Source of the DNA: Dehalococcoidia bacterium
GTDB taxonomy: Bacteria > Chloroflexota > Dehalococcoidia > Lucifugimonadales > UBA2985
Assembly (NCBI GenBank): GCA_965247645.1
Contig: OZ252024.1
Span: forward strand, 974,455 to 1,038,454
Reading direction: 5' to 3'
DNA: 64,000 bases
Under the pieces are notes generated by a model. That model was not told the DNA's origin and searched no databases. It was given only the letters and a program-made list of their open reading frames with translations. Below are positions 1 through 64,000 of this stretch, one piece after another. Position 1 is the first letter of the stretch; each line of letters starts with the position of its first letter. The translations under genes were made by a program, and so were the position numbers.

Positions 1-483
1 CAGCACCACATTGTTGAGGCTCTGCCCCAGGGCAGACATGATGGCCAGCGCAAGTATCAGCGTTGGGATGGCCATCATGGAGTCCATTATGCGTTGGATT
101 ACCGCATCCACCTTGCCCCCATAGTAGGCGCTGGCCAAGCCGATAAGCGCCCCGCCCAGAGACCCCGTGGCAACGGACAGAAATCCCACGTACAGCGATA
201 TCCGGGCTCCGTAGGCTATGCGAGTCCATACGTCCCGCCCCCAGGTGTCGGTCCCCATCCAGTGCTCGCCTGATGGGGGCAACAGGTCATCCACGAAGCT
301 CGTTCTCGTTGGCTCGTAGAAGGTCACCAACGGAGCAAAGATCGCCACGAGCGCCATGACGAAGATTATGCTTCCGCCCACGGCTCCCAGAGGCTTCCGC
401 CTGAAGAAGGTCGCTATCGTCTTGACCGTCCTGCGTACCCGGGGGAGCCCGCCGCTCTCTGATACTCTGGCTGCGTTAATCAT
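1..483 (-). CDS. ABC transporter permease, DppC/OppC-like (partial; C-terminus lies beyond the window start)
   Basis: Not in the ORF track because it is open at the window edge. Reverse-strand ATG at 483-481. My translation is MINAARVSESGGLPRVRRTVKTIATFFRRKPLGAVGGSIIFVMALVAIFAPL...GEHWMGTDTWGRDVWTRIAYGARISLYVGF, which is typical of subunit C of peptide/nickel ABC permeases. It starts 24 nt after the DppB-like gene. Confidence 0.8.
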   Translation of the reverse strand, partial: MINAARVSESGGLPRVRRTVKTIATFFRRKPLGAVGGSIIFVMALVAIFAPLVTFYEPTRTSFVDDLLPPSGEHWMGTDTWGRDVWTRIAYGARISLYVGFLSVATGSLGGALIGLASAYYGGKVDAVIQRIMDSMMAIPTLILALAIMSALGQSLNNVVL

Positions 484-507
484 GTCCAGTCTCCTTCGCC
501 CAAGACT

Positions 508-1473
508 CTAGTATCGAATTCGCGGGTCCAGCCAGGCATAGGTTATGTCTACAATCAGGTTGGTAATTATAATCCAGGTTGCGATGACGACGACCATGCT
601 CTGCACAACGGGGAAGTCCCGCTGGTTCATGCCGCGCACCACGTATATCCCTATTCCAGGCAACTGGAAGATGGTCTCCATTATGACCGACCCGCCGATG
701 ATCACCGCCGCGGAGATCCCAATTATGGTCACAACCGGCAGCAGGGCGTTCTTCATAGCGTGTCGATATACCACTACCGAGTATCGCAGGCCCTTGGCAT
801 GGGCCGTTCTGACGTAGTCCTGCCTCAGAACTTCCAGCATTGTGGAGCGCATCATCCTGGACTTGGTGGCCGCCGATGCGAGGCCACCGATGAGCGCAGG
901 CCAGAAGAGGATGCTTATGTTGCCGGTCAGGCTCTCCCAGGGATGCTCAAACTCTAGTCTTGGCGACCAGGAGAAGAAGTACACCCCCGTCGCGATGACC
1001 AGGGTGGCAAGCCAGAAGTTCGGCATGGACAGTCCCGCCAGAGAGATTATCCTGCCCACGTAGTCAACCCACCCGTCCTGCTTTAGAGCCATGACAATCC
1101 CCAGTGGAATGCCAATGACTACCGACAGTATTACGCTGTAGATGCCAAACTGGAGCGTGACGGGCGCCCTCTCTAGGAACTCCTCCATTATGGGCTTGGA
1201 GGTGTAGTAGGACGCTTCCCAGTTCAGGGTGACCATGTCACTGGCCCACCCCAGGTACTGCATGTACAGGGGCCGGTCCAAGCCAAGCAGCTTCTGGATA
1301 CGCTGCAAGGCTATGGGGTCTACGTCCTCCGGGTTGAAGTCCTCTTCACCCTGCGAGATCACCATCATGGCCACGTCGCCGGGCGCAACCCGGATGAGCA
1401 GGAATATGATTAGGCTCACCACGAAGACGGCCAAGACTCCCTGGATAAGACGTCTGATTATGTACTGTGTCAC
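508..1473 (-). CDS. ABC transporter permease, DppB/OppB-like
   Basis: 321-aa ORF. The N-terminus MTQYIIRRLIQGVLAVFVVSLIIFLLIRVAPGD and the multi-TM profile are typical of peptide/nickel-family permease subunit B. It is operonic with the SBP gene upstream and the DppC-like gene downstream. Confidence 0.9.
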   Translation of the reverse strand: MTQYIIRRLIQGVLAVFVVSLIIFLLIRVAPGDVAMMVISQGEEDFNPEDVDPIALQRIQKLLGLDRPLYMQYLGWASDMVTLNWEASYYTSKPIMEEFLERAPVTLQFGIYSVILSVVIGIPLGIVMALKQDGWVDYVGRIISLAGLSMPNFWLATLVIATGVYFFSWSPRLEFEHPWESLTGNISILFWPALIGGLASAATKSRMMRSTMLEVLRQDYVRTAHAKGLRYSVVVYRHAMKNALLPVVTIIGISAAVIIGGSVIMETIFQLPGIGIYVVRGMNQRDFPVVQSMVVVIATWIIITNLIVDITYAWLDPRIRY

Positions 1474-1637
1474 TTTCTAGACCTCCCTACGGATGAGAGC
1501 AACCCTGAAGTAGAAGGGTGGGGTTGCCGTTGGGTTTCATCATCCCCTCCAGCGCCGTTGTTATGCCGGGGCAAAGGCCAGGCATACTATGGTGAGTAAA
1601 ACCGTTGTTGCTTGGTTTACGCAAGATTAACGTTTAT

Positions 1638-1679
1638 GGTAGTGACCGGAGAGGGCCGATTCCCTCTCCGGTCACTACC
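1638..1679 (-). promoter_or_regulatory. Intercistronic stem-loop between the SBP and permease genes
   Basis: Perfect 18-bp inverted repeat ggtagtgaccggagaggg / ccctctccggtcactacc with a 6-nt loop. There is no clear U-tract on the transcribed strand, so an mRNA-stabilising or attenuating hairpin is more likely than a full terminator. Confidence 0.5.
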
Positions 1680-1700
1680 CGGTTGCTCACACACCAGCCT

Positions 1701-3647
1701 CTATCTGGCTACCCAGGTGCGCTGATGTATCTTGAGGTGTGAGGTATGAATGGAGTGGTCGGGAAGGATGTCAAATCCCTTGACCCACGGCTGGTAGCCG
1801 GTGAACAGGACCTGCCACTCCATAGCAGCTGCCGGTATGAACTCGTTGTACATCAGGTATTCAATCCGCTTGCTGATCTCGGTCCGCCTGACGAAGTCCA
1901 ACTCCGCCAGGAAGTCGTCAATGAGGTCGTTTATTTCACCCTGGACCTCAGGCTCTACGCCTCCCATGCACGGCCTGGCGCCCTGGAGCTCCGAGTGGTA
2001 CGTCCTGTAGCGGAGATAGGGGTCCGGTGTGCCTTCCCATCCGGGCATGACCGTCACTGCAAAGGTATGCTTGCAAGCGCTCATCTGGGATGAGAGGGTC
2101 GCGGCGTCATAGGTGTCAAGGCTGAGGTCCATGCCCAGGTGCTCGAAAATGGTCCCGCCCATGTATATACAGGCGTTGGTGGAGGTGTCGTCCGCCCTGG
2201 ACAGGCACTTGAATGGGCCGGGCCGCTCCCCCTCTCCAAAAACCTCGTCCATCAGCCGTATGGCCTCGGCAACATCGTCGTCCTTGGGCTGGCGCCAGCC
2301 ATCCCAGGTGAGGATCTCCTCTAAGGAGTTGCCCATGGGGTTAAAGGCCCGCCCCTCGGCGTTGAAGAATCCCGCTGGAGAGTAGCCGGCGAACAGCTCG
2401 GTGCCCGGTATGCGCTGCAACTCGTGCCACTGCTGGCGGTCCATCACCAAGTTCACCGCCCGGCGCACCCGCACGTCGTCAAAGGGAGGCTTCTCGGTAT
2501 TGAATCCAACGGCGCGGGCGCCGAAGTAGTGGTTGGGAGCAAAGCCCTTCTCAGGGAAGTCCCGGAGCGACTGTTGGACCTGGGCCGGGTACGGGGAGCC
2601 GCTGCCATGACCCATGAGGTCTATCTTGTCCGTGGCAAAGGCGGCAAAGGCCGTTGCCGGGTCTGCGATGGTGTGATACTCAAAGACATCCAGGAAGGGA
2701 AGTCCGTCTTTCCAGTAGTTGGGGTTCTTGACCGCAGAGGCTACAACCTCTGGCGTGAGGTCTGAGGGCATGAAGGGCCCTGTCCCCAGGTGGATGGTGT
2801 ATTCAGGGTACGTCCTGATCGCCTGTGGTTCCAGGGTCGACAGAGCCCACTCCATCCATTCCTTGTTGGTGACCCCGTACACTCCCGGAAGCGTCAACAA
2901 CTCCATTATCCCAGGGAACGGGATACCGCCATCCAAGGCGCCCTGCACGGTGTACCCGTCAGGCCCGTCCGGGCAGGTCCAAGTGGAGCCACCGGGCACG
3001 ACGGAGCCAAGCGAGCCACCCTCGTCCCAATAACGGTCGGAGTCTATAAAGTTCATGTGGAACGCAACGTCCTCGCACACGAGCTCCTGCCCATAACCGG
3101 GCATGTCAACCTCGTGCGCTTCGGTCCTCTCGTGGAACATTATCCCCTGGCGCAGGTAGAAGGTGTAGGTCAACTGGTCGTCGGAAACCTCCCAGGTCTC
3201 TGCCAGGTTGGCCTGGATGCCACCGGACCAGCCGAGCCACGGGTCAACCATCACAAGGGTGTCCCGCATGGTCATCTGGTTCCCCACGTAGTGGCTGTTG
3301 CCGCTGCCCCGGAAGGGGGAGCCGGTCCTGACCGGTACGTTGGTGCGCAATTTGATGGTGCCGCCGTACTGGGGCTCGCCCCACTCCGACTTGAACGATG
3401 GGTGGTCCATCAAAGCCGCAGCGCTCAATCCAAGGTTGAACGACGCCTCTGGCGGCAGCGTCGCCGTGGGCTCCATCACCGCAGGAGATGTCGCAGTTGC
3501 CTCCATCGCCGAAGTGGCCGTGGGCACAGGTGTATTGGTAGGCGGGCTGGTTGGAGTGGCAGACTCGCCACAGGCAATGGCAATCACCATTACCATACCG
3601 GCCAGCACGGCAGTCAATGGCCTAAGGCGCAACGCTTTTCGTAACAT
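1701..3647 (-). CDS. ABC transporter substrate-binding lipoprotein, family 5 (peptide/nickel type)
   Basis: 648-aa ORF. It has a signal peptide with lipobox (VIAIAC|GES) and a Pro/Thr-rich linker. Its length and operon position upstream of the DppB/C-like permeases fit this call. Confidence 0.8.
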   Translation of the reverse strand: MLRKALRLRPLTAVLAGMVMVIAIACGESATPTSPPTNTPVPTATSAMEATATSPAVMEPTATLPPEASFNLGLSAAALMDHPSFKSEWGEPQYGGTIKLRTNVPVRTGSPFRGSGNSHYVGNQMTMRDTLVMVDPWLGWSGGIQANLAETWEVSDDQLTYTFYLRQGIMFHERTEAHEVDMPGYGQELVCEDVAFHMNFIDSDRYWDEGGSLGSVVPGGSTWTCPDGPDGYTVQGALDGGIPFPGIMELLTLPGVYGVTNKEWMEWALSTLEPQAIRTYPEYTIHLGTGPFMPSDLTPEVVASAVKNPNYWKDGLPFLDVFEYHTIADPATAFAAFATDKIDLMGHGSGSPYPAQVQQSLRDFPEKGFAPNHYFGARAVGFNTEKPPFDDVRVRRAVNLVMDRQQWHELQRIPGTELFAGYSPAGFFNAEGRAFNPMGNSLEEILTWDGWRQPKDDDVAEAIRLMDEVFGEGERPGPFKCLSRADDTSTNACIYMGGTIFEHLGMDLSLDTYDAATLSSQMSACKHTFAVTVMPGWEGTPDPYLRYRTYHSELQGARPCMGGVEPEVQGEINDLIDDFLAELDFVRRTEISKRIEYLMYNEFIPAAAMEWQVLFTGYQPWVKGFDILPDHSIHTSHLKIHQRTWVAR

Positions 3648-3978
3648 TTCCCCCTCCGTTATAGCGAATTACAACAGTCGAGTCGGCTCTGTCGCCAACT
3701 GGCAGATACCCTACCACGCGCCAGATGGCCGTGTCAAGTAAGCGCAAGGGCGCCTTTTCACTACCTGCGGCCTGTATTTTGCCTTCAGGACGGCCCTCCA
3801 AACGTCATCTTCGCCGCGTAATTGTAATAATTTTCCAATGCGCACGGCCTCGCCAGATTTTCCAGGGCGCGCCTACACGCCTCCGTGACGAACAACGCAG
3901 TACTCGTCCACTTCGGGTATTCTCAACGCGCGTTGGCAATGCCAACGCCGGCTGGAGCACCACCCTCATCCCGCTCAT

Positions 3979-4012
3979 AGCCTGCCCCGTAGTTGATACG
4001 GGAGGCGAGCGG
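3979..4012 (-). repeat. Dispersed REP-like repeat, family A copy 1
   Basis: agcctgccccgtagttgatacgggaggcgagcgg is the reverse complement of the consensus ccgctcaccc(c)cgtatcaagtacggggcaggct seen at four other intergenic sites. Confidence 0.7.
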
Positions 4013-4182
4013 TAACGGGGCGACCCCGCGTCCCTCCCTAGACCCCTGCTCGCCGTTTTCACGAGGACAAGCTTTCGCAGGGGTGTTTCGGGCTTGAACC
4101 ACGTTCACCAACAGACCATTGCTAGGAAAGGAGACCTTTGAATAACCCATAGCGTCATCCCGCAAGAATTGCCCTCATCGTC

Positions 4183-4271
4183 ATTCCTGCGGAAGCAGGA
4201 ATCTAAAAACGCTGTCTGCAAGGCTGCGATGCCTTGAAAGAAGGGCTTTAGATTCCCGTTTTCACGGGAAT
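4183..4271. repeat. Pair of short hairpin units in a repeat-dense spacer
   Basis: Two hairpins: attcctgc-ggaa-gcaggaat (4183-4202) and attcccgt-tttc-acgggaat (4252-4271). Degenerate copies occur near 4155-4170 and 4325-4340. Confidence 0.6.
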
Positions 4272-4486
4272 GACGGAGAAGATAGCCTCTTCTAGGAGAT
4301 ACACCGGAGTTATGCAAAGGACTCCGAAAGCAGGAATCCAGAGCGCTTCACACAGTAAATCGTAGCTTTATGGGCAAAGGCCTTGGAAACCCAAACTCGC
4401 TATGCTCTGTTCGGAATGACAGTGAACGCGTGTCATTTGGAAAGACCCCGAGGTGATTCAAAGATCCGCAGGCTGCTGGCATATCG

Positions 4487-4520
4487 CACCGCAGCGTCTG
4501 CCGGAGCAGACGCTGCGGTG
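4487..4520 (-). terminator. Strong hairpin downstream of the CoA-transferase gene
   Basis: Perfect 15-bp stem caccgcagcgtctgc / gcagacgctgcggtg with loop cgga, 44 nt past the stop of the 4564-6990 gene. There is no obvious U-run, so terminator function is tentative. Confidence 0.45.
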
Positions 4521-4563
4521 ACTGTAAACTTCCTGGTGGCGGCGTCTCAGGGAGCGCCCGTTG

Positions 4564-6990
4564 CTAGAGCGCCTCCATTGCCGTGACTCCCCGCTCTGCG
4601 AAGTCGCTGATCTGTTCCTCGCTGTACCCCATCTCCTGGAGTATCGCCTCGTTGTGCTGGCCCCGCAGCGGGCCGGCGCCCGCCTTGGGCGAGGTCTTGG
4701 AGAAGCGGACTATTGGGCTGTATCGCCAGAACTTGCCGAACCGGAGCGACTCCACCTCTGTGAGATAGCCGTTCTCCGCTACGTGAGGATCCTCCGTGTT
4801 GAACTGGTACGGCCCGGAGTCCTCCGCCTTGACGCAGGTAACGCCTGCGCCTACCAGGAGATTCTCCCACTCAAGGGGCTCGCGGGCAGCCAGCGCACTT
4901 CCGAGCTCCTCCGCCAGGGCCTCGTCGTTCTCCTTGCGGGCCTCCGGCGTGGCGAACCGCGGGTCTTCCAGGAGGTCTCTGCGGTCTATAGTCTCGCACA
5001 GCGCCTGCCACTCCTCCTCAAGGGGGCAGGCAAGGAATACCCACCCCTTCTGCGCCTCATACAGGCGATAGAGGGCGTGGAGGCCGTAGCCGTCGGCGTC
5101 CGGAATGGCTCGCGGGGGTTTGCCTTCGTACCAGAAGAAATCGTCGGCGTTCGCATACGCGTTGGCCTGGAGCATGGAAGAGGTGACGTATTGCCCCTTC
5201 CCGGTGCGTTCCCGCGCGTAGTACCCCAGCAGGGCAGCTACTGAGACGGCCATAGAGGAGTTGGGATCCGGATTGCCCTCGTTGGCCCGCCCAAAGCGCC
5301 TTGAAACCTCTTTGATCTCTTCCATGGTGAGGGGCTGGTCTACGGGAGGGATAGCGCCTTTGCCCATCTGGGTCACGACTCCACCGCACACCGCCCCGGG
5401 TATGGGGTGCATGGACGGGCGATGGGAGTGAGGGCCCGTGGGCCCGTAGCCGCCCGCGTAGACGTAGACCAGCTTGGGGTTGATCTCCAGCAGCTGCTCG
5501 TAGCCAATCCCCACCCGTTCCGGCGCGCCGGGCCGCATGTTGTGGACCAGTATGTCCGCCTTGGCCACCAGCTCATGCACAATCTTCTGGCCCTCCGGAG
5601 TCCTCAGGTCCAGGCACATGCCCTCTGAGCCGGCCATAGTCTTGTTGGCGGTGACCCCCCTGGACATTCCGCGCAGCAGGTCTCCCTGGGGCGTCTCTAT
5701 CCGGATGACCCTTGCCCCCATCTCCCCCAGGAGAGCGCACCCAAGGGGGCCGGCAATGACCGTGGCGAGGTCCAGCACCGTAACGTCCTCCAAGGGATGC
5801 TTTGGCAGGGGGGCAGAGCCGTAGCCGTTCGTCCTGCCGTTTGAGTTGCCAAGCGAGTCCAGGACCTCCTGGGTGTGCTGGCCGGGGTAAGGGGCAGGCC
5901 CCTGTATCTCGCCGGGGGTCTCGGACATGAGCGATATGGGGCCGAGCTGACGCGTCATGCCCACTACCGGGTCAAGCACGTCCCGGACGTGGCCGTTGTG
6001 GAGTATCTGCGAGTGGGTCATACCCTCTTCGGCGGTCCTGTAGGGCTCCGCCGCCACGTCTCTAGTCTTGTTGATGAACAGGTCCATCCACTCGTCAAGG
6101 GTCTTCTCCTGGAAGCGCGCCAGCATAATCATCCGCAGCTCTTCCCTGTCCTCCGGCATCAGCACGGGCGCCTTCTCGAAACGAGATTCTTCAAAGATGT
6201 GGCCCAAGCCTATGTCGTGGATCATGGCGACGAAGAGGCGCTGCACAGTGTTGGCCATCTGTATCCAGTGGCCGTCCTTGGTGCGCACCGGCAAGTAGGC
6301 CAGGGTTGGGTATCCCCGCAGCCACGGATGCTCGCTGAACACGTCCGGGAACCTTACCATCATCTGCCAGAAGACCAGGTCTATGAACTCGTAGAGGTTC
6401 ATGGCCTGCATGAGGCTGGTCTCCACCTTCTGTCCATGGCCGGTCTTGTCCCGCACATGGAGGGCCGCTATTATGCCTCGCACCGCGCCCATATTTGCGG
6501 CGTGGGTGGCTGTCTGCACCGCGGCGTAGTGAGGCCCCGGCCGGTTTGCCTGCCCTGAAAAGACCATCATCCTGCCAACCTTGGCCGCCACCGCCCCCTC
6601 GTAGGGCTTGTAGTGGGCATATGGGCCTTTGGAACCCCAGCCGGTGAGGGAGCAGTACACCAAGTCTGGGCGCTCTGCGCTGAGGGTCTCATAGTCTATC
6701 CCCATGCTCTGGGTGGTCCCGGGGCTAAAGCTCTCGATGACCACGTCCGACTGCCGGGACAGCCTTTGGGCATAATCCCGGCCCTCCGGATCGTTAAGGT
6801 CCAGCACAATGCTCTTCTTACCGCGGTTCCACTGGACGGACCCAGGGTTGCTGCGGGAGCGGTGCCCCCCGGGAGGTTCCACCTTGATGACCTCTGCGCC
6901 GTAGTCGGAAAGCGCCATAGTCGCAACCGCGCCCAGCATCCCCTCGGTAAAGTCCAACACCTTGAGTCCCTCAAATATCTGCGTCATCAC
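4564..6990 (-). CDS. Fused double-domain family III CoA-transferase (CaiB/BaiF family)
   Basis: 808 aa. Two tandem CaiB/BaiF modules, each opening with the family signature: LKVLDFTEGMLGAVATMALSDYGAEVIKVEPPGG and VTVLDLATVIAGPLGCALLGEMGARVIRIETPQGD. Confidence 0.85.
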   Translation of the reverse strand: MMTQIFEGLKVLDFTEGMLGAVATMALSDYGAEVIKVEPPGGHRSRSNPGSVQWNRGKKSIVLDLNDPEGRDYAQRLSRQSDVVIESFSPGTTQSMGIDYETLSAERPDLVYCSLTGWGSKGPYAHYKPYEGAVAAKVGRMMVFSGQANRPGPHYAAVQTATHAANMGAVRGIIAALHVRDKTGHGQKVETSLMQAMNLYEFIDLVFWQMMVRFPDVFSEHPWLRGYPTLAYLPVRTKDGHWIQMANTVQRLFVAMIHDIGLGHIFEESRFEKAPVLMPEDREELRMIMLARFQEKTLDEWMDLFINKTRDVAAEPYRTAEEGMTHSQILHNGHVRDVLDPVVGMTRQLGPISLMSETPGEIQGPAPYPGQHTQEVLDSLGNSNGRTNGYGSAPLPKHPLEDVTVLDLATVIAGPLGCALLGEMGARVIRIETPQGDLLRGMSRGVTANKTMAGSEGMCLDLRTPEGQKIVHELVAKADILVHNMRPGAPERVGIGYEQLLEINPKLVYVYAGGYGPTGPHSHRPSMHPIPGAVCGGVVTQMGKGAIPPVDQPLTMEEIKEVSRRFGRANEGNPDPNSSMAVSVAALLGYYARERTGKGQYVTSSMLQANAYANADDFFWYEGKPPRAIPDADGYGLHALYRLYEAQKGWVFLACPLEEEWQALCETIDRRDLLEDPRFATPEARKENDEALAEELGSALAAREPLEWENLLVGAGVTCVKAEDSGPYQFNTEDPHVAENGYLTEVESLRFGKFWRYSPIVRFSKTSPKAGAGPLRGQHNEAILQEMGYSEEQISDFAERGVTAMEAL

Positions 6991-7158
6991 TTCCTCCTTC
7001 TTTATATAGATAACTCAAACAGAGATCTCAGGGCCATCCCAAGCCTCGCGGCGTACACTTGCCATATTGTATCACGTTCTGATCAGGTTCTCATTATGTT
7101 GCTCCTTTTGGCGCTTTAGCGCTCCCGATATGTACTGCAATGGACGGTGAGATGGAGT

Positions 7159-7190
7159 CCGCTCACCCCCGTATCAAGTCCGGGGCAGAC
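7159..7190 (+). repeat. Dispersed REP-like repeat, family A copy 2
   Basis: ccgctcacccccgtatcaagtccggggcagac. Confidence 0.7.
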
Positions 7191-7457
7191 AATCAGGGGC
7201 GGCAGGCCTTCCGTGTTGGGGCCGGCATTGCGCCAGTCCTCTCTTTCGCGCCGGGGCCGGAGAAGGGCACCGCGAGGGTTGCCCCTACGCTGCGCCGTCA
7301 CTAAGGCACGACGCAGGTGTGTTCACAAACCGAACCGCAATTCCAGCACGCGTCTGGAATACCATAAGGGCTGCCTCGTTGCTGAAAGAGCGCCCCAGTG
7401 TCATAATAGAGTCATGGTGCTGAATTTGTGCGATAAGATCGTGGGTAGGGAAGTCTT

Positions 7458-9253
7458 TTGATGGTGAAGAAACTCATTGTCGCGCTGCTGGTTGTTTTCC
7501 TCGCTCTGGGCGGGGTTGCCGCTGCGGCAAACTACGGTTTCATTTCTATTCCCTGGCTTACCAAGCATCCCGAGCACTCGGCCCGGTACTACCCGACCGA
7601 TACCCTGGCGTATACCTGGCTCACGCTCTACCCCTCCAACGGTCAGCGAAGAGAGTCGGAGGAGATATGGGGCCGCTTGGACGAAAGGCGCGCCTTTCGC
7701 AACCTTATAGAAGACTTTGAGGACTTTGTGGAGGATGAGACCGCGTTCGACATTGAAGATGACATACTGACCTGGATTGGCGCGGAGTTTTCTGCGGCCG
7801 TTCTAGACTTCGATCTAGATGACGGAGACGTGGACGCGGCCATGACCATAGACGTGCGCGACTCGGAAGCCGCCGCCGATTTCCTCTCTGACTGGCGGGA
7901 CTTCATGGAGGACATGAACGGCGCAGACTACGATAGGGATTCTATCAACGATTACGACGTCTGGTTGGATGAGAACAGCGACCTAACGCACGCTCTGACC
8001 CCGGACCTGATGATATTTGCCACCAATGAGCGGACATTGGAAGACGTTCTTGATCGCGTCGCCGGCAATAACAGCCGCACTCTGGCCTCAAACGAGCAGT
8101 TCATTGAGGCCAGGGCCGCGCTTCCGGAGCGCCGGTTCACGTCCGCGTACGTCGACTATCGCGGTTTGACGGATGCGCTGGATTCCGGCATTGGCGGAGG
8201 TCTCCTGGACCTGAACGCGCTGGAGGACTTCTGTAACCAGGCTCTCGCCGGCGCGCCCGACTGGGTGGCGGCTTCGGGCGCATGGGTGGACCGCGGGCTG
8301 GTCGTTGACTTCGTATCCCCCACAGTCAATACTTTGTGGCCTCCCTTCCCCAATGCTGCGCGGCAGAGGCGATCCCGGAGGGCGCTCTGGGGTTCATCTC
8401 CCTTGGGTTCGATCCGAACCTGGATAACTGGCGCGAGCCTCTGCGCGACTGCCCTCTCGCAGACTTGGAGCTGATTTGGGACGAGGTGTTCGAAGAGGTT
8501 GACGAGGGCATTATCGGAATCGTAGAACTATTCAGCATTCTGGAGGAAACGGACCTGGTCCCAATGCCAATGCTTGGCGCCAACTCCACCCTGGCGGACG
8601 TTCTGGACCTGGGGCTGTGGGCTACAGACCAGCTGCTCGGCGTGCACCCCGAGGAGGACTTCCTCGATTACCTTGCTGGCGACTTCATACTCGCGGTACA
8701 TGGCGTGAACGTGGATTTTGAGTCTTTGCAGTCCTCAGACCCCAATGCCTCCATTGTTGACGGGGTTGTCATCTTATCCTACCGGCCTGGCGAAGAAGAC
8801 GTCCTGAGAGCGACTGTAGACGGCTTTATGCAAAGAATTGTGGCCAACCCCCCGGATGAGGTTGAAGTGGGCGCAGAAATCCCTGCCCGCATCTATCCTA
8901 TGGAGGGCGCTGGCCTCAGTCCCGGCTACGTTTTTCACGATGGCTACCTCACAATGGGCTCTACGGAGAAGGCGCTGGCCGACACCGTGGAGCTTCAGAA
9001 GGGCGAGGGTCAGCCGCTCTCTTCGGACGTGGTCTACCGCCGCGCCGTGAGCCGCCTGCCCCAAGAACGGCAGCTACTTATGTATGTCGATATTAGTCGT
9101 ATCATTGACAGGCTGGATCTGGAAGACCAGCTTGAAGACAACGACCTGTACGACGTGCTGATCTACAGCGCCGGCGCAATGGCTATGAGTGCCCACACAG
9201 ACGACGAGTTCAGCAGGGCTACCTTTTCGATTACCCTCTTCCCCGGCGATTAG
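7458..9253 (+). pseudogene. Membrane-anchored acidic hypothetical protein, split by a frameshift (possibly DUF3352-like)
   Basis: ORFs 7458-8474 and 8336-9253 overlap in different frames. The first has an N-terminal TM anchor (LIVALLVVFLALGGVAAAA). The tail of frame 1 after about 8340 turns Arg/Ser-rich and non-native, while frame 2 reads protein-like (AIPEGALGFISLGFDPNLDNW). Frame 2 is open from 8309. Confidence 0.6.
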
Positions 9254-9469
9254 GACATTTAGGAAAGGGCGTCGGCTCCGAACCCGCTTCCGTCTTCATT
9301 CACGTCCACCACCAAGAGGCATTTGCACAGATTACTGCCATTCTGAGCACAGTGAGGATCGCAAAGGTCTCCAATTGGGGAGGGAGGAGCTTGGCCTCCG
9401 CATCAGGCGCCGGGGCAAGAGGCTCTGAGCCTTTCGGAGGGCGTGAGCGGACCCGCGGGCGGCTCACGC

Positions 9470-9883
9470 CTACTCGTCGCGTAGCAGCCGGCTGCCGGTC
9501 GAAGCCAGCAGGAGGGGGAGCGTAGAGTCGACCAACGTCCATACCAGCCCCACGTCGTTGCTGGGTTCCGCCCACTGGACACCGAACCAGTTCCAGAGAA
9601 GCATGAGCATGAGCGCCGAGTAGTAGAAGGTGAATTTCGCCTCCAGATACTCTCGGTCGATAGACTGGCCGATTGCAGAGCCGTTCTGGCTGATCTTCCT
9701 GGCGAAGGCAGCCACCAGCGCCAGCGCCAGTCCGGCCACCATAAGAGGGTCCAGGATCTTCCAGACCTTGAGGCCGGCGTCTTCCAACATCGGGGCGTAA
9801 AACTGGGTAGCCAGGAAATGCGTTGCCACCGCCGCGGCCAGCAAGAGCATGTAAACTGCCGCCAAACGCTTTAGCATGGTCAA
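9470..9883 (-). CDS. Small integral membrane protein, hypothetical
   Basis: 137-aa ORF with about 4 hydrophobic segments. No family recognised. Confidence 0.55.
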   Translation of the reverse strand: MTMLKRLAAVYMLLLAAAVATHFLATQFYAPMLEDAGLKVWKILDPLMVAGLALALVAAFARKISQNGSAIGQSIDREYLEAKFTFYYSALMLMLLWNWFGVQWAEPSNDVGLVWTLVDSTLPLLLASTGSRLLRDE

Positions 9884-10092
9884 TCCGTACCTTGCGCCAA
9901 GGGTAATATCGGCCGGCAGCTACACTACATCTACAAGGTGAACGCCTGTCAACTTGATGCATGAGGATCCGGTTACGCCGATTGACTACACTAGACGGCG
10001 CAGTTACAATTCCCTAAGTCGGCTATTTCCCGCGGACGAGGCTGGCGTGACGGCCCCGTCTAACTTGATTGAACTGAGGTGATGGTTAAAGC

Positions 10093-10662
10093 ATGAGAAT
10101 AGGTGTGATTTCGGACACGCATACCCCTGGGGCCGCCAAGGAACCGCCTTCGGAGATAGAGCAGGCCTTTGAAGGGGTGGACCTCATACTCCACGCGGGA
10201 GACATCTACATCGCCTCGTGCTTGGACTGGCTGGAGCGGATAGCGCCGGTTATGGCGGTGGAACTGGGTTCCCAGGCCCACTTCAACGGAGACCCCAGGG
10301 TTGCCGAAAAGCGTGTGTTTGAGTTGGAGGGGTATACCATAGCTATGGTGCACGATCTGATAATACCGGGCATGGGCGGCGAGGTAATGCCCGGGACGGT
10401 TCCCGTGCATTTCGCCGCAGAGGATAGCCTGCCCAGGGCATTGAACGGTGTGTTCGGCGAAACGATAGACATCGTGGTATTCGGCCATACCCATCACGCT
10501 GTGGTGGAGAATCATCAGGGTGTGCTGCTGGTGAATCCCGGAAGTCCCTCCCTGCCCCGGCAGGTCCGGCGGCTTGGCCAGGTCGCCATCCTGGAGCTGC
10601 TCCCGGAGGGCCCGGAGGCCAGGATAGTGGAGCTGCCGCAGTTCAGCCAGGCAAGCGAGTAA
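10093..10662 (+). CDS. Metallophosphoesterase, YfcE/MJ0936 family
   Basis: MRIGVISDTHTP...LILHAGDI...VVFGHTHHAVV...LLVNPGS are the canonical calcineurin-like phosphoesterase motifs. Confidence 0.85.
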   Translation: MRIGVISDTHTPGAAKEPPSEIEQAFEGVDLILHAGDIYIASCLDWLERIAPVMAVELGSQAHFNGDPRVAEKRVFELEGYTIAMVHDLIIPGMGGEVMPGTVPVHFAAEDSLPRALNGVFGETIDIVVFGHTHHAVVENHQGVLLVNPGSPSLPRQVRRLGQVAILELLPEGPEARIVELPQFSQASE

Positions 10663-10840
10663 AACATACATAGAATGGGGTCGTTCAGAGAGTTACCTTG
10701 GTCGACTTAGTCTTTCGCTTGGGCTAGAATATCGCTGACCGCCTGGCGCTTGGTTGAGAGCGGTCGGCGAGCATTTGAATAGCAGATACATGGTTTCAGC
10801 GGAAATCTTGCCGTAAGACCTTTCAACAGGAGGTGAGAGC

Positions 10841-13507
10841 ATGGTGCAGACCGAGACGAGAGTAGCGACTACTCCAAGGGCGTTGGAGGGGGTCCGGGTG
10901 CTGGACTTCACGTGGGTACGGGCGGGGCCGTGGTGCAACCGTTGGCTGGGAGCGCTGGGAGCCGAGGTCATCAAGGTGGAGTGGCCCCAGAGCCCCAACA
11001 CCAGGGGCATAGGGGGGCAGCCCGTGCCTGGCTTTGAGCCTACCCTGAACACATCCGGCCACTTCAGCGACACCAACGCCAACAAGCTGAGTGTCACCCT
11101 CAACACCAGAACGGAGCGTGGCTTCGATCTGATCAAGAGGCTGGTAGCGGTTTCGGACATCGTAATCGAGAACTTCGCCTCCGGGGTGCTGGACCGGTGG
11201 GGTCTCGGCTACGAGGACATGAAGAAGCTGCGCCCGGACATCATCTACCTGTCCATGTCCGGCTTCGGCCACACGGGCAGGGACAAGGACTACCAAACGA
11301 TGGGCCCGATAGCCCAGGCGCTGTCCGGGCTGACCTACACATCCGGGCTCCCTGGTGAGCAGCCTGCGGGCTGGGGCTGGTCCTACATGGACGATACGGG
11401 AGGCTACTTCGGCGCCATATACGCCCTGAGCGCCCTGTACCACCGGAACGCCACGGGCCAGGGGCAGCACGTAGACCAGTCGCAGTGGATAACCGGCGTG
11501 CCACTCAACGGCGCCGCCTTCCTGGACATCCAGGCCAACGACCGCTCCACCGTAAGAGAGGGGTATCCCGCGGGGAACCGGGCGCACTGGCCCGGCACCC
11601 CACTGGCGAACAGCTACCGGGAGCGGACGGTGGCGCCGCACAACGCCTACAGGACCAGCCCGGAGGGTTACAACGACTGGTGTGCGATAGTCTGCTTCAC
11701 GGACGAGGAGTGGAGGAGGTTGGCCGGGGTCATGGGGTCGCCGGACTGGGCTGCGGACGAGAGGTTCGCCACGCTTGGGGGCCGCTTGAAGAACCAGGAG
11801 GATCTGGACGCGGGTATAGAGGCGTGGACAAAGACGCTGGACAAGTACGAGATCATGGAGCGGTGTCAGGCGGCGGGAGCGCCGTGTATGCCTGTGCAGA
11901 GCAACCAGGACCGGTTTGAGAACGACCCGCAGTTGCAGCAACGGGAGATGTTCATAGAGATGGAGCATCCTGTACTGGGGACGTGGCCGTTGCAGAACGC
12001 CCCGTTCAAGATGTCTGAGACACCTGCCTACAACCACCTTACCGGGCCGCTGGTGGGGCGGCATATCAAGGAGGTGTTCGAGGGGCTGCTGGGGATCAGC
12101 CACCAGGAGCTGGTGGACGGCTTTGAGGACGGCACATTCTGGCCCAAGGGGTTTGACATGGCGCCATACCCGTATCTACAGGAGATGATAGAGGATGCGT
12201 CGCCTGTGGAGTGGAAAGGGCTCGCCGCGGGGCCGAATCCGCCGCCGGCGCCAATCAGGACGCCGGACGCCGACACCGCCGGGGCCTTTGGCGGGCTGCG
12301 GGTTCTGGAGCTGTCGGACGAGAAGGGGCAGTGGTGCGGCAAGCTGCTTGGGGACCTGGGAGCGGATGTCATCAAGATAGAGCCGCCCGGCGGAGAGTCG
12401 TCGCGGACGATAGGGCCGTTCTACCAGGACGTGCCGAACCGGGAGAGGAGCCTGTACTTCTGGCACTACAACACATCCAAGCGAGGCGTCACACTGGACC
12501 TGGAGACGGAGGACGGCCGGAGGCTATTCCGGCAGTTGGCGGAGGGAGCGGACGTGATACTGGAGACCTTCCGACCGGGTTACATGGAGTCGCTGGGGCT
12601 GGGGTATGAGGATTTGAAGGAATGGAATCCGGGGTTGATCATGTGCTCGCTGACGCCGTTTGGACAGACGGGGCCGTGGAAGGACTACCTGACCAGCGAC
12701 CTGCTGCACCTGGCAGCCGGTGGGCAGATGGCCTGCTGCGGCTACACGGAAGAGGACTTGCCGGGCGCTCCGCCCATTGCGCCGGGGGGCGGGCAGGCGT
12801 GGCACACGGGCAGCCACTTCGCTTGCATCGCCATCGGGGCTGCCCTGATGCACCGGACGACCACCGGTCGCGGGCAGTACATAGACACGTCCGTGCACGA
12901 GTCGCTTGCCCTTACTACTGAGATGCACGTCAACACCTGGATCTACACCAAGCAGATAGTCCAGCGGCAGACCGGACGCCACGCCGCCGCTACGCCAAAC
13001 CAAAAGTCACAGCACGTGTGCGGAGACGGCAAGTACGTCAACGTGGGCGCTCAGATAGTAACCAGGCTGACCGGAGAGCAGCTGAAGGTGCTGCGTGGGT
13101 GGTATGATGAGCTGGGACTGCCTGTCGACCTCATCGACGAGAAGGAGCGGAACCCCGATGTTATCACCGACAACGAGCTGTTTATGATGCTGCTTGCAAG
13201 CGCGACCCGCGACCAGATCTACCACGGCGGGCAGAAGCGCGGATTCAACCTGGGCGCCGTGCGTTCGCCGGACGAGGTGATGGAAGACCCCCACCTGGAG
13301 GACCGCGGGTTCTGGGCGGAGGTTGAGCAGCCGGAGGTTGGCAGGACGTTCCGCCATCCCGGGCCTGCCGGCATACTCAACGGCTCGCCCTGGAAGATCT
13401 CGCGGCGAGCGCCCCTGATAGGGGAGCACAACGAGGAGGTCTTGTGCGGTGAGTTGGGGCTGTCGAGGGCAGAGTTGGCCGTCCTGGCCGAGGGAGGCGT
13501 GGTCTAG
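10841..13507 (+). CDS. Fused double-domain family III CoA-transferase (CaiB/BaiF family)
   Basis: 888 aa. Two modules opening with VRVLDFTWVRAGPWCNRWLGALGAEVIKVEWP and LRVLELSDEKGQWCGKLLGDLGADVIKIEPPGGE. Confidence 0.85.
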   Translation: MVQTETRVATTPRALEGVRVLDFTWVRAGPWCNRWLGALGAEVIKVEWPQSPNTRGIGGQPVPGFEPTLNTSGHFSDTNANKLSVTLNTRTERGFDLIKRLVAVSDIVIENFASGVLDRWGLGYEDMKKLRPDIIYLSMSGFGHTGRDKDYQTMGPIAQALSGLTYTSGLPGEQPAGWGWSYMDDTGGYFGAIYALSALYHRNATGQGQHVDQSQWITGVPLNGAAFLDIQANDRSTVREGYPAGNRAHWPGTPLANSYRERTVAPHNAYRTSPEGYNDWCAIVCFTDEEWRRLAGVMGSPDWAADERFATLGGRLKNQEDLDAGIEAWTKTLDKYEIMERCQAAGAPCMPVQSNQDRFENDPQLQQREMFIEMEHPVLGTWPLQNAPFKMSETPAYNHLTGPLVGRHIKEVFEGLLGISHQELVDGFEDGTFWPKGFDMAPYPYLQEMIEDASPVEWKGLAAGPNPPPAPIRTPDADTAGAFGGLRVLELSDEKGQWCGKLLGDLGADVIKIEPPGGESSRTIGPFYQDVPNRERSLYFWHYNTSKRGVTLDLETEDGRRLFRQLAEGADVILETFRPGYMESLGLGYEDLKEWNPGLIMCSLTPFGQTGPWKDYLTSDLLHLAAGGQMACCGYTEEDLPGAPPIAPGGGQAWHTGSHFACIAIGAALMHRTTTGRGQYIDTSVHESLALTTEMHVNTWIYTKQIVQRQTGRHAAATPNQKSQHVCGDGKYVNVGAQIVTRLTGEQLKVLRGWYDELGLPVDLIDEKERNPDVITDNELFMMLLASATRDQIYHGGQKRGFNLGAVRSPDEVMEDPHLEDRGFWAEVEQPEVGRTFRHPGPAGILNGSPWKISRRAPLIGEHNEEVLCGELGLSRAELAVLAEGGVV

Positions 13508-13549
13508 CGCCGGCGCGCATACCCTGGGCAACGAATACGCAGCTTGCGC

Positions 13550-13622
13550 GATATACCGGGTCTCGCGGAGACGGGTCACAGCCACACAGGTGGTTTCTGA
13601 CCGAGGCGAGACCCGGTATATC
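13550..13622 (+). terminator. Long hairpin after the CoA-transferase gene
   Basis: Perfect 17-bp inverted repeat gatataccgggtctcgc ... gcgagacccggtatatc with a 39-nt spacer containing further pairing (ggtca/tgacc), followed by cttttc. Confidence 0.4.
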
Positions 13623-13685
13623 CTTTTCAGGGGGCCAACACGACAACGCCACAGGGCAGAGGAGTGAAATTGCAGCCGCCCGTTA

Positions 13686-13718
13686 CCGCTCTCCCACGTA
13701 TCAAGTACGGGGCAGGCT
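13686..13718 (+). repeat. Dispersed REP-like repeat, family A copy 3
   Basis: ccgctctcccacgtatcaagtacggggcaggct. Confidence 0.7.
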
Positions 13719-14108
13719 CAGACAATTGAATGGCGAAGACGCTACAACGGGGCCCTCAGGGAGATCGACAGACCTCCACCGAACCCTGATCTCCCGGGTA
13801 TCGAGGTGTCCCATTTTTTGCTGGTTGCTGAGCTTGTCTCATAAAGCTCCCTGGCAGGATTCCCGCTTATCAGTATAGACCGATTGCGGCGTACGCTCTC
13901 GTGGATTGCTCGGCAATATGTGAAAGATATCCGCAATGCCGACGGACTCCGGAAGATAAAGATCAACGACCCAGAGTGCACCCGATTTCTGAGACAGGCT
14001 CTGCTAAGAGTCGAATTCAACCACAGGCTGGCAGACTACTAGAACGTGCTCAGGGGCTGAATCGACCTGCCGAAACAACATGTCAATTTCATGCTTAAGC
14101 GCTATGAG

Positions 14109-15884
14109 CTATCCGCTGGGCCACGCGGCCAAGACAGATGACAGACTTCCCCAGCAAACAATGGAGCCATCGGTCCTCACGCCACAGGAGTGATCCCACC
14201 CGCAACTGACGGAGACGAACTCGCCCGCAGGGGCCCTGGCTTGTCTCAAGGAATTGCTGCCCCAGCAAGCGACTGAGCCGTCGGTCCTGATACCGCATGT
14301 GTGGTAGCCTCCGGCGCTGACGTCGATGAATTCCCCCTCAGGGGGCGTGGCTTGGGCGAAATCGTCACGGCCCCAGCAGGCGACGGAGCCGTCAACCATC
14401 ATGCCACAGGTGTGATACCAACCGGAACTTACGCTGGTAAATTCGCCCTCAGAGGCCTTGGCTTGGCCACGGTCATCGCTGCCCCAGCAGGCGACGGTCC
14501 CGTCAGCCTTTATGCCACAGGTGTGGTAGCCTCCGGCGCTGACAGAGGAGAACTTACTCTTAGGGGACGTGGTTTTTCCGGACGAATCGCTGCCCCAGCA
14601 GGCAACGGAGTCGTCGGCCATGATCCCGCAAGTGTGGTAGCCTCCGGCACTGACGTCGATGAATTCGCCCTCAGGGGGCGTGGCTTGAGCGAATTCGTCG
14701 CTGCCCCAGCAGACGACGGAATCGTCGGCCGTCACCCCGCAGGTGTGCTTGATCCCGGCACTGACCGTGATGAACTCGTCCTTGGGGGGCGTAGCTTGAT
14801 CATACACATCCCCGCCCCAGCATGCAACGACGCCTCCCACCCTAGTCCCGCAGGAGTGTTCCCACCCGGAATCGATAGAGACGAACGCTTCGCCTGGGGG
14901 CGTAGTTCGACCGTCCCGATTGCCGCCCCAGCAGTCGATGGCGCCGCTGGTTGTCACCCCACAGCCGTAAAAGGCGCCGATGCTGACGGAGATAAACTCT
15001 CCCTCAGGCGGCGGCGATAGGACGAGTCTTCCGCCGCCCCAGCAGGCAATGGTGTTGTCGGCTTTCAAGCCGCATGCGTGGTATTCCCCAGCGCTAACGC
15101 TGGTGAATTCGCCCTCAGGGGGCGTCACTTGGCCGTATTCGTCATAGCCCCAGCAGGCGACGGAAGCGTTGGCCTTTACCCCGCAGGTGTAAAAGTTCCC
15201 AGCGCTAACGGAGACAAACTCACCCTCCGGAGGCGTGGATTGGCCGTATTCGTCATAGCCCCAGCAGACGAGAGAGTCGCTTGGCCTGATACCGCAGGTG
15301 TGGGCCCCTCCGGCGCTGACGGAGACGAACTCGCCCTCCGGTGACCTGGCTTGGCCATGGTTATTGGCCCCCCAGCAGGCGACGGAAGCACTGGCCTTTA
15401 CCCCGCAGGTGTGTCCCCACCCAGCGCTGATGCTTGTAAATTCGCCCGCAGGAGGTGTGGACTCGCCGCGATTGTCGTTACCCGAGCAGTCGACGGACCC
15501 GTCGAGCCTTATTCCGCAGTTGTATCTCCACCCAGCGCTAATGCTTGTGAACTCGCCAGTAGGAGACCTGGCTTGGCCGTACTCGTTATTGCCCCAGCAG
15601 ATGACAGCGCCATTTGTAGTTATCCCGCAGTTGTGATCGAACCCGGCGCTGACAGAGATGAACTCGCCTGCAGTCATGCTATCAACGTCGGATGTGGGGC
15701 CTCCACAGGCAGCCAAGGAGACCGCAATGGCCAGGATGGCAAGCAGCAGTACCAGAGGGCACCGTAAAACGGTCTCCGGACTCCAGGAGCAGCTTGTTCT
15801 AGCGGTCATCGTGGCGCTTCCTGCGATCTGGTCAGGCTTAGGCCTGTAGGTCGCAGTATATCGGTTTACCTGATGATCTGCCAT
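14109..15884 (-). CDS. RCC1-like repeat (beta-propeller) lipoprotein, 14 short repeats
   Basis: 591-aa ORF. TM/lipobox (AVSLAAC|GG), then 14 tandem units of about 37-38 aa of the form GEFxSVSAGxxHTCGxxxDGSxxCWGxxxxGQxxPP. The true start may be the internal Met at 15809. Confidence 0.8.
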   Translation of the reverse strand: MADHQVNRYTATYRPKPDQIAGSATMTARTSCSWSPETVLRCPLVLLLAILAIAVSLAACGGPTSDVDSMTAGEFISVSAGFDHNCGITTNGAVICWGNNEYGQARSPTGEFTSISAGWRYNCGIRLDGSVDCSGNDNRGESTPPAGEFTSISAGWGHTCGVKASASVACWGANNHGQARSPEGEFVSVSAGGAHTCGIRPSDSLVCWGYDEYGQSTPPEGEFVSVSAGNFYTCGVKANASVACWGYDEYGQVTPPEGEFTSVSAGEYHACGLKADNTIACWGGGRLVLSPPPEGEFISVSIGAFYGCGVTTSGAIDCWGGNRDGRTTPPGEAFVSIDSGWEHSCGTRVGGVVACWGGDVYDQATPPKDEFITVSAGIKHTCGVTADDSVVCWGSDEFAQATPPEGEFIDVSAGGYHTCGIMADDSVACWGSDSSGKTTSPKSKFSSVSAGGYHTCGIKADGTVACWGSDDRGQAKASEGEFTSVSSGWYHTCGMMVDGSVACWGRDDFAQATPPEGEFIDVSAGGYHTCGIRTDGSVACWGSNSLRQARAPAGEFVSVSCGWDHSCGVRTDGSIVCWGSLSSVLAAWPSG

Positions 15885-16073
15885 ATAGACCCCGAGAGCA
15901 AGATTTAGTGCATCTATCGATCTGAATCTCCTGCAGAGTTTAGTCGTGTCCAGGCCGCAACCGGTATGTGAGAAGACTGATGGATGTCAAGGCACAGGCT
16001 ACCAACTCAATGCTGTCGTCCTTGCCTCATCAGTGGTACACTCATGATGAGCGTTTGGACAGGAGAGGGCCTC

Positions 16074-16581
16074 ATGGCTACCGGCCTCGTTTGCAGAGGC
16101 ATATGCTTGACCCTGGTCTCGTTGCTGATGGGACTCTGGCTCATGGTTCATCCGGAGCGAAGTTATGCGTGCTCGTGCATTCCTCCAGGCTCGCAATTGG
16201 AGGAACTAGCAGCCTCGCATGCGGTCTTCGAGGGTAGAGTGGCCTCTCTTCATTATTACGAGTCGGGTGACAGTACCCGGAGCGATGGCGAAAGTACCTG
16301 GAGCGGTGGCGCACCTTGACCCCACGGTAAGATTCGAAGTCGAAACCGTCTGGAAAGGGCCCGTTTCCGAAACCATATACGTCCAGACCGCCAGTTCCGG
16401 CGCAGCCTGCGGATTCGGGTTCCGTGAAGGCTCCAGATACATCGTTTACGCCCGTGGCGGTTTCTACGTCAGCCTGTGCAGCAGGACCGGTCTATGGGGA
16501 GCCTCGGATGAATTGGCTGCACTAGGCGAGGGAACAGGCGCCAGAGCCGGGCACAATCTCTCCTGCTTCGTATGCGCCTAA
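16074..16581 (+). pseudogene. Secreted TIMP/NTR-like small protein, frameshifted
   Basis: RBS aggag lies 5-9 nt before the ATG at 16074. A signal peptide ends ...HPERSYA|CSCIPPGS. Frame 1 stops at 16319. A second frame (ORF 16219-16581) continues with VRFEVETVWKGPVSETIYVQTASSGAACGFGFREGSRYIVYARGG. The frameshift lies between 16219 and 16319. Confidence 0.5.
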
Positions 16582-17118
16582 TGAACAGGTTCCCAACTAG
16601 AGACTGGGGCGGATCCCACACCAAATGCACCGGAGGGCAGGGCAAGCGGCGGATGCGTGGAAATCTCAGAACACTGCTGACGTATCTTTAATTGGACTCA
16701 TAAGTCGGCGTTGCTATGGTTCGCCTTGCAAGGAAAGCGAAACTCTGATGGCGCAAAGAGTTGGCAAGTGTAAATGTTAGGAACCGCCCTCCAGACGGGC
16801 CAAAGTTGGCTTGAATCAGCCTATACTTTGGAAGGCGCCAGAATAGGGTACCCTTCCCCTGCACTGGCCTCCTTAGTCCAGAGGCTATTGCCGATGGGTT
16901 CACACAACCCTATGCTGGAAGCAGCGGCCGAAGGGTTGGCGGTGCAGCTACGCAAAGTTGGCGCCACTCGAGCGGGAAAGCCTGACGTTACCAGTCAGTC
17001 CGGCGTGAGCTCCAAGTGGCTAGCGAGGCTCCCGAGCAGCGCAGTACTGTAGAGGCCAACGTAAAGAAGCTCCTGGGCGCGTAGCGTGGAAAGAAAAAAC
17101 ATTGCCGTCAGCCACTTA

Positions 17119-17154
17119 CCCGCTCATATGGTTCGACATGCTCACCGCGGGCGG
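17119..17154 (-). repeat. Dispersed REP-like repeat, family B copy 1
   Basis: cccgctcatatggttcgacatgctcaccgcgggcgg is the reverse complement of the family B core (..gtgagc.tgtcgaaccatatgagcgg). Confidence 0.65.
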
Positions 17155-17355
17155 TAAAGAGGTCGACAGCCCTAGTAAAGCGTCTACTTTCATGGTAATG
17201 ACGTGGGCCGCGGTTGCCCAAAGGTCTCCGTCTGTGGGGGAGGGTTAGAGCCTGCCCAGTACTTAAGCCTGGGGGAGGCGGTGGCGCCCATCCCCCGGCC
17301 CCGCCCGCCCAATGGCGAAGCGCCGGTAGACCAATCCATGTAGAATAGAGGTGTC

Positions 17356-18357
17356 ATGGAGAAGGTCAACGTACTGGTAGGCTGGGCTTTGCCACCGCCT
17401 TTGATGGAGCGCATCGGCGCTCTGGACCCCCGCGTTCACCTGCTCAACGACCCGTACCTGAGCCTTCCGCGGCCGCCGGTATGGCCTCCATTCCTCTTCC
17501 CGGAGCAGCTCCTCCCACTGCTCCCCCGCGCCCAGGTAGTTTTCACCTCTCGGCTGCCCCCGGACGCGCAGCGCCTGGCTTCCAGTCTCCGATGGATCCA
17601 ACTCCTGAGCGCAGGCGCGGACGTGGCTATAGGAGATGGGCCGGAGCGGAGCGACATCCTGGTTACGACAGCCAAAGGCGTCCAGGCCATCCCCCTGTCC
17701 GAGTGGGTTATTGGCGCCATGATCGCGCTATCCAGGAGATTCCCACAGGCCGTCCGCGCCCAGGGCCGGAGGGAGTATTGGAAGTTCATAGGTGAGGAGC
17801 TGGCCGGGCGCACCGCCGGTATCCTGGGTATGGGCAACATCGGCCACAGAGTGGCGCGGCTATGCAAAGCGTTGGATATGCGCGTCCTGGGGATGCGCCG
17901 CTCCGTGACTCAGCCCCAGGAAGGCCAGGGCCCCACAGACCTGCTTCTTCCGCCGCGAGACCTGCCACTGATGCTGCGAGAGAGCGACTTCCTTATCATA
18001 TGCCTGCCAGGGACGCGGGAGACAGCGGGGCTCCTGGGACTCGCTGAGCTCCGGCAGATGAAGCAGGGGGCCTGCCTCATCAACGTGGGCAGAGGCGGCA
18101 TCGTGGACGAGCAGGCCCTGGTAGAAGTCGTAAGGGCGGGCCGGCTTGCAGGAGCGGCCCTTGATGTCTTTGCGCAAGAGCCGTTGCCGCAGGACAGCCC
18201 TCTGTGGGATGAGCCGAACATACTGCTGACGGCCCACGTCGCCGCCAACTCCCACCTATACGAGGAACGCGGCACGGAGCTATTCCTGGAGAACCTGAGA
18301 AGGTACCTGGACGGCCGGGACCTGCTCAACATCTACGACCCGGAGATAGGCTACTGA
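17356..18357 (+). CDS. D-isomer-specific 2-hydroxyacid dehydrogenase family protein
   Basis: 333 aa. NAD-binding GILGMGNIGHRVARL motif. Catalytic-domain motifs (NVGRGGIVDE, LTAHVA) are typical of the family. Confidence 0.85.
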   Translation: MEKVNVLVGWALPPPLMERIGALDPRVHLLNDPYLSLPRPPVWPPFLFPEQLLPLLPRAQVVFTSRLPPDAQRLASSLRWIQLLSAGADVAIGDGPERSDILVTTAKGVQAIPLSEWVIGAMIALSRRFPQAVRAQGRREYWKFIGEELAGRTAGILGMGNIGHRVARLCKALDMRVLGMRRSVTQPQEGQGPTDLLLPPRDLPLMLRESDFLIICLPGTRETAGLLGLAELRQMKQGACLINVGRGGIVDEQALVEVVRAGRLAGAALDVFAQEPLPQDSPLWDEPNILLTAHVAANSHLYEERGTELFLENLRRYLDGRDLLNIYDPEIGY

Positions 18358-18555
18358 CAGCCGCATCCTTTCCCCTGTCCGACCGCCATGCTATACTACA
18401 TTCATATCCTGCGAATCGCCCTTGCGCCATAGACTACCCGGACACGTTTACCTCCCCAAACTGCCCAATGAAAACCTCACTGGACAACCCACGCCGGCAC
18501 GCGAGCGCTCTACGGACAGTGGCGCCGGGCGGCGCCGCGCTGTGAGACGCGCTCC

Positions 18556-19491
18556 ATGACACCTGCAAAGGTCCTGGTCACGGGAGGGTCGGGATTCATA
18601 GGCTCCCACGTAGTCGATAGGCTGCTGGAGCTGGGGCATCCGGTGGTGGTCGTGGACAACCTGAGTTCAGGCAGTCCCTCCAACCTTCCTTCGGGCGCAA
18701 CCCTGTATCGAACGGACATAGCGGGTCCGGGCCTGGCGGAGGTGTTCCGTGAGGAGAGGCCGGAGCTTGTGTGCCACTACGCCGCCCAGATCAGCGTTCA
18801 ACTCTCCATGCAGGACCCCCTTGCCGACGCCGACACCAACATACGCGGCTCCCTCAACCTCCTCCAGAACTGCGTTCAGTACGGGGTCAGGAAGGTGGTG
18901 TACACCTCCAGCGGAGGGGCCATTTACGGCGACCCACAGTACCTGCCATGTGACGAGACCCACTCAGTTCATCCTCTGTCGCACTACGGCGCGTCCAAGT
19001 TCGCGGTGGAGAACTACCTGTACGTCTATCGCCTCTCCCACGGCCTGGACTACACCATACTACGCCTGGGCAACGTCTACGGCCCAAGGCAGGACCCCAA
19101 CGGGGAGGCCGGAGTGGTGGCCATCTTCTCCCAGGCCATGCTCCGCGGGAAGCCAATGGTCATAAACGGCAGTGGGGAGCAGGAACGGGACTTCCTATAC
19201 GTGCTGGACGTAGTGGAGGCCAGCGTCACAGCTTTGGAGAAGGGGGGTGGGGAGGCCTTCAACATAGGCACGGGTGTAGGCACGTCCATCAATCGGATCT
19301 ACTCGCTGCTCAAGGAGAACGCCGGCTACTCCGGCGAAGCCGCCTACGGACCCTCAAAGCCCGGCGAGGTATTCAAGATATACCTGGATATCGCCAAGGC
19401 TCGCCAGGGGCTTGCATGGAGTCCCAGGTTCTCTCTGGAGGAGGGTTTGAGGGAGACGCTCCGGTGGTTTGGCGGCGCCGCGTCACAATAG
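18556..19491 (+). CDS. NAD-dependent epimerase/dehydratase (UDP-glucose 4-epimerase-like)
   Basis: 311 aa. Contains VLVTGGSGFIGSHVV Rossmann motif, YGASKFAVE (YxxxK) and extended SDR architecture. Confidence 0.85.
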   Translation: MTPAKVLVTGGSGFIGSHVVDRLLELGHPVVVVDNLSSGSPSNLPSGATLYRTDIAGPGLAEVFREERPELVCHYAAQISVQLSMQDPLADADTNIRGSLNLLQNCVQYGVRKVVYTSSGGAIYGDPQYLPCDETHSVHPLSHYGASKFAVENYLYVYRLSHGLDYTILRLGNVYGPRQDPNGEAGVVAIFSQAMLRGKPMVINGSGEQERDFLYVLDVVEASVTALEKGGGEAFNIGTGVGTSINRIYSLLKENAGYSGEAAYGPSKPGEVFKIYLDIAKARQGLAWSPRFSLEEGLRETLRWFGGAASQ

Positions 19492-19599
19492 AACCTGTCA
19501 CCGGCCGCGGCCGGGACGCCGCGTTGAATATAGGAGACGCGTGTAGTATCATTGACAACGCGCCGACCTCCACAGCTTTTGAGTGGAGCGCTTCCCATC

Positions 19600-21630
19600 A
19601 TGGACAAGAACCTGTACAGGTATTCACAATGGGACGGAACTCAGCAGGTCTTCGAGCCGTCTGGAGAAGACGTCATGGAAGAGATGGCCGACGACCTTAT
19701 GAACCACGGCGACCTCATGCGGTCGCTGCGCAACCTGTTCCAAAGAGGAATGCAAGGCGAGTCCGACCAGCGTATGGAGGGACTGCGGGATATGCTGGAG
19801 CGCCTTCGAGGCCGCCGGCAGGAGCAACTCCGTCGCTACAACTTGGACTCGATGCTTGACGACCTCAAGGAACGTCTGAAGCAGATCGTCGAGGCCGAGC
19901 GCCAGGGCATCGACCGGCGCCTGGAGGACGCAAGGCAGCAGCAGGCCCAATCGTCCCCTGAGGACGCCGAGGAACGGGAACGGCTGATGAAGCTCCTGGA
20001 AGAGCGCGCCGCTCGCGGCAGAGAGCGCATGGAGAACCTGCCGCAGGACCTCGGCGGGGCGGTTAAAGACCTCAGCGATTACGACTTCATTGACCAGGAG
20101 GCCCAACGCCAGTTCCAAGAGCTTATGGACCTGCTCAAGCAGAGGGTCTTGGACAATACCTTCCAGGACATGCGCCAGCAGATACAGGGCATAACCCCCC
20201 AGGACATGGAAGCCACGCGCCGGATGCTCCACGACCTCAACGAGATGCTGCGCGACCGGATGCAAGGGAGGGAGCCGGACTTCCAGGGATTCATGGACCG
20301 CTATGGCGACCTCTTCGGCCCAGACCGGCCCCAGAACCTGGATGAGCTTATGGAGCAGCTACAGAGGCGGATGGGTCAGGCACAGTCGCTTATGAACAGC
20401 ATGTCTCCGGAGATGCGCCAGGAGTTGCAGGAACTCATGGAGGGCGCGCTGGACCCGGAGACCATGAGCGAGATGGCTCAGCTGGCCGCTGCCATGAACC
20501 GGCTCTATCCACCGGACGACATGGCTAACCGGTACCCCTTCATGGGCGAGGACTCCCTCACCTACGACGAGGCGATGGAGGTCATGGGACAGATGCAAAA
20601 CATGGATGAGCTGGAGCGCCGGATACAGGAAGCGGCTCGTCGGGGAAACATCCAGGACCTGGACCTTGAAGAGGTACAGGCTCTGCTGGGCGAAGAGGCC
20701 CGGCGCAACCTGGAGCAGCTTCAGCGCATCACCAGGATGCTGGAGGAGGCGGGATACGTCACCCGCAAGGGGCAGCGTCTGGAGCTAACGCCAAAGGGTA
20801 TCCGGAAGATAGGCCAGAAGGCCATGAAAGACACCTTCTCCCAGATCAAGCGTGACCGCCTTGGCCAACACGATCTCCACGCCAGAGGCGCGGGTGGAGA
20901 GCGCTCCGGAGATACCAAGACATACGAGTTCGGCGACCCCTTTGACATCCACCTGGAGCGGACCGTCAGGAACGCCTTGCTAAGAGAAGGCGGGGGATCC
21001 CCAGTGAAGATAACGCCCCCGGACTTTGAGATCCACATTACCGAGCACATGGCCCAGGCATCCACCGTCCTCCTGCTGGACCAGAGCCGTTCGATGGGCC
21101 TCTACGGGAGCTTCCTGGCGGCAAAGAAGGTCGCCATGGCCCTGTCGTCCCTCATCCGCACCCAGTTCCCCAGGGACAGGCTTTACATAGTGGGGTTCTC
21201 CGACTACGCCATCGAGATCAAGGAGGATGAGCTTCCGCAGGTCTCCTGGAACGACTGGGTCCCCGGCACCAACATGCACCATGCCCTCATGCTCTCTCGG
21301 AAGCTCCTGGCCAAGGACAAGGGAGGGACCAGGCAGATTCTCATGGTCACCGACGGCGAGCCGACGTGCCACCTGGAGGGAGACCACTCCTACTTCAACT
21401 ACCCGCCCAGCTACCAGACCATCCGCGAGACGCTGAGAGAGGTGCGGCGATGCACCCAGGAAGGGATAACCATCAACACCTTCATGCTGGAGAGCAGCGC
21501 CTACCTGGTGGACTTTGTGGACAGGATGATGCGTATCAACAAGGGACGAGCCTTCTACTCCGGCCCCAACAACCTTGGGGAGTACGTACTGGTGGACTAC
21601 CTCTCCAATCGGAAACGGCGTATAGCCTAG
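19600..21630 (+). CDS. von Willebrand factor A (VWA) domain protein with a long charged coiled-coil N-region
   Basis: The ORF runs 19552-21630. The likely start is the ATG at 19600 (MDKNLYRYSQWDG). The C-terminal VWA domain reads LLLDQSRSMG...YIVGFSDYA...GTNMHHAL...ILMVTDGEPT (MIDAS-like DxSxS). Confidence 0.8.
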   Translation: MDKNLYRYSQWDGTQQVFEPSGEDVMEEMADDLMNHGDLMRSLRNLFQRGMQGESDQRMEGLRDMLERLRGRRQEQLRRYNLDSMLDDLKERLKQIVEAERQGIDRRLEDARQQQAQSSPEDAEERERLMKLLEERAARGRERMENLPQDLGGAVKDLSDYDFIDQEAQRQFQELMDLLKQRVLDNTFQDMRQQIQGITPQDMEATRRMLHDLNEMLRDRMQGREPDFQGFMDRYGDLFGPDRPQNLDELMEQLQRRMGQAQSLMNSMSPEMRQELQELMEGALDPETMSEMAQLAAAMNRLYPPDDMANRYPFMGEDSLTYDEAMEVMGQMQNMDELERRIQEAARRGNIQDLDLEEVQALLGEEARRNLEQLQRITRMLEEAGYVTRKGQRLELTPKGIRKIGQKAMKDTFSQIKRDRLGQHDLHARGAGGERSGDTKTYEFGDPFDIHLERTVRNALLREGGGSPVKITPPDFEIHITEHMAQASTVLLLDQSRSMGLYGSFLAAKKVAMALSSLIRTQFPRDRLYIVGFSDYAIEIKEDELPQVSWNDWVPGTNMHHALMLSRKLLAKDKGGTRQILMVTDGEPTCHLEGDHSYFNYPPSYQTIRETLREVRRCTQEGITINTFMLESSAYLVDFVDRMMRINKGRAFYSGPNNLGEYVLVDYLSNRKRRIA

Positions 21631-21741
21631 CCGGAGCAACCTCCGTACATTGCAAAAAAGGGCGCCTGCTGCCACCACCGTACTCCCTGCGGACGCGCCC
21701 CACACCGCCGTGCCCGCGCACGACGCGCGTCTCCGTCCCGC

Positions 21742-21769
21742 GTAGGGGCGGTTCGCGAACCGCCCCTAC
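21742..21769. terminator. 28-nt perfect palindrome between convergent genes (candidate bidirectional terminator)
   Basis: gtaggggcggttcg|cgaaccgcccctac lies between the VWA gene (ends 21630, +) and the aldolase gene (ends 21815, -). Confidence 0.5.
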
Positions 21770-21814
21770 ATCACATCGCCGAGATGCAGGAACAACGACT
21801 GAGAGGGCCTCCGG

Positions 21815-22606
21815 CTAGCTCCCCTCCAGCGCTTTGCGGATCTGCTCACCCTCTCGCCTCCAGAAGTTGAACAGGATGGAGAGGTCTGTGCCAACCGAGA
21901 AATGCCTGACGCCCATATCCAGGTACTCCCTGGCCTGGTCGGCTGAGCCTATCTCCGCCCGGGGCGGCACACCCATCCTGATTGCAGTGGTGAACGTCCT
22001 ATTCCTGGCGGCCGCCACTTCCGGGTGGTCCGCTTCTCCCGGATGCCCCACGTTCATTGAGAAATCGGCTCCTCCCCACTGTATCATCTCCACCCCGGGC
22101 TCCTGCAGGATCTCCTCCAGGTTGTCCAGCGCCCCCTTCTTCTCAATCATAAACGCGAGCACGGTATCGGCGATTGCCTGGACGTACTCCGGCGTCCCGC
22201 CGTAACCCATGTAGGCGTTGCGCCTGTTGGCCACTCCATATCGGCCGCCGTAGTCCGGGTGGTCCGGCCTGACCGCCCTGATGCAGTCCCTGACCTCCTG
22301 GATGTCCCGCGCGTCCGTGAACAGGACGCTGCCAAATCCGGCGCCTATTCCTCTCTGGGCCAGGTATGGCATGAGGCTCTGGTCCACCTTGATCATGCTG
22401 CCCATGTTGTGGAGCTCGGCGGCGCGGCAGAGGTTGTCCAGGTCGTGCAGGTCGAAGGAGCCGTACTCAGCCACGAACTCCACGTAGTCGTACAGCCCCG
22501 TATGGCCGATGGCCTCCACCTCCGCGGGCCAGACGCCGCTGAGGTGGGTGCTGAGCGTAGGCTCTCCGTTCGCCAGCTTCTGCCTGAGTATGTTTGGCCT
22601 TGGCAT
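21815..22606 (-). CDS. HpcH/HpaI-family aldolase (2-keto-3-deoxy-acid aldolase)
   Basis: 263 aa. N-terminus NILRQKLANGEPTLSTHLSGVWPAEVEAIGHTGLYDYVEFVAEYG. Length and pattern are typical of the HpcH/HpaI/GarL class II aldolases. Confidence 0.8.
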   Translation of the reverse strand: MPRPNILRQKLANGEPTLSTHLSGVWPAEVEAIGHTGLYDYVEFVAEYGSFDLHDLDNLCRAAELHNMGSMIKVDQSLMPYLAQRGIGAGFGSVLFTDARDIQEVRDCIRAVRPDHPDYGGRYGVANRRNAYMGYGGTPEYVQAIADTVLAFMIEKKGALDNLEEILQEPGVEMIQWGGADFSMNVGHPGEADHPEVAAARNRTFTTAIRMGVPPRAEIGSADQAREYLDMGVRHFSVGTDLSILFNFWRREGEQIRKALEGS

Positions 22607-22668
22607 GTTTTATTCCTCCCTCTATCTGCAATATTGCGAATGAGACCGAATGTAGCAACTGTGCGGGT

Positions 22669-23667
22669 TCAGGGCCTGCTCCTATCAGACCGGTAGGCCT
22701 CCGGGTTGGCGCAGTTGGGAAGCGGCCTCCCCTCAAGGCCGGCCACCAGGTTGTGGACCGCCATGTTCGCCATGCGAAGGCGTGTGGCTACGCTCGCGCT
22801 GGCAATGTGCGGCGTCATTACGAGGTTGGGCAGCGTGAGGAGCTCATCCTGCGCGTCGATAGGCTCCACGGCGGTAACGTCCAGCGCGGCCGCGGCGGGC
22901 CGCCCTTGCCTGAGGGCAGCCACAAGCGCCTCTTGGTCGATAACCCCCCCGCGGGCTGTGTTTACCAGTATGGCCGTCTCCTTCATCAACGCCATCTCGC
23001 GGGAGCCGATCATGCGCCGCGTCTCTTCCGTGAGGGGTACGTGGAGAGAAACGAAGTCGGACTCCCGGAGCAGGTCGTCCAGAGACGCGGGCTCGGCGTG
23101 GATGTCGGGAGGCGGGGGCGTTGAGGAGAGTCGCGTGTACAGTACGCGCATCGAGAACCCCTGGGCCCGGCGCGCCACCGCCTGTCCGATTCCGCCCAAG
23201 CCGACTATTCCGAGAGTTGCGCCGAAGAGGTCGCGGCCCAGCAGCACACTGGGTCCCCAGGTCTTCCAGTGTCCCGCGCGGACGAAGTTATCCCCGTCTA
23301 CGATGCGGCGCGCAGACGCCATCATCAATGCAAAGGCAAAGTCCGCGGTTGTATCCGTCAGCACGCCTGGAGTGTTGCCTACGGGGATGCCACTCGCCGT
23401 CGCTGCAACAAGATCGACGTTGTCAGTGCCAACAGCCATGTTGCTGATAACACGCAAAGAAGGGGCCGCGTCCAGTAGAGCCGTGTCTATCCTGTCGGTC
23501 AGAAGGCAGAGGAGGCCCGCGGCCTGCGCCGCGCGCTCCCGCAGGCTGTCGACGTCCGGGGGAATGTCGCTGTCCCAGAGGTCGACCTCAAAGTGGGCGT
23601 CAAGACTGTCCAGGACCTCCTGTGGCAGTCTCCGGGTTACAAACACACGGGGTTTTTCAGTGGACAT
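22669..23667 (-). CDS. Glyoxylate/hydroxypyruvate reductase (D-2-hydroxyacid dehydrogenase family)
   Basis: 332 aa. Contains GIVGLGGIGQAVARRA NAD motif, NTARGGVIDQEAL and MTPHIASAS. The start overlaps the stop of the glycerate kinase gene by 11 nt. Confidence 0.85.
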   Translation of the reverse strand: MSTEKPRVFVTRRLPQEVLDSLDAHFEVDLWDSDIPPDVDSLRERAAQAAGLLCLLTDRIDTALLDAAPSLRVISNMAVGTDNVDLVAATASGIPVGNTPGVLTDTTADFAFALMMASARRIVDGDNFVRAGHWKTWGPSVLLGRDLFGATLGIVGLGGIGQAVARRAQGFSMRVLYTRLSSTPPPPDIHAEPASLDDLLRESDFVSLHVPLTEETRRMIGSREMALMKETAILVNTARGGVIDQEALVAALRQGRPAAAALDVTAVEPIDAQDELLTLPNLVMTPHIASASVATRLRMANMAVHNLVAGLEGRPLPNCANPEAYRSDRSRP

Positions 23668-24805
23668 CGCTTCTCCCTCCCAGGAGGTCGGCGACGGCCC
23701 GGGCCGTCGCGGCCTGGATTAGACCCGGCGTTGACTCCGAGCCCGGTATCGCTCCCTCCGGTGAGCTTGCCAGGGCAAAGACTGCGTCTATGCCGAGAAT
23801 GGCCGCTTCAGTCTCGCTCAGTCCGTTCTGGCCGACTATCGCGGCGACCAGCGGGTCTCCACACTCCTTTGAGAGGGCGGCGACGCCTGAGACACCCTTG
23901 CCGCCGGCGGTCTGGGCATCTATCCGCCCCTCTCCGATCAGGACGAGGTCTGCTCCACCAAGCGCCTCTGTCAGACGTGCCGCCCTGCTTACGACCTGGA
24001 AGCCGGGGCATAGCGCAGCGGCGCAGAATGCCACTAGTCCCGCTCCCAGCCCTCCTGCGGCTCCCGCTCCTGGGATGTCCCGCACATTGCGCCCCATTTG
24101 GGCTGCGGCCACCTCAGAGAAACGGCCCAGGGCGGCGTCCAGCAGCGATACCTGCCGAGGTGTGGCCCCCTTCTGAGGCCCAAAGACGGCTGAGGCTCCC
24201 CCCGGACCGCAGAGGGGGTTGGTCACATCGCAAAGCGCCGTAATCCTGGCGGAGGAGAGGCGCGGATGAACATCCTCTAGCTCCAAGGAGTGGAGTCGCA
24301 TCAACGCCGCGCCGCCGTTGGGAAGGTCGCGGCCCATGTCGTCCAGGGCCCTGACGCCAAGGGCTTGAGCCATGCCGACCCCCGCGTCGTTGGTGGCGCT
24401 GTCGCCGAGACCTATCAGTATGCGCGTATATCCGGCGTCCAGGGCGGCTCCTATGAGGTCGCCGGTCCCCCTGGTTGTCGTTATCGTCGGGTCTCGCTCG
24501 GCCATGCTGAGGAGCGAGAGGCCGGAAGCGGCTGAGGTTTCGATAACGGCCGTCTCGCCATCGCCCAGCGCTCCCCACCGGGCGGCGATGGGACGGCCCA
24601 GGGGGTCGCCGGCGGGGGAAGTGACGTAACGGCCTCCCGTGGCGGTCACCAGGGCATCGACGGTGCCGCTTCCGCCGTCCGCAATGGGGATCTCGACAAC
24701 CTGGCTATGGGGCATGGCCTGCAGGACGCCACGGCTCATGGCTGCGGCGACCACAGCGGCGGACGCCGTGCCTTTGAACGCCTGTGGAGCCACGACAACC
24801 TTCAT
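23657..24805 (-). CDS. glxK: Glycerate kinase (class I, GlxK/GarK family)
   Basis: The family N-terminus MKVVVAPQAFKGTASAAVVAAAM begins at the internal ATG at 24805, which is preceded by ggagg. The longer ORF start (24904) would overlap the neighbouring gene. Confidence 0.85.
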   Translation of the reverse strand: MKVVVAPQAFKGTASAAVVAAAMSRGVLQAMPHSQVVEIPIADGGSGTVDALVTATGGRYVTSPAGDPLGRPIAARWGALGDGETAVIETSAASGLSLLSMAERDPTITTTRGTGDLIGAALDAGYTRILIGLGDSATNDAGVGMAQALGVRALDDMGRDLPNGGAALMRLHSLELEDVHPRLSSARITALCDVTNPLCGPGGASAVFGPQKGATPRQVSLLDAALGRFSEVAAAQMGRNVRDIPGAGAAGGLGAGLVAFCAAALCPGFQVVSRAARLTEALGGADLVLIGEGRIDAQTAGGKGVSGVAALSKECGDPLVAAIVGQNGLSETEAAILGIDAVFALASSPEGAIPGSESTPGLIQAATARAVADLLGGRSDVH

Positions 24806-24849
24806 GGCGCCTCCGGAGATTGGATGGGCCGAGCGGCTGGATTCTCCCC

Positions 24850-25314
24850 TTACTTCTCGTACCAGCCTGAGGCGAAAAGCAGACCGTCGTGCTTGATTAC
24901 CCACGTATGCTTCTGCTGGTCCTGTCCCGTCTCAGGGTTACGCAGGACGTAGTCAACCCAACGGCCCTCCTCCGTGGCGGCGAGCAGCTCGTCGCCGAAG
25001 AAGTAGCCGGTGGCGTCGACGAGGAAGCTGGGATCCTGGCCTACGAACTCAGGGTTGGGGTGTGCGATGGTATAGCCGTTCCCGTCTACGATGAACACGT
25101 ACCACTGGCCGTCGACGCTCTCGCCGGAGCTGTGGTATTCAATGGCCGCCTGCCTGCCGTCCCGATCGTAGCGCCGGATAGCCTCATCCACCATGGACTT
25201 GGTGTATTGCCCGTCGTCATGGCCCATCAGCGCCATGTAGGCCACCGCAGCCACCACGCCCACCGACGCCAGCAGGGCCGCCACTGCAACCACGGCAATC
25301 AGTTTGTTAGACAT
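24850..25314 (-). CDS. Membrane-anchored Cache/PDC-like extracytoplasmic domain protein
   Basis: 154 aa. N-terminal TM (LIAVVAVAALLASVGVVAAVAYMAL), then a single-Cache-like pattern (YVFIVDGNGYTIAHPNPEFVGQD...). No output domain. Confidence 0.55.
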   Translation of the reverse strand: MSNKLIAVVAVAALLASVGVVAAVAYMALMGHDDGQYTKSMVDEAIRRYDRDGRQAAIEYHSSGESVDGQWYVFIVDGNGYTIAHPNPEFVGQDPSFLVDATGYFFGDELLAATEEGRWVDYVLRNPETGQDQQKHTWVIKHDGLLFASGWYEK

Positions 25315-25617
25315 TCTGTATCCACGACCATCTTTAACCGCGGGGCTTCCCTCGTGTGCAAGTTTATCATGGGCGGTCGAACTGTCAATCTACAGGAAGC
25401 TCACCCGCGCTCTCACCCGCGCTCCACAGCGTAATACGGTGTCCGCATGGCACACAGCGCGCCGCGAGGCATGGCCTCGGCATCCCACCGCGGCAGGACT
25501 TTGCCTCAATGCCAGGACTTGCCTGCGAGACCCCTTCACACGCATACGCGCGCGGGTTAGAATGGGGAGCGCGCCACGGGCGGGCATTGCGGACAATCAC
25601 ACCTCGGGAGGCATAAG

Positions 25618-26559
25618 ATGACTCAGGAATTCGGAGACGGCGCATTTCGCTATACATTCGCGGCGGGCTGGGCCAAGCTGCCGCCGGGCGTGAGCTTCCT
25701 GGAGTGTCCCGGGGTAGCCGTGGATTCGCAGGACAACGTCTACGTCCTGACCAGGGGAGAGCGCCCAATCATGGTCTTCGACAAGGAAGGCAACTTCCTG
25801 AAGTCCTTTGGCGAAGGCCTGTTCAGCAACCGCACCCACGGACTCTACATAGCCCACGATGACTCGCTGCTGGTGGCCGACGACGGCATCCACACCATAC
25901 AGAAGTTCAGCCCCCAGGGTGAGAAGCTCATGGAGATTGGAGAGCGCGACCATCCGGCGCCCAAGTGGAGCGGACAGCCATTCAACCGTCCCACCTCGGC
26001 CGCCATTATGCCCGGCAACGGCGACGTTTACATTTCGGACGGATACGGCAACGCTCGCATCCACGTCTACTCTGCCAACGGGGAGTACAGGTTCTCCTGG
26101 GGCGAGTCCGGCATAGACGCCGGCCAGTTCATACGTCCTCACAACATCGCCATAGACGCCGACGAGCGGGTGTACGTGGTGGACAGGGAAGCCCACCGTA
26201 TCCAGGTGTTCACCGCCAGCGGCGACTTTCTGACCATGTGGAACAACATCCACCGCCCGGACTCTATGGCGCTGTGGCAGGACCACATCTACGTAGGGGA
26301 GCTCAACGGTATGCCTGGCGTGGACGACGCCCCCGGCCTGGGTCACCGGGTGGGCATCTATACCCTGGAAGGGGAACTGGTAAGCCGCTTTGGAGACAAG
26401 GAGGAGGGCGAGGGCCCCGGCCAGTTCATTGCTCCACACGGCATTGCGGTGGACTCCCAGGGCGCGATCTACGTTGCGGAGGTCTCATACACCATCCGCG
26501 GGTCTCACATGGACCCTCCCAGGGAGCTGCGTAGCCTGTCCAAGTACCACCGGGCCTGA
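25618..26559 (+). CDS. NHL-repeat beta-propeller protein (peptidyl-alpha-hydroxyglycine lyase-like)
   Basis: 313 aa. Repeated NHL-type blades (VAVDSQDNVYVLTRG, LLVADDGIHTIQKF, DVYISDGYGNARIHVY, RVYVVDREAHRIQVF, AIYVAEVS). Confidence 0.75.
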   Translation: MTQEFGDGAFRYTFAAGWAKLPPGVSFLECPGVAVDSQDNVYVLTRGERPIMVFDKEGNFLKSFGEGLFSNRTHGLYIAHDDSLLVADDGIHTIQKFSPQGEKLMEIGERDHPAPKWSGQPFNRPTSAAIMPGNGDVYISDGYGNARIHVYSANGEYRFSWGESGIDAGQFIRPHNIAIDADERVYVVDREAHRIQVFTASGDFLTMWNNIHRPDSMALWQDHIYVGELNGMPGVDDAPGLGHRVGIYTLEGELVSRFGDKEEGEGPGQFIAPHGIAVDSQGAIYVAEVSYTIRGSHMDPPRELRSLSKYHRA

Positions 26560-26855
26560 CCTGCAGGGCCACAGTGGAAACCATAGAGATTAGCGGGCGG
26601 GGCATGCGACCGTAGCCGTTGCTGCCCCTTGGGCCTGAGTCCGCTTCCGCGGAGACCTTTGCATAACCCCGTTTGCCGGGCCCCGTCCTACCCTTCCCCT
26701 GAAAGAGCGCCGAACATCTATGGGCCGGAGGATCGAGCCCAGTGAGTAACAACGGACATGGACTCCGTCGACGCCTGTGTCGGCGGGAGCTCTACCTGCA
26801 TCCGGCAAGTCCTTGAGCGAACGAACCTGGAGGTCCGCAGAGGGAGAACTGTATC

Positions 26856-27377
26856 TTGAGGACTAGCAGAATGAAGGCTGTGCTGTTGACCATCCTCTTG
26901 GGCGTAGGGCTGTATGTCCTGCGGCAGCTCTTCATAATCGTCTTCCACAACACAGTCGAGCTCCTGGCGAATAACTTCGGAGTGGAAATCGTTGGGCCTA
27001 TTCTGGTTCTGGCAATCCTGGTGGTGCTGACGATCGACATTGGGTCCATAATTGCGGCCCTCGCCACCGGGAAGTACCTACTGACACGATTGAGGCCGGC
27101 CACAGGGAGCGGCGAGGTGAGGAGCACCCTAGCTATCCTGCTTATGGGTCTGGGGTTGGCAGTCTTACGGTATGCATCCCTTTTCCTGTTCATCAACCTG
27201 ACCTTGATAGCGTTGTCGCGCTTTTTTGACTACGACAGAGGGACGACGAGCCGGTTGCTAGACATAGTGGCGACAGCTATAGATGTGGGGTTTTTGATAG
27301 CGGGAGTGGCCTTGGGAAAGCGTCTGCTTGGAAGGGCAAGGGAGGAAGGTGAGGAGGTACGACAGCATGCCGGGTGA
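26856..27377 (+). CDS. Integral membrane protein, hypothetical
   Basis: 173 aa with 4-5 hydrophobic helices. Lies in the lower-GC patch. No family recognised. Confidence 0.5.
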   Translation: MRTSRMKAVLLTILLGVGLYVLRQLFIIVFHNTVELLANNFGVEIVGPILVLAILVVLTIDIGSIIAALATGKYLLTRLRPATGSGEVRSTLAILLMGLGLAVLRYASLFLFINLTLIALSRFFDYDRGTTSRLLDIVATAIDVGFLIAGVALGKRLLGRAREEGEEVRQHAG

Positions 27378-27561
27378 CCTACCCCTGTAAACTGGACCAA
27401 GAGAGATGTTAGTTTTGGGCAGTAGAAAACAGGCGCTGACTTATCTCCTTGACACTCCTTATACCCCTCGGCGTAATGATTCGAAGACTACGGCCCAATG
27501 CCTGCCTCTACCTCGCTGGTAGCTTGACCCCCGCGCTCGGTGTTGCGCCGCTCGGGTCCGA

Positions 27562-28122
27562 CTAGAGCCACTGTTTCTGGCCGTTGACGTAGATAGTCTG
27601 GAAGTCTTCATCGGACTTGGTCAGGTAGATAATGCCTTCCACCACCCCAAGTATACCAGCCGCCATCAGAGCCAAATAGCCAATTGCGTATAGCAAGAAC
27701 CCAATAATGACGCCAATGCCGAAGATCCCCAAAAATATGAATATATTGCCCACAATCAGCGCCAACACCAAGCCGCCGCCGCCAACTGCCAGCTGCATTA
27801 TTGCGGGCTTCTTAATGCCCAGGTAGAACTTGTGGATGCCGGCCCAGCCGAGGAATATCCCTAGCAGCCCGGCAACAACCTTGGTTTTCTCGGAGCCCAT
27901 CACGCCCTCAAGGGCGCCTCCAATCCCTCCGCCGGAGGCCGACATAGCTCGGTATATGGCTACTGCATCGCTGCCCTGCGCCTCGAAATCCACCCGCATT
28001 CCCCGGTTGGGAATGGCCTGGTCTTTCCACTCAGCTCCGACGAAGTTGTATCGGCTGCCGTCATCCCCCGTGATTAATCCTGAGTTGGTTTGAGGGGAGT
28101 AATCCAAAATCTGTCCATTCAT
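27562..28122 (-). CDS. TM2 domain-containing membrane protein
   Basis: 186 aa. Soluble N-domain (GLITGDDGSRYNFVGAEW...VDFEAQG), then the TM2 signature GLLGIFLGWAGIHKFYLG and more helices. Confidence 0.7.
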   Translation of the reverse strand: MNGQILDYSPQTNSGLITGDDGSRYNFVGAEWKDQAIPNRGMRVDFEAQGSDAVAIYRAMSASGGGIGGALEGVMGSEKTKVVAGLLGIFLGWAGIHKFYLGIKKPAIMQLAVGGGGLVLALIVGNIFIFLGIFGIGVIIGFLLYAIGYLALMAAGILGVVEGIIYLTKSDEDFQTIYVNGQKQWL

Positions 28123-28178
28123 TTCTTGTCCTTCCTTTCCTGCTGGCCTGCTGGGACCTAACGAGTTGTACCGGTTGA

Positions 28179-29183
28179 CTAACTCTCTACGTCAGACAGT
28201 CTGAATATGAAGCCCTCCGCATTGCCTTCATCGTCAATATAGCCTTCATATCGAGAGTCAACCTCGTTGTCCAGCTCAAATGCTGCCAGCAACTCCAAGT
28301 CATTGGCGCTCTCCGGTAAGTCGTATTCCAGAGATATGCCAACGTCTGCCTGATTATCGGGGCTTTCTCCATATGGGATCTTGCCGTCACGGATGGTTCC
28401 ACTGAATTCACAACTGGAGGCCCCGTAGAACATCCCATCCCCGTCGCGGATTACCAGGTTGTCGCTGCAGTCAGGCAGCGGCATTTCCGAGTCCGGCGTG
28501 AGGTTACTGAGCGCCAATTCAAAGGTGAGCTTCCTGCCGTCCCGTTCCATATACCAGCCGCTGACAGTGCATTCATAGGAGCCGCACATAGCGTAGTAAT
28601 CGTCAACGTACGCCAGGTCTACCTTTACTTCCACGTCTCGAAAGCAATCCGACCCACCCAGTCGATAGCGAACGAGGGGGGCAAACTTCTCCCAAGCCTC
28701 GTTTATCAGTTCGAAGTCCTCATCCAACCTCTGCACGATTTCCTCATTATCAGAAAACTCCAGGGCGGTGCTGTCCCTGGGCTGCGAATCTATAGCGTCC
28801 TTTAGTTTCTTTATGAAGTCGGTGACAGCGCTGTCGTAGGCGTCCAATTCATTGGGAAGGTCTTGTGATTCCCATGCGTCAAGGTCTTCCCCCAAGGCCT
28901 CCGACCATTCGGCGATTGTTGAGTCTTCTCCAATCTGAGAAACGGAGCTCTCAAGCGGCAAGATGCAATTCTCTTCATACGCGGCCAAGTTCTCCCAATC
29001 AATGGTTGACGATCCGTTGCTTTCTGAGCTTCCCGGGAGGGGCACGCCGCAGGCTGCAACGGCTGCAATGGCGATAATGTTCGCCACCAACCACGTCGTA
29101 GTGGTTACCTCGCTGCGCTCTTTGTGCGGTTTCCGCGAAGGACGTCGGGCATGCGTGGGGGGTCTATTAGGAAATAAAAACAT
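28179..29183 (-). CDS. Acidic secreted lipoprotein, hypothetical
   Basis: The ORF runs 28179-29249. I prefer the ATG at 29183. It has a lipobox AAVAAC|GVP and a very Asp/Glu-rich mature part. No family recognised. Confidence 0.55.
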   Translation of the reverse strand: MFLFPNRPPTHARRPSRKPHKERSEVTTTTWLVANIIAIAAVAACGVPLPGSSESNGSSTIDWENLAAYEENCILPLESSVSQIGEDSTIAEWSEALGEDLDAWESQDLPNELDAYDSAVTDFIKKLKDAIDSQPRDSTALEFSDNEEIVQRLDEDFELINEAWEKFAPLVRYRLGGSDCFRDVEVKVDLAYVDDYYAMCGSYECTVSGWYMERDGRKLTFELALSNLTPDSEMPLPDCSDNLVIRDGDGMFYGASSCEFSGTIRDGKIPYGESPDNQADVGISLEYDLPESANDLELLAAFELDNEVDSRYEGYIDDEGNAEGFIFRLSDVES

Positions 29184-29289
29184 AGGCTGTATATCTAATT
29201 CATAGTGTCCAAGACTTGGGGGGAGGGGGAAGTGAAACCGGTTGCGCACTGGCAGTCAAGTATGTATAAGAGGGTAAAATAGCAGGTAT

Positions 29290-30088
29290 CCCATAGCTTG
29301 TCAAGCGAGGGAGCGGGGTCAGTGAGGCGCTTCACGGGATTGGGGCTGTCTGAGCCGATTCCTGATGAGAGCGCCATCCTGCACTTTCGCCACCTGCTGG
29401 AAGATCGCCATCTGGGACAAGGGCTGTTTGCGGAGATCAACGAGCATCTGGCGTCCCAAGGTCTGCGGCTCAGGGAAGGGACCATAGTGGACGCCACCAT
29501 CATAGAGGCGCCGCCCTCCACCAAGAACCGGACCGGGCAGCGGAACCCGGAGATGCGCCAGGTGAAGAAGGGGAGCCAATACCACTTCGGGATGAAGCTG
29601 CGCATCGGGGTGCAGAAACGGGAAGAGCATCTGGAGTTGGCAGTACAGTGGCAGGTGGCAATGAAGCCTGGACAGAGGCGGAAACTGGAACCGGAGGATC
29701 CGGCGGCAATAGGGGAAAAGGTGAAGGCTTCTATCCGGGCCAAGGTGGAACACCCTTTCCTGGACGTGAAGAGATTATGGGGCTATGCCAAGAGCCTGCC
29801 CTCGCGAAAGCGGGGGTACGCTATCGGGGCTTGACCAAGAACACAGAGCGGCTGGCGCTGTTGCTAGGGCTATCCAACTTGAAGCGGGCTAAGGGCCTCT
29901 TGGTTGGTTGACCAGGGGGTAGTGGGCCCAAAAGCGGGACTGAAGCCGCGAAGAGGCCGAAAAGGAGAGGGCAAAGAGCCGAAGTTAACCGCACCATCAA
30001 CAAACAAGGCAAAAAGCCAGGAGGGAAAGTCTGCTTCTGTACCCGGCAATCAAAACATCAGCCTGGCGGCGCTTTGTTCAGACCTTCC
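29290..30088 (+). mobile_element. Decayed IS5-family insertion sequence (left end missing, right end intact)
   Basis: The transposase relic is listed as the next feature. The right terminus ctttgttcagaccttcc (30072-30088) is the reverse complement of GGAAGGTCTGAACAAAG, which is IS5-type IR-like, and it abuts ctag (30089-30092), the classical IS5 target. No matching left IR is found. Confidence 0.75.
29298..29911 (+). pseudogene. IS5-family DDE transposase remnant
   Basis: RRFTGLGLSEPIPDESAILHFRHLLEDRHLGQGLFAEINEHLASQGLRLREGTIVDATIIEAPPSTKNRTGQRNPEMRQVKKGSQYHFGMK parallels E. coli IS5 InsH. The N-terminal ~100 aa are missing. The central block carrying the second catalytic Asp (ADAGYQG) is deleted. 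A frameshift near 29780 moves the C-terminus (RYRGLTKNTERLALLLGLSNL) to the frame of ORF 29648-29911. Confidence 0.8.
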
Positions 30089-30321
30089 CTAGTAGCAAGG
30101 AGAAATTAGGGACATCCCCATTGCGGGTCAAAACCAAGTTCATCAAATGTTCGGCAGTCTTCTCGTTAGACATGGTGCTCATCGTTGCTCCACCTCACAG
30201 CCTTGACACATGCTAGCTTAGCAGGCTGTGAAAATACCATTTTATGAACCAGTGTGCCACAAAAATAGAGTTGGTAATCCTGTTACGCCGCCGCCTTACC
30301 TTGCAAAGCCACATTCGCCTT

Positions 30322-31404
30322 CTAGTCGAAGCTCTGCAGGCGTTGAACGGCGCCCGCGTCCAGCCTGCGGATGACGGCTTCCACCAGGTCAACCGTGCGG
30401 TCGAAGTCCTCGCGGCTGATTATTCCGTAGTGGCTGTGGAGATAGCGGGTTGGGACGGCTATGTTGATGGCGGGAGCGCCGCCGTGCGACCGCTGCATCT
30501 CGGCGCCGTCCTCGCCATAGCCGCTCAGGACGTCGAACTGTACGTGTATCTCCTGGGCCTCAGCCACGTCCAGAACAAGGTCCCGCAGCTTAAGGCTGGG
30601 CAGCATGGAGGAGTCGTGCAGGAAGATGGCCGGGCCTTTGCCAAGGCTTTCCTGGGACTCGTCCTGGGTCATGCCTGGGAAGTCCCCGGCAACCCCCGAC
30701 TCTATGTTGATGCCTATGTCTGGCTCAATGCGATAGCTGCTGGTGTGCGCCCCTCGCAGCCCAACTTCCTCCTGGACCGTTGCCACGGCGTAGACCGCGC
30801 AGGGCGGCGCGCCGGCCTTGAGACGCTTCATCACCTCAATCATGACCGCCAAGCCAACGCGGTCATCCCAGGCCTTGGCAAGGTACAGCTTGCCGCCGCT
30901 CAGGGGCGTGAAGAGGCTGTCCGGCGCTATGGGGTCGCCGGGACGGATGCCAAGCCGCTCCTCGGCGTCCTTCAGGTCGGCGGCGCCCACGTCAATGAAC
31001 ATCTGCTCCCGTTTGAAGACCTGGGCGCGCGCCTCCGTCGTCATAACGTGGACGGTCTTGATGCCCGACATGCCGCGCACCGGGCCGTGCCTGGTCTGAA
31101 TGACCCAGCGTTGGTTGATTAGGGCCTGGTCCAGCCATCCGCCCAGGGCCTGGAACTTCACGTAGCCCTCCGGGGTAACGAACCTGACCATCAGGCCAAC
31201 CTCGTCCATGTGGGCGGCCATCATAACCCGCGGAGCGCCGCCGTCCTCGCCCAGCCTGCCTATCAGCGACCCGATGCCGTCAGTCTCGACGTGGTCGCAG
31301 AGGGGCGATAGCTCGCGCTGCATGACGGCCCTGACCGGGCCCTCAAAGCCCGATGGCCCGTGAGCGTTGGTCAGCTCCTCAAGCAGAGACTCGATATTGT
31401 CCAT
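30322..31404 (-). CDS. M42-family metallopeptidase (glutamyl aminopeptidase / FrvX-like)
   Basis: 360 aa. LTNAHGPSGFEGPVRAVM...MMAAHMDEVGLMV...KAWDDRVG...QEEVGLRGA are characteristic M42 motifs. Confidence 0.85.
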   Translation of the reverse strand: MDNIESLLEELTNAHGPSGFEGPVRAVMQRELSPLCDHVETDGIGSLIGRLGEDGGAPRVMMAAHMDEVGLMVRFVTPEGYVKFQALGGWLDQALINQRWVIQTRHGPVRGMSGIKTVHVMTTEARAQVFKREQMFIDVGAADLKDAEERLGIRPGDPIAPDSLFTPLSGGKLYLAKAWDDRVGLAVMIEVMKRLKAGAPPCAVYAVATVQEEVGLRGAHTSSYRIEPDIGINIESGVAGDFPGMTQDESQESLGKGPAIFLHDSSMLPSLKLRDLVLDVAEAQEIHVQFDVLSGYGEDGAEMQRSHGGAPAINIAVPTRYLHSHYGIISREDFDRTVDLVEAVIRRLDAGAVQRLQSFD

Positions 31405-31519
31405 TGCTGCGCCCCCTGTACGTGTGATACCGGTAGCGTACTCATATTTCGTGCAGTGTCAAGCGCAGAGCCGGGTGCGCAAGAGCGCGTTCATAGTCCA
31501 ATGAGCCTGTCGCAAACGG

Positions 31520-32290
31520 GTGGCTTTGCCAGCTCTGTCCTTGTATCCTAGAAAAGGACTTGCGAGAGGAAGGAGACAGCCCGTCTTGGAAGGAGCCCTG
31601 AGCGAGAAGCTGATGGACGTGTACAACAGGCTGCTTGGCCGTTACGGGCCGCAGCGCTGGTGGCCCGGAGACGGAGCCTTTGAGGTTATCATTGGGGCCA
31701 TCCTCACCCAGTCGGCCGCCTGGACCAACGTGGACAAGGCGCTGGATAACCTGAAGGCCAGGGGTCTTCTGACCCCGGCGGCACTGAGGTCGCTTCCCAT
31801 CAAGGACCTGGCTGTCCTAATACGTCCCTCGGTGTACTTCAACTCCAAGGCGTTGAAGGTCAAGGCCTTTGTGGAGCGCTTGGGCGACCATTACAACGAC
31901 GACCTTGAGGCGATGTTCCGGCAAGATGTCCAACCTCTCCGCCGTGAGATGCTCTCCATCTACGGGATAGGGGAGGAGACCGCCGACGATATTCTGCTGT
32001 ACGCCGCCGGCAAGCCCATCTTCGTGATCGACGCGTACACCAGGCGCATATTTGGTAGGCTGGAGGCCACCCCCGCCGAGGACAAGTACGTCGCCTACCA
32101 GGCCCTCTTTATGGACAACCTCACCCACGACACGGCGCTGTTCAACGAGTACCACGCTCTGCTGGACCGTCACGGAGTGGAGGCGTGCCGAAAGCGGGAA
32201 CCCCTGTGCGGGGGATGCTGCCTGCTGGACCTGTGCCCCACTGGAGCGCAGCGGACTGCCGGACAGCCGTGGGCTGACGCCCGCTCATAG
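31520..32290 (+). CDS. Endonuclease III-related HhH-GPD DNA glycosylase-family protein
   Basis: Contains RWWPGDGAFEVIIGAILTQSAAW, an HhH region (IYGIGEETADDILLYA) and a C-terminal Cys cluster CRKREPLCGGCCLLDLC. The start is uncertain (the ATG at 31613 is also plausible). Confidence 0.75.
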   Translation: MALPALSLYPRKGLARGRRQPVLEGALSEKLMDVYNRLLGRYGPQRWWPGDGAFEVIIGAILTQSAAWTNVDKALDNLKARGLLTPAALRSLPIKDLAVLIRPSVYFNSKALKVKAFVERLGDHYNDDLEAMFRQDVQPLRREMLSIYGIGEETADDILLYAAGKPIFVIDAYTRRIFGRLEATPAEDKYVAYQALFMDNLTHDTALFNEYHALLDRHGVEACRKREPLCGGCCLLDLCPTGAQRTAGQPWADARS

Positions 32291-32346
32291 CCTGCCCCCG
32301 CATCAAGCGTGGGGCAAGCGCCGTACTTGATACGGGGGGTGAGTGG
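32289..32346 (-). repeat. Dispersed REP-like repeat, family A copy 4 (composite/double unit)
   Basis: agcctgcccccgcatcaagcgtggggcaagcgccgtacttgatacggggggtgagtgg. Confidence 0.7.
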
Positions 32347-32447
32347 GTCGAACCATATGCGCGGGTGAAAGGCGTCCACAGGACGCTCCCGCTGCCGACC
32401 GTGCGCGCTCTTCAAATATTGCGATCTCTTGCCGGCAAGCATCCTGG

Positions 32448-33221
32448 CTATTGATCAACAACCTCCAGTAGTATCGTCACTTTCTCGTAAACCAGGGTCT
32501 TGTTTCCCCCGGCGTCCACGGCCCAACGTTGGAGGCGTTGGAACAATGGGTTCTCAACCACCAGCTCATAGCGCGCCAGTATATACAGTGGCTCCAGGTC
32601 ATCGAAGTAGGGCAAGCTGTAGCCTGGTTCGTTCGAAAGACGGAGATACTGATAACTAGGCGCGGAGTAGTCATACTCTCTCTCGTAAATGACTGTCCTC
32701 TTTCCGTCCCAGTCCCCTTCGCCCACCTTTTCCAACCCAAGGTCTGCCAGTTTTTGAGGAGCGCTCTCGGCACGCCGCGCCCACTCCTGGAGGGAGTAGG
32801 GGGTGTATGGGGCGCGATGCTCCCTGTCGCAGTTGGCATACTGGTGAACGATCTCGCCATCAATCGTCTGGCTCGTCATATAGGCATCGCCGTTGATCTC
32901 TGTGGACCTTCCCCGTCTTTCGGATGCAAGGCCATCATTGTCGACTTGGATCCATGACTCGGAATAGAATCGTTCAGGCTGAGCACATGGATCTGATGCA
33001 ATTCTGTCTGCCATGGGGCCATGCCGTAAGTACCGCTCGTGTACTCTGTGCAGCGTTATCCCGGGCAGCAGCTCGTCGGCAAAAGAGGTTGATGCAGCCT
33101 GTTCCGGAGCAGTGGCGCCCGCTTCCGCTGGAGGCTCAAGCGCAGCACACGCAAGAAGTATGCCGGCGAAGAACGCTGCCAGTGACCCTCCTACCATAAT
33201 CTTTCCAATTTGACGTTTCAT
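32448..33221 (-). CDS. Secreted lipoprotein, hypothetical
   Basis: I prefer the ATG at 33221 (MKRQIGKIMVGGSLAAFFAGILLAC|AAL lipobox). No family recognised. Confidence 0.5.
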   Translation of the reverse strand: MKRQIGKIMVGGSLAAFFAGILLACAALEPPAEAGATAPEQAASTSFADELLPGITLHRVHERYLRHGPMADRIASDPCAQPERFYSESWIQVDNDGLASERRGRSTEINGDAYMTSQTIDGEIVHQYANCDREHRAPYTPYSLQEWARRAESAPQKLADLGLEKVGEGDWDGKRTVIYEREYDYSAPSYQYLRLSNEPGYSLPYFDDLEPLYILARYELVVENPLFQRLQRWAVDAGGNKTLVYEKVTILLEVVDQ

Positions 33222-33426
33222 TACAACTACACTGTAACACATACTGGTGGTCTGTTTGGCAGCCGGCAAAAGTGAGCATCAGCTTCGAGAGATCAGTGGT
33301 CGGATTGAGGTCTTGTAAGCTCCCTGAGGTCCCTGTTGCCCTGACCCACATACAACGGCTTTACTGTGCCCGTTGTGTCCTGATAAACTAGAGGGGAAGA
33401 CTTGGGGACGGTCAGGAGGTGTTCCT

Positions 33427-33573
33427 ATGAGTGACCGAGACTACCGGCATCGAGAGACCAAGAAGCCGAAAAAGGCGAGCCGCCCCATCAAAGTGGAGGC
33501 GCTGGCGCCTTCGGTGGAGGTCGCGGTGGTGAGGAAAAAGAAGTCAAAGCGGGAAGAAGACCCCTCCGGCTAG
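33427..33573 (+). CDS. Small lysine-rich protein (48 aa), hypothetical
   Basis: aggagg lies 8 nt upstream of the ATG at 33427. Sequence MSDRDYRHRETKKPKKASRPIKVEALAPSVEVAVVRKKKSKREEDPSG. It ends 1 nt before the acylphosphatase gene. Confidence 0.4.
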   Translation: MSDRDYRHRETKKPKKASRPIKVEALAPSVEVAVVRKKKSKREEDPSG

Positions 33574-33574
33574 A

Positions 33575-33880
33575 ATGGCAAAGCATGAGGGACTTCATGC
33601 CGTAGCGCGCGGGCGGGTGCAAGGCGTCGGCTTTCGCGACTTCGTGTTGCGCAATGCGAAGAGCCTGGGCCTGAAGGGGTACGTGCGCAATCTGCCGGAC
33701 GGCTCTTCCGTGGAGGTGGCGGCGGAGGGAGGACGAGAAGATCTGGATGAGCTTCTGGGACATATTCGCCAGGGGCCGCGGTCTGCTGAGGTGCAGGGGG
33801 TGGATGTACAATGGACGGAGGCATCGGGCGGTTACGAGGACTTTCGCTTGGTTTACCGGACGCCCGCAGGCGGGGCGTAG
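33575..33880 (+). CDS. acyP: Acylphosphatase
   Basis: 101 aa. The GRVQGVGFRDFV...GLKGYVRNLPDGSVEV signature matches. Confidence 0.85.
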   Translation: MAKHEGLHAVARGRVQGVGFRDFVLRNAKSLGLKGYVRNLPDGSSVEVAAEGGREDLDELLGHIRQGPRSAEVQGVDVQWTEASGGYEDFRLVYRTPAGGA

Positions 33881-33900
33881 GTCTCAGGAGGGTGACATAA

Positions 33901-35208
33901 ATGGAAATGGACGTTAACAGGGGTCTGCCCTATATGCTGAGCGTAGAAGAGGCTCAGGCCAGGATTCTGGGCATGTTCCGTACCCTGGAGTCGGAAAGGA
34001 AACCCCTGCTGGACGCCTTGGGCCAGGTACTGGCCGAGGACGTGGTATCCACGCTGGATATTCCTCCCCTGACCAACTCCGCTATGGACGGATATGCCGT
34101 GCGTTACGAAGCCATTGCAGGTGCAACCTACGACAGCCCCAGGGAGCTGCGGGTCATTGGACACCTGGCTGCGGGCCAGCTTCCTGAGCAGGAGGTGTCC
34201 GGCGTGAACGCGGTGCGCATAATGACCGGCGCTCCAATACCCCCCGGCGCGGACACGGTGGCGCCATTTGAGGAGACGGACGAGTTCGAGAGGAAGAGCC
34301 GGGGTATGGGCCCCCTGGACATAACGGAGATAATGGTCAGGACTGACGTTGCAAGAGGGTCAAACCTGCGGCCCGCCGGTCAGGACGTGCAAAAGGGTCA
34401 GATGGTACTGGAGAAAGGCGCTCTCCTGCGCCCTTCGGAGATAGGAGTGCTGGCGTCCCTTGGCCGTGACGCGGTGGAGGTGACGCGCCGCCCGGTGGTG
34501 GCGGTCATAGCCACTGGGGATGAGCTTTTGGAGCCTGGAGAGCCCGCCGCCGCCGGCAAGATCTACAATAGCAACAGCTACAGTGTAGCGGCGGCCGTTC
34601 TTCGCTACGGCGGGATTCCCAGGATGCTGGGCATAGCCGGGGACAACCTGGAGTCGATGAACGCCAAGCTGGAGGAAGGGCTGACGGCGGATATGTTGTT
34701 GACCTCCGCCGGGGTGTCCAGGGGGGACTACGACATTGTGAAGGACGTGCTGGCCAGCCGCGGGGAGATCGACTTCTGGTCGGTCAGAATGAGGCCGGCA
34801 AAGCCCCTGGCGTTTGGGGTTTTCCCCGGTCCGGGAGGCAGGAAAGTCCCCCACATTGGTCTGCCGGGGAACCCGGTGAGCGCGCTGGTCGCCTTTGAGG
34901 AGATGGTGCGTCCCGCCATCCTGAAGATGCAGGGGCGCACAGACCTTGGAAAGCCTGTTGTGAGAGCGGCGCTGGAGGACGACATCGTCAATGGCGATGA
35001 GCGGAGGGTGTACGCCAGGGCGGTTATTACCCGTAGAGACGGGCGCTACTACGCTCGATTGACGGGAGACCAAGGGTCCGGGGTGCTCACCTCAATGGCG
35101 CTGGCTAACGGCCTGGCCATATGCCCGGAGGACGTTCCGGTGATGAAGGCGGGTGAGGAGGTGGACGTCCAGATGCTGGACTGGCCGGAGGACGCGGGGC
35201 AGCGCTGA
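33901..35208 (+). CDS. moeA: Molybdopterin molybdenumtransferase MoeA
   Basis: 435 aa. Contains LSVEEAQARIL...PPLTNSAMDGYAVR...ATGDEL...IYNSNSY...LPGNPVSALV. Confidence 0.85.
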   Translation: MEMDVNRGLPYMLSVEEAQARILGMFRTLESERKPLLDALGQVLAEDVVSTLDIPPLTNSAMDGYAVRYEAIAGATYDSPRELRVIGHLAAGQLPEQEVSGVNAVRIMTGAPIPPGADTVAPFEETDEFERKSRGMGPLDITEIMVRTDVARGSNLRPAGQDVQKGQMVLEKGALLRPSEIGVLASLGRDAVEVTRRPVVAVIATGDELLEPGEPAAAGKIYNSNSYSVAAAVLRYGGIPRMLGIAGDNLESMNAKLEEGLTADMLLTSAGVSRGDYDIVKDVLASRGEIDFWSVRMRPAKPLAFGVFPGPGGRKVPHIGLPGNPVSALVAFEEMVRPAILKMQGRTDLGKPVVRAALEDDIVNGDERRVYARAVITRRDGRYYARLTGDQGSGVLTSMALANGLAICPEDVPVMKAGEEVDVQMLDWPEDAGQR

Positions 35209-35241
35209 GGCCGGACTACACGGGAATCGTGGGTGGGGGTC

Positions 35242-35274
35242 CCGCTCACCCACGTATCAAGTACGGCGCAGGCT
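35242..35274 (+). repeat. Dispersed REP-like repeat, family A copy 5
   Basis: ccgctcacccacgtatcaagtacggcgcaggct. Confidence 0.7.
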
Positions 35275-35323
35275 CTGAGCCTGTCGATGGGCGTGGGCGG
35301 AGATGACAGGCAGAGATCCCAGC

Positions 35324-36196
35324 CTAAGGGACGTCCTCGGACGTTTCGGCGGACGTTGTGGTTATGATCCCCTTAAGAACGTCGGCGCCCGTGGGGTCGT
35401 GGCTTCCCTCGACCGGCTCTATGGACACCGCGATATTATCGAAATCCCTGATGGAGCCTATACCCTGCACCATTAGCTGGCCGTAGCCCGCGCTGTTCAC
35501 GGTGAATGTCCCTCCGCTTTCCATGGCGCCGTTTGTCATGAGCCACAGCTGGTACGCCTGGTCTCTTGGCAGCGGTTGCAGATTCAGCGCTTCCAGGACG
35601 GCCCAGGTGGCGCGAGGGCTGATCATGAGCATACCCCTGGACTTGGGAGCGGCCTCGGCTCCGTCCAGCATGACGGTGGAAACCCCGGGCATGGCCGCGA
35701 CGTAGGCCAGGTCCAGCTGGTCGAAGATCAGCTGGGATATCTTCTGGTTCTCCTCTTGCATCTGCTCCAACTGTTCCCGGAGGCTCGCCGAAAGACGAGC
35801 GTCCTCGTCCTTCAACTCACTCACCTCCATCCACAGCAGCAGAGCGCCCAGGCTCAAGCCCACCAGCGATATGGCTACGAGGGCCATCGCCGAGGCGGCC
35901 AGGGGTTGTCTCAGGCTGCTTCTGAGGAGCCCCAGTATTCCGCCCGTCATATCCGGCCGCGTCTTCGGCCTGGCGCCGGAGTCCACAATCGCCAGGATGC
36001 GCTGCTTGAGTCCCAGCGGCGCCGGCAGCGAATCGCCCATTCTAGATAGGGTTACGGCGGCCGGGCTTTCCTCGTAGAACAGGGCAAGACAGCCCGGACA
36101 CCCCTGCATGTGGGTCTCCAGCGCGGCCCGCTCATGCTCATCAAGCGCGCCCAGCAGGTAGGCAGGTATTAGCTCCTCCGCCTCATGGCACTTCAT
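35324..36196 (-). CDS. Anti-sigma factor (zf-HC2 N-terminus, single TM, RskA-like C-domain)
   Basis: MKCHEAEELIPAYLLGALDEHERAALETHMQGCPGCLALF. It overlaps the upstream ECF sigma gene by 4 nt. Confidence 0.75.
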   Translation of the reverse strand: MKCHEAEELIPAYLLGALDEHERAALETHMQGCPGCLALFYEESPAAVTLSRMGDSLPAPLGLKQRILAIVDSGARPKTRPDMTGGILGLLRSSLRQPLAASAMALVAISLVGLSLGALLLWMEVSELKDEDARLSASLREQLEQMQEENQKISQLIFDQLDLAYVAAMPGVSTVMLDGAEAAPKSRGMLMISPRATWAVLEALNLQPLPRDQAYQLWLMTNGAMESGGTFTVNSAGYGQLMVQGIGSIRDFDNIAVSIEPVEGSHDPTGADVLKGIITTTSAETSEDVP

Positions 36197-36759
36197 AATA
36201 GCTCCTCCGCCGGTACTCCAATGCTCTCTCTCAGCCTCTTCAGGGCGGACCTCATGTGGGTCTTCACCGTGCCCAGGGGTTGGCCCAGCTTCTCGGATAT
36301 CTCCTTCTGGGTGTAGCCCTGGAAATAGCTCAGGTATATCACCCTTTGGTACTGGTGAGGCAGGTCGCGGAGAGCGCCATGTATCCGGTAAAACTCCGCG
36401 CCCGTTTCCAGTGAAGGGGCATCCTGAGACTCAAGCTGCTCCAATATCTCATTCTCAAGAGGGATTTCCTGCGACCTTCTGCGTCGCTTCCTGAGCTCGT
36501 CCACGGCGCGGTTGTGGGTAATGTGAGTTATCCATGTCGAAAACCGCGCTTTCAGGGGATCGAAAGTCCCACTGTTGCGCCACACAGACAGAATTACGTC
36601 CTGGGTCACCTCTTCCGCGTCCGCACGGTCTCCCAGAATGGTCATAGCCAGAGAGAACACCCTGGAAGAATGCCGGTCATACAAGGCCGCCAAGGCCTGT
36701 TGGTCGCCGGAAGAGACCAGGTAGGTTAGCTCCGTGTCCTCCAGGAGGTTGTATTCCAC
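36193..36759 (-). CDS. ECF-type RNA polymerase sigma-70 factor
   Basis: 188 aa. Region 2 (AEEVTQDVILSVWRN...WITHITHNRAVDELRKRRR) and region 4 (YQRVIYLSYFQGYTQKEISEKLGQPLGTVKTHMRSAL). Confidence 0.85.
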   Translation of the reverse strand: MEYNLLEDTELTYLVSSGDQQALAALYDRHSSRVFSLAMTILGDRADAEEVTQDVILSVWRNSGTFDPLKARFSTWITHITHNRAVDELRKRRRRSQEIPLENEILEQLESQDAPSLETGAEFYRIHGALRDLPHQYQRVIYLSYFQGYTQKEISEKLGQPLGTVKTHMRSALKRLRESIGVPAEELL

Positions 36760-36962
36760 GGCGTTCCCTCATCCGGACACACACAGCCGCGCGACTTAAT
36801 ATACGTAGCAACCGCGCGTTCGGATGTTATCTTAATGGGTAGATTATAAATGAAACGGCCGAAAATCCCTAATCGTTCCTACGGCTGAATTGCGCTGCCA
36901 TGCAGAGGCTGTTAGAATTCCCTCAGCGCCATCGGTGTGTAGACCCGTTTCGGGAGGGTAGC

Positions 36963-37535
36963 ATGGTCCTTAGCGACCGCACAATCAAGGATGAACTGGA
37001 GCAGGGGAGGATAGTCATTGAGCCTCTGGACCCTTCGTGCATACAACCGGCCAGCGTGGATCTCCATCTGGACCGCAGGCTGCTGGTGTTCCGCAATACC
37101 CGGCACCCCTTTATAGACGTGCGGAAGGAGATGCAGGGCTTGACGGATGTGGAGGACATACCCGACGACGATCCGTTCATCCTGCACCCGGGGGAGTTCG
37201 TCCTGGGCAGCACCTTGGAGTCGGTTGCCCTGCCGGCGGACATTGTGGCGCGCCTGGAGGGCAAAAGCTCACTGGGCAGGCTGGGCCTTCTCATCCATTC
37301 TACGGCGGGCTACGTGGACCCGGGTTGGAAAGGCCACCTGACCCTGGAGTTGAGCAACGTTGCCAACCTGCCCATTACGCTCTACTTTGGAATGAAGATA
37401 GGCCAGATCTCCTTTCTACGGCTTACTTCGGCGGCGGAGAACCTATACGGCTCCCCGGCCCTGGGAAGCAAGTACCAGGGACAGACCGAACCCACCGCCA
37501 GCAGGATTTACAGGGACTTCACGAAGAGCGGATAA
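36963..37535 (+). CDS. dcd: dCTP deaminase
   Basis: [21 protein letters not shown]...QPASVDLHL...[10 protein letters not shown]...[12 protein letters not shown]. The start is the ATG at 36963 inside the longer ORF 36900-37535. Confidence 0.9.
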
Positions 37536-37540
37536 CGCCC

Positions 37541-38623
37541 ATGGGCTACATGAAGCGGGCTCTGGAGCTGTCCCGAGAGGCTTTGGGCCTTTCCAGTCCC
37601 AACCCCCCGGTAGGGGCGGTGGTGGTGAAGGATGGGCGGGTGGTAGGCGAGGGTCACACGCTGCCACCGGGCCAGTCTCACGCAGAGGTCATCGCCCTGG
37701 AGCAGGCGGGGGAGCAGGCCAGGGGAGGCGCGCTGTACACCACCCTGGAGCCCTGCTGCCACTTCGGAAAGACCCCGCCCTGCACCGGAGTCATAATCCG
37801 GGCGGGTATCGCCCAGGTTCACATTGCTACCCTGGACCCAAACCCCCTGGTGAACGGCAAAGGCATGGCCGAGTTGGAGGGCGCGGGACTCAGCGTTCAC
37901 ATGGACGAGCGCGGCGAAGAGGCCAGGGAGGTGGCGGAGGCGTACATCAAGTTCGTGACCACCGGCCTCCCGTTTGTGATAGCCAAGTTCGCTATGAGCC
38001 TGGACGGGAAGATAGCCACGTCTTCAGGCGACTCAAAGTGGATCAGCTCAGAGGCAGCTCGCCGCTGCGCCGGTGAGCTGCGGCGGCAGGTCGACGGCGT
38101 AATGGTCGGGGCAGGCGCCATCCTGAGCGACGACCCAAGGTTGACCGCTCGCGATACGGAAGGCAACGCATTGGCAAGGCAGCCCCTGCGTATAGTGGTG
38201 GAAGGCTCCGCCCCTGTGCCTCTGAGCGCGCAGCTTTTCCGAGAGGACGGCCCGCTCCTAGTGGCGGCGGCGCGCTCGGCAGGGGACAGGATGGAGGCGC
38301 TGTGCGCCGCCGGAGCAGAGGTAATGCTTCTCCCGACGGAAGACGGAGCCGTGGACTTGGCCGCCCTTCTCCAAGCGCTGGGAGAGCGTGGCATAACCAG
38401 CCTGCTGGTAGAGGGAGGGGGCAAGCTGCTGGGGTCCTTCTTCGACCTTGGCCTGGTGGACAAGGTGGTGGCCTTTGTATCGCCCGTCATTCTGGGAGGC
38501 AGGGACTCTCCCTCGCCGGTTGCGGGGACGGGCGCAGCCACCATGGCCGACGCCCTGCGCTTGAGCCGTACAAGGGTGGAGATAATTGGAAATGACGTAA
38601 TGATGACTGGGAGCGTGAGGTAA
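37541..38623 (+). CDS. ribD: Riboflavin biosynthesis bifunctional deaminase/reductase RibD
   Basis: MGYMKRALELSREALGLSSPNPPVGAVVV...HAEVIAL...TLEPCCHFGKTPPC...KFAMSLDGKIA. The track ORF 37037-38623 carries a spurious 5' extension overlapping dcd. Confidence 0.9.
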   Translation: MGYMKRALELSREALGLSSPNPPVGAVVVKDGRVVGEGHTLPPGQSHAEVIALEQAGEQARGGALYTTLEPCCHFGKTPPCTGVIIRAGIAQVHIATLDPNPLVNGKGMAELEGAGLSVHMDERGEEAREVAEAYIKFVTTGLPFVIAKFAMSLDGKIATSSGDSKWISSEAARRCAGELRRQVDGVMVGAGAILSDDPRLTARDTEGNALARQPLRIVVEGSAPVPLSAQLFREDGPLLVAAARSAGDRMEALCAAGAEVMLLPTEDGAVDLAALLQALGERGITSLLVEGGGKLLGSFFDLGLVDKVVAFVSPVILGGRDSPSPVAGTGAATMADALRLSRTRVEIIGNDVMMTGSVR

Positions 38624-38629
38624 CAGAGG

Positions 38630-39217
38630 GTGTTTACAGGCATCGTACAGGAAGTGGGAAGGCTGAAGGAGAGCGATCATGGCTCCATCAGCGTGGAGGC
38701 CGCGGCCTGCCTGGAGGGGCTTCGAGAAGGGGACAGCATAGCCGTCAACGGGACGTGCCTGACCGTGAAGGCCATAGGCGAGGGGAGCTTCTCCCTGGAC
38801 ACCATGCCGGAGACCCTCAGACGCACCAATCTGGGATCCCTGAAGCTAGGAGACCCGGTGAACCTGGAAACGGCGCTTACCCTCAACACACCCCTGGGAG
38901 GGCATATTACCCAGGGACACGTGGACGCTACCGGCGCCATTTCCTCCATGCAGCCGGAAGGCGACGCCCTGCTGATAAGGTTCCAGGCGCCTCCCCAGGT
39001 GATGAAGTACGTGGTGGAGAAGGGTTTCATGGCCGTGGACGGCATCAGCCTCACAGTGACGGAGTGTGACGACTCTACCTTTGGGGTATCTGTGGTAAAA
39101 TACACGTTGGAGCATACAAACTTGGGCCGGCGCGGGCTTGGCGACGTTGTGAATCTGGAGGTGGACATCCTGGCTAAATACGTGGAGAAACTTCTGTCTT
39201 CCCGTGGGCCGCAGTGA
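38630..39217 (+). CDS. ribE: Riboflavin synthase (alpha chain)
   Basis: The MFTGIVQEVG...NGTCLTV...GGHITQGHVD...VDGISLTV duplicated-barrel signature matches. Confidence 0.9.
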   Translation: MFTGIVQEVGRLKESDHGSISVEAAACLEGLREGDSIAVNGTCLTVKAIGEGSFSLDTMPETLRRTNLGSLKLGDPVNLETALTLNTPLGGHITQGHVDATGAISSMQPEGDALLIRFQAPPQVMKYVVEKGFMAVDGISLTVTECDDSTFGVSVVKYTLEHTNLGRRGLGDVVNLEVDILAKYVEKLLSSRGPQ

Positions 39218-39266
39218 CGCTCCGCGTAACGGCCCCAACATCCCCAAAGCTATTTGGAGGGCGCTT

Positions 39267-40481
39267 ATGGCTCTAGCCACCATAGAAGAGGCGATCCAGG
39301 ACCTCCGGGACGGCAAGTTCGTCATCCTGGTGGACGACGAAGACCGGGAGAACGAGGGCGACCTAGTCATGGCTGCGGAGAAGGTTACTCCTGAGTCCAT
39401 CAACTTCATGGCCACGCACGGCCGAGGCCTGATATGTATGCCGGTCACCGGCCAACGCCTGGAGGAGCTCAGGCTGCCCATGATGGTCCAGGATAACACC
39501 TCCCGCTACACCACGGCGTTTACAGTCACGGTCGACGCAATCCACGGCGCTACCACCGGCATCTCCGCTTTCGACAGGGCTGCGACGGTCAAGGCCGTTC
39601 TTGACCCCGCCACCAAGCCGGAAGACCTGGCAAGGCCGGGACATATCTTCCCACTGCGATACCAGGAGGGCGGCGTCCTGGTTAGGGCAGGCCAGACGGA
39701 GGGGTCGGTGGACCTGGCCAAGCTGGCCGGCCTGTCTCCGGCGTCCGTCCTCTGCGAGATGATGAAGGAGGACGGCACAATGGCCCGTATGCCGGACCTG
39801 GAGGAGTTCTCTGAGCTTTACGGAATCAGGATTATCAGCGTAGCCCAGATTATCGCCCACCGCCGCCGCCATGAGAATATGGTGCAGCGAGTGGCCGAGG
39901 CCAGGCTCCCCACGGACTTCGGAGAGTTCACCGCTGTGGCATTCAAGAGTGAGGTGGATAGCGCGGAGCACTTGGCTCTGGTTATGGGTGACGTGAAGGC
40001 CGAGGCCCCGGTACTGGTCAGAGTGCACAGCGAGTGCCTCACGGGAGATGTCTTCGGCAGCCGGCGCTGTGACTGCGGCGCTCAGATAGACCTGGCGCTG
40101 GGACTCATTGCCAAGGAAGGCAGGGGTGTCTTCCTCTACATGCGACAGGAAGGGCGGGGCATTGGACTGCACAACAAGATAAAGGCCTACGCGTTGCAGG
40201 ATACAGGGTTGGATACGGTGGAGGCCAATGCCAGCCTGGGCTTTGCGCCGGACCTGCGCCACTACGGCATTGGCGCTCAGATACTGGTGGAACTAGGGGT
40301 ACGAAACATGCGCCTCCTTACCAACAACCCCAAGAAGGTGATAGGGCTAGAGGCCTATGACCTCAAGCTGGTGGAGAGGGTGCCGATAATAGCGCCTTCC
40401 ACGCCGGAAAACGAGAGGTATATGGAGACGAAACACCGGAAACTCGGCCATCTGTTGGAGACGGAGGAGGCGAAGAGTTGA
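39267..40481 (+). CDS. ribBA: Bifunctional 3,4-dihydroxy-2-butanone-4-phosphate synthase / GTP cyclohydrolase II
   Basis: ggagg lies 7 nt before the ATG at 39267. Contains DDEDRENEGDLVMAAE...RVHSECLTGDVFGSRRCDCG...YMRQEGRGIGL. Confidence 0.9.
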   Translation: MALATIEEAIQDLRDGKFVILVDDEDRENEGDLVMAAEKVTPESINFMATHGRGLICMPVTGQRLEELRLPMMVQDNTSRYTTAFTVTVDAIHGATTGISAFDRAATVKAVLDPATKPEDLARPGHIFPLRYQEGGVLVRAGQTEGSVDLAKLAGLSPASVLCEMMKEDGTMARMPDLEEFSELYGIRIISVAQIIAHRRRHENMVQRVAEARLPTDFGEFTAVAFKSEVDSAEHLALVMGDVKAEAPVLVRVHSECLTGDVFGSRRCDCGAQIDLALGLIAKEGRGVFLYMRQEGRGIGLHNKIKAYALQDTGLDTVEANASLGFAPDLRHYGIGAQILVELGVRNMRLLTNNPKKVIGLEAYDLKLVERVPIIAPSTPENERYMETKHRKLGHLLETEEAKS

Positions 40482-41023
40482 AGGGCCCTTCCTTTGACGA
40501 CGATGAGCCGCAGGGCCCCGGACTCCACCTGAGGGGCGGCCTGGACGGCCGCGGCCTCAGGATAGCGATAGTCGCCGCCAGGTTCAACCGCTTCGTCACA
40601 TCCAAGCTGGTAGAGGGCGCACGCGAGGCTCTCATATCCCACGGCATTGCGGAGAATGACCTGGTTGTTTCCTGGGTTCCCGGCTCTTTTGAGGCGCCGT
40701 TGGTAGCTCTGGAGATGGCTAGGACCGGGGAGTGGGACGCCTTGGTCTGTCTGGGCGCCATCATTCGAGGGGAGACCGCCCATTTCGATTACGTGGCCAG
40801 AGAGGCGGCGCGTGGCATTGCCTCTGCCTCCGTAGAGACGGGAGTCCCCATGTCATTCGGCATCCTCACCACGTACACGGAAAAGCAGGCGCTGGAGCGT
40901 GCGGGTGGCAAATCCGGCAACAAGGGCTACGACGCGGCCCTGACAGCCATAGAGATGGCCAATCTGATGCGCCTTCTGCGGCGGACAGAGGACCGGCAAC
41001 CCCCTGCGTTCCGCTCATCCTGA
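40478..41023 (+). CDS. ribH: 6,7-dimethyl-8-ribityllumazine synthase
   Basis: Contains RIAIVAARFNRFVT...WVPGSFEAP...CLGAIIRGETAHFDYV. TTG start overlaps the ribBA stop. Confidence 0.9.
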   Translation: MKGPSFDDDEPQGPGLHLRGGLDGRGLRIAIVAARFNRFVTSKLVEGAREALISHGIAENDLVVSWVPGSFEAPLVALEMARTGEWDALVCLGAIIRGETAHFDYVAREAARGIASASVETGVPMSFGILTTYTEKQALERAGGKSGNKGYDAALTAIEMANLMRLLRRTEDRQPPAFRSS

Positions 41024-41045
41024 GCGTGTCGAACCAGGTGAGCGG
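41011..41045 (+). repeat. Dispersed REP-like repeat, family B copy 2 (hairpin spanning the ribH stop)
   Basis: ccgctcatcctgagcgtgtcgaaccaggtgagcgg, with inverted termini ccgctca/tgagcgg. Confidence 0.6.
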
Positions 41046-41107
41046 AACTCCACCACTTGAAAGCCCGCGGCTGTGATAGTAAGCTGTCTTGCAGAAAGGG
41101 GGTGAAC

Positions 41108-41446
41108 ATGACGGAGCTGGTACAGGAAAAATGCGTGGCGTGTCGCAGAGATTCGCCCCTGGTGACCAATGAAGAGGTGGCCGAGCTGCATCCCAAGGTG
41201 GCGGAGTGGGCGATGACCTCCGAAAACTCCATCCCCCAGTTGCAGCGCACGTTCAGCTTCCCCAACTTTGCCCAGGCCCTGGCCTTCAGTCACAGCGTTG
41301 GTGAGGCGGCAGAGGACGAAGGGCACCACCCGCGCATCGTCACGGAGTGGGGCAAAGTAACGGTCACCTGGTGGACTCACAAGATACGAGGGCTTCATCG
41401 CAACGACTTCATCATGGCGGCCAAGACGGACCGGCTTTACGGCTAG
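41108..41446 (+). CDS. Pterin-4-alpha-carbinolamine dehydratase
   Basis: Contains MTELVQEKCVACR...FPNFAQALAFSHSVGEAAEDEGHHPRIVTEWGKVTVTWWTHKIRGLHRNDF. The start is the ATG at 41108. Confidence 0.85.
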   Translation: MTELVQEKCVACRRDSPLVTNEEVAELHPKVAEWAMTSENSIPQLQRTFSFPNFAQALAFSHSVGEAAEDEGHHPRIVTEWGKVTVTWWTHKIRGLHRNDFIMAAKTDRLYG

Positions 41447-42156
41447 CCTTCCAGGAGCCGCCGGACATCTGAGAAGACATCCTCGAACATCTCCCGCGTG
41501 AGCCTGCCGGTCTGGGTGTTCTGCCGGCTGGGGTGGTAGGAGGACACCAGGGTCTTGCCGTCCGGCAGCCGATGGGCCGCTCGATGGGAGAAGCGTGGCT
41601 TGGGCACAGGCGTCTCCTGCCCCATCTCCCGCCGGGCCGACAGGTAGCTGTCGAAGGCGATCTTCCCAAGCGCCACCACGACGCTTACCCCGGTGAGCAG
41701 GGACAACTCTTGCAGCAGGTAGGGGAGGCACTCGGCTTTCTCAACGGTCGATGGCTTGTTGTCCGGAGGCGCGCACCGCACCGCTGCCGTGATATAGGCG
41801 TCCTTCAGCGCGAGCCCATCGTCGCGGCGCCGTGAAATGGGGGAGCTGGCGAACCCGAACTTGTATAGCGTCTCGTAGAGCCAGTCGCCGCTGCTGTCGC
41901 CGGTGAACATGCGACCGGTGCGGTTTCCGCCGTGGGCTGCGGGGGCCAGCCCAATGATCAACGCCCGCGCATCGGGATCTCCAAAGGAGGGCAGCGGCCG
42001 GCCCCAATACTCCTGGTCAAGGTACATACGGCGCTTCTCTCGGGCCATCCGCTCCCTGTGCTCCACCAGCCGTGGGCACAGGCGGCAGGCCGTCACCTCA
42101 CGGTTCAGCGTCTCAAGGGCCTGGGCAATGCCCGTTTGCGCGGCGTTCTGCGTCAT
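41443..42156 (-). CDS. Uracil-DNA glycosylase, family 5-like (UdgB)
   Basis: CRLCPRLVEHR...GLAPAAHGGNRTGRMFTGDSSGDWL resembles the family 5 motif. I prefer the start at 42156, which avoids overlap with the USP gene. Confidence 0.75.
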   Translation of the reverse strand: MTQNAAQTGIAQALETLNREVTACRLCPRLVEHRERMAREKRRMYLDQEYWGRPLPSFGDPDARALIIGLAPAAHGGNRTGRMFTGDSSGDWLYETLYKFGFASSPISRRRDDGLALKDAYITAAVRCAPPDNKPSTVEKAECLPYLLQELSLLTGVSVVVALGKIAFDSYLSARREMGQETPVPKPRFSHRAAHRLPDGKTLVSSYHPSRQNTQTGRLTREMFEDVFSDVRRLLEG

Positions 42157-42206
42157 GGGGTGATTCGCAGGAAGATGTTCTGGAAGCGTAAACGGCCCCG
42201 GCCGGC

Positions 42207-43190
42207 CTACTCCTGGGGCCGAATCAGCAGCACGGGGCTGTAGGACGACCTGAGGACGCGATCGGCCACGCTTCCCATTATCCAGCGTCCCAGGCCGGAG
42301 CGGCCGTGGGTGCACATTACGATGAGGGTTCCATCATTCTCGGCGGCCAGGTCGACTATGTGGTCCGCCGGAAAGCCGACCTTCACCGTGCAATCGACGT
42401 CAAACCCCTTCATCTGCAGCTCCGCCTGCTTCTCATTCAGATAGCTGACGGCGGCGCTCTCTATGCTCTCGACCATCTGCGGGTCAAAGGCGTAGCCCTC
42501 CATGGACGGGTAGGCCATTGTGGGCGTGGTCACCACCTGCACCAGGGACAGCTTGACGCCCATTGGCTCGGCCAACGCCTCCGCGTGGGACAGCGCCAAC
42601 TCCGCCAGCGCTGAGCCGTCCAGGGGCACCAGGATGGTGTCGATTGGCTTTCTCTCCAACGCTGTCTCTCCGCTGTCCTTGGGCCGTAGGAGGAACAGGG
42701 GGACGGACGAGGAGAGCAACAGCTTGCCGGCGTTGCTGCCGTACACCCACCTGCCCAGCCCGGAGCGGCCGTGAGTGGACATGGCTATGAGGTCGATGTC
42801 CTCCTCCTGGGCGATGGCCGTTATTGCCGATGCGGGGTCGTCTCCGTGGACGGCCCTTGTCCTGGTCCTGAGCGATGGCCACGATGCGGCGACCTGCTCC
42901 AGGCGCTCCTCCGCGGCGCGGAGGGCGCGCTCCATCATCTGCTCCCTGGTCTCGGCGGAAGCGACCGAGGGGTCTGGCAGATCGCGAAGGTATGACGTCC
43001 CCGCCATGCCGAACGCGCCCGTGGCCTCGTCGACCATGGGTATGGCCTCCAGCCAGGTGCCTCCGATCTTGGGCTCCTCCACCACCGTCAGCAGAAGCGC
43101 CTCAGCGTCGACCGCCTCCACCAACTGAGCCACCCGCCCCAAAACCGCTTCCGAGAACCTTGAGCCGTCCAGAGGAACGAGGACCTTCAT
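42207..43190 (-). CDS. Universal stress protein, tandem UspA domains
   Basis: 327 aa. Two USP modules, each ending ...HGRSGLGRW..GS....(L/V)L....P(L/V)LL(L/I)RP. Confidence 0.85.
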   Translation of the reverse strand: MKVLVPLDGSRFSEAVLGRVAQLVEAVDAEALLLTVVEEPKIGGTWLEAIPMVDEATGAFGMAGTSYLRDLPDPSVASAETREQMMERALRAAEERLEQVAASWPSLRTRTRAVHGDDPASAITAIAQEEDIDLIAMSTHGRSGLGRWVYGSNAGKLLLSSSVPLFLLRPKDSGETALERKPIDTILVPLDGSALAELALSHAEALAEPMGVKLSLVQVVTTPTMAYPSMEGYAFDPQMVESIESAAVSYLNEKQAELQMKGFDVDCTVKVGFPADHIVDLAAENDGTLIVMCTHGRSGLGRWIMGSVADRVLRSSYSPVLLIRPQE

Positions 43191-43680
43191 TGCAACCTCC
43201 TGTCCTGCTTGTCCGCAGGCTGAGTATATTATACTCCACCGTCAACCTCCTCACGTCATAGTTGCGTGTGGTATTATTTAAGGACTTGGGTTGTTGAAGG
43301 CTTGCGAGCCTTGGAGTTGCTGCCATGCATATAACGCGGATAGATAGTCAAGGCTTGGCAACTAACAGAGCAGATGGAGTCTCAATAGATGGTGTAGGCT
43401 CACTTACGTGATAGGCTGTAAAGGCGTTTTTGCTTGCCCGTTGCCGTGGTCTAATTGCGCTCGTGATGGTTGACCTGAAAAGGCTCGGCTCAGTGCTTAA
43501 CTTGAAAGGGTATATGTTCAAAGGCAAGAAACGCCTTTCCCTGACAGTCCTGCTATAGTTAATGGTTGTGCCAGACCTGATGAAAATAGTCTTAGTAGTT
43601 AGCTGCCGCTTCCTCAAAGAGGAGAGCCTAACCGGCATGAGGAGACGTAGTGGTACTATCAAGGAGGACATAAAGATAGT

Positions 43681-44529
43681 ATGAACGACTACAACCCGTA
43701 CAAAGACTTCACGAACCGGCTAAAGTTGTTTATTGGCAAGAACCCTGATCTAATCACAACCACACTCAGCAACATCTTCACCATGCGCCTCATTGGGAAC
43801 AAGACCCACGGTGACCTAGCTGAGATAGCCATCGCGGAATTCATCAACCAATACATGTACGACTTCAGTTCGATTCATGTCGGGAAAGACCTCTACCGTG
43901 CGAAGTCGAAAGAGGAAGACATCACGATTATCAATGACCTAACTAAGGCGGAATTCCCAGTCAGCCTCAAAGCCTACGGGGTTGGTCCATTGCAACTCTC
44001 TACAGATAAGGACTTCCGAATGTTCCTAAGGCTCGAGCAAGAAGGTAGTCAGATTGAGGGGCGCGCCGCCGTCGAGGAAATCATGCGGTCTCCGTCCTTC
44101 TCGGAGTTCAGAAATATCAATGTGCTTCCGCTGATATACAATGAACAAGAGCAAAAATGTAACATTCTTGTATTCGACTATGACCGCGCAATGGGTGCAA
44201 CCGTACGTATAACCAGGATCGAAGCAGGCGGCGGCAGGAAGCACCCGATTTATCGCTTTTTTGACAGTTCCGAATCTTATATTTGCGAAGTACGTTACGG
44301 GGACGCAACGGCCAATGCTCTCCAACGCGGTTTGTGGACACATACCAAACTAGGACTGCCATACTTCGAGAGTGTGACGAGAGGATGGATAGATTATTCA
44401 CATAATCAACTTCTTGTCGACTTGTTTTCGCACGCTTTGGTATCCTCTGGGACCGGGCACAAGTCTGCTCTAGTGGCGGTCAAAGAGGATATTGCTCTAC
44501 TGAAGCAGAGAGCAGGGATATCAACATGA
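43681..44529 (+). CDS. Putative type II restriction endonuclease (family not recognised)
   Basis: 282 aa in the low-GC island, with strong RBS aaggagga. Its stop overlaps the start of the DNA methyltransferase gene (ATGA at 44526-44529). The assignment rests on context only. Confidence 0.45.
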   Translation: MNDYNPYKDFTNRLKLFIGKNPDLITTTLSNIFTMRLIGNKTHGDLAEIAIAEFINQYMYDFSSIHVGKDLYRAKSKEEDITIINDLTKAEFPVSLKAYGVGPLQLSTDKDFRMFLRLEQEGSQIEGRAAVEEIMRSPSFSEFRNINVLPLIYNEQEQKCNILVFDYDRAMGATVRITRIEAGGGRKHPIYRFFDSSESYICEVRYGDATANALQRGLWTHTKLGLPYFESVTRGWIDYSHNQLLVDLFSHALVSSGTGHKSALVAVKEDIALLKQRAGIST

Positions 44530-45659
44530 TGCAGACACTCCCTCTCTTTAGCCACCTTGTACTTGACTCCCCACCTACTGAGGGCATCAAGTATGCAGGG
44601 TCGAAACTGAAATTGATTCCCTATATCCTGCAATTAGCTCGGAAGGTTGGCGCCGATACCGTTCTGGACGGGTTTTCCGGGACAACTAGGGTATCGCAGG
44701 CACTCGCTAAGCGTGGGCACACCGTTATATGTAACGACACCGCAGTGTGGTCTGAGGTGTTTGGCACATGTTATCTACTGAATAGCGCAACAAGGGTTGC
44801 ATACCAACCGCTGATTGACCACCTCAATTCTGTCCAGGAAACTGACGGATGGTTCACAGAGCATTACGGAGGGCATCCCAATGGCGGCTGTGCTATACAG
44901 GCTAATGGTCTCAAGAAACCATGGCAGGTCCATAATACCCGTAAGCTGGATGGGATACGGTTAGAAATCGACAAGCTAAACCTCGGCCATATTGACAGGG
45001 CAGTGGCATTGACAAGTTTGATTCTGGCGCTTAACAAAGTAGACAATACCATTGGGCACTTTGCGTCGTACCTCAAAACATGGTCATTGAGATCATACGA
45101 CCACCTATGGCTTAAAGTGCCCGATGTTTTTGAGTCGTCGCAACGTCACCAAGTACATCGATCTGACGTGCTTGACATCGTTCCTAGTGTATCCCCAGAC
45201 CTTGCTTATTTTGACCCACCTTACGGCTCTAATAACGACAAGATGCCACCATCGAGAGTGCGTTATTCAGCGTATTACCACGTATGGACTAGCGTCTGTC
45301 TTTTTGATGAACCGGATCTGTTTGGCAGGGCAAATCGTCGCCAGGATACATCGGACATTGTGTCACCCTCGGCATTGGAAGACTTTCGCCGCTCATCCGG
45401 TGGCAAATTTGTGGCGGTTGAGGCAATCAATCGGCTGTTAGGTGCGACTAACGCTCATTGGATTCTCCTTTCCTACAGCTCAGGAGGTCGGGCCACAGGT
45501 GAAGAACTGGACGAGGTACTAAGGAGTAACGGGAAACTGACGGATGTGATAGAGATAGACTATAAGAGAAATGTTATGGGAAGCATGACTTGGACAGAAG
45601 AGTGGATTAGAGAATCAACGGAGCCTCACCGTGAATTCTTGTTCTTGTTGGAGAAATAG
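44526..45659 (+). CDS. Site-specific DNA N6-adenine methyltransferase (alpha-type motif order, D12/Dam-like)
   Basis: 377 aa. Contains the N-terminal KYAGSKLKLIPYI, AdoMet motif I (VLDGFSGTTRV) and catalytic motif IV DPPY (45213-45224), with a ~180-aa putative target-recognition region between them. Confidence 0.8.
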   Translation: MMQTLPLFSHLVLDSPPTEGIKYAGSKLKLIPYILQLARKVGADTVLDGFSGTTRVSQALAKRGHTVICNDTAVWSEVFGTCYLLNSATRVAYQPLIDHLNSVQETDGWFTEHYGGHPNGGCAIQANGLKKPWQVHNTRKLDGIRLEIDKLNLGHIDRAVALTSLILALNKVDNTIGHFASYLKTWSLRSYDHLWLKVPDVFESSQRHQVHRSDVLDIVPSVSPDLAYFDPPYGSNNDKMPPSRVRYSAYYHVWTSVCLFDEPDLFGRANRRQDTSDIVSPSALEDFRRSSGGKFVAVEAINRLLGATNAHWILLSYSSGGRATGEELDEVLRSNGKLTDVIEIDYKRNVMGSMTWTEEWIRESTEPHREFLFLLEK

Positions 45660-45782
45660 GTGACTCGCAAAGACACGGTTGGATTGATCATGATCTGTGC
45701 GGTGGAGTCGTCGCTGTGAACACTCCAGTCTTATAGTAGCAATTATACGGGACACGTTCGTTTTCATTCAAGGAGGGGCAGC

Positions 45783-47471
45783 ATGCAATCTAGCGCACGG
45801 GATTTCAACCCAAAGCACATGAGCCAGGAGATAACCCAGGGACCGGAGCGTGCCCCGGCCCGCACCATGCTCAGGGCAACCGGACTCGATGACGCCGCGC
45901 TGGCAAACCCATTTGTCGGCATTGCCAACCTTGCCAGCGACGTTACACCCTGCAACATGCACCTGGGACGCCTGTCCGTCAGGATTAAGGAGGGCATACG
46001 GGCCGCCGGCGGCACGCCATTTGAGTTCGGGACCATCACGGTCAGCGACGGCATCTCGATGGGCACAGAGGGCATGAAGGCCTCCCTGGTCAGCCGCGAG
46101 GTGATCGCCGACTCCATTGAGCTTGTGTCCATGGCCGAATGGTTTGACGGCCTTGTGACCGTTGGAGGCTGCGACAAGAACCTGCCGGGGTGTCTCATGG
46201 CAATGGCGCGGCTGAACATACCCTCCGTTTTCGTCTACGGTGGAACCATCCTTCCGGGCCGGTTCCAGGGGCGGGACGTCAACATCCAGGACGTGTTCGA
46301 GGCTGTGGGCGCCCATTCCCGCGGCAATATGTCGGACGCCGAGTTGCTGGAGCTGGAGCGCGTTGCCTGCCCAGGGGAGGGTTCCTGCGCCGGCCTCTTT
46401 ACCGCCAACACCATGTCCGCGGCCATTGAAGCCCTGGGCATGTCTCTCCCAGGCGACGCCTCCATTCCGGCGGTTGACCCCCGGAAGGCGGACGAGTGCA
46501 AGCGCGCCGGGGAGGCGGCGCTTCATCTGCTGGAGTTGGGCATCAGGCCCAGCGACATCCTCACCCGCGCGGCCTTTGAGAACGCCATTGCCGTGGTGGT
46601 GGCGATGGGCGGGTCCACCAACGCGGTGCTTCATCTGCTGGCCATCAGCCGCGAGGCTGGCGTACCGCTGGAGATAGACGACTTCGACTACATCAGCCGG
46701 AACACTCCCTACATCGCCGATATGCGGCCCGGCGGGAAGCACGTTATGGCAGACCTGGACCGGATTGGTGGACTTTCCCAGGTGATGAGGCGTCTGCTGG
46801 ATGCCGGCCTGCTTCACGGCGATACCCTGACCGTTACCGGCAAGACCCTTCGCGAGAACCTGGAGGGAGTTGAGGAGGCGAGCGACCAGAGCATTGTCTA
46901 TCCCGTGTCCTCGCCTCTGAGCGAAACAGGCTCCCTGGCCATACTCAAGGGCAACCTGGCTCCGGAGGGCGGAGTCATAAAGGTGGCCGGCAACCAGAAG
47001 ATGTACCACCAGGGGCCCGCCAGGGTGTTTGACCGGGAGCAGGACGCCTTTCAGACGGTGCGGAACGGGGGGATCAACCAGGGCGACGTGGTGGTCATTC
47101 GCTACGAAGGGCCCAAGGGCGGGCCGGGGATGCGGGAGATGCTTGCGGTGACGGCGGCGCTGGTGGGACAGGGGCTTGGCGAGCATGTGGCCCTGCTCAC
47201 CGATGGCCGCTTCTCAGGCGCAACCCACGGGCTGATGGTTGGACACGTAGCCCCGGAAGCGGCCGTGCAGGGGCCAATCGCCGCGCTGCAAGACGGGGAC
47301 ATCGTAACCCTGGACGTCCCCAACCGGCGGCTGGACGTGTCTCTCTCCGATGACGAGATAGCGGAGCGGTTGTCGGCGTGGACTCCGCCAACTCCAACGC
47401 ACACCACAGGCGCGCTGGGGAAGTACGCGCGGCTGGTGGGCTCCGCGTCGATGGGCGCGGTCACGGGGTAG
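45783..47471 (+). CDS. ilvD: Dihydroxy-acid dehydratase
   Basis: 562 aa. Contains [16 protein letters not shown]...NMHL...GGCDKNLPG...[16 protein letters not shown]...[13 protein letters not shown]. Confidence 0.9.
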
Positions 47472-47538
47472 GCGCGGGGGTCGTCGTGCCGCCCGGGCTC
47501 TTGGGGGGCGCCCTGAAATACAGGCGTTGCGCGCTCTA

Positions 47539-47567
47539 TTGACTACGGCGTTGCGGGGATATACTAT
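47539..47567 (+). promoter_or_regulatory. Candidate sigma-70 promoter for tatA
   Basis: ttgact (47539-44), a 17-nt spacer, then tactat (47562-67). It lies about 40 nt upstream of the tatA ATG. This is a pattern match only. Confidence 0.4.
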
Positions 47568-47605
47568 GGTTGCCAAATATGGGGAGCCTGTGAGGAGAGA
47601 AGGGT

Positions 47606-47809
47606 ATGCCTAGAATAGGACCCACAGAGCTTATAATCGTCTTGGTCATCATCCTTATCATATTCGGCGCGGGCCGCCTGCCTGAAATAGGCTCAGCGCT
47701 TGGCAGGGGCATCAAGGAGTTCCGCAAGGGTCAGTCCGACCAGGTGGACGCGGAGATCGTCGTCGAACCCAAGCCGGCGGCAGGCAGGAAGAGGAAGGGC
47801 AAGGCGTAG
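47606..47809 (+). CDS. tatA: Twin-arginine translocase subunit TatA/E
   Basis: [42 protein letters not shown]. Confidence 0.85.
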
Positions 47810-47831
47810 CTCTTCGATACAGGTATTCGAC

Positions 47832-47877
47832 AGGCCGAGGCCCCATCTGCATTGAGGGGTCTCGGCCTTCTTGTTTC
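47832..47877 (+). terminator. Rho-independent terminator after tatA
   Basis: Stem aggccgaggcccc / ggggtctcggcct (one G-U) with a 11-nt loop, followed by tcttgtttc. It sits between convergent tatA and tatC. Confidence 0.6.
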
Positions 47878-47879
47878 CG

Positions 47880-48674
47880 CTAGCTTCTGGAAGTCTTGGA
47901 GGGCGCCGCCTCAACCAACTGATCCTTCTGGCCCAGGCGGGCCAGCCTTGCCAGCCAGATGCCTATCTCGTACAAGAGGACTATTGGCACCGCGACAAGG
48001 GTCTGGTTGACTGGGTCGAAGGTGGGCGTTATCAGCGCGCCAAGGATGAAGGCGGCAACGACGGCAAAGCGTCGCTGGCGCGCCATTGCCCTGGGCGTAA
48101 TAATCCTGACCTTGCTCAGGAAGAACATGACAAGGGGTGTCTGAAATGATACCCCAAGCCAGAACAGCAGGGTCACCACCAGGTTTATGTAGTTTCCCAC
48201 CCTTATCATCGGCGTTGCTATGTCTGAGCCGAAGGTAAGCAGGAACCCGATGGCGGGAGGCAGCAGGAAGAGGTACCCGAAGGTGGCGCCCGCCACAAAG
48301 GCAATCATGGTCCCGGGGAGGAGAGCAAAGAGATAGCGTTTCTCTCTGGGGGTCAGGCCGGGGGCCACGAACATGACCATCTGGTACAGGATGACGGGAG
48401 AGACCAGCGCCAGCCCGCCCATCAGGGAGACCTTCATGGTAATGCCGATCATCTCCGTTGCCTGGGTGAAGATGAGCTTGTTGTCCCTGAGCGACTCGAA
48501 GCCCTGCGCCGGGCCCATCAATAGGTCGAAGATCATTCTGTGGAAGACGAATGCCACCACGGTGCCCACAATGAGGGCCGCTACGGCCACGACGAGCCTG
48601 CGCCGCAGCTCTATAAGGTGCCCTGCAAGGGAAAGCTCTCTATCTTGCAACGGGGCCCTCCTCGTCGGGGCCAC
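47880..48674 (-). CDS. tatC: Twin-arginine translocase subunit TatC
   Basis: 264 aa. HLIELRRRL start motif and six TM segments. It overlaps the tatB-like gene by 35 nt. An alternative TTG start exists at 48650. Confidence 0.9.
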   Translation of the reverse strand: MAPTRRAPLQDRELSLAGHLIELRRRLVVAVAALIVGTVVAFVFHRMIFDLLMGPAQGFESLRDNKLIFTQATEMIGITMKVSLMGGLALVSPVILYQMVMFVAPGLTPREKRYLFALLPGTMIAFVAGATFGYLFLLPPAIGFLLTFGSDIATPMIRVGNYINLVVTLLFWLGVSFQTPLVMFFLSKVRIITPRAMARQRRFAVVAAFILGALITPTFDPVNQTLVAVPIVLLYEIGIWLARLARLGQKDQLVEAAPSKTSRS

Positions 48675-48894
48675 CCCCTGCCGGCTCTGCCTTCTTATCC
48701 GTTTCGGATGAGGGCTTTTTTGACCCCTCCTCCAGCTCTAGCAGGTTGGGCAGCTCGCTGGTGGTTCGCCTCACCTCCTGAACGAAGCTGCTCAAGGAGC
48801 GCGCCAAGTTCACCATCCGGGCGGGGCCCAGGACCAGATAGGCAACGAGCAGTATTATCAGGACCTCTATTGGGCCTATTCCCAGGAAATCCAT
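48640..48894 (-). CDS. TatA/TatB-family translocase subunit (TatB-like)
   Basis: MDFLGIGPIEVLIILLVAYLVLGPARM, then an amphipathic helix and a charged tail. Confidence 0.75.
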   Translation of the reverse strand: MDFLGIGPIEVLIILLVAYLVLGPARMVNLARSLSSFVQEVRRTTSELPNLLELEEGSKKPSSETDKKAEPAGGGPDEEGPVAR

Positions 48895-49071
48895 CTACCG
48901 CTATCCTCACTATCGGGCGCGAAGGGTTGTCCTTCCAGGCACACAGCGCTCTAGGGGTTCAACTATACCCTATCGGTAGTGGAGCGCCAAGGCTCATACT
49001 CTCAGCTCCATATGGGGAGCCTCCAACCTTACTCCTCCCATCCGCTCGTTGGGTTCCACGCGCTTACCCCC

Positions 49072-49107
49072 TCCCGCTTATGGTGAGCTTGTGGAATCAG
49101 GTGAGCG
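49072..49107 (+). repeat. Dispersed REP-like repeat, family B copy 3
   Basis: cccgcttatggtgagcttgtggaatcaggtgagcgg. Confidence 0.6.
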
Positions 49108-49200
49108 GTAGGGCGGAGGGTCTCCAACCGCGCGTGAACGTCGCGCTTATGCAGGGTTTGTCCACGCGTGTTACAATAATGGTATCCCACGGACTCCAGA

Positions 49201-51675
49201 GTGTGGAGGCCCACATTGCCAGAGCTGCTCCCGGAATCTCTCCGCAACGTCTGTGACGACTCGTGTCTGCAATTCCAGACCACTGCAGACCTGCCGCCAC
49301 TGCAAGCCATAATAGGACAGCGGCGCGCGGTGCGGGCCCTGGAGTTTGGGCTTGGTATAGAGGAAAAGGGATACAACGTATACGTGGCCGGCCAATCCGG
49401 GACGGGGAAAACCTCCGCCATAACCACCTTTCTCCAGGAGCGAGCCGGCGACAGAAAGCCTCCCCCCGACTGGTGCTACGTCCAGAACTTCAGGGATCCC
49501 AGCCAGCCCAGGGCGCTGCAACTGCCCGCCGGCAGGGGCCGAGAGCTCCAGCGAGACATGAGGAACCTGGTGGACGAAGCCACACGCGACATCACTCGTT
49601 CCCTGGAAGGCGAGGAGTACTCCAATCGCAGAGAAGACCTTATCCAGGAGTTCCGTCGTGAGAGAGAGAGCCTCTTCGGCACCCTCAACGACCGCGCCAG
49701 GGAGGAGGGGTTCCTCCTTCAGACAACCTCCACCGGCCTGGTCCTGGTCCCGCACAGAGACGGCAGGCCACTATCCGAAGATGAGACGGCCTCCCTTACC
49801 GCCACTCAGCGAGAGAGACTGACCCAGACGCGGGAGTCCCTGGAGAGCGACCTGAAACAGGTCTTCACACAGGTGCGCAGGACCGAGCGGCGCTCCTATG
49901 AGCGCATCCAGCAAGTGGACCAGGAGATAGTCCGCTTTGCCCTTGATTTTCTCGTTCAGGAGCTGACGGAAAAGTACGACTCCCTCCCGCAGGTCAAAAT
50001 CTACCTGGATGAGGTGGAGTCTGACATGGCGGAGAACGCCGACCTGTTCCGGGCCAAGCCCCAAGAGGAACGGAACCCAGCCAACGCGCGGTCTGCTACA
50101 GACTCCTCTCACACCATGCGGCGTTACGAGGTCAACGTCATCGTGGACAACTCCCAGACTCAAGGCGCGCCGGTGGTGTCGGAGTTCAACCCCACTCCCG
50201 GCAACATCATGGGGCGCGTGGAGAGGGAGGCCCAGTTCGGCGCTCTGGAGACGGACCTGACCATGATACGGCCGGGCTCGCTGCACCGGGCCAACGGTGG
50301 CTTCTACATCCTCAGAATAGAGGAGATGCTGCGCAACCCCTTCTCCTGGGAAGGACTCAAGCGGTGCCTCAAGGAAGGCAAGATAGCCATTGAGGAGACG
50401 GCGGAGCGCATGGGCTTTATGGCCACCAAAGGGTTGTCGCCGGAGCCTATACCCCTGGATATAAAGACCATACTCATTGGCAACCCCATGCTCTATCACA
50501 GGCTGTACTCCCACGACCCGGACTTTGTGGAGCTGTTCAAGGTGAAAGTGGAGTTCGATAGCAGCATGGACCGCACGGACGAGAACGTCAGGGACTACGC
50601 CGCCTTCATCTGCGCCCTTGGAGAGAAAGAAGATCTGCTGCCGGTGGACCGCAAGGGCGTGAGTAAGCTGGTGGAGCACAGCTCGCGCCTGGCAGACAAC
50701 CAGTCGAAGCTGTCCACACGCTTCTCGGAGATAAGCGACATCGTCCGCGAGTCCAACTACTGGGCCAAGAAGGACGGCGCGCCCTGCATCTACGCGCAGC
50801 ACATGACCCGCGCCATCGACGAGAAGATATACCGTTCGGACCTGATACGGGAGAAGGTCCTGGAATTGATCGCCAGCGGCACCATAGACATAGACACGGA
50901 GGGCGAGGTCATAGGGCAGGTGAACGGCCTGGCTGTCCTGGACCTGGGCGACTTCTCCTTTGGACGGCCCGGCCGCATCACGGTCAGCGTCTCACCAGGC
51001 AGGCAGGGACTCATAGACATTGAGAGGGAGGCCAACCTGGGAGGAAGGCTTCACACAAAAGGGGTGATGATCCTGGGCGGCTACCTGGCGGACAGACACG
51101 CGCAGGGTGTTCCCATGTCGCTTGCAGCCCGCCTGACAATGGAGCAGAGCTACGCGGAGATTGAGGGCGATAGCGCATCCAGCGCAGAGCTGTACGCCCT
51201 TCTATCTCGCTTGGCGGACCTGCCCATCAAGCAGGGAATCGCGGTTACCGGCTCCGTAAACCAGAAGGGGCAGGTACAGGCCATAGGAGGCGTCAACGAG
51301 AAGGTGGAGGGGTTCTTCTACGTCTGCCAGGCCAAGGGTCTGACGGGAGGCCAGGGCGTGATGATACCCGCGGCCAACGCGCAGAACCTGATGCTCCGGG
51401 AAGAGGTAGTGCAGGCGGTGAGCGAAGGCCGGTTCCACGTCTACAGCGTGAGCGCTATCGACGAGGGAATCGAGATCCTCACCGGGGTGAAGGCGGGCGC
51501 AACTGGAGCCGACGGCTCCTTTGAGGAGGGATCGGTGAACCGGCGGGTCAGTCAGAAGCTGCGAGACATGGCCCGGGGTCTCCGTGACTTCGGCCGCCGG
51601 GAGCGCAGCAGGCCCGCGAACGGCGCGGAGCCAACCGCAGCCGAGGAATCGCCCGGCAGCCCCACCGAAGGCTGA
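49201..51675 (+). CDS. Lon-related ATP-dependent protease (AAA+ module plus S16 Lon proteolytic domain)
   Basis: 824 aa. Walker A GQSGTGKTS. The C-terminal Lon protease domain reads EIEGDSASSAELYALLSRLADLPIKQGIAVTGSVNQKGQVQAIGGVNEKVEGFF. Confidence 0.8.
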   Translation: MWRPTLPELLPESLRNVCDDSCLQFQTTADLPPLQAIIGQRRAVRALEFGLGIEEKGYNVYVAGQSGTGKTSAITTFLQERAGDRKPPPDWCYVQNFRDPSQPRALQLPAGRGRELQRDMRNLVDEATRDITRSLEGEEYSNRREDLIQEFRRERESLFGTLNDRAREEGFLLQTTSTGLVLVPHRDGRPLSEDETASLTATQRERLTQTRESLESDLKQVFTQVRRTERRSYERIQQVDQEIVRFALDFLVQELTEKYDSLPQVKIYLDEVESDMAENADLFRAKPQEERNPANARSATDSSHTMRRYEVNVIVDNSQTQGAPVVSEFNPTPGNIMGRVEREAQFGALETDLTMIRPGSLHRANGGFYILRIEEMLRNPFSWEGLKRCLKEGKIAIEETAERMGFMATKGLSPEPIPLDIKTILIGNPMLYHRLYSHDPDFVELFKVKVEFDSSMDRTDENVRDYAAFICALGEKEDLLPVDRKGVSKLVEHSSRLADNQSKLSTRFSEISDIVRESNYWAKKDGAPCIYAQHMTRAIDEKIYRSDLIREKVLELIASGTIDIDTEGEVIGQVNGLAVLDLGDFSFGRPGRITVSVSPGRQGLIDIEREANLGGRLHTKGVMILGGYLADRHAQGVPMSLAARLTMEQSYAEIEGDSASSAELYALLSRLADLPIKQGIAVTGSVNQKGQVQAIGGVNEKVEGFFYVCQAKGLTGGQGVMIPAANAQNLMLREEVVQAVSEGRFHVYSVSAIDEGIEILTGVKAGATGADGSFEEGSVNRRVSQKLRDMARGLRDFGRRERSRPANGAEPTAAEESPGSPTEG

Positions 51676-51714
51676 GGCCGGAACGGCGGGCAGAATCAAG
51701 GGAAGGGGACACAC

Positions 51715-52371
51715 TTGACGGACCGGCCGTCTGAGTTGAAGGCGCTGGCTGAGAAGGCGCGCGCCTTCTTCGGCGACAAGCACGCCGCGCGGGAGCGCGC
51801 GTTGCAGCTCTCCCGCGTGACCATCCAGCTATCCTCGACCGCCATCCGCGCTGTCCATCGCAACGAGTACGACGAGGCCCGCGCGCTCATCCGCTCGGCC
51901 GGGGAGCGCGTAGCCGAGATGAAGGACATCCGGGAGAACCACCCGGACATCTACTACACCGGCTTCGTGCAGGACGCCCAGAAGGAGTACGTTGAGGCCA
52001 ACGCAACCCTGGCGTTCATCACCGGCGCATCGCTGCCCTACCCGGAGGAGCTTGGAATATCCTACGGCGCTTACCTAAACGGCCTGGGCGAGACCATTGG
52101 AGAGATGCGGAGATACCTGCTGGACTCCCTCCGCCGCGGCGATGTGTCGCGCTGCGAGGAGCTGCTTGATCTGATGGATCACGTCTACACGGAGTTGTTC
52201 ACCATGGACTTCCCAGAGGCTATCACCGGCGGACTCAGGCGCACGACGGACGCCATGCGGGGCATCATGGAGCGCACTCGCGGAGACCTCACCACGGCCC
52301 TGAGACAGCAGAGCCTGGAGGAACGGCTCAGCCGGCTATGGGACAGGTTAACCACGCAAAACCTTGACTAG
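51715..52371 (+). CDS. Translin-family protein
   Basis: 218 aa. AYLNGLGETIGEMRRYLLDSLRRGDVSRCEELLDLMDHVYTELFTMDFPEAITGGLRRTTDAMRGIMERTRGDL aligns by eye with the human translin segment DYLSGVLILASELSRLSVNSVTAGDYSRPLHISTFINELDSGFRLLNLKNDSLRKRYDGLKYDVKKVEEVVYDL. Confidence 0.65.
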   Translation: MTDRPSELKALAEKARAFFGDKHAARERALQLSRVTIQLSSTAIRAVHRNEYDEARALIRSAGERVAEMKDIRENHPDIYYTGFVQDAQKEYVEANATLAFITGASLPYPEELGISYGAYLNGLGETIGEMRRYLLDSLRRGDVSRCEELLDLMDHVYTELFTMDFPEAITGGLRRTTDAMRGIMERTRGDLTTALRQQSLEERLSRLWDRLTTQNLD

Positions 52372-52473
52372 AAGATTTACTAGTGATAGATTGCACATTT
52401 GGATAGAACCGGGCAAGAAGCCTGCCATCGACTTCCCTGGCCCTTTATCCCGCGCAGGGCGAGACTATCATTG

Positions 52474-52504
52474 CCCGCTCATGCCGAGCTTGTCGAACCA
52501 TAGG
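52474..52504 (+). repeat. Dispersed REP-like repeat, family B copy 4
   Basis: cccgctcatgccgagcttgtcgaaccatagg. Confidence 0.6.
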
Positions 52505-52513
52505 AGATAGCAA

Positions 52514-54523
<2,010 letters not shown>

Positions 54524-54559
54524 GCGCAGCCGTCCCGCGGGGTATGTTTGAGGCGTGGT

Positions 54560-54615
54560 CCGCTCATGCCCACCCCCACCCGTTCGTGGTGAGCCTGTCG
54601 AGCCATATGAGTGGG
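54560..54615 (+). repeat. Dispersed REP-like repeat, family B copy 5
   Basis: ccgctcatgcccacccccacccgttcgtggtgagcctgtcgagccatatgagtggg. Confidence 0.65.
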
Positions 54616-54707
54616 CCAACGCTTGCCCCTGCGGCAGCTCGGGGTAGTATGCTATAATCGTGGGTACAACAAACGCGGGCCGCGTACCTCGCGCCAGGAG
54701 TTGAAAC

Positions 54708-55565
54708 ATGACCCAAAGCGACTATCCTCGCCCGGATCTTTTGGTGGAGTCGGAATGGCTTGAGGCTCACCTGAACGACCCCGACATCCGCATCGTAGAC
54801 TGCGACCAGTACGACCTGTACACCCGCGCCCACATCGCGAACGCCGTGGGCATCCCGGAGCACAACTTCATCAAGAACCCGAACTTCCCCAGCGATCCCA
54901 CTGGCTATCCCCTGGTGGCGTCGGCGGAGGACTTTGCGCGTTTGATGGGCAGAATGGGCATTGGGAACGACACGACTGTTGTGGCCTACGACGCCGGTGG
55001 AGGAACACGCGCCGCCCGGCTGTGGTGGGTTCTCAACTACTACGGACACACCAAGGCCATGATGCTCAACGGCGGCTGGAAGAAGTGGCACGACGAGGGT
55101 CGGCCCACGTCGACGGACGCGCTGAGGCCACCGGAGGCCTCTTTCACCTCTACGGAAGTCCCCGACTTGGTCTGCCTGATGGACTACGGAGTCTCGTGCG
55201 TCGGGGACCCGGACACGGTGTTCCTGGACGTGCGCTCGGACGACGAGTGGACCGGAGCCGGCGCCCGCGGCAACAAGCGAGCCGGACACGTGCCCGGAGC
55301 CGTGCACCTGGAGTGGCTCAACTTCGTGACCAGCGACAAGCATCAGACCGTCAAGCCGGCCCATGAGCTCAGGGCCATGCTGGAGGAGCGCGGCGTAACG
55401 CCGGACAAGCAGGTGATCACCTATTGACAGGGAGGAATCCGTGCGGCGCACGGCGCGTTCGTTCTCACCCTTATGGGATACAACCGGGTCCGTAACTATG
55501 ACGGCTCCATGGGAGAGTGGGCCAATCGAGACCACACCCCTCTGATGGTGGAGAGCGGGGGCTGA
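54708..55565 (+). CDS. Tandem-rhodanese sulfurtransferase with in-frame TGA (candidate selenocysteine) at the catalytic position
   Basis: The track ORF stops at TGA 55425-55427. The same frame continues for 45 codons (QGGIRAAHGAFVLTLMGYNRVRNYDGSMGEWANRDHTPLMVESGG) to TGA 55563-55565, completing the catalytic rhodanese domain. The TGA replaces the Cys of the CxxGxR active-site loop. Confidence 0.65.
55432..55466 (+). promoter_or_regulatory. Candidate bacterial SECIS hairpin
   Basis: Upper stem ccgtgc/gcacgg (55439-44 / 55448-53) with loop ggc. A possible lower stem is gagga/ttctc (55432-36 / 55462-66). The apical loop begins 17 nt after the UGA. No energy calculation was done. Confidence 0.4.
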
Positions 55566-55677
55566 TCCGGAGCGGCGCCATCCCCAAGATGCGGTATTCG
55601 TTGCCAAGGCTGCGCTTGGCGCACCCACAGCAGGCCCCGGCAAGGTCGGGCCTGTCCCGGGAAGGAGGACCACGTCC

Positions 55678-56691
55678 ATGCTGCTCAGCCCAAATGACTC
55701 GCGTATCACGTGGCAAGGCGCCATATCCTTTCAAGACGCCGGTGAGTGGTTACAGCCCTGGCGGCTCCCCTACAGGGATCTGGCCCTGTTCCCGCCGGAC
55801 GCCCTGAGGGAACGAGCGGCAATGCCTGCGGGCGTGCGTATCAGCTTCCACAGCGACGCGACCACGCTGGCGGGCCGGATAGAGCCGTCCCCTGAGGCCT
55901 CGCCGCTCGACATCCTCTGCGACGGGCTGCCCTTCGGCTCAGCGGAGCTTGCGGGCCAGAGTTCCTTTGCGTTCCACAATCTGCCGCCCGGCGAGAAGCT
56001 GATAGAGCTGTGGCTGCCCCAGTTCGGCGAGTTCCGCCTCAGGTCGCTGGAGGCGCCCGATGGCGCCACCATCGCCCCTTACGATGACCCCAGGCCGCGA
56101 TGGATTACGTACGGCAGCTCCATCACCCACTGCCGCACCGCAGAAAGCCCCAGCCTCACCTGGCCGGCCATAGTCGCCCGTGAGCACGGCCTGAACCTGA
56201 CCTGCCTTGGCTACGGCGGAAACTGCCACCTGGAGCCGATGGTCGCACGAATGATGCGCTCCCTTCCCGCCGATTTCATCTCCATCAAGGTGGGAATCAA
56301 CGTCTACGGCAACGGGAGCCTAAACCTTCGCACCTTCCGGCCCGCCGTCATTGGCTTCGTGGAGATACTCAGGGAGGGACATCCGGACACACCCCTGGCA
56401 GTTATTTCGCCCATCTACTCGCCCTCGCGGGAGGAGACGCCCAACGCGGTGGAGTTTACCCTGCGGGACATGCGGGAGGAGGTCGCCGAGGCAGTGAGCG
56501 CTCTACAGGGGCGCGGCGACCGCAATATCCACTACGTGGACGGGCTAAAGCTGTTCGGCTCCGAGTACACACACATGCTCCCGGACGGCCTGCACCCGGA
56601 CCCGGAGGGATACAAGACGCTTGGATACAACTTCCTGAGAGAAGTGGCGACGCCCCTGTTTCGGAAAGCCGCCGCCTCTTCAGTATCCTGA
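55678..56691 (+). CDS. SGNH/GDSL-family hydrolase
   Basis: 337 aa. Block I ITYGSSITHC (nucleophile Ser), then GYGGNC and a C-terminal DGLHPDPEG (Asp-x-x-His block). RBS ggaaggagga. Confidence 0.75.
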   Translation: MLLSPNDSRITWQGAISFQDAGEWLQPWRLPYRDLALFPPDALRERAAMPAGVRISFHSDATTLAGRIEPSPEASPLDILCDGLPFGSAELAGQSSFAFHNLPPGEKLIELWLPQFGEFRLRSLEAPDGATIAPYDDPRPRWITYGSSITHCRTAESPSLTWPAIVAREHGLNLTCLGYGGNCHLEPMVARMMRSLPADFISIKVGINVYGNGSLNLRTFRPAVIGFVEILREGHPDTPLAVISPIYSPSREETPNAVEFTLRDMREEVAEAVSALQGRGDRNIHYVDGLKLFGSEYTHMLPDGLHPDPEGYKTLGYNFLREVATPLFRKAAASSVS

Positions 56692-56726
56692 GCGCATCGG
56701 CTGAAAGATACCATTCCCACTATGTT

Positions 56727-56806
56727 AGGAGGACGACGCAATGGCGATATTTCTTCGTGAGGAGGACGTGGTACGCCTTCTGCCCATGAATGAGGTCATA
56801 AGATAG
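56727..56806 (+). pseudogene. Duplicated 5' fragment (RBS plus first ~20 codons) of the ornithine cyclodeaminase-family gene
   Basis: aggaggacgacgcaatggcgatatttcttcgtgagga... is near-identical over about 75 nt to 60278-60351. It reads [21 protein letters not shown] and then a stop. Confidence 0.7.
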
Positions 56807-58827
56807 TGAGCAGGGCATTTATAGCGACCCTGGCACTTGCAATGCTGGTTTTTGCCCTGGCGTGCCAGGAGCAGGAACCTACTGCCGCGCCCAGCGCAAT
56901 GGCTACACCGGTTTCAACATCAACTCCTACGCCCGCGCCGACAGCCACCGCGACGGCAGTCCCAACGGCTTCGCCGACGCCCATTCCAACGCCTACTCCT
57001 ACCCCAGAGCCTACGGCTACCGCGACGGCGGTCCCAACACCAACACCAACGCCTACGCCCACTCCCACACCGGCGCCCACCAACACGCCAACCCCAACCC
57101 CAACGCCGGCGCCCACATCTACCCCCACTCCCATGCCCACGCCGGTTCCGGTCGAGCTTGACCTTTCACCCATATCGCCGACGCAGATGGACGTCAGCTG
57201 GTCGTTGGGTGTCGCAGATGCGACGGCGCTCTCTCTTTACCGGGACGGCGACCTCATAGCCACACCATCGATAGAAACCCAGTCCATAGAAGACGCCGAT
57301 CTCAGCCCCAACACCCGATACGTCTACAGGCTCGTCGCGAGCCGCCAGAACGACGCGGAGGTCGCAGATGAGAAGGCGGTGGCTACCCTTGCGCATCCTC
57401 CCAAGATTTCCACTCAGATGGCCACCCATTGGACGGGATTCCAGCAGCCCATAATCGACGAACTCAACCCGGACTACACGGAGTACCGCGTTACTCTAAC
57501 CAGGCATGGTAGGATCATTCCGGGGGAAGACGTGGCAGACTCCGGCTGGAGTACGAGCAAGTGTAGAAAGCTGGACGGCTTGCAACCGGGGCAGTCCTAC
57601 ACTGTCTCGGTCGCCGCAAGGAACCTGGACGGAATCGAGACGGGACCCGCGAACCTGATTAGAGGTTCCCCATTTGATTACTACGGTCATGCTTCTACCA
57701 GACAACACGCAGCCAACGAAGACCCGTGGGCCAAAAACCGGGTGCGCGACGTCGTTCGCATATACGGGCTTACGGAAGCCGCCGAGGAGTGGATGAATAG
57801 CGACATTCAAATCAGGTGGGAACGAGGCGAGCCGGGATATGCCGGGGCTCAGTGGGGTAGGCCCACTATAGGGCACAGCTATCCGGGAACGCTTATGCAC
57901 GAGGTAATGCATGTGTTCTGGCACTTTTGGGACGGATTCCCGGAACCGTGCGACCAGATGAACTTATACACATTCAGGCGAGATGTGGCACAATTCGTTA
58001 TCGACTTCCGGGATTACTACCACTCCGACTTTAGCGAGGATTTTGACTGGGAATCTTGGCGTCTGTACTACGACATGATGTTAGGCTTCCTTGAAGACGC
58101 ATCCCCTGACAACGAGGATTTTTGGGAGATCCTGGAGCGACGTGAATACATAAAGCTATGGTGGGGATTCTTCCACAGCATGGAGACCAACATACCGCTC
58201 CAGGCTCCACGGAGCTTGTCCCTGTTCCCACCAACGGTCCAGAAGTATTTCCAGGGGTTCATTGAGCCGGGGGAAGACATTACATGGGAGGAACACATCT
58301 TCTGGTACTCGCGGCTCGCGGAAGAGGACCAGGTACTGGCGCACCCCTTCGCCTCCCACGCCATTACACACCATACGATTGAGTCAATCGCAGACCCCGG
58401 ACACCCGCGAACCCGGCTCCCTGAACCGTTGAGGACGCATCTGAGGGAAGCCGACAGGCAGATGCTCGTCGACTTCATAAATACCCTGGAGGACATAAGA
58501 CCCTGGGAGTGGCGGGAACAGTCACCCTGGTTCTGGCACTACTACATCAGATGGCATATCTCCCGTGCAGACATATATGGCGCTGAGATTAGCCCTGAGA
58601 TGGGAATAGAGATGGACGAGGCCAACCTCCAAGCCGTTCTAACGGCGCTGGAGGCCTTATACAACTACCACTGCCTGCCCAAGGAGATTCCGAATTGCGG
58701 ATACGACCCCCACTCCCTTAGCCCTACGAGAAGGGATGCCGCCCACGAGACCATTACGAACCTGGACGCACTTACAGATAAACAGCGGAGAGTTCTTCTT
58801 GAGATGATAATGTTGGAGCGAGGCTAG
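56806..58827 (+). CDS. Secreted lipoprotein with Pro/Thr linker, FN3-like domains and an HExxH (zincin-like) motif
   Basis: 673 aa. GTG start, lipobox LVFALAC|QEQE and a ~90-aa PT-rich linker. FN3-like segments (PTQMDVSWS...[10 protein letters not shown]; YTEYRVTL...[10 protein letters not shown]). HEVMH at 57898-57912. Confidence 0.65.
56878..57150 (+). repeat. Low-complexity Pro/Thr-coding tract with an internal duplication
   Basis: Encodes [91 protein letters not shown]. Confidence 0.8.
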
Positions 58828-58828
58828 C

Positions 58829-58902
58829 GGTGTGGCTACCAGGCACATGGCCCTGGAAGGCTCCACATCCAGTGGCATCATTTTCAGTATCCTGAGCGCA
58901 TT
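58829..58902 (+). pseudogene. Internal fragment of the ornithine cyclodeaminase-family gene fused to a copy of the SGNH-gene 3' junction
   Basis: ggtgtggctaccaggcacatggccc (25/25 identical to 60601-60625), then a diverged continuation. After that, ttcagtatcctgagcgcat is identical to 56680-56698. Confidence 0.6.
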
Positions 58903-58965
58903 GGATGCAAGAGTTCTGTTGCATTGCTATGACAATTGGCGCTTTACAGGGTTGTTGACCTCTTT

Positions 58966-59056
58966 CCCGTTCGTGGTAAGCTTGTCGAACCACACGAGCA
59001 GGAAGACTACGGATGTGCGGCTCCTGCTCGCGCCCTTCGATAAGCTCAGGGCTAAC
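58966..59056 (+). repeat. Dispersed REP-like repeat, family B copy 6 (extended)
   Basis: cccgttcgtggtaagcttgtcgaaccacacgagcagg ... cccttcgataagctcagggctaac. The virtual translation FVVSLSNH...PFDKLRAN is a motif I recognise from spurious hypothetical proteins in many GC-rich genomes. Confidence 0.65.
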
Positions 59057-59177
59057 TGTACCGGGGCGGCCCCATTTTCATTCGCGCCTGTCCCGACTGA
59101 CAAGGTCCAATTGACAATGCCTACAGGCGGTGTTAGCCTGCTGACCATCCAACCTCCCTACGTAAGTCTGAGAGGAT

Positions 59178-60200
59178 ATGCCTCTGCTCAGCGCGATAGC
59201 TAGGCCATCGATTGTGACCTTGGCGGTTCTAATGCTCGTGGCTGCCCTGGCGTGCCAGGAGCAGGAGTCCGTCAGCACACCAGACACGCAGGCCACCATA
59301 GACGCCGGCGTGGCCGCGACCATTACAGCGGCTACCGTAGATGCCAGCGTAGCCGCTACCATTGAAGCGATGGCGACTGCTATTCCTGCACCGTCCCCTG
59401 GTCCGACAGGCTTCACAGCCATCAGCAGCAGTGCGATACACACGTGCGCACTCCGCGCCGACGGCTCACCAGTCTGCTGGGGCAGTGACAGCGCAGGCCA
59501 GGCGTCGCCGCCGCTGACTAAAGGATTCACAGCCATCAGCAGCGGCGGGATACACACATGCGCACTCCGCGCCGGCGGCTCGCCAGTCTGCTGGGGCAGT
59601 GACAGCGCAGGCCAGGCGTCGCCGCCCACGGACGAGAGGTTCACCGCCATCAGCAACGGAAGTGGGCACACCTGCGTACTACGCGTCAACGGCTCCCCAT
59701 TATGCTGGGGCTTGGATGAATATGGTCAGGCGTCGCCGCCCACGGACGAGAGGTTCACCGCTATCAGCAGTGGAAGTTGGCACAGCTGCGCACTACGCGT
59801 CAACGGCTCCCCAGTCTGCTGGGGCAGTGACAGCGCAGGCCAGGCGTCGCCGCCTGCAGGCGGAATGTTTACATCAATCAGCAGCGGCTGGCGCCACACG
59901 TGCGCACTCCGCACCGACGGTTCCCCAGTATGCTGGGGGTCCGACGTGTTTGGACAATTATCCCCACCTGCAGGCGAAACGTTTACATCAATCAGCAGCG
60001 GCTGGAGCCACACATGCGCACTCCGCACCGACGGCACGCCCGTCTGCTGGGGGGACGATGAAAACAGCCAAGCATCGCCACCTCTTGGCGCCATCGGCAC
60101 CTTCCTCAGCAGCGGAGCTGAGCACACCTGCGCAATCCGCGCAAACGGATCTCCTGTATGCTGGGGTTGGGATGAATACGGACAAGCGTCGCCGCCTTAG
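59178..60200 (+). CDS. RCC1-like repeat (beta-propeller) lipoprotein, 7 short repeats
   Basis: 340 aa. Lipobox LVAALAC|QEQE, then seven ~38-aa units FTAISSGxxHTCALRxxGSPVCWGSDxxGQASPP. Confidence 0.8.
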   Translation: MPLLSAIARPSIVTLAVLMLVAALACQEQESVSTPDTQATIDAGVAATITAATVDASVAATIEAMATAIPAPSPGPTGFTAISSSAIHTCALRADGSPVCWGSDSAGQASPPLTKGFTAISSGGIHTCALRAGGSPVCWGSDSAGQASPPTDERFTAISNGSGHTCVLRVNGSPLCWGLDEYGQASPPTDERFTAISSGSWHSCALRVNGSPVCWGSDSAGQASPPAGGMFTSISSGWRHTCALRTDGSPVCWGSDVFGQLSPPAGETFTSISSGWSHTCALRTDGTPVCWGDDENSQASPPLGAIGTFLSSGAEHTCAIRANGSPVCWGWDEYGQASPP

Positions 60201-60291
60201 GTGTAAACTAAGATTACCCCTCGTTGACACCACGAGGCGCTCCTGAGAAAATGGCGCCAGCCCATTCGGCGCTATACAGGAGGACGACGCA

Positions 60292-61239
60292 ATGGCGATA
60301 TTTCTTCGTGAGGAAGACGTGGTACGCCTTCTGCCCATGAGTGAGGCTATAGAGGTGGTGGAGCAGGGCTTCATGGAGCAGGGCAACGGGACAGGGGTAA
60401 ACCTCCCCAGGGAACGGGCGCAGGCCGGCGAAACAGGGCTGACCATGATGGTGGCGGTCCTGGGCGGCCTTGGAGTGGGCGGCTTCAAGACTATGGGCGC
60501 AGGCAAACCCCTGGTCATGCTGTACGGGGGCGAGCCCCGGCAGGTCCTGGCGGTAATGGAGGCGGGGAACCTGGGGCAGATTCGCACGGGCGCGGCCAGT
60601 GGTGTGGCTACCAGGCACATGGCCCGGGAGGATGCCTCATCCGTCGGAATCATTGGGACGGGTTTTCAGGCCATGTCTCAGCTTGCCGCCGTCTGCGCCG
60701 TCCGGCCCATACGGACCGTCAGGGCGTACAGCCGGACGCCTGAGCGCAGGGAGGAGTTCTGCCGCGACATGAGCGACTCCCTGGGCGTAGAGGTCTTGCC
60801 GGTATCCTCAGCGCAGGAGGCCGTCCGTGGGGCGGACGTCGTCATAGCCATCACCAACGTCCGGACGCTGGACCCCGTGCTGCTGGGCGACTGGCTTGAG
60901 CCGGGGATGCACGTCAACGCCGCGGGCGCCAACTCCCTGAACCGCCGGGAACTCGACGACTCGGCGGTGGAGCGCTGCTCCGTATTAGTCGCCGACGACG
61001 TGAGCCAGGCCATGATCGAATGCGCAGACTTAGTCATGCCCATCGGCTCCGGGCTGCTGGACTGGAGCGCGGTACTGGAGTTGGGAATGGTGGTCACCGG
61101 CCAAGCGCCCGGCCGCTTCTCCGATGACGACATCACCCTCTTCGAGTCCCAGGGGATAGCCCTGGAGGACGTAGCGGCGGCGGCCCACATCTTCCGGCGC
61201 GCCCAGGAAGAGGGCATCGGCGTACCCCTCCCGTTTTAG
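60292..61239 (+). CDS. Ornithine cyclodeaminase / mu-crystallin family protein
   Basis: 315 aa. Contains MAIFLREEDVVRLLPMSEAIEVVEQGF..., [15 protein letters not shown] and the GIIGTGFQA NAD motif. Confidence 0.85.
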   Translation: MAIFLREEDVVRLLPMSEAIEVVEQGFMEQGNGTGVNLPRERAQAGETGLTMMVAVLGGLGVGGFKTMGAGKPLVMLYGGEPRQVLAVMEAGNLGQIRTGAASGVATRHMAREDASSVGIIGTGFQAMSQLAAVCAVRPIRTVRAYSRTPERREEFCRDMSDSLGVEVLPVSSAQEAVRGADVVIAITNVRTLDPVLLGDWLEPGMHVNAAGANSLNRRELDDSAVERCSVLVADDVSQAMIECADLVMPIGSGLLDWSAVLELGMVVTGQAPGRFSDDDITLFESQGIALEDVAAAAHIFRRAQEEGIGVPLPF

Positions 61240-61242
61240 GCA

Positions 61243-62595
61243 GTGGACCGAAAGTTGCTCGCACTGATGTATATCCTGGCCCTTGGGCTGCTGCTCCTTG
61301 CAGGCTGCGCGGGGTCGGCGGAAGCGCCGGCGACTGCGCTCTCCCCTACGGCAATCACACAGCCCGCGCCGACGCCTACGTCAATCCCGCCGGCAACAAC
61401 ACGGCCTACGCCAACTCTGCCGGTAACCTCTACGCCCACCACGGCTACAGTACGTCAGCCCCAGCCCTCGGCCAACCTCACTACAACGCCGACAGCCGCG
61501 CTTGCAGACGAGCCTCTATCGGCGCTTCGAGTCCAGCGAGCCTTTCCCAACCTGGCCTTCCGTCGACTCACCAACCTGGCGCAACCCCAGGACGCGCCAG
61601 ACCGCATCTTTGTCACGGAGCAGGCGGGGCTTGTCCGCGCGTTCCCCAACGATCCCCAGGCAACGGAGGCAGTGGTTTTCCTGGACATCCGGGACAGGGT
61701 GAGCGAGGCCGGCAACGAGGAGGGGCTGCTGGGCCTGGCATTCGACCCGGACTACGCCGCCAACGGCCATTTCTACGTCTACTACTCCGCAGACTCGCCC
61801 CGGCGCTCTGTGGTGTCTCGATTCACCGTCCTGCCGGACAGCCTCACAACAGCCGACCCTGACAGCGAACTGGTCATCATGGAGATACCACAGCCATATA
61901 GCAACCACAACGGGGGCCAGCTTGCCTTTGGGCCGGACGGCTATCTGTACGTTGGGCTTGGCGATGGCGGCAGCAGGGGCGATCCAATGGGCAACGGGCA
62001 GGACCTCGGAACGCTCCTGGGGACGATACTACGCGTCGACGTGGCGGGCGCGTCCGTGGATGGGGGCTACGCCGTACCTTCGGATAACCCATTTGTCGGA
62101 GTGCAGGGCGCGCGAACGGAGATATGGGCCTACGGGCTGCGCAACCCCTGGCGCTTCTCTTTCGACAGGGAGACCGGCGCGCTCTGGGCGGGCGACGTGG
62201 GGCAAAACAGGTGGGAGGAGATAGACCTGGTGGAGAAGGGGCGGAACTACGGCTGGAATATCGCCGAAGGACATAGCTGCTTCTCCCCTTCCACCGGCTG
62301 CGACGACGCCGGGCTGGAGCCGCCTGTGGCGGTGTACGGCCGGGGCGATGGCTGCTCGGTCACCGGCGGATACGTCTACCGCGGCAGCGACATGCCGGCC
62401 CTCGCGGGTGTCTACGTGTACGGCGACTTCTGCTCCGGCAAGATATGGGGCCTCCGCTACAATGGCGAGGCGGTTGCAGAACAGGCGCTGTTGGTGGATT
62501 CCGGCCTCTCAATCACGTCCTTCGGAGAGGATGCGGAGGGCAACCTGTACGTCCTCTCCCGCGATCAAGGCATATATCGTCTGGCCCCGGCGTAG
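61243..62595 (+). CDS. PQQ-dependent sugar dehydrogenase-family lipoprotein (soluble aldose/sorbosone dehydrogenase-like)
   Basis: 450 aa. Lipobox LLLAGC|AGS and a PT linker. Then EGLLGLAFDPDY...NHNGGQLAFGPDGYLYVGLGDGG...NPWRFSFD...GDVGQNRWEEIDLV..GRNYGWN. Confidence 0.85.
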   Translation: MDRKLLALMYILALGLLLLAGCAGSAEAPATALSPTAITQPAPTPTSIPPATTRPTPTLPVTSTPTTATVRQPQPSANLTTTPTAALADEPLSALRVQRAFPNLAFRRLTNLAQPQDAPDRIFVTEQAGLVRAFPNDPQATEAVVFLDIRDRVSEAGNEEGLLGLAFDPDYAANGHFYVYYSADSPRRSVVSRFTVLPDSLTTADPDSELVIMEIPQPYSNHNGGQLAFGPDGYLYVGLGDGGSRGDPMGNGQDLGTLLGTILRVDVAGASVDGGYAVPSDNPFVGVQGARTEIWAYGLRNPWRFSFDRETGALWAGDVGQNRWEEIDLVEKGRNYGWNIAEGHSCFSPSTGCDDAGLEPPVAVYGRGDGCSVTGGYVYRGSDMPALAGVYVYGDFCSGKIWGLRYNGEAVAEQALLVDSGLSITSFGEDAEGNLYVLSRDQGIYRLAPA

Positions 62596-62758
62596 CAGAG
62601 CGTCCCTTTGTGGGTCACAGGTGGAGGGTCACTTCGCCGGCTGCCAGGGTCTGTATGGAGCCGTTGACCCTAGCTGAGAGTGTAATTCGTCTTCATTACA
62701 TGAGATACCTGAGAAAGCTGCCATCAACAGCGTGTAATGGTCCTGCTATACTTCTACC

Positions 62759-63337
62759 ATGTTGTTCTACCTCTACGAATGTGTTTCGTTCTTAGCGCCT
62801 CGCCCAAAGAGTAGCCGTCACAGACGACCAGGCTACGTTGCCAAGTTGGCGACCGTTTTTGTGATACCACTCCTTATTCTCGGCTGTACCGCCGGCGAAA
62901 CAGCGCCTACCTCCATGCCCCCGTCGGGATTTGAGGAGGTGTGGGTGTACGAACCGCCGTACACTGGCGAGTTCCGCGCCCAGGACCTGGAGATCGCTGC
63001 GACCTTTCAGTTGACCCATAGCGACGAGATCATCTACCGGTTCTCAGACGTATCCATGAAGGGCGAGCTAGCGGTATCAGCCTATCCTGCGGTGATCGAC
63101 GGAGCGCTTGAGGCCGCCTGCGGCCTCTGGCTTCTGAGCCCCGAGACCGGCCAGATCCAGGAGATCTCAAAGGGCGTTCTGAGCTATCCATGGGGCGCCC
63201 TGTTCTCGCCGGACGGCGAACGGATCATATACGCCGCCGGGGAGGAGTGCCCCTCCGCGACCGCTCAGTCCATCGATGGGGGCATCTGGCTCCTGGAACT
63301 CCGGACCATGGAGAGAAGCGCCCTCTACGAGAGCTAG
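62759..63337 (+). CDS. Lipoprotein, N-terminal part of a PD40/TolB-like beta-propeller protein (ends at an in-frame TAG)
   Basis: 192 aa. Lipobox LLILGC|TAG and FSPDGERIIYAAG (PD40-like). It is in the same frame as the following open frame. Confidence 0.5.
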   Translation: MLFYLYECVSFLAPRPKSSRHRRPGYVAKLATVFVIPLLILGCTAGETAPTSMPPSGFEEVWVYEPPYTGEFRAQDLEIAATFQLTHSDEIIYRFSDVSMKGELAVSAYPAVIDGALEAACGLWLLSPETGQIQEISKGVLSYPWGALFSPDGERIIYAAGEECPSATAQSIDGGIWLLELRTMERSALYES

Positions 63338-63385
63338 CGAGCTCCGGTCCTCCGGGGCTGGGCGTACCTTGATATTTTCCTGGCT

Positions 63386-64000
63386 ATGCGCCACGTTCCA
63401 GATGTAGGCTGGACCTACAGGATCATACACCTGGGCGAAAGCAGCGAAAGGGTGGTCCCCGACCTGGCCTTGGAGTACCAGGGGTTCTACCTATTCACCG
63501 ACAGGCCCTCTCCCCAAGGGGATCTGCTGCTGCGAGTTGACCAGGACCTCACCTCATCCTTCAACTCTGAGCTCTCCCTGGCCTCGCTGATAACCGGCGA
63601 GCCGATCGTCGACCCGTGGCAGGGATGGCCGCATCCGCACGCCGGCGATTCCCCTTGGTCGCCCGACAACCGTTCTCTGCTCTATCTCGTGGCCGGCAGC
63701 ATTCAAGAGGGTATGCCCATCGACCTGATGACGCTCGACGTGAGGACGGGCGAGCACAGGGCGATTCTGAGCGGCCTGAGCCCGGAGGACGCGTTCATTC
63801 CGCAGGCGTGGTCGCCGGACTCCCAGGTGGTCCTGCTGCTGCCCGAGGACCGGACAACCCTCCACGCCGTCAACGTCGATGGCAGCGGCTTCGGCGAGGT
63901 GGCCGGCTCCACCCTGAGCGCCCCTAAGTCCAACTACCGCGGCGTCCGCTGGTCTCTGGACGGCGGCTATCTCTTCTTCCATCGTGACCCGCCGCTGCCG
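63386..64000 (+). CDS. PD40/TolB-like beta-propeller repeat protein (partial; open at the window end)
   Basis: Not in the ORF track. My translation from the ATG at 63386 has no stop up to 64000. It contains SPWSPDNRSLLYLV, QAWSPDSQVVLLL and VRWSLDGGYLFF, which are PD40-type repeats. There is no convincing RBS before 63386. Confidence 0.55.
   Translation, partial: MRHVPDVGWTYRIIHLGESSERVVPDLALEYQGFYLFTDRPSPQGDLLLRVDQDLTSSFNSELSLASLITGEPIVDPWQGWPHPHAGDSPWSPDNRSLLYLVAGSIQEGMPIDLMTLDVRTGEHRAILSGLSPEDAFIPQAWSPDSQVVLLLPEDRTTLHAVNVDGSGFGEVAGSTLSAPKSNYRGVRWSLDGGYLFFHRDPPLP

Follow-up and report, generated by a model that had tools for sequence, protein, structure and literature searches.

The window analysed here, a 64,000-nt stretch of a Dehalococcoidia genome, contains a rhodanese gene whose called open reading frame (54708-55427) terminates ...DKQVITY-TGA, with the TGA at 55425-55427. 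Past this UGA, 45 further sense codons follow in frame, QGGIRAAHGAFVLTLMGYNRVRNYDGSMGEWANRDHTPLMVESGG, before a second TGA at 55563-55565, and translation of the whole gives a read-through product of 285 aa. These points, made in an earlier note on this DNA, were recovered from the sequence and its translation. The parts of the gene, and of the RNA hairpin that follows the internal UGA, are listed below.

54708-55565, + strand: two-domain rhodanese ORF including the read-through part (ORF list, translation)
54696-54700, + strand: Shine-Dalgarno-like AGGAG, 7 nt 5' of the ATG (direct reading of the sequence)
54708-55424, + strand: codons 1-239, non-catalytic N-terminal rhodanese domain plus the larger part of the catalytic C-terminal one (ORF list, Pfam)
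55422-55424, + strand: Tyr239 codon TAT, adjoining the UGA on its 5' side (codon counts)
55425-55427, + strand: in-frame UGA, residue 240, inferred selenocysteine (Sec) codon at the catalytic-Cys position (homologue alignment)
55428-55562, + strand: codons 241-285, QGGIR rest of the active-site loop and end of the catalytic domain (open frame, Pfam and PDB alignments)
55439-55453, + strand: predicted SECIS upper hairpin, CCGUGC (55439-55444), apical loop GGC (55445-55447), GCACGG (55448-55453) (bSECIS criteria)
55430-55465, + strand: predicted whole SECIS-like stem-loop, including a less conserved lower stem (RNAfold MFE structure)
55563-55565, + strand: true stop, a TGA without a SECIS after it (sequence; orthologue ends)

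Pfam identifies two Rhodanese stretches in the read-through product (E 1.7e-38), the second of which (residues 166-273) spans the TGA. The product aligns with residues 3-280 of 1UAR from Thermus thermophilus, and the solved Cys-type tandem rhodaneses (1UAR; mycobacterial 3HWI, 3AAX and 3HZU (SseA); Azotobacter RhdA, 1E0C; bovine 1RHD; E. coli SseA, 1URH) align with it over the full length (residues ~6-280, E 2e-46 to 2e-27) and have the same two-domain fold. In these proteins, as in that of the window, the active-site loop starts at the nucleophile. The nucleophile is Cys in every solved structure, and the loop reads CRIAERS in 1UAR versus UQGGIRA in the window protein.

To place the UGA within the family, homologues were compared at the protein level. 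Among the best 120, 103 are 228-243 aa long, mostly exactly 239 aa, and end in ...(T/I/A/V/S/P)Y, while the other 17 are 269-287 aa and carry Y-C-Q-G/A-G-I/V-R at the UGA column. Cys thus occupies this column in 17/17 full-length homologues, and the catalytic Cys residues of 1UAR and 3HWI align there as well, bearing out the proposal that the UGA sits at the catalytic-Cys position. In the nucleotide sequences, the codon is TGA in 80/80 species-representative genomes (the best genome matches, 98-56% identity), which include Dehalococcoidia, Binatia, Entotheonella, others and sponge/sediment MAGs. An extension of QGGIRAAHG...NYDGSMGEWANR is kept in all 80 loci, where the orthologues stop with TGA, TAA or TAG 41-45 codons past the Sec codon. 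A metagenome scan seeded with Cys forms yielded 80 loci, 44 with TGA, 34 with TGC and 2 with TGT at this position; in the 44 TGA loci the extension is likewise 41-45 codons long and conserved. At least six TGA-to-TGC switches between Sec and Cys forms are inferred, with one locus (L081) a further case.

These data bear on one alternative, that the Cys codon of this assembly was altered by chance, be it by nonsense mutation, in a pseudogene or through a base-call error. Conversion of TGC or TGT to TGA takes one change, and one assembly of the exact window was examined. However, 80/80 independent species-level genomes carry TGA, as do 44 metagenome contigs; a protein identical to that of the window occurs on at least two contigs and belongs to a 90% cluster of 106 member sequences; and the gene shows no further stop or frameshift, with strong purifying selection downstream of the UGA. 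The chance of such an accident is next to negligible, and the earlier judgement that it would be a notable coincidence is upheld by the TGA that independent assemblies share.

A second alternative is that the 239-residue product is itself a functional, loop-less rhodanese, in which case the 45 codons would be untranslated and the hairpin would have another role, such as that of a terminator or attenuator. Public annotations all call a protein of about 239 aa (the 15 listed of the 106 cluster members are all truncated calls, with lengths of 228-248 aa and, in 13 cases, exactly 239 aa), and catalytically inactive rhodanese domains are known, among them the N-terminal one of this family. Against this, the amino-acid sequence of the extension is conserved in frame in 124 loci, with overall identities as low as 56%, and in alignments with Pfam and with solved structures it matches the last part of the rhodanese domain. 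It also has a coding GC3 signature (GC3 is 0.84 in codons 1-239), and no separate start codon or ribosome-binding site was found for the 45 codons. The Cys-form homologues are contiguous full-length proteins, and the hairpin lacks a U-tract. We consider a functional truncated product highly improbable. Alignment of the homologues shows, instead, that the 45 codons past the UGA are conserved as coding sequence and complete both the U-Q-G-G-I-R loop of the active site and the fold.

The hairpin ccgtgc-ggc-gcacgg described earlier is present at 55439-55453, directly downstream of the UGA, with a spacer of 17 nt between the UGA and the apical loop, and its stem can be extended by gagga (55432-55436) and ttctc (62-66), again as described. 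[quoted passage not shown] The hairpin of the window, which had been put forward as SECIS-like, agrees with this model on 4/4 criteria, having a GGC loop (3 nt, starting GG), 6 bp, a spacing of 17 nt and -8.0 kcal/mol. RNAfold gives an MFE of -19.7 kcal/mol for 55425-55480, with the register of the lower stem uncertain in the window. Taken singly, the window hairpin is non-significant (RNAfold z = -1.04), and ~18% of synonymous recodings that keep the peptide and follow the codon usage of this genome yield an equally good compliant hairpin; hence we relied on comparative evidence instead. Rfam returned no SECIS family match, either for the whole window at gathering score or for 55380-55520 at E ≤ 10. 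As the bacterial SECIS models of Rfam are lineage-specific, a missing match is no argument against SECIS function.

Comparison of Sec and Cys forms gives a much clearer signal. Among distinct Sec-form sequences, 103/110 pass the bSECIS criteria, compared to 5/34 Cys forms (p = 9e-12). The codons that build the hairpin are nearly fixed in Sec forms and mixed in Cys forms despite the identical encoded peptide: CGT for Arg (37/41 versus 3/34, p = 2e-13), GCG for the first Ala (41/41 versus 15/34, p = 6e-9), GCG for the second Ala (41/41 versus 21/34, p = 7e-6) and CAC for His (41/41 versus 25/34, p = 4e-4). Normalised synonymous entropy at codons 244-249 is 0.15, 0.11, 0, 0, 0 and 0.29, compared to ~0.4-0.9 typically elsewhere in the gene and clade, and the hairpin coincides with the deepest trough of synonymous variation in the gene. 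In the upper-hairpin alignment, 96.7% of cells are paired. Because most upper-stem pairs are invariant, support from covariation is thin, consisting of one pair (15-29) that changes from C:G to A:U in three sequences, perhaps in two events. The lower-helix model is 82% paired across 82 sequences and contains some one- and two-sided changes. A marine Sec subclade ('RAANS') has a distinct 8-bp hairpin with a GUN loop and a spacing of 25, so that, judging by its predicted fold, structure is kept where sequence differs. One Cys form retains a fossil hairpin. On these comparative grounds, the hairpin is held at synonymous sites only in UGA-bearing genes, a pattern that demonstrates selection at the RNA level.

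The codon just 5' of the UGA shows a bias of its own. Tyr239 is encoded by TAT in 102/115 Sec forms versus 10/34 Cys forms (p = 5e-11), and the other Tyr codons of the clade favour TAC. A mutual-information scan for extended pairing with the UGA or the upstream TAT detected clade-level amino-acid co-variation only.

We also asked whether genes for Sec decoding lie nearby. ARAGORN found no tRNA of any kind within the 64-kb window and no tRNA-Sec in 60 loci; tblastn with approximate E. coli SelA, SelB and SelD queries against the window and 160 loci returned EF-Tu-like GTPase matches only; and Pfam assigned ordinary housekeeping functions, and no sel genes, to 20 window genes. In all, selA, selB, selD and tRNA-Sec were not found in the 64-kb window or in ~2.5 Mb of relatives' flanks (±10 kb). 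Since the search was confined to the window and these flanks, Sec decoding in this genome is argued from its relatives. In four genomes (L021, L026, L030 and L038), AhpC/TSA-family genes with U in a UxxC motif flank the Sec-rhodanese gene, and BSepDB includes Dehalococcoidia MAGs with 46-49 selenoprotein genes (PMC13326102). These selenoprotein genes of related genomes, together with the published selenoprotein-rich Dehalococcoidia, suggest that the organism decodes Sec.

Could the UGA be recoded, but not (or not always) as Sec? Cys might be inserted in a SECIS/SelB-dependent manner via a tRNA(Sec)-like tRNA, or Trp or Cys by near-cognate read-through at a leaky UGA-C. The conserved UGA, extension and hairpin prove recoding but not the identity of the inserted residue, and the Sec machinery was not located in the regions searched. 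Among bacterial termination contexts, UGA with a C after it is the weakest, and Mukai and co-workers reportedly described, in 2016, natural recoding of Sec to Cys by tRNA(Sec)-like tRNAs. Several observations argue the other way. The geometry of the hairpin is that of a SelB-type SECIS; classical UxxC selenoprotein genes are present in related genomes and selenoprotein-rich genomes in the class; and Trp at the position of the catalytic nucleophile would inactivate the enzyme. Moreover, a single TGA-to-TGC step gives Cys and has occurred repeatedly, yet most of the clade keeps UGA. Recoding to a residue other than Sec therefore appears improbable. Reassignment of UGA to Gly or Trp was rejected, since 17 other called genes of the window, and this gene too, end at TGA.

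Given this, 54708-55565 is very probably one gene, encoding a 285-residue COG2897-type tandem rhodanese (thiosulfate/3-mercaptopyruvate sulfurtransferase-like) with Sec as its catalytic nucleophile. The alignment column, the conservation of the TGA, the fit to the bSECIS model and the selection on the RNA all support the earlier reading of the locus as a candidate selenocysteine sulfurtransferase.

Assignment to a classical thiosulfate (TST) or 3-mercaptopyruvate (MST) sulfurtransferase was tried and rejected. The active-site loop motifs of these enzymes are CRKGVT (TST) and CG[ST]GVT (MST), and UQGGIR fits neither. No NCBIfam equivalog was matched at cutoff, the best being the 3-MST model PRK11493 (123.6 bits versus a cutoff of 250).

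A rhodanese-related sulfurtransferase selenoprotein family (COG2897/cd01449, UxxG) was predicted from the Sargasso Sea by Zhang, Fomenko and Gladyshev in 2005 (PMC1088965) and again from GOS in 2008 (PMC2398784), so the earlier statement that rhodanese-like selenoproteins had been predicted from ocean metagenomes was accurate. The UxxG motif is also listed for COG2897-type Sec rhodaneses in PMC13188914. Like this family, the window gene encodes a tandem rhodanese with predicted Sec in place of the catalytic Cys in its C-terminal repeat (residue 240), shares the motif (here U-Q-G-G-I-R), has a predicted bacterial SECIS with G in a small apical loop just 3', and has abundant Cys homologues. The published Sec examples are a few marine reads, 3 sequences from the 2005 study and 8 and 1 from that of 2008, whereas the window gene lies in a Dehalococcoidia genome and belongs to a clade with further members in Binatia, Entotheonella and sponge/sediment MAGs. 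Published representatives are AACY01016424 and MCY3690685.1; both are absent among the 15 listed members of the 106-member cluster, and the family likeness rests on the published descriptions. The marine 'RAANS' subclade may be the form originally described. The identification as a Sec rhodanese is almost certainly correct and does not define a new category, the family having been predicted since 2005. Our literature search found no biochemical study or report of selenium incorporation for any COG2897-type Sec-rhodanese member.

Single-domain rhodanese selenoproteins (COG0607 forms 1-3, rhodanese_LYCAU NF041203, TsoB) share a Sec-containing rhodanese homology domain with the window protein. 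They differ in architecture, being single-domain or DsbD fusions, and in the position or motif of Sec (UxxS, CxU, UxxxxU), and NF041203 matches the window protein at only 37.7 bits versus a cutoff of 115, and on the N-terminal domain.

With respect to the RNA, a known counterpart is Sec insertion of the E. coli fdhF type, in which the hairpin likewise follows the UGA immediately as part of the coding sequence and its small apical loop begins with G; the spacing in the window falls within the consensus of 16-37 nt. The fdhF SECIS is a longer stem-loop with a bulged U, whereas the element predicted here has a minimal GGC triloop on a G+C-rich upper stem of 6-7 bp.

During translation, the hairpin would bind SelB-GTP-Sec-tRNA(Sec), and SelB would bring Sec to the UGA in the A site in competition with RF2. 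Failed decoding would leave a 239-residue product that lacks the active-site loop and is presumably inactive. If the enzyme follows the double-displacement scheme of rhodaneses, its selenolate would accept the sulfane sulfur of a donor, giving an enzyme Se-S(H) intermediate from which the sulfur is handed on to an acceptor. Owing to its low pKa and its high nucleophilicity and leaving-group ability, Sec would accelerate both half-reactions or guard against irreversible over-oxidation. Sec would then act as a group-transfer nucleophile rather than as a redox-couple residue. We know of no natural selenoenzyme for which Se-S(H) sulfur-transfer chemistry has been demonstrated; most are thiol-oxidoreductase-like.

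A broader proposal is that the Sec form is the standard one in Dehalococcoidia, Binatia and Entotheonella, that its nucleophile transfers sulfur as Se-S(H), and that its SECIS has off-consensus features. We regard this combination as tentative and rather unlikely. Its first part draws on the best 80 genome matches, all of which are UGA forms. The off-consensus features in question are the near-invariant minimal GGC-triloop SECIS and the selected U directly 5' of the UGA. A related, equally tentative idea is that the protein would serve selenium rather than sulfur trafficking, as a perselenide or selenotrisulfide carrier.

Public records hold a 239-residue 'sulfurtransferase' truncation for the cluster of the window protein, and among the 120 best database clusters the same holds for 103; the family has no NCBIfam model. 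Genomes of Chloroflexota and Binatia are thus annotated with a systematically shortened version of a widespread predicted selenoenzyme, and their selenoproteome counts are probably too low. The comparative signal may also be useful for studying how a bacterial SECIS is constrained inside coding sequence (the invariant hairpin), how it is replaced (the alternative SECIS of the sister subclade) and how it decays after Sec loss (the Cys form with a fossil hairpin).

Elsewhere in the window, a search for further selenoprotein genes found none. Two other candidates were considered and rejected: the TGA at 51673 just separates two neighbouring same-frame genes, and the case at 35092 (- strand) lacks a supporting signal. 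Across the loci, no universal or conserved operon partner of the rhodanese gene was found. The next gene varies: 23 loci have an arylsulfotransferase-like gene there and 14 an EamA transporter gene, and in the window it encodes a GDSL esterase.

The ORF ending ...DKQVITY, its in-frame TGA, the 45-codon open continuation (QGGIRAAHGAFVLTLMGYNRVRNYDGSMGEWANRDHTPLMVESGG) and the resulting 285-aa product are all present in the sequence as the earlier note described them, as is the hairpin ccgtgc-ggc-gcacgg at 17-nt spacing from the UGA.

Features of the rhodanese gene
54696-54700, + strand, Shine-Dalgarno-like AGGAG, 5' of the ATG at 54708
54708 (start), + strand, ORF of 239 codons from ATG (sequence and translation)
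55425-55427, + strand, internal TGA, in frame after codon 239
55439-55444 (CCGUGC), 55445-55447 (loop GGC), 55448-55453 (GCACGG), + strand, SECIS-type hairpin
55563-55565, + strand, second TGA, the true end, closing the read-through frame

Pfam finds two Rhodanese stretches in the read-through product (E 1.7e-38), the second of which (residues 166-273) crosses the TGA. Residues 6-280 align end to end with solved tandem rhodaneses, best with 1UAR (E 2e-46) and then with 3HWI, 3AAX, 1E0C, 1RHD and 1URH. The internal TGA codon aligns with their catalytic Cys (yCriaers in 1UAR, yCrigers in 3HWI), and 17 of the 120 best database homologues (269-287 aa) read Y-C-Q-G/A-G-I/V-R there, bearing out the proposal that the UGA lies in the catalytic-Cys column. 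The other 103 are products of 228-243 aa, most exactly 239 aa, ending ...(T/I/A/V/S/P)Y. The active-site loop UQGGIR matched neither the classical TST nor the classical MST motif, and no NCBIfam equivalog reached its cutoff (best 3-MST, 123.6 bits versus 250; the selenite/tellurite-operon rhodanese ExtH, 62.7 versus 200).

A scan across GTDB, with each species represented by a single genome, yielded 251 relatives. In the best 80 of these 251 (98% to 56% identity; Dehalococcoidia, Binatia, Gemmatimonadota, Thermodesulfobacteriota, Entotheonella and sponge-symbiont MAGs), TGA occupies the residue-240 codon in 80/80, followed by a strongly conserved extension of 41-45 codons, which rules out a sequencing error or a pseudogene. 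Global reassignment of UGA is likewise ruled out, because 17 other called window genes, and the rhodanese gene at its own true end, terminate normally at TGA. When metagenomes were scanned with a profile built from Cys forms, the same codon was TGA in 44 loci, TGC in 34 and TGT in 2. The exact 239-aa product occurs in public collections (database protein P0149, 2 contigs), and the 90% cluster to which it belongs comprises 106 sequences, of which the 15 listed are all truncated calls of 228-248 aa. Annotation correction follows for hundreds of public records.

The bacterial SECIS model specifies a loop of 3-9 nt, an upper stem of 4-16 bp, a spacing of 16-37 nt, G in the first two loop positions and MFE <= -7.5 kcal/mol (PMC13188914). 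The window hairpin conforms throughout (loop GGC, 6 bp, 17 nt, -8.0 kcal/mol). However, in a sequence of 61% G+C the fold of 55425-55480 (-19.7 kcal/mol) reaches a z-score of just -1.04, so that of the fold and SECIS check proposed in the earlier note, agreement with the published model stood while single-sequence significance was weak. Among random synonymous recodings (same peptide, window codon usage), 18% produced a hairpin that fits the model at -8.0 kcal/mol or lower. No Rfam family matched, either across the whole window at gathering score or locally (55380-55520) at E <= 10. From the window sequence alone, the hairpin is unimpressive.

Alignment of homologues alters this picture. The same model describes 103/110 distinct Sec-form sequences versus 5/34 Cys-form sequences (Mann-Whitney p = 9e-12). 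Cys forms encode the same peptide, I-R-A-A-H, but with mixed synonymous codons, whereas those of Sec forms are fixed.

Codon use in the hairpin region, Sec forms versus Cys forms
Arg CGT: 37/41 versus 3/34 (Fisher p = 2e-13)
First Ala GCG: 41/41 versus 15/34 (Fisher p = 6e-9)
Second Ala GCG: 41/41 versus 21/34 (Fisher p = 7e-6)
His CAC: 41/41 versus 25/34 (Fisher p = 4e-4)

Normalised synonymous entropy in the Sec clade, typically 0.4-0.9 along the gene, drops to 0.15, 0.11, 0, 0, 0 and 0.29 over codons 244-249, which coincide with the hairpin. The codons used there run against the usual preference (CGT, although CGC is favoured at other Arg sites; GGA, although GGC is favoured at other Gly sites), and under window codon usage the probability of this exact five-codon string is ~0.003. 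Across 82 distinct sequences, 96.7% of upper-helix cells are paired, and the given register pairs at 89% overall versus <=58% in any slid register. A C:G->A:U double change occurs at pair 15-29 in three homologous loci (L079, L080, L111); covariation proper is thin, since 4/7 upper-stem pairs never vary.

In a marine Sec subclade with the peptide U-QGGIRAANS (metagenome contigs L137, L138, L142, L147, L149, L152, L154-L157, L159 and L160), the GGC-loop hairpin is lost. These loci carry GCGAACA-GUN-UGUUCGU (7-8 bp, spacing 25), ~8 nt further 3', which also fits the PMC13188914 model. By alignment, one SECIS is thus replaced by another within a single protein family, with predicted hairpin structure and position kept where sequence differs. 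One Cys form, L081 (metagenome Ga0101943_1000111, TGC plus the next 30 nt), retains the full hairpin core (0/18 mismatches); every other Cys form has 3-6 mismatches. L081 looks like a recent Sec-to-Cys conversion, the element then apparently decaying. At least 6 Sec/Cys switches are needed on a rough NJ tree built from 157 sequences (122 with U, 35 with C). The family is an unusually clean example of how a SECIS within coding sequence is constrained, is replaced and decays.

Just 5' of the Sec-UGA (55422-55424), Tyr is encoded by TAT in 102 of 115 distinct Sec forms, whereas 24 of 34 Cys forms use TAC (p = 5e-11); TAC is preferred at all other conserved Tyr codons of the clade and in the genome at large. 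A search for a pairing partner of this TAT codon found none, and the preference may be a UGA-context effect.

These comparisons show, at the level of sequence, that a UGA is recoded where a complete tandem rhodanese has its nucleophile, and that a conserved SECIS-type hairpin directs the recoding. Sec would be inserted via SelB, and catalysis would run through an Se-S(H) intermediate on the enzyme, comparable to the persulfide of rhodaneses. tblastn of the window and 160 loci with E. coli SelA/SelB/SelD queries matched EF-Tu-like GTPases only, and we found no tRNA genes in the 64-kb window and no tRNA-Sec in 60 related loci. Because Sec machinery was not located in this genome, of which the 64-kb window was covered, we leave a small probability that the UGA is recoded as another residue. 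Indirect support for Sec decoding in the lineage comes from AhpC/TSA-family genes in the 20-kb flanks of four other Sec-rhodanese genomes, in which an in-frame TGA stands in place of the first Cys of W-C-x-x-C (FHATW-U-GSC; FYRGEW-U-PYC), with conserved downstream coding and a hairpin nearby.

AhpC/TSA-family (thioredoxin-fold) genes with in-frame TGA
L021, ~1950-2666, + strand, TGA at 2354
L026, + strand, TGA at 2217
L030, + strand, TGA at 1342
L038, - strand, TGA at 5671

By motif these are probable UxxC selenoproteins, AhpC/TSA-type UxxC being a classical bacterial selenoprotein family. The BSepDB counts give the same indirect support: Dehalococcoidia MAGs with 46-49 selenoprotein genes, one sharing its UUID-named assembly series with loci analysed here (PMC13326102). 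The UGA column, its conservation and the hairpin support the selenocysteine sulfurtransferase interpretation of the confirmed observation, and we consider the gene very probably a genuine selenocysteine-containing rhodanese.

Such a protein is of a computationally predicted kind already known, not a new one. The rhodanese-like selenoproteins from ocean metagenomes named in the earlier note correspond to the 'Rhodanese-related sulfurtransferase' (COG2897), one of 15 new families that a 2005 study predicted from Sargasso Sea data (3 sequences, predicted SECIS in its Figure 3; PMC1088965), and to a GOS analysis listing cd01449 (8 sequences) and COG2897 (1 sequence) (PMC2398784). A 2026 review includes it among rhodanese selenoproteins, with the motif UxxG (PMC13188914). 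Architecture, Sec position and motif place the window gene in this COG2897/cd01449 UxxG family; single-domain COG0607 forms and TsoB differ from its tandem rhodanese. Our literature search found no biochemical characterisation of any UxxG member of COG2897/cd01449.

Pfam assigned ordinary housekeeping functions to 20 window genes (dihydroxy-acid dehydratase, TatC, Lon-like protease, MoeA, RibBA and others), with an H+-pyrophosphatase directly upstream of the rhodanese gene and a GDSL esterase directly downstream. No conserved operon partner emerged among the neighbours (arylsulfotransferase-like gene in 23 loci, EamA transporter in 14, the GDSL esterase in the window). A 218-aa ORF (51715-52371, +) directly follows the Lon-like protease gene in the same frame; read-through across the intervening TGA (51673-51675) is not a candidate. 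The ORF matches the Translin family weakly (E 7e-5, short of the Pfam cutoff), and a bacterial translin-like protein is one possibility. At 56806-58827 (+) lies a 673-aa predicted secreted protein that combines a fibronectin type III domain with a long low-complexity linker rich in Pro and Thr (TPTPTPTP...); the G/V-rich antisense ORF at 56796-57173 is spurious, a product of this repeat on the opposite strand. In 6990-8336, 13507-15298 and 15636-17356, gene calling by a simple GC3 criterion gave no convincing ORF. ORFs 28179-29249 (-) and 43681-45441 (+) have third-position G+C of 0.57-0.62 versus ~0.75-0.85 in neighbours; the 356-aa low-GC3 ORF matched no Pfam family, and both may be laterally acquired DNA.
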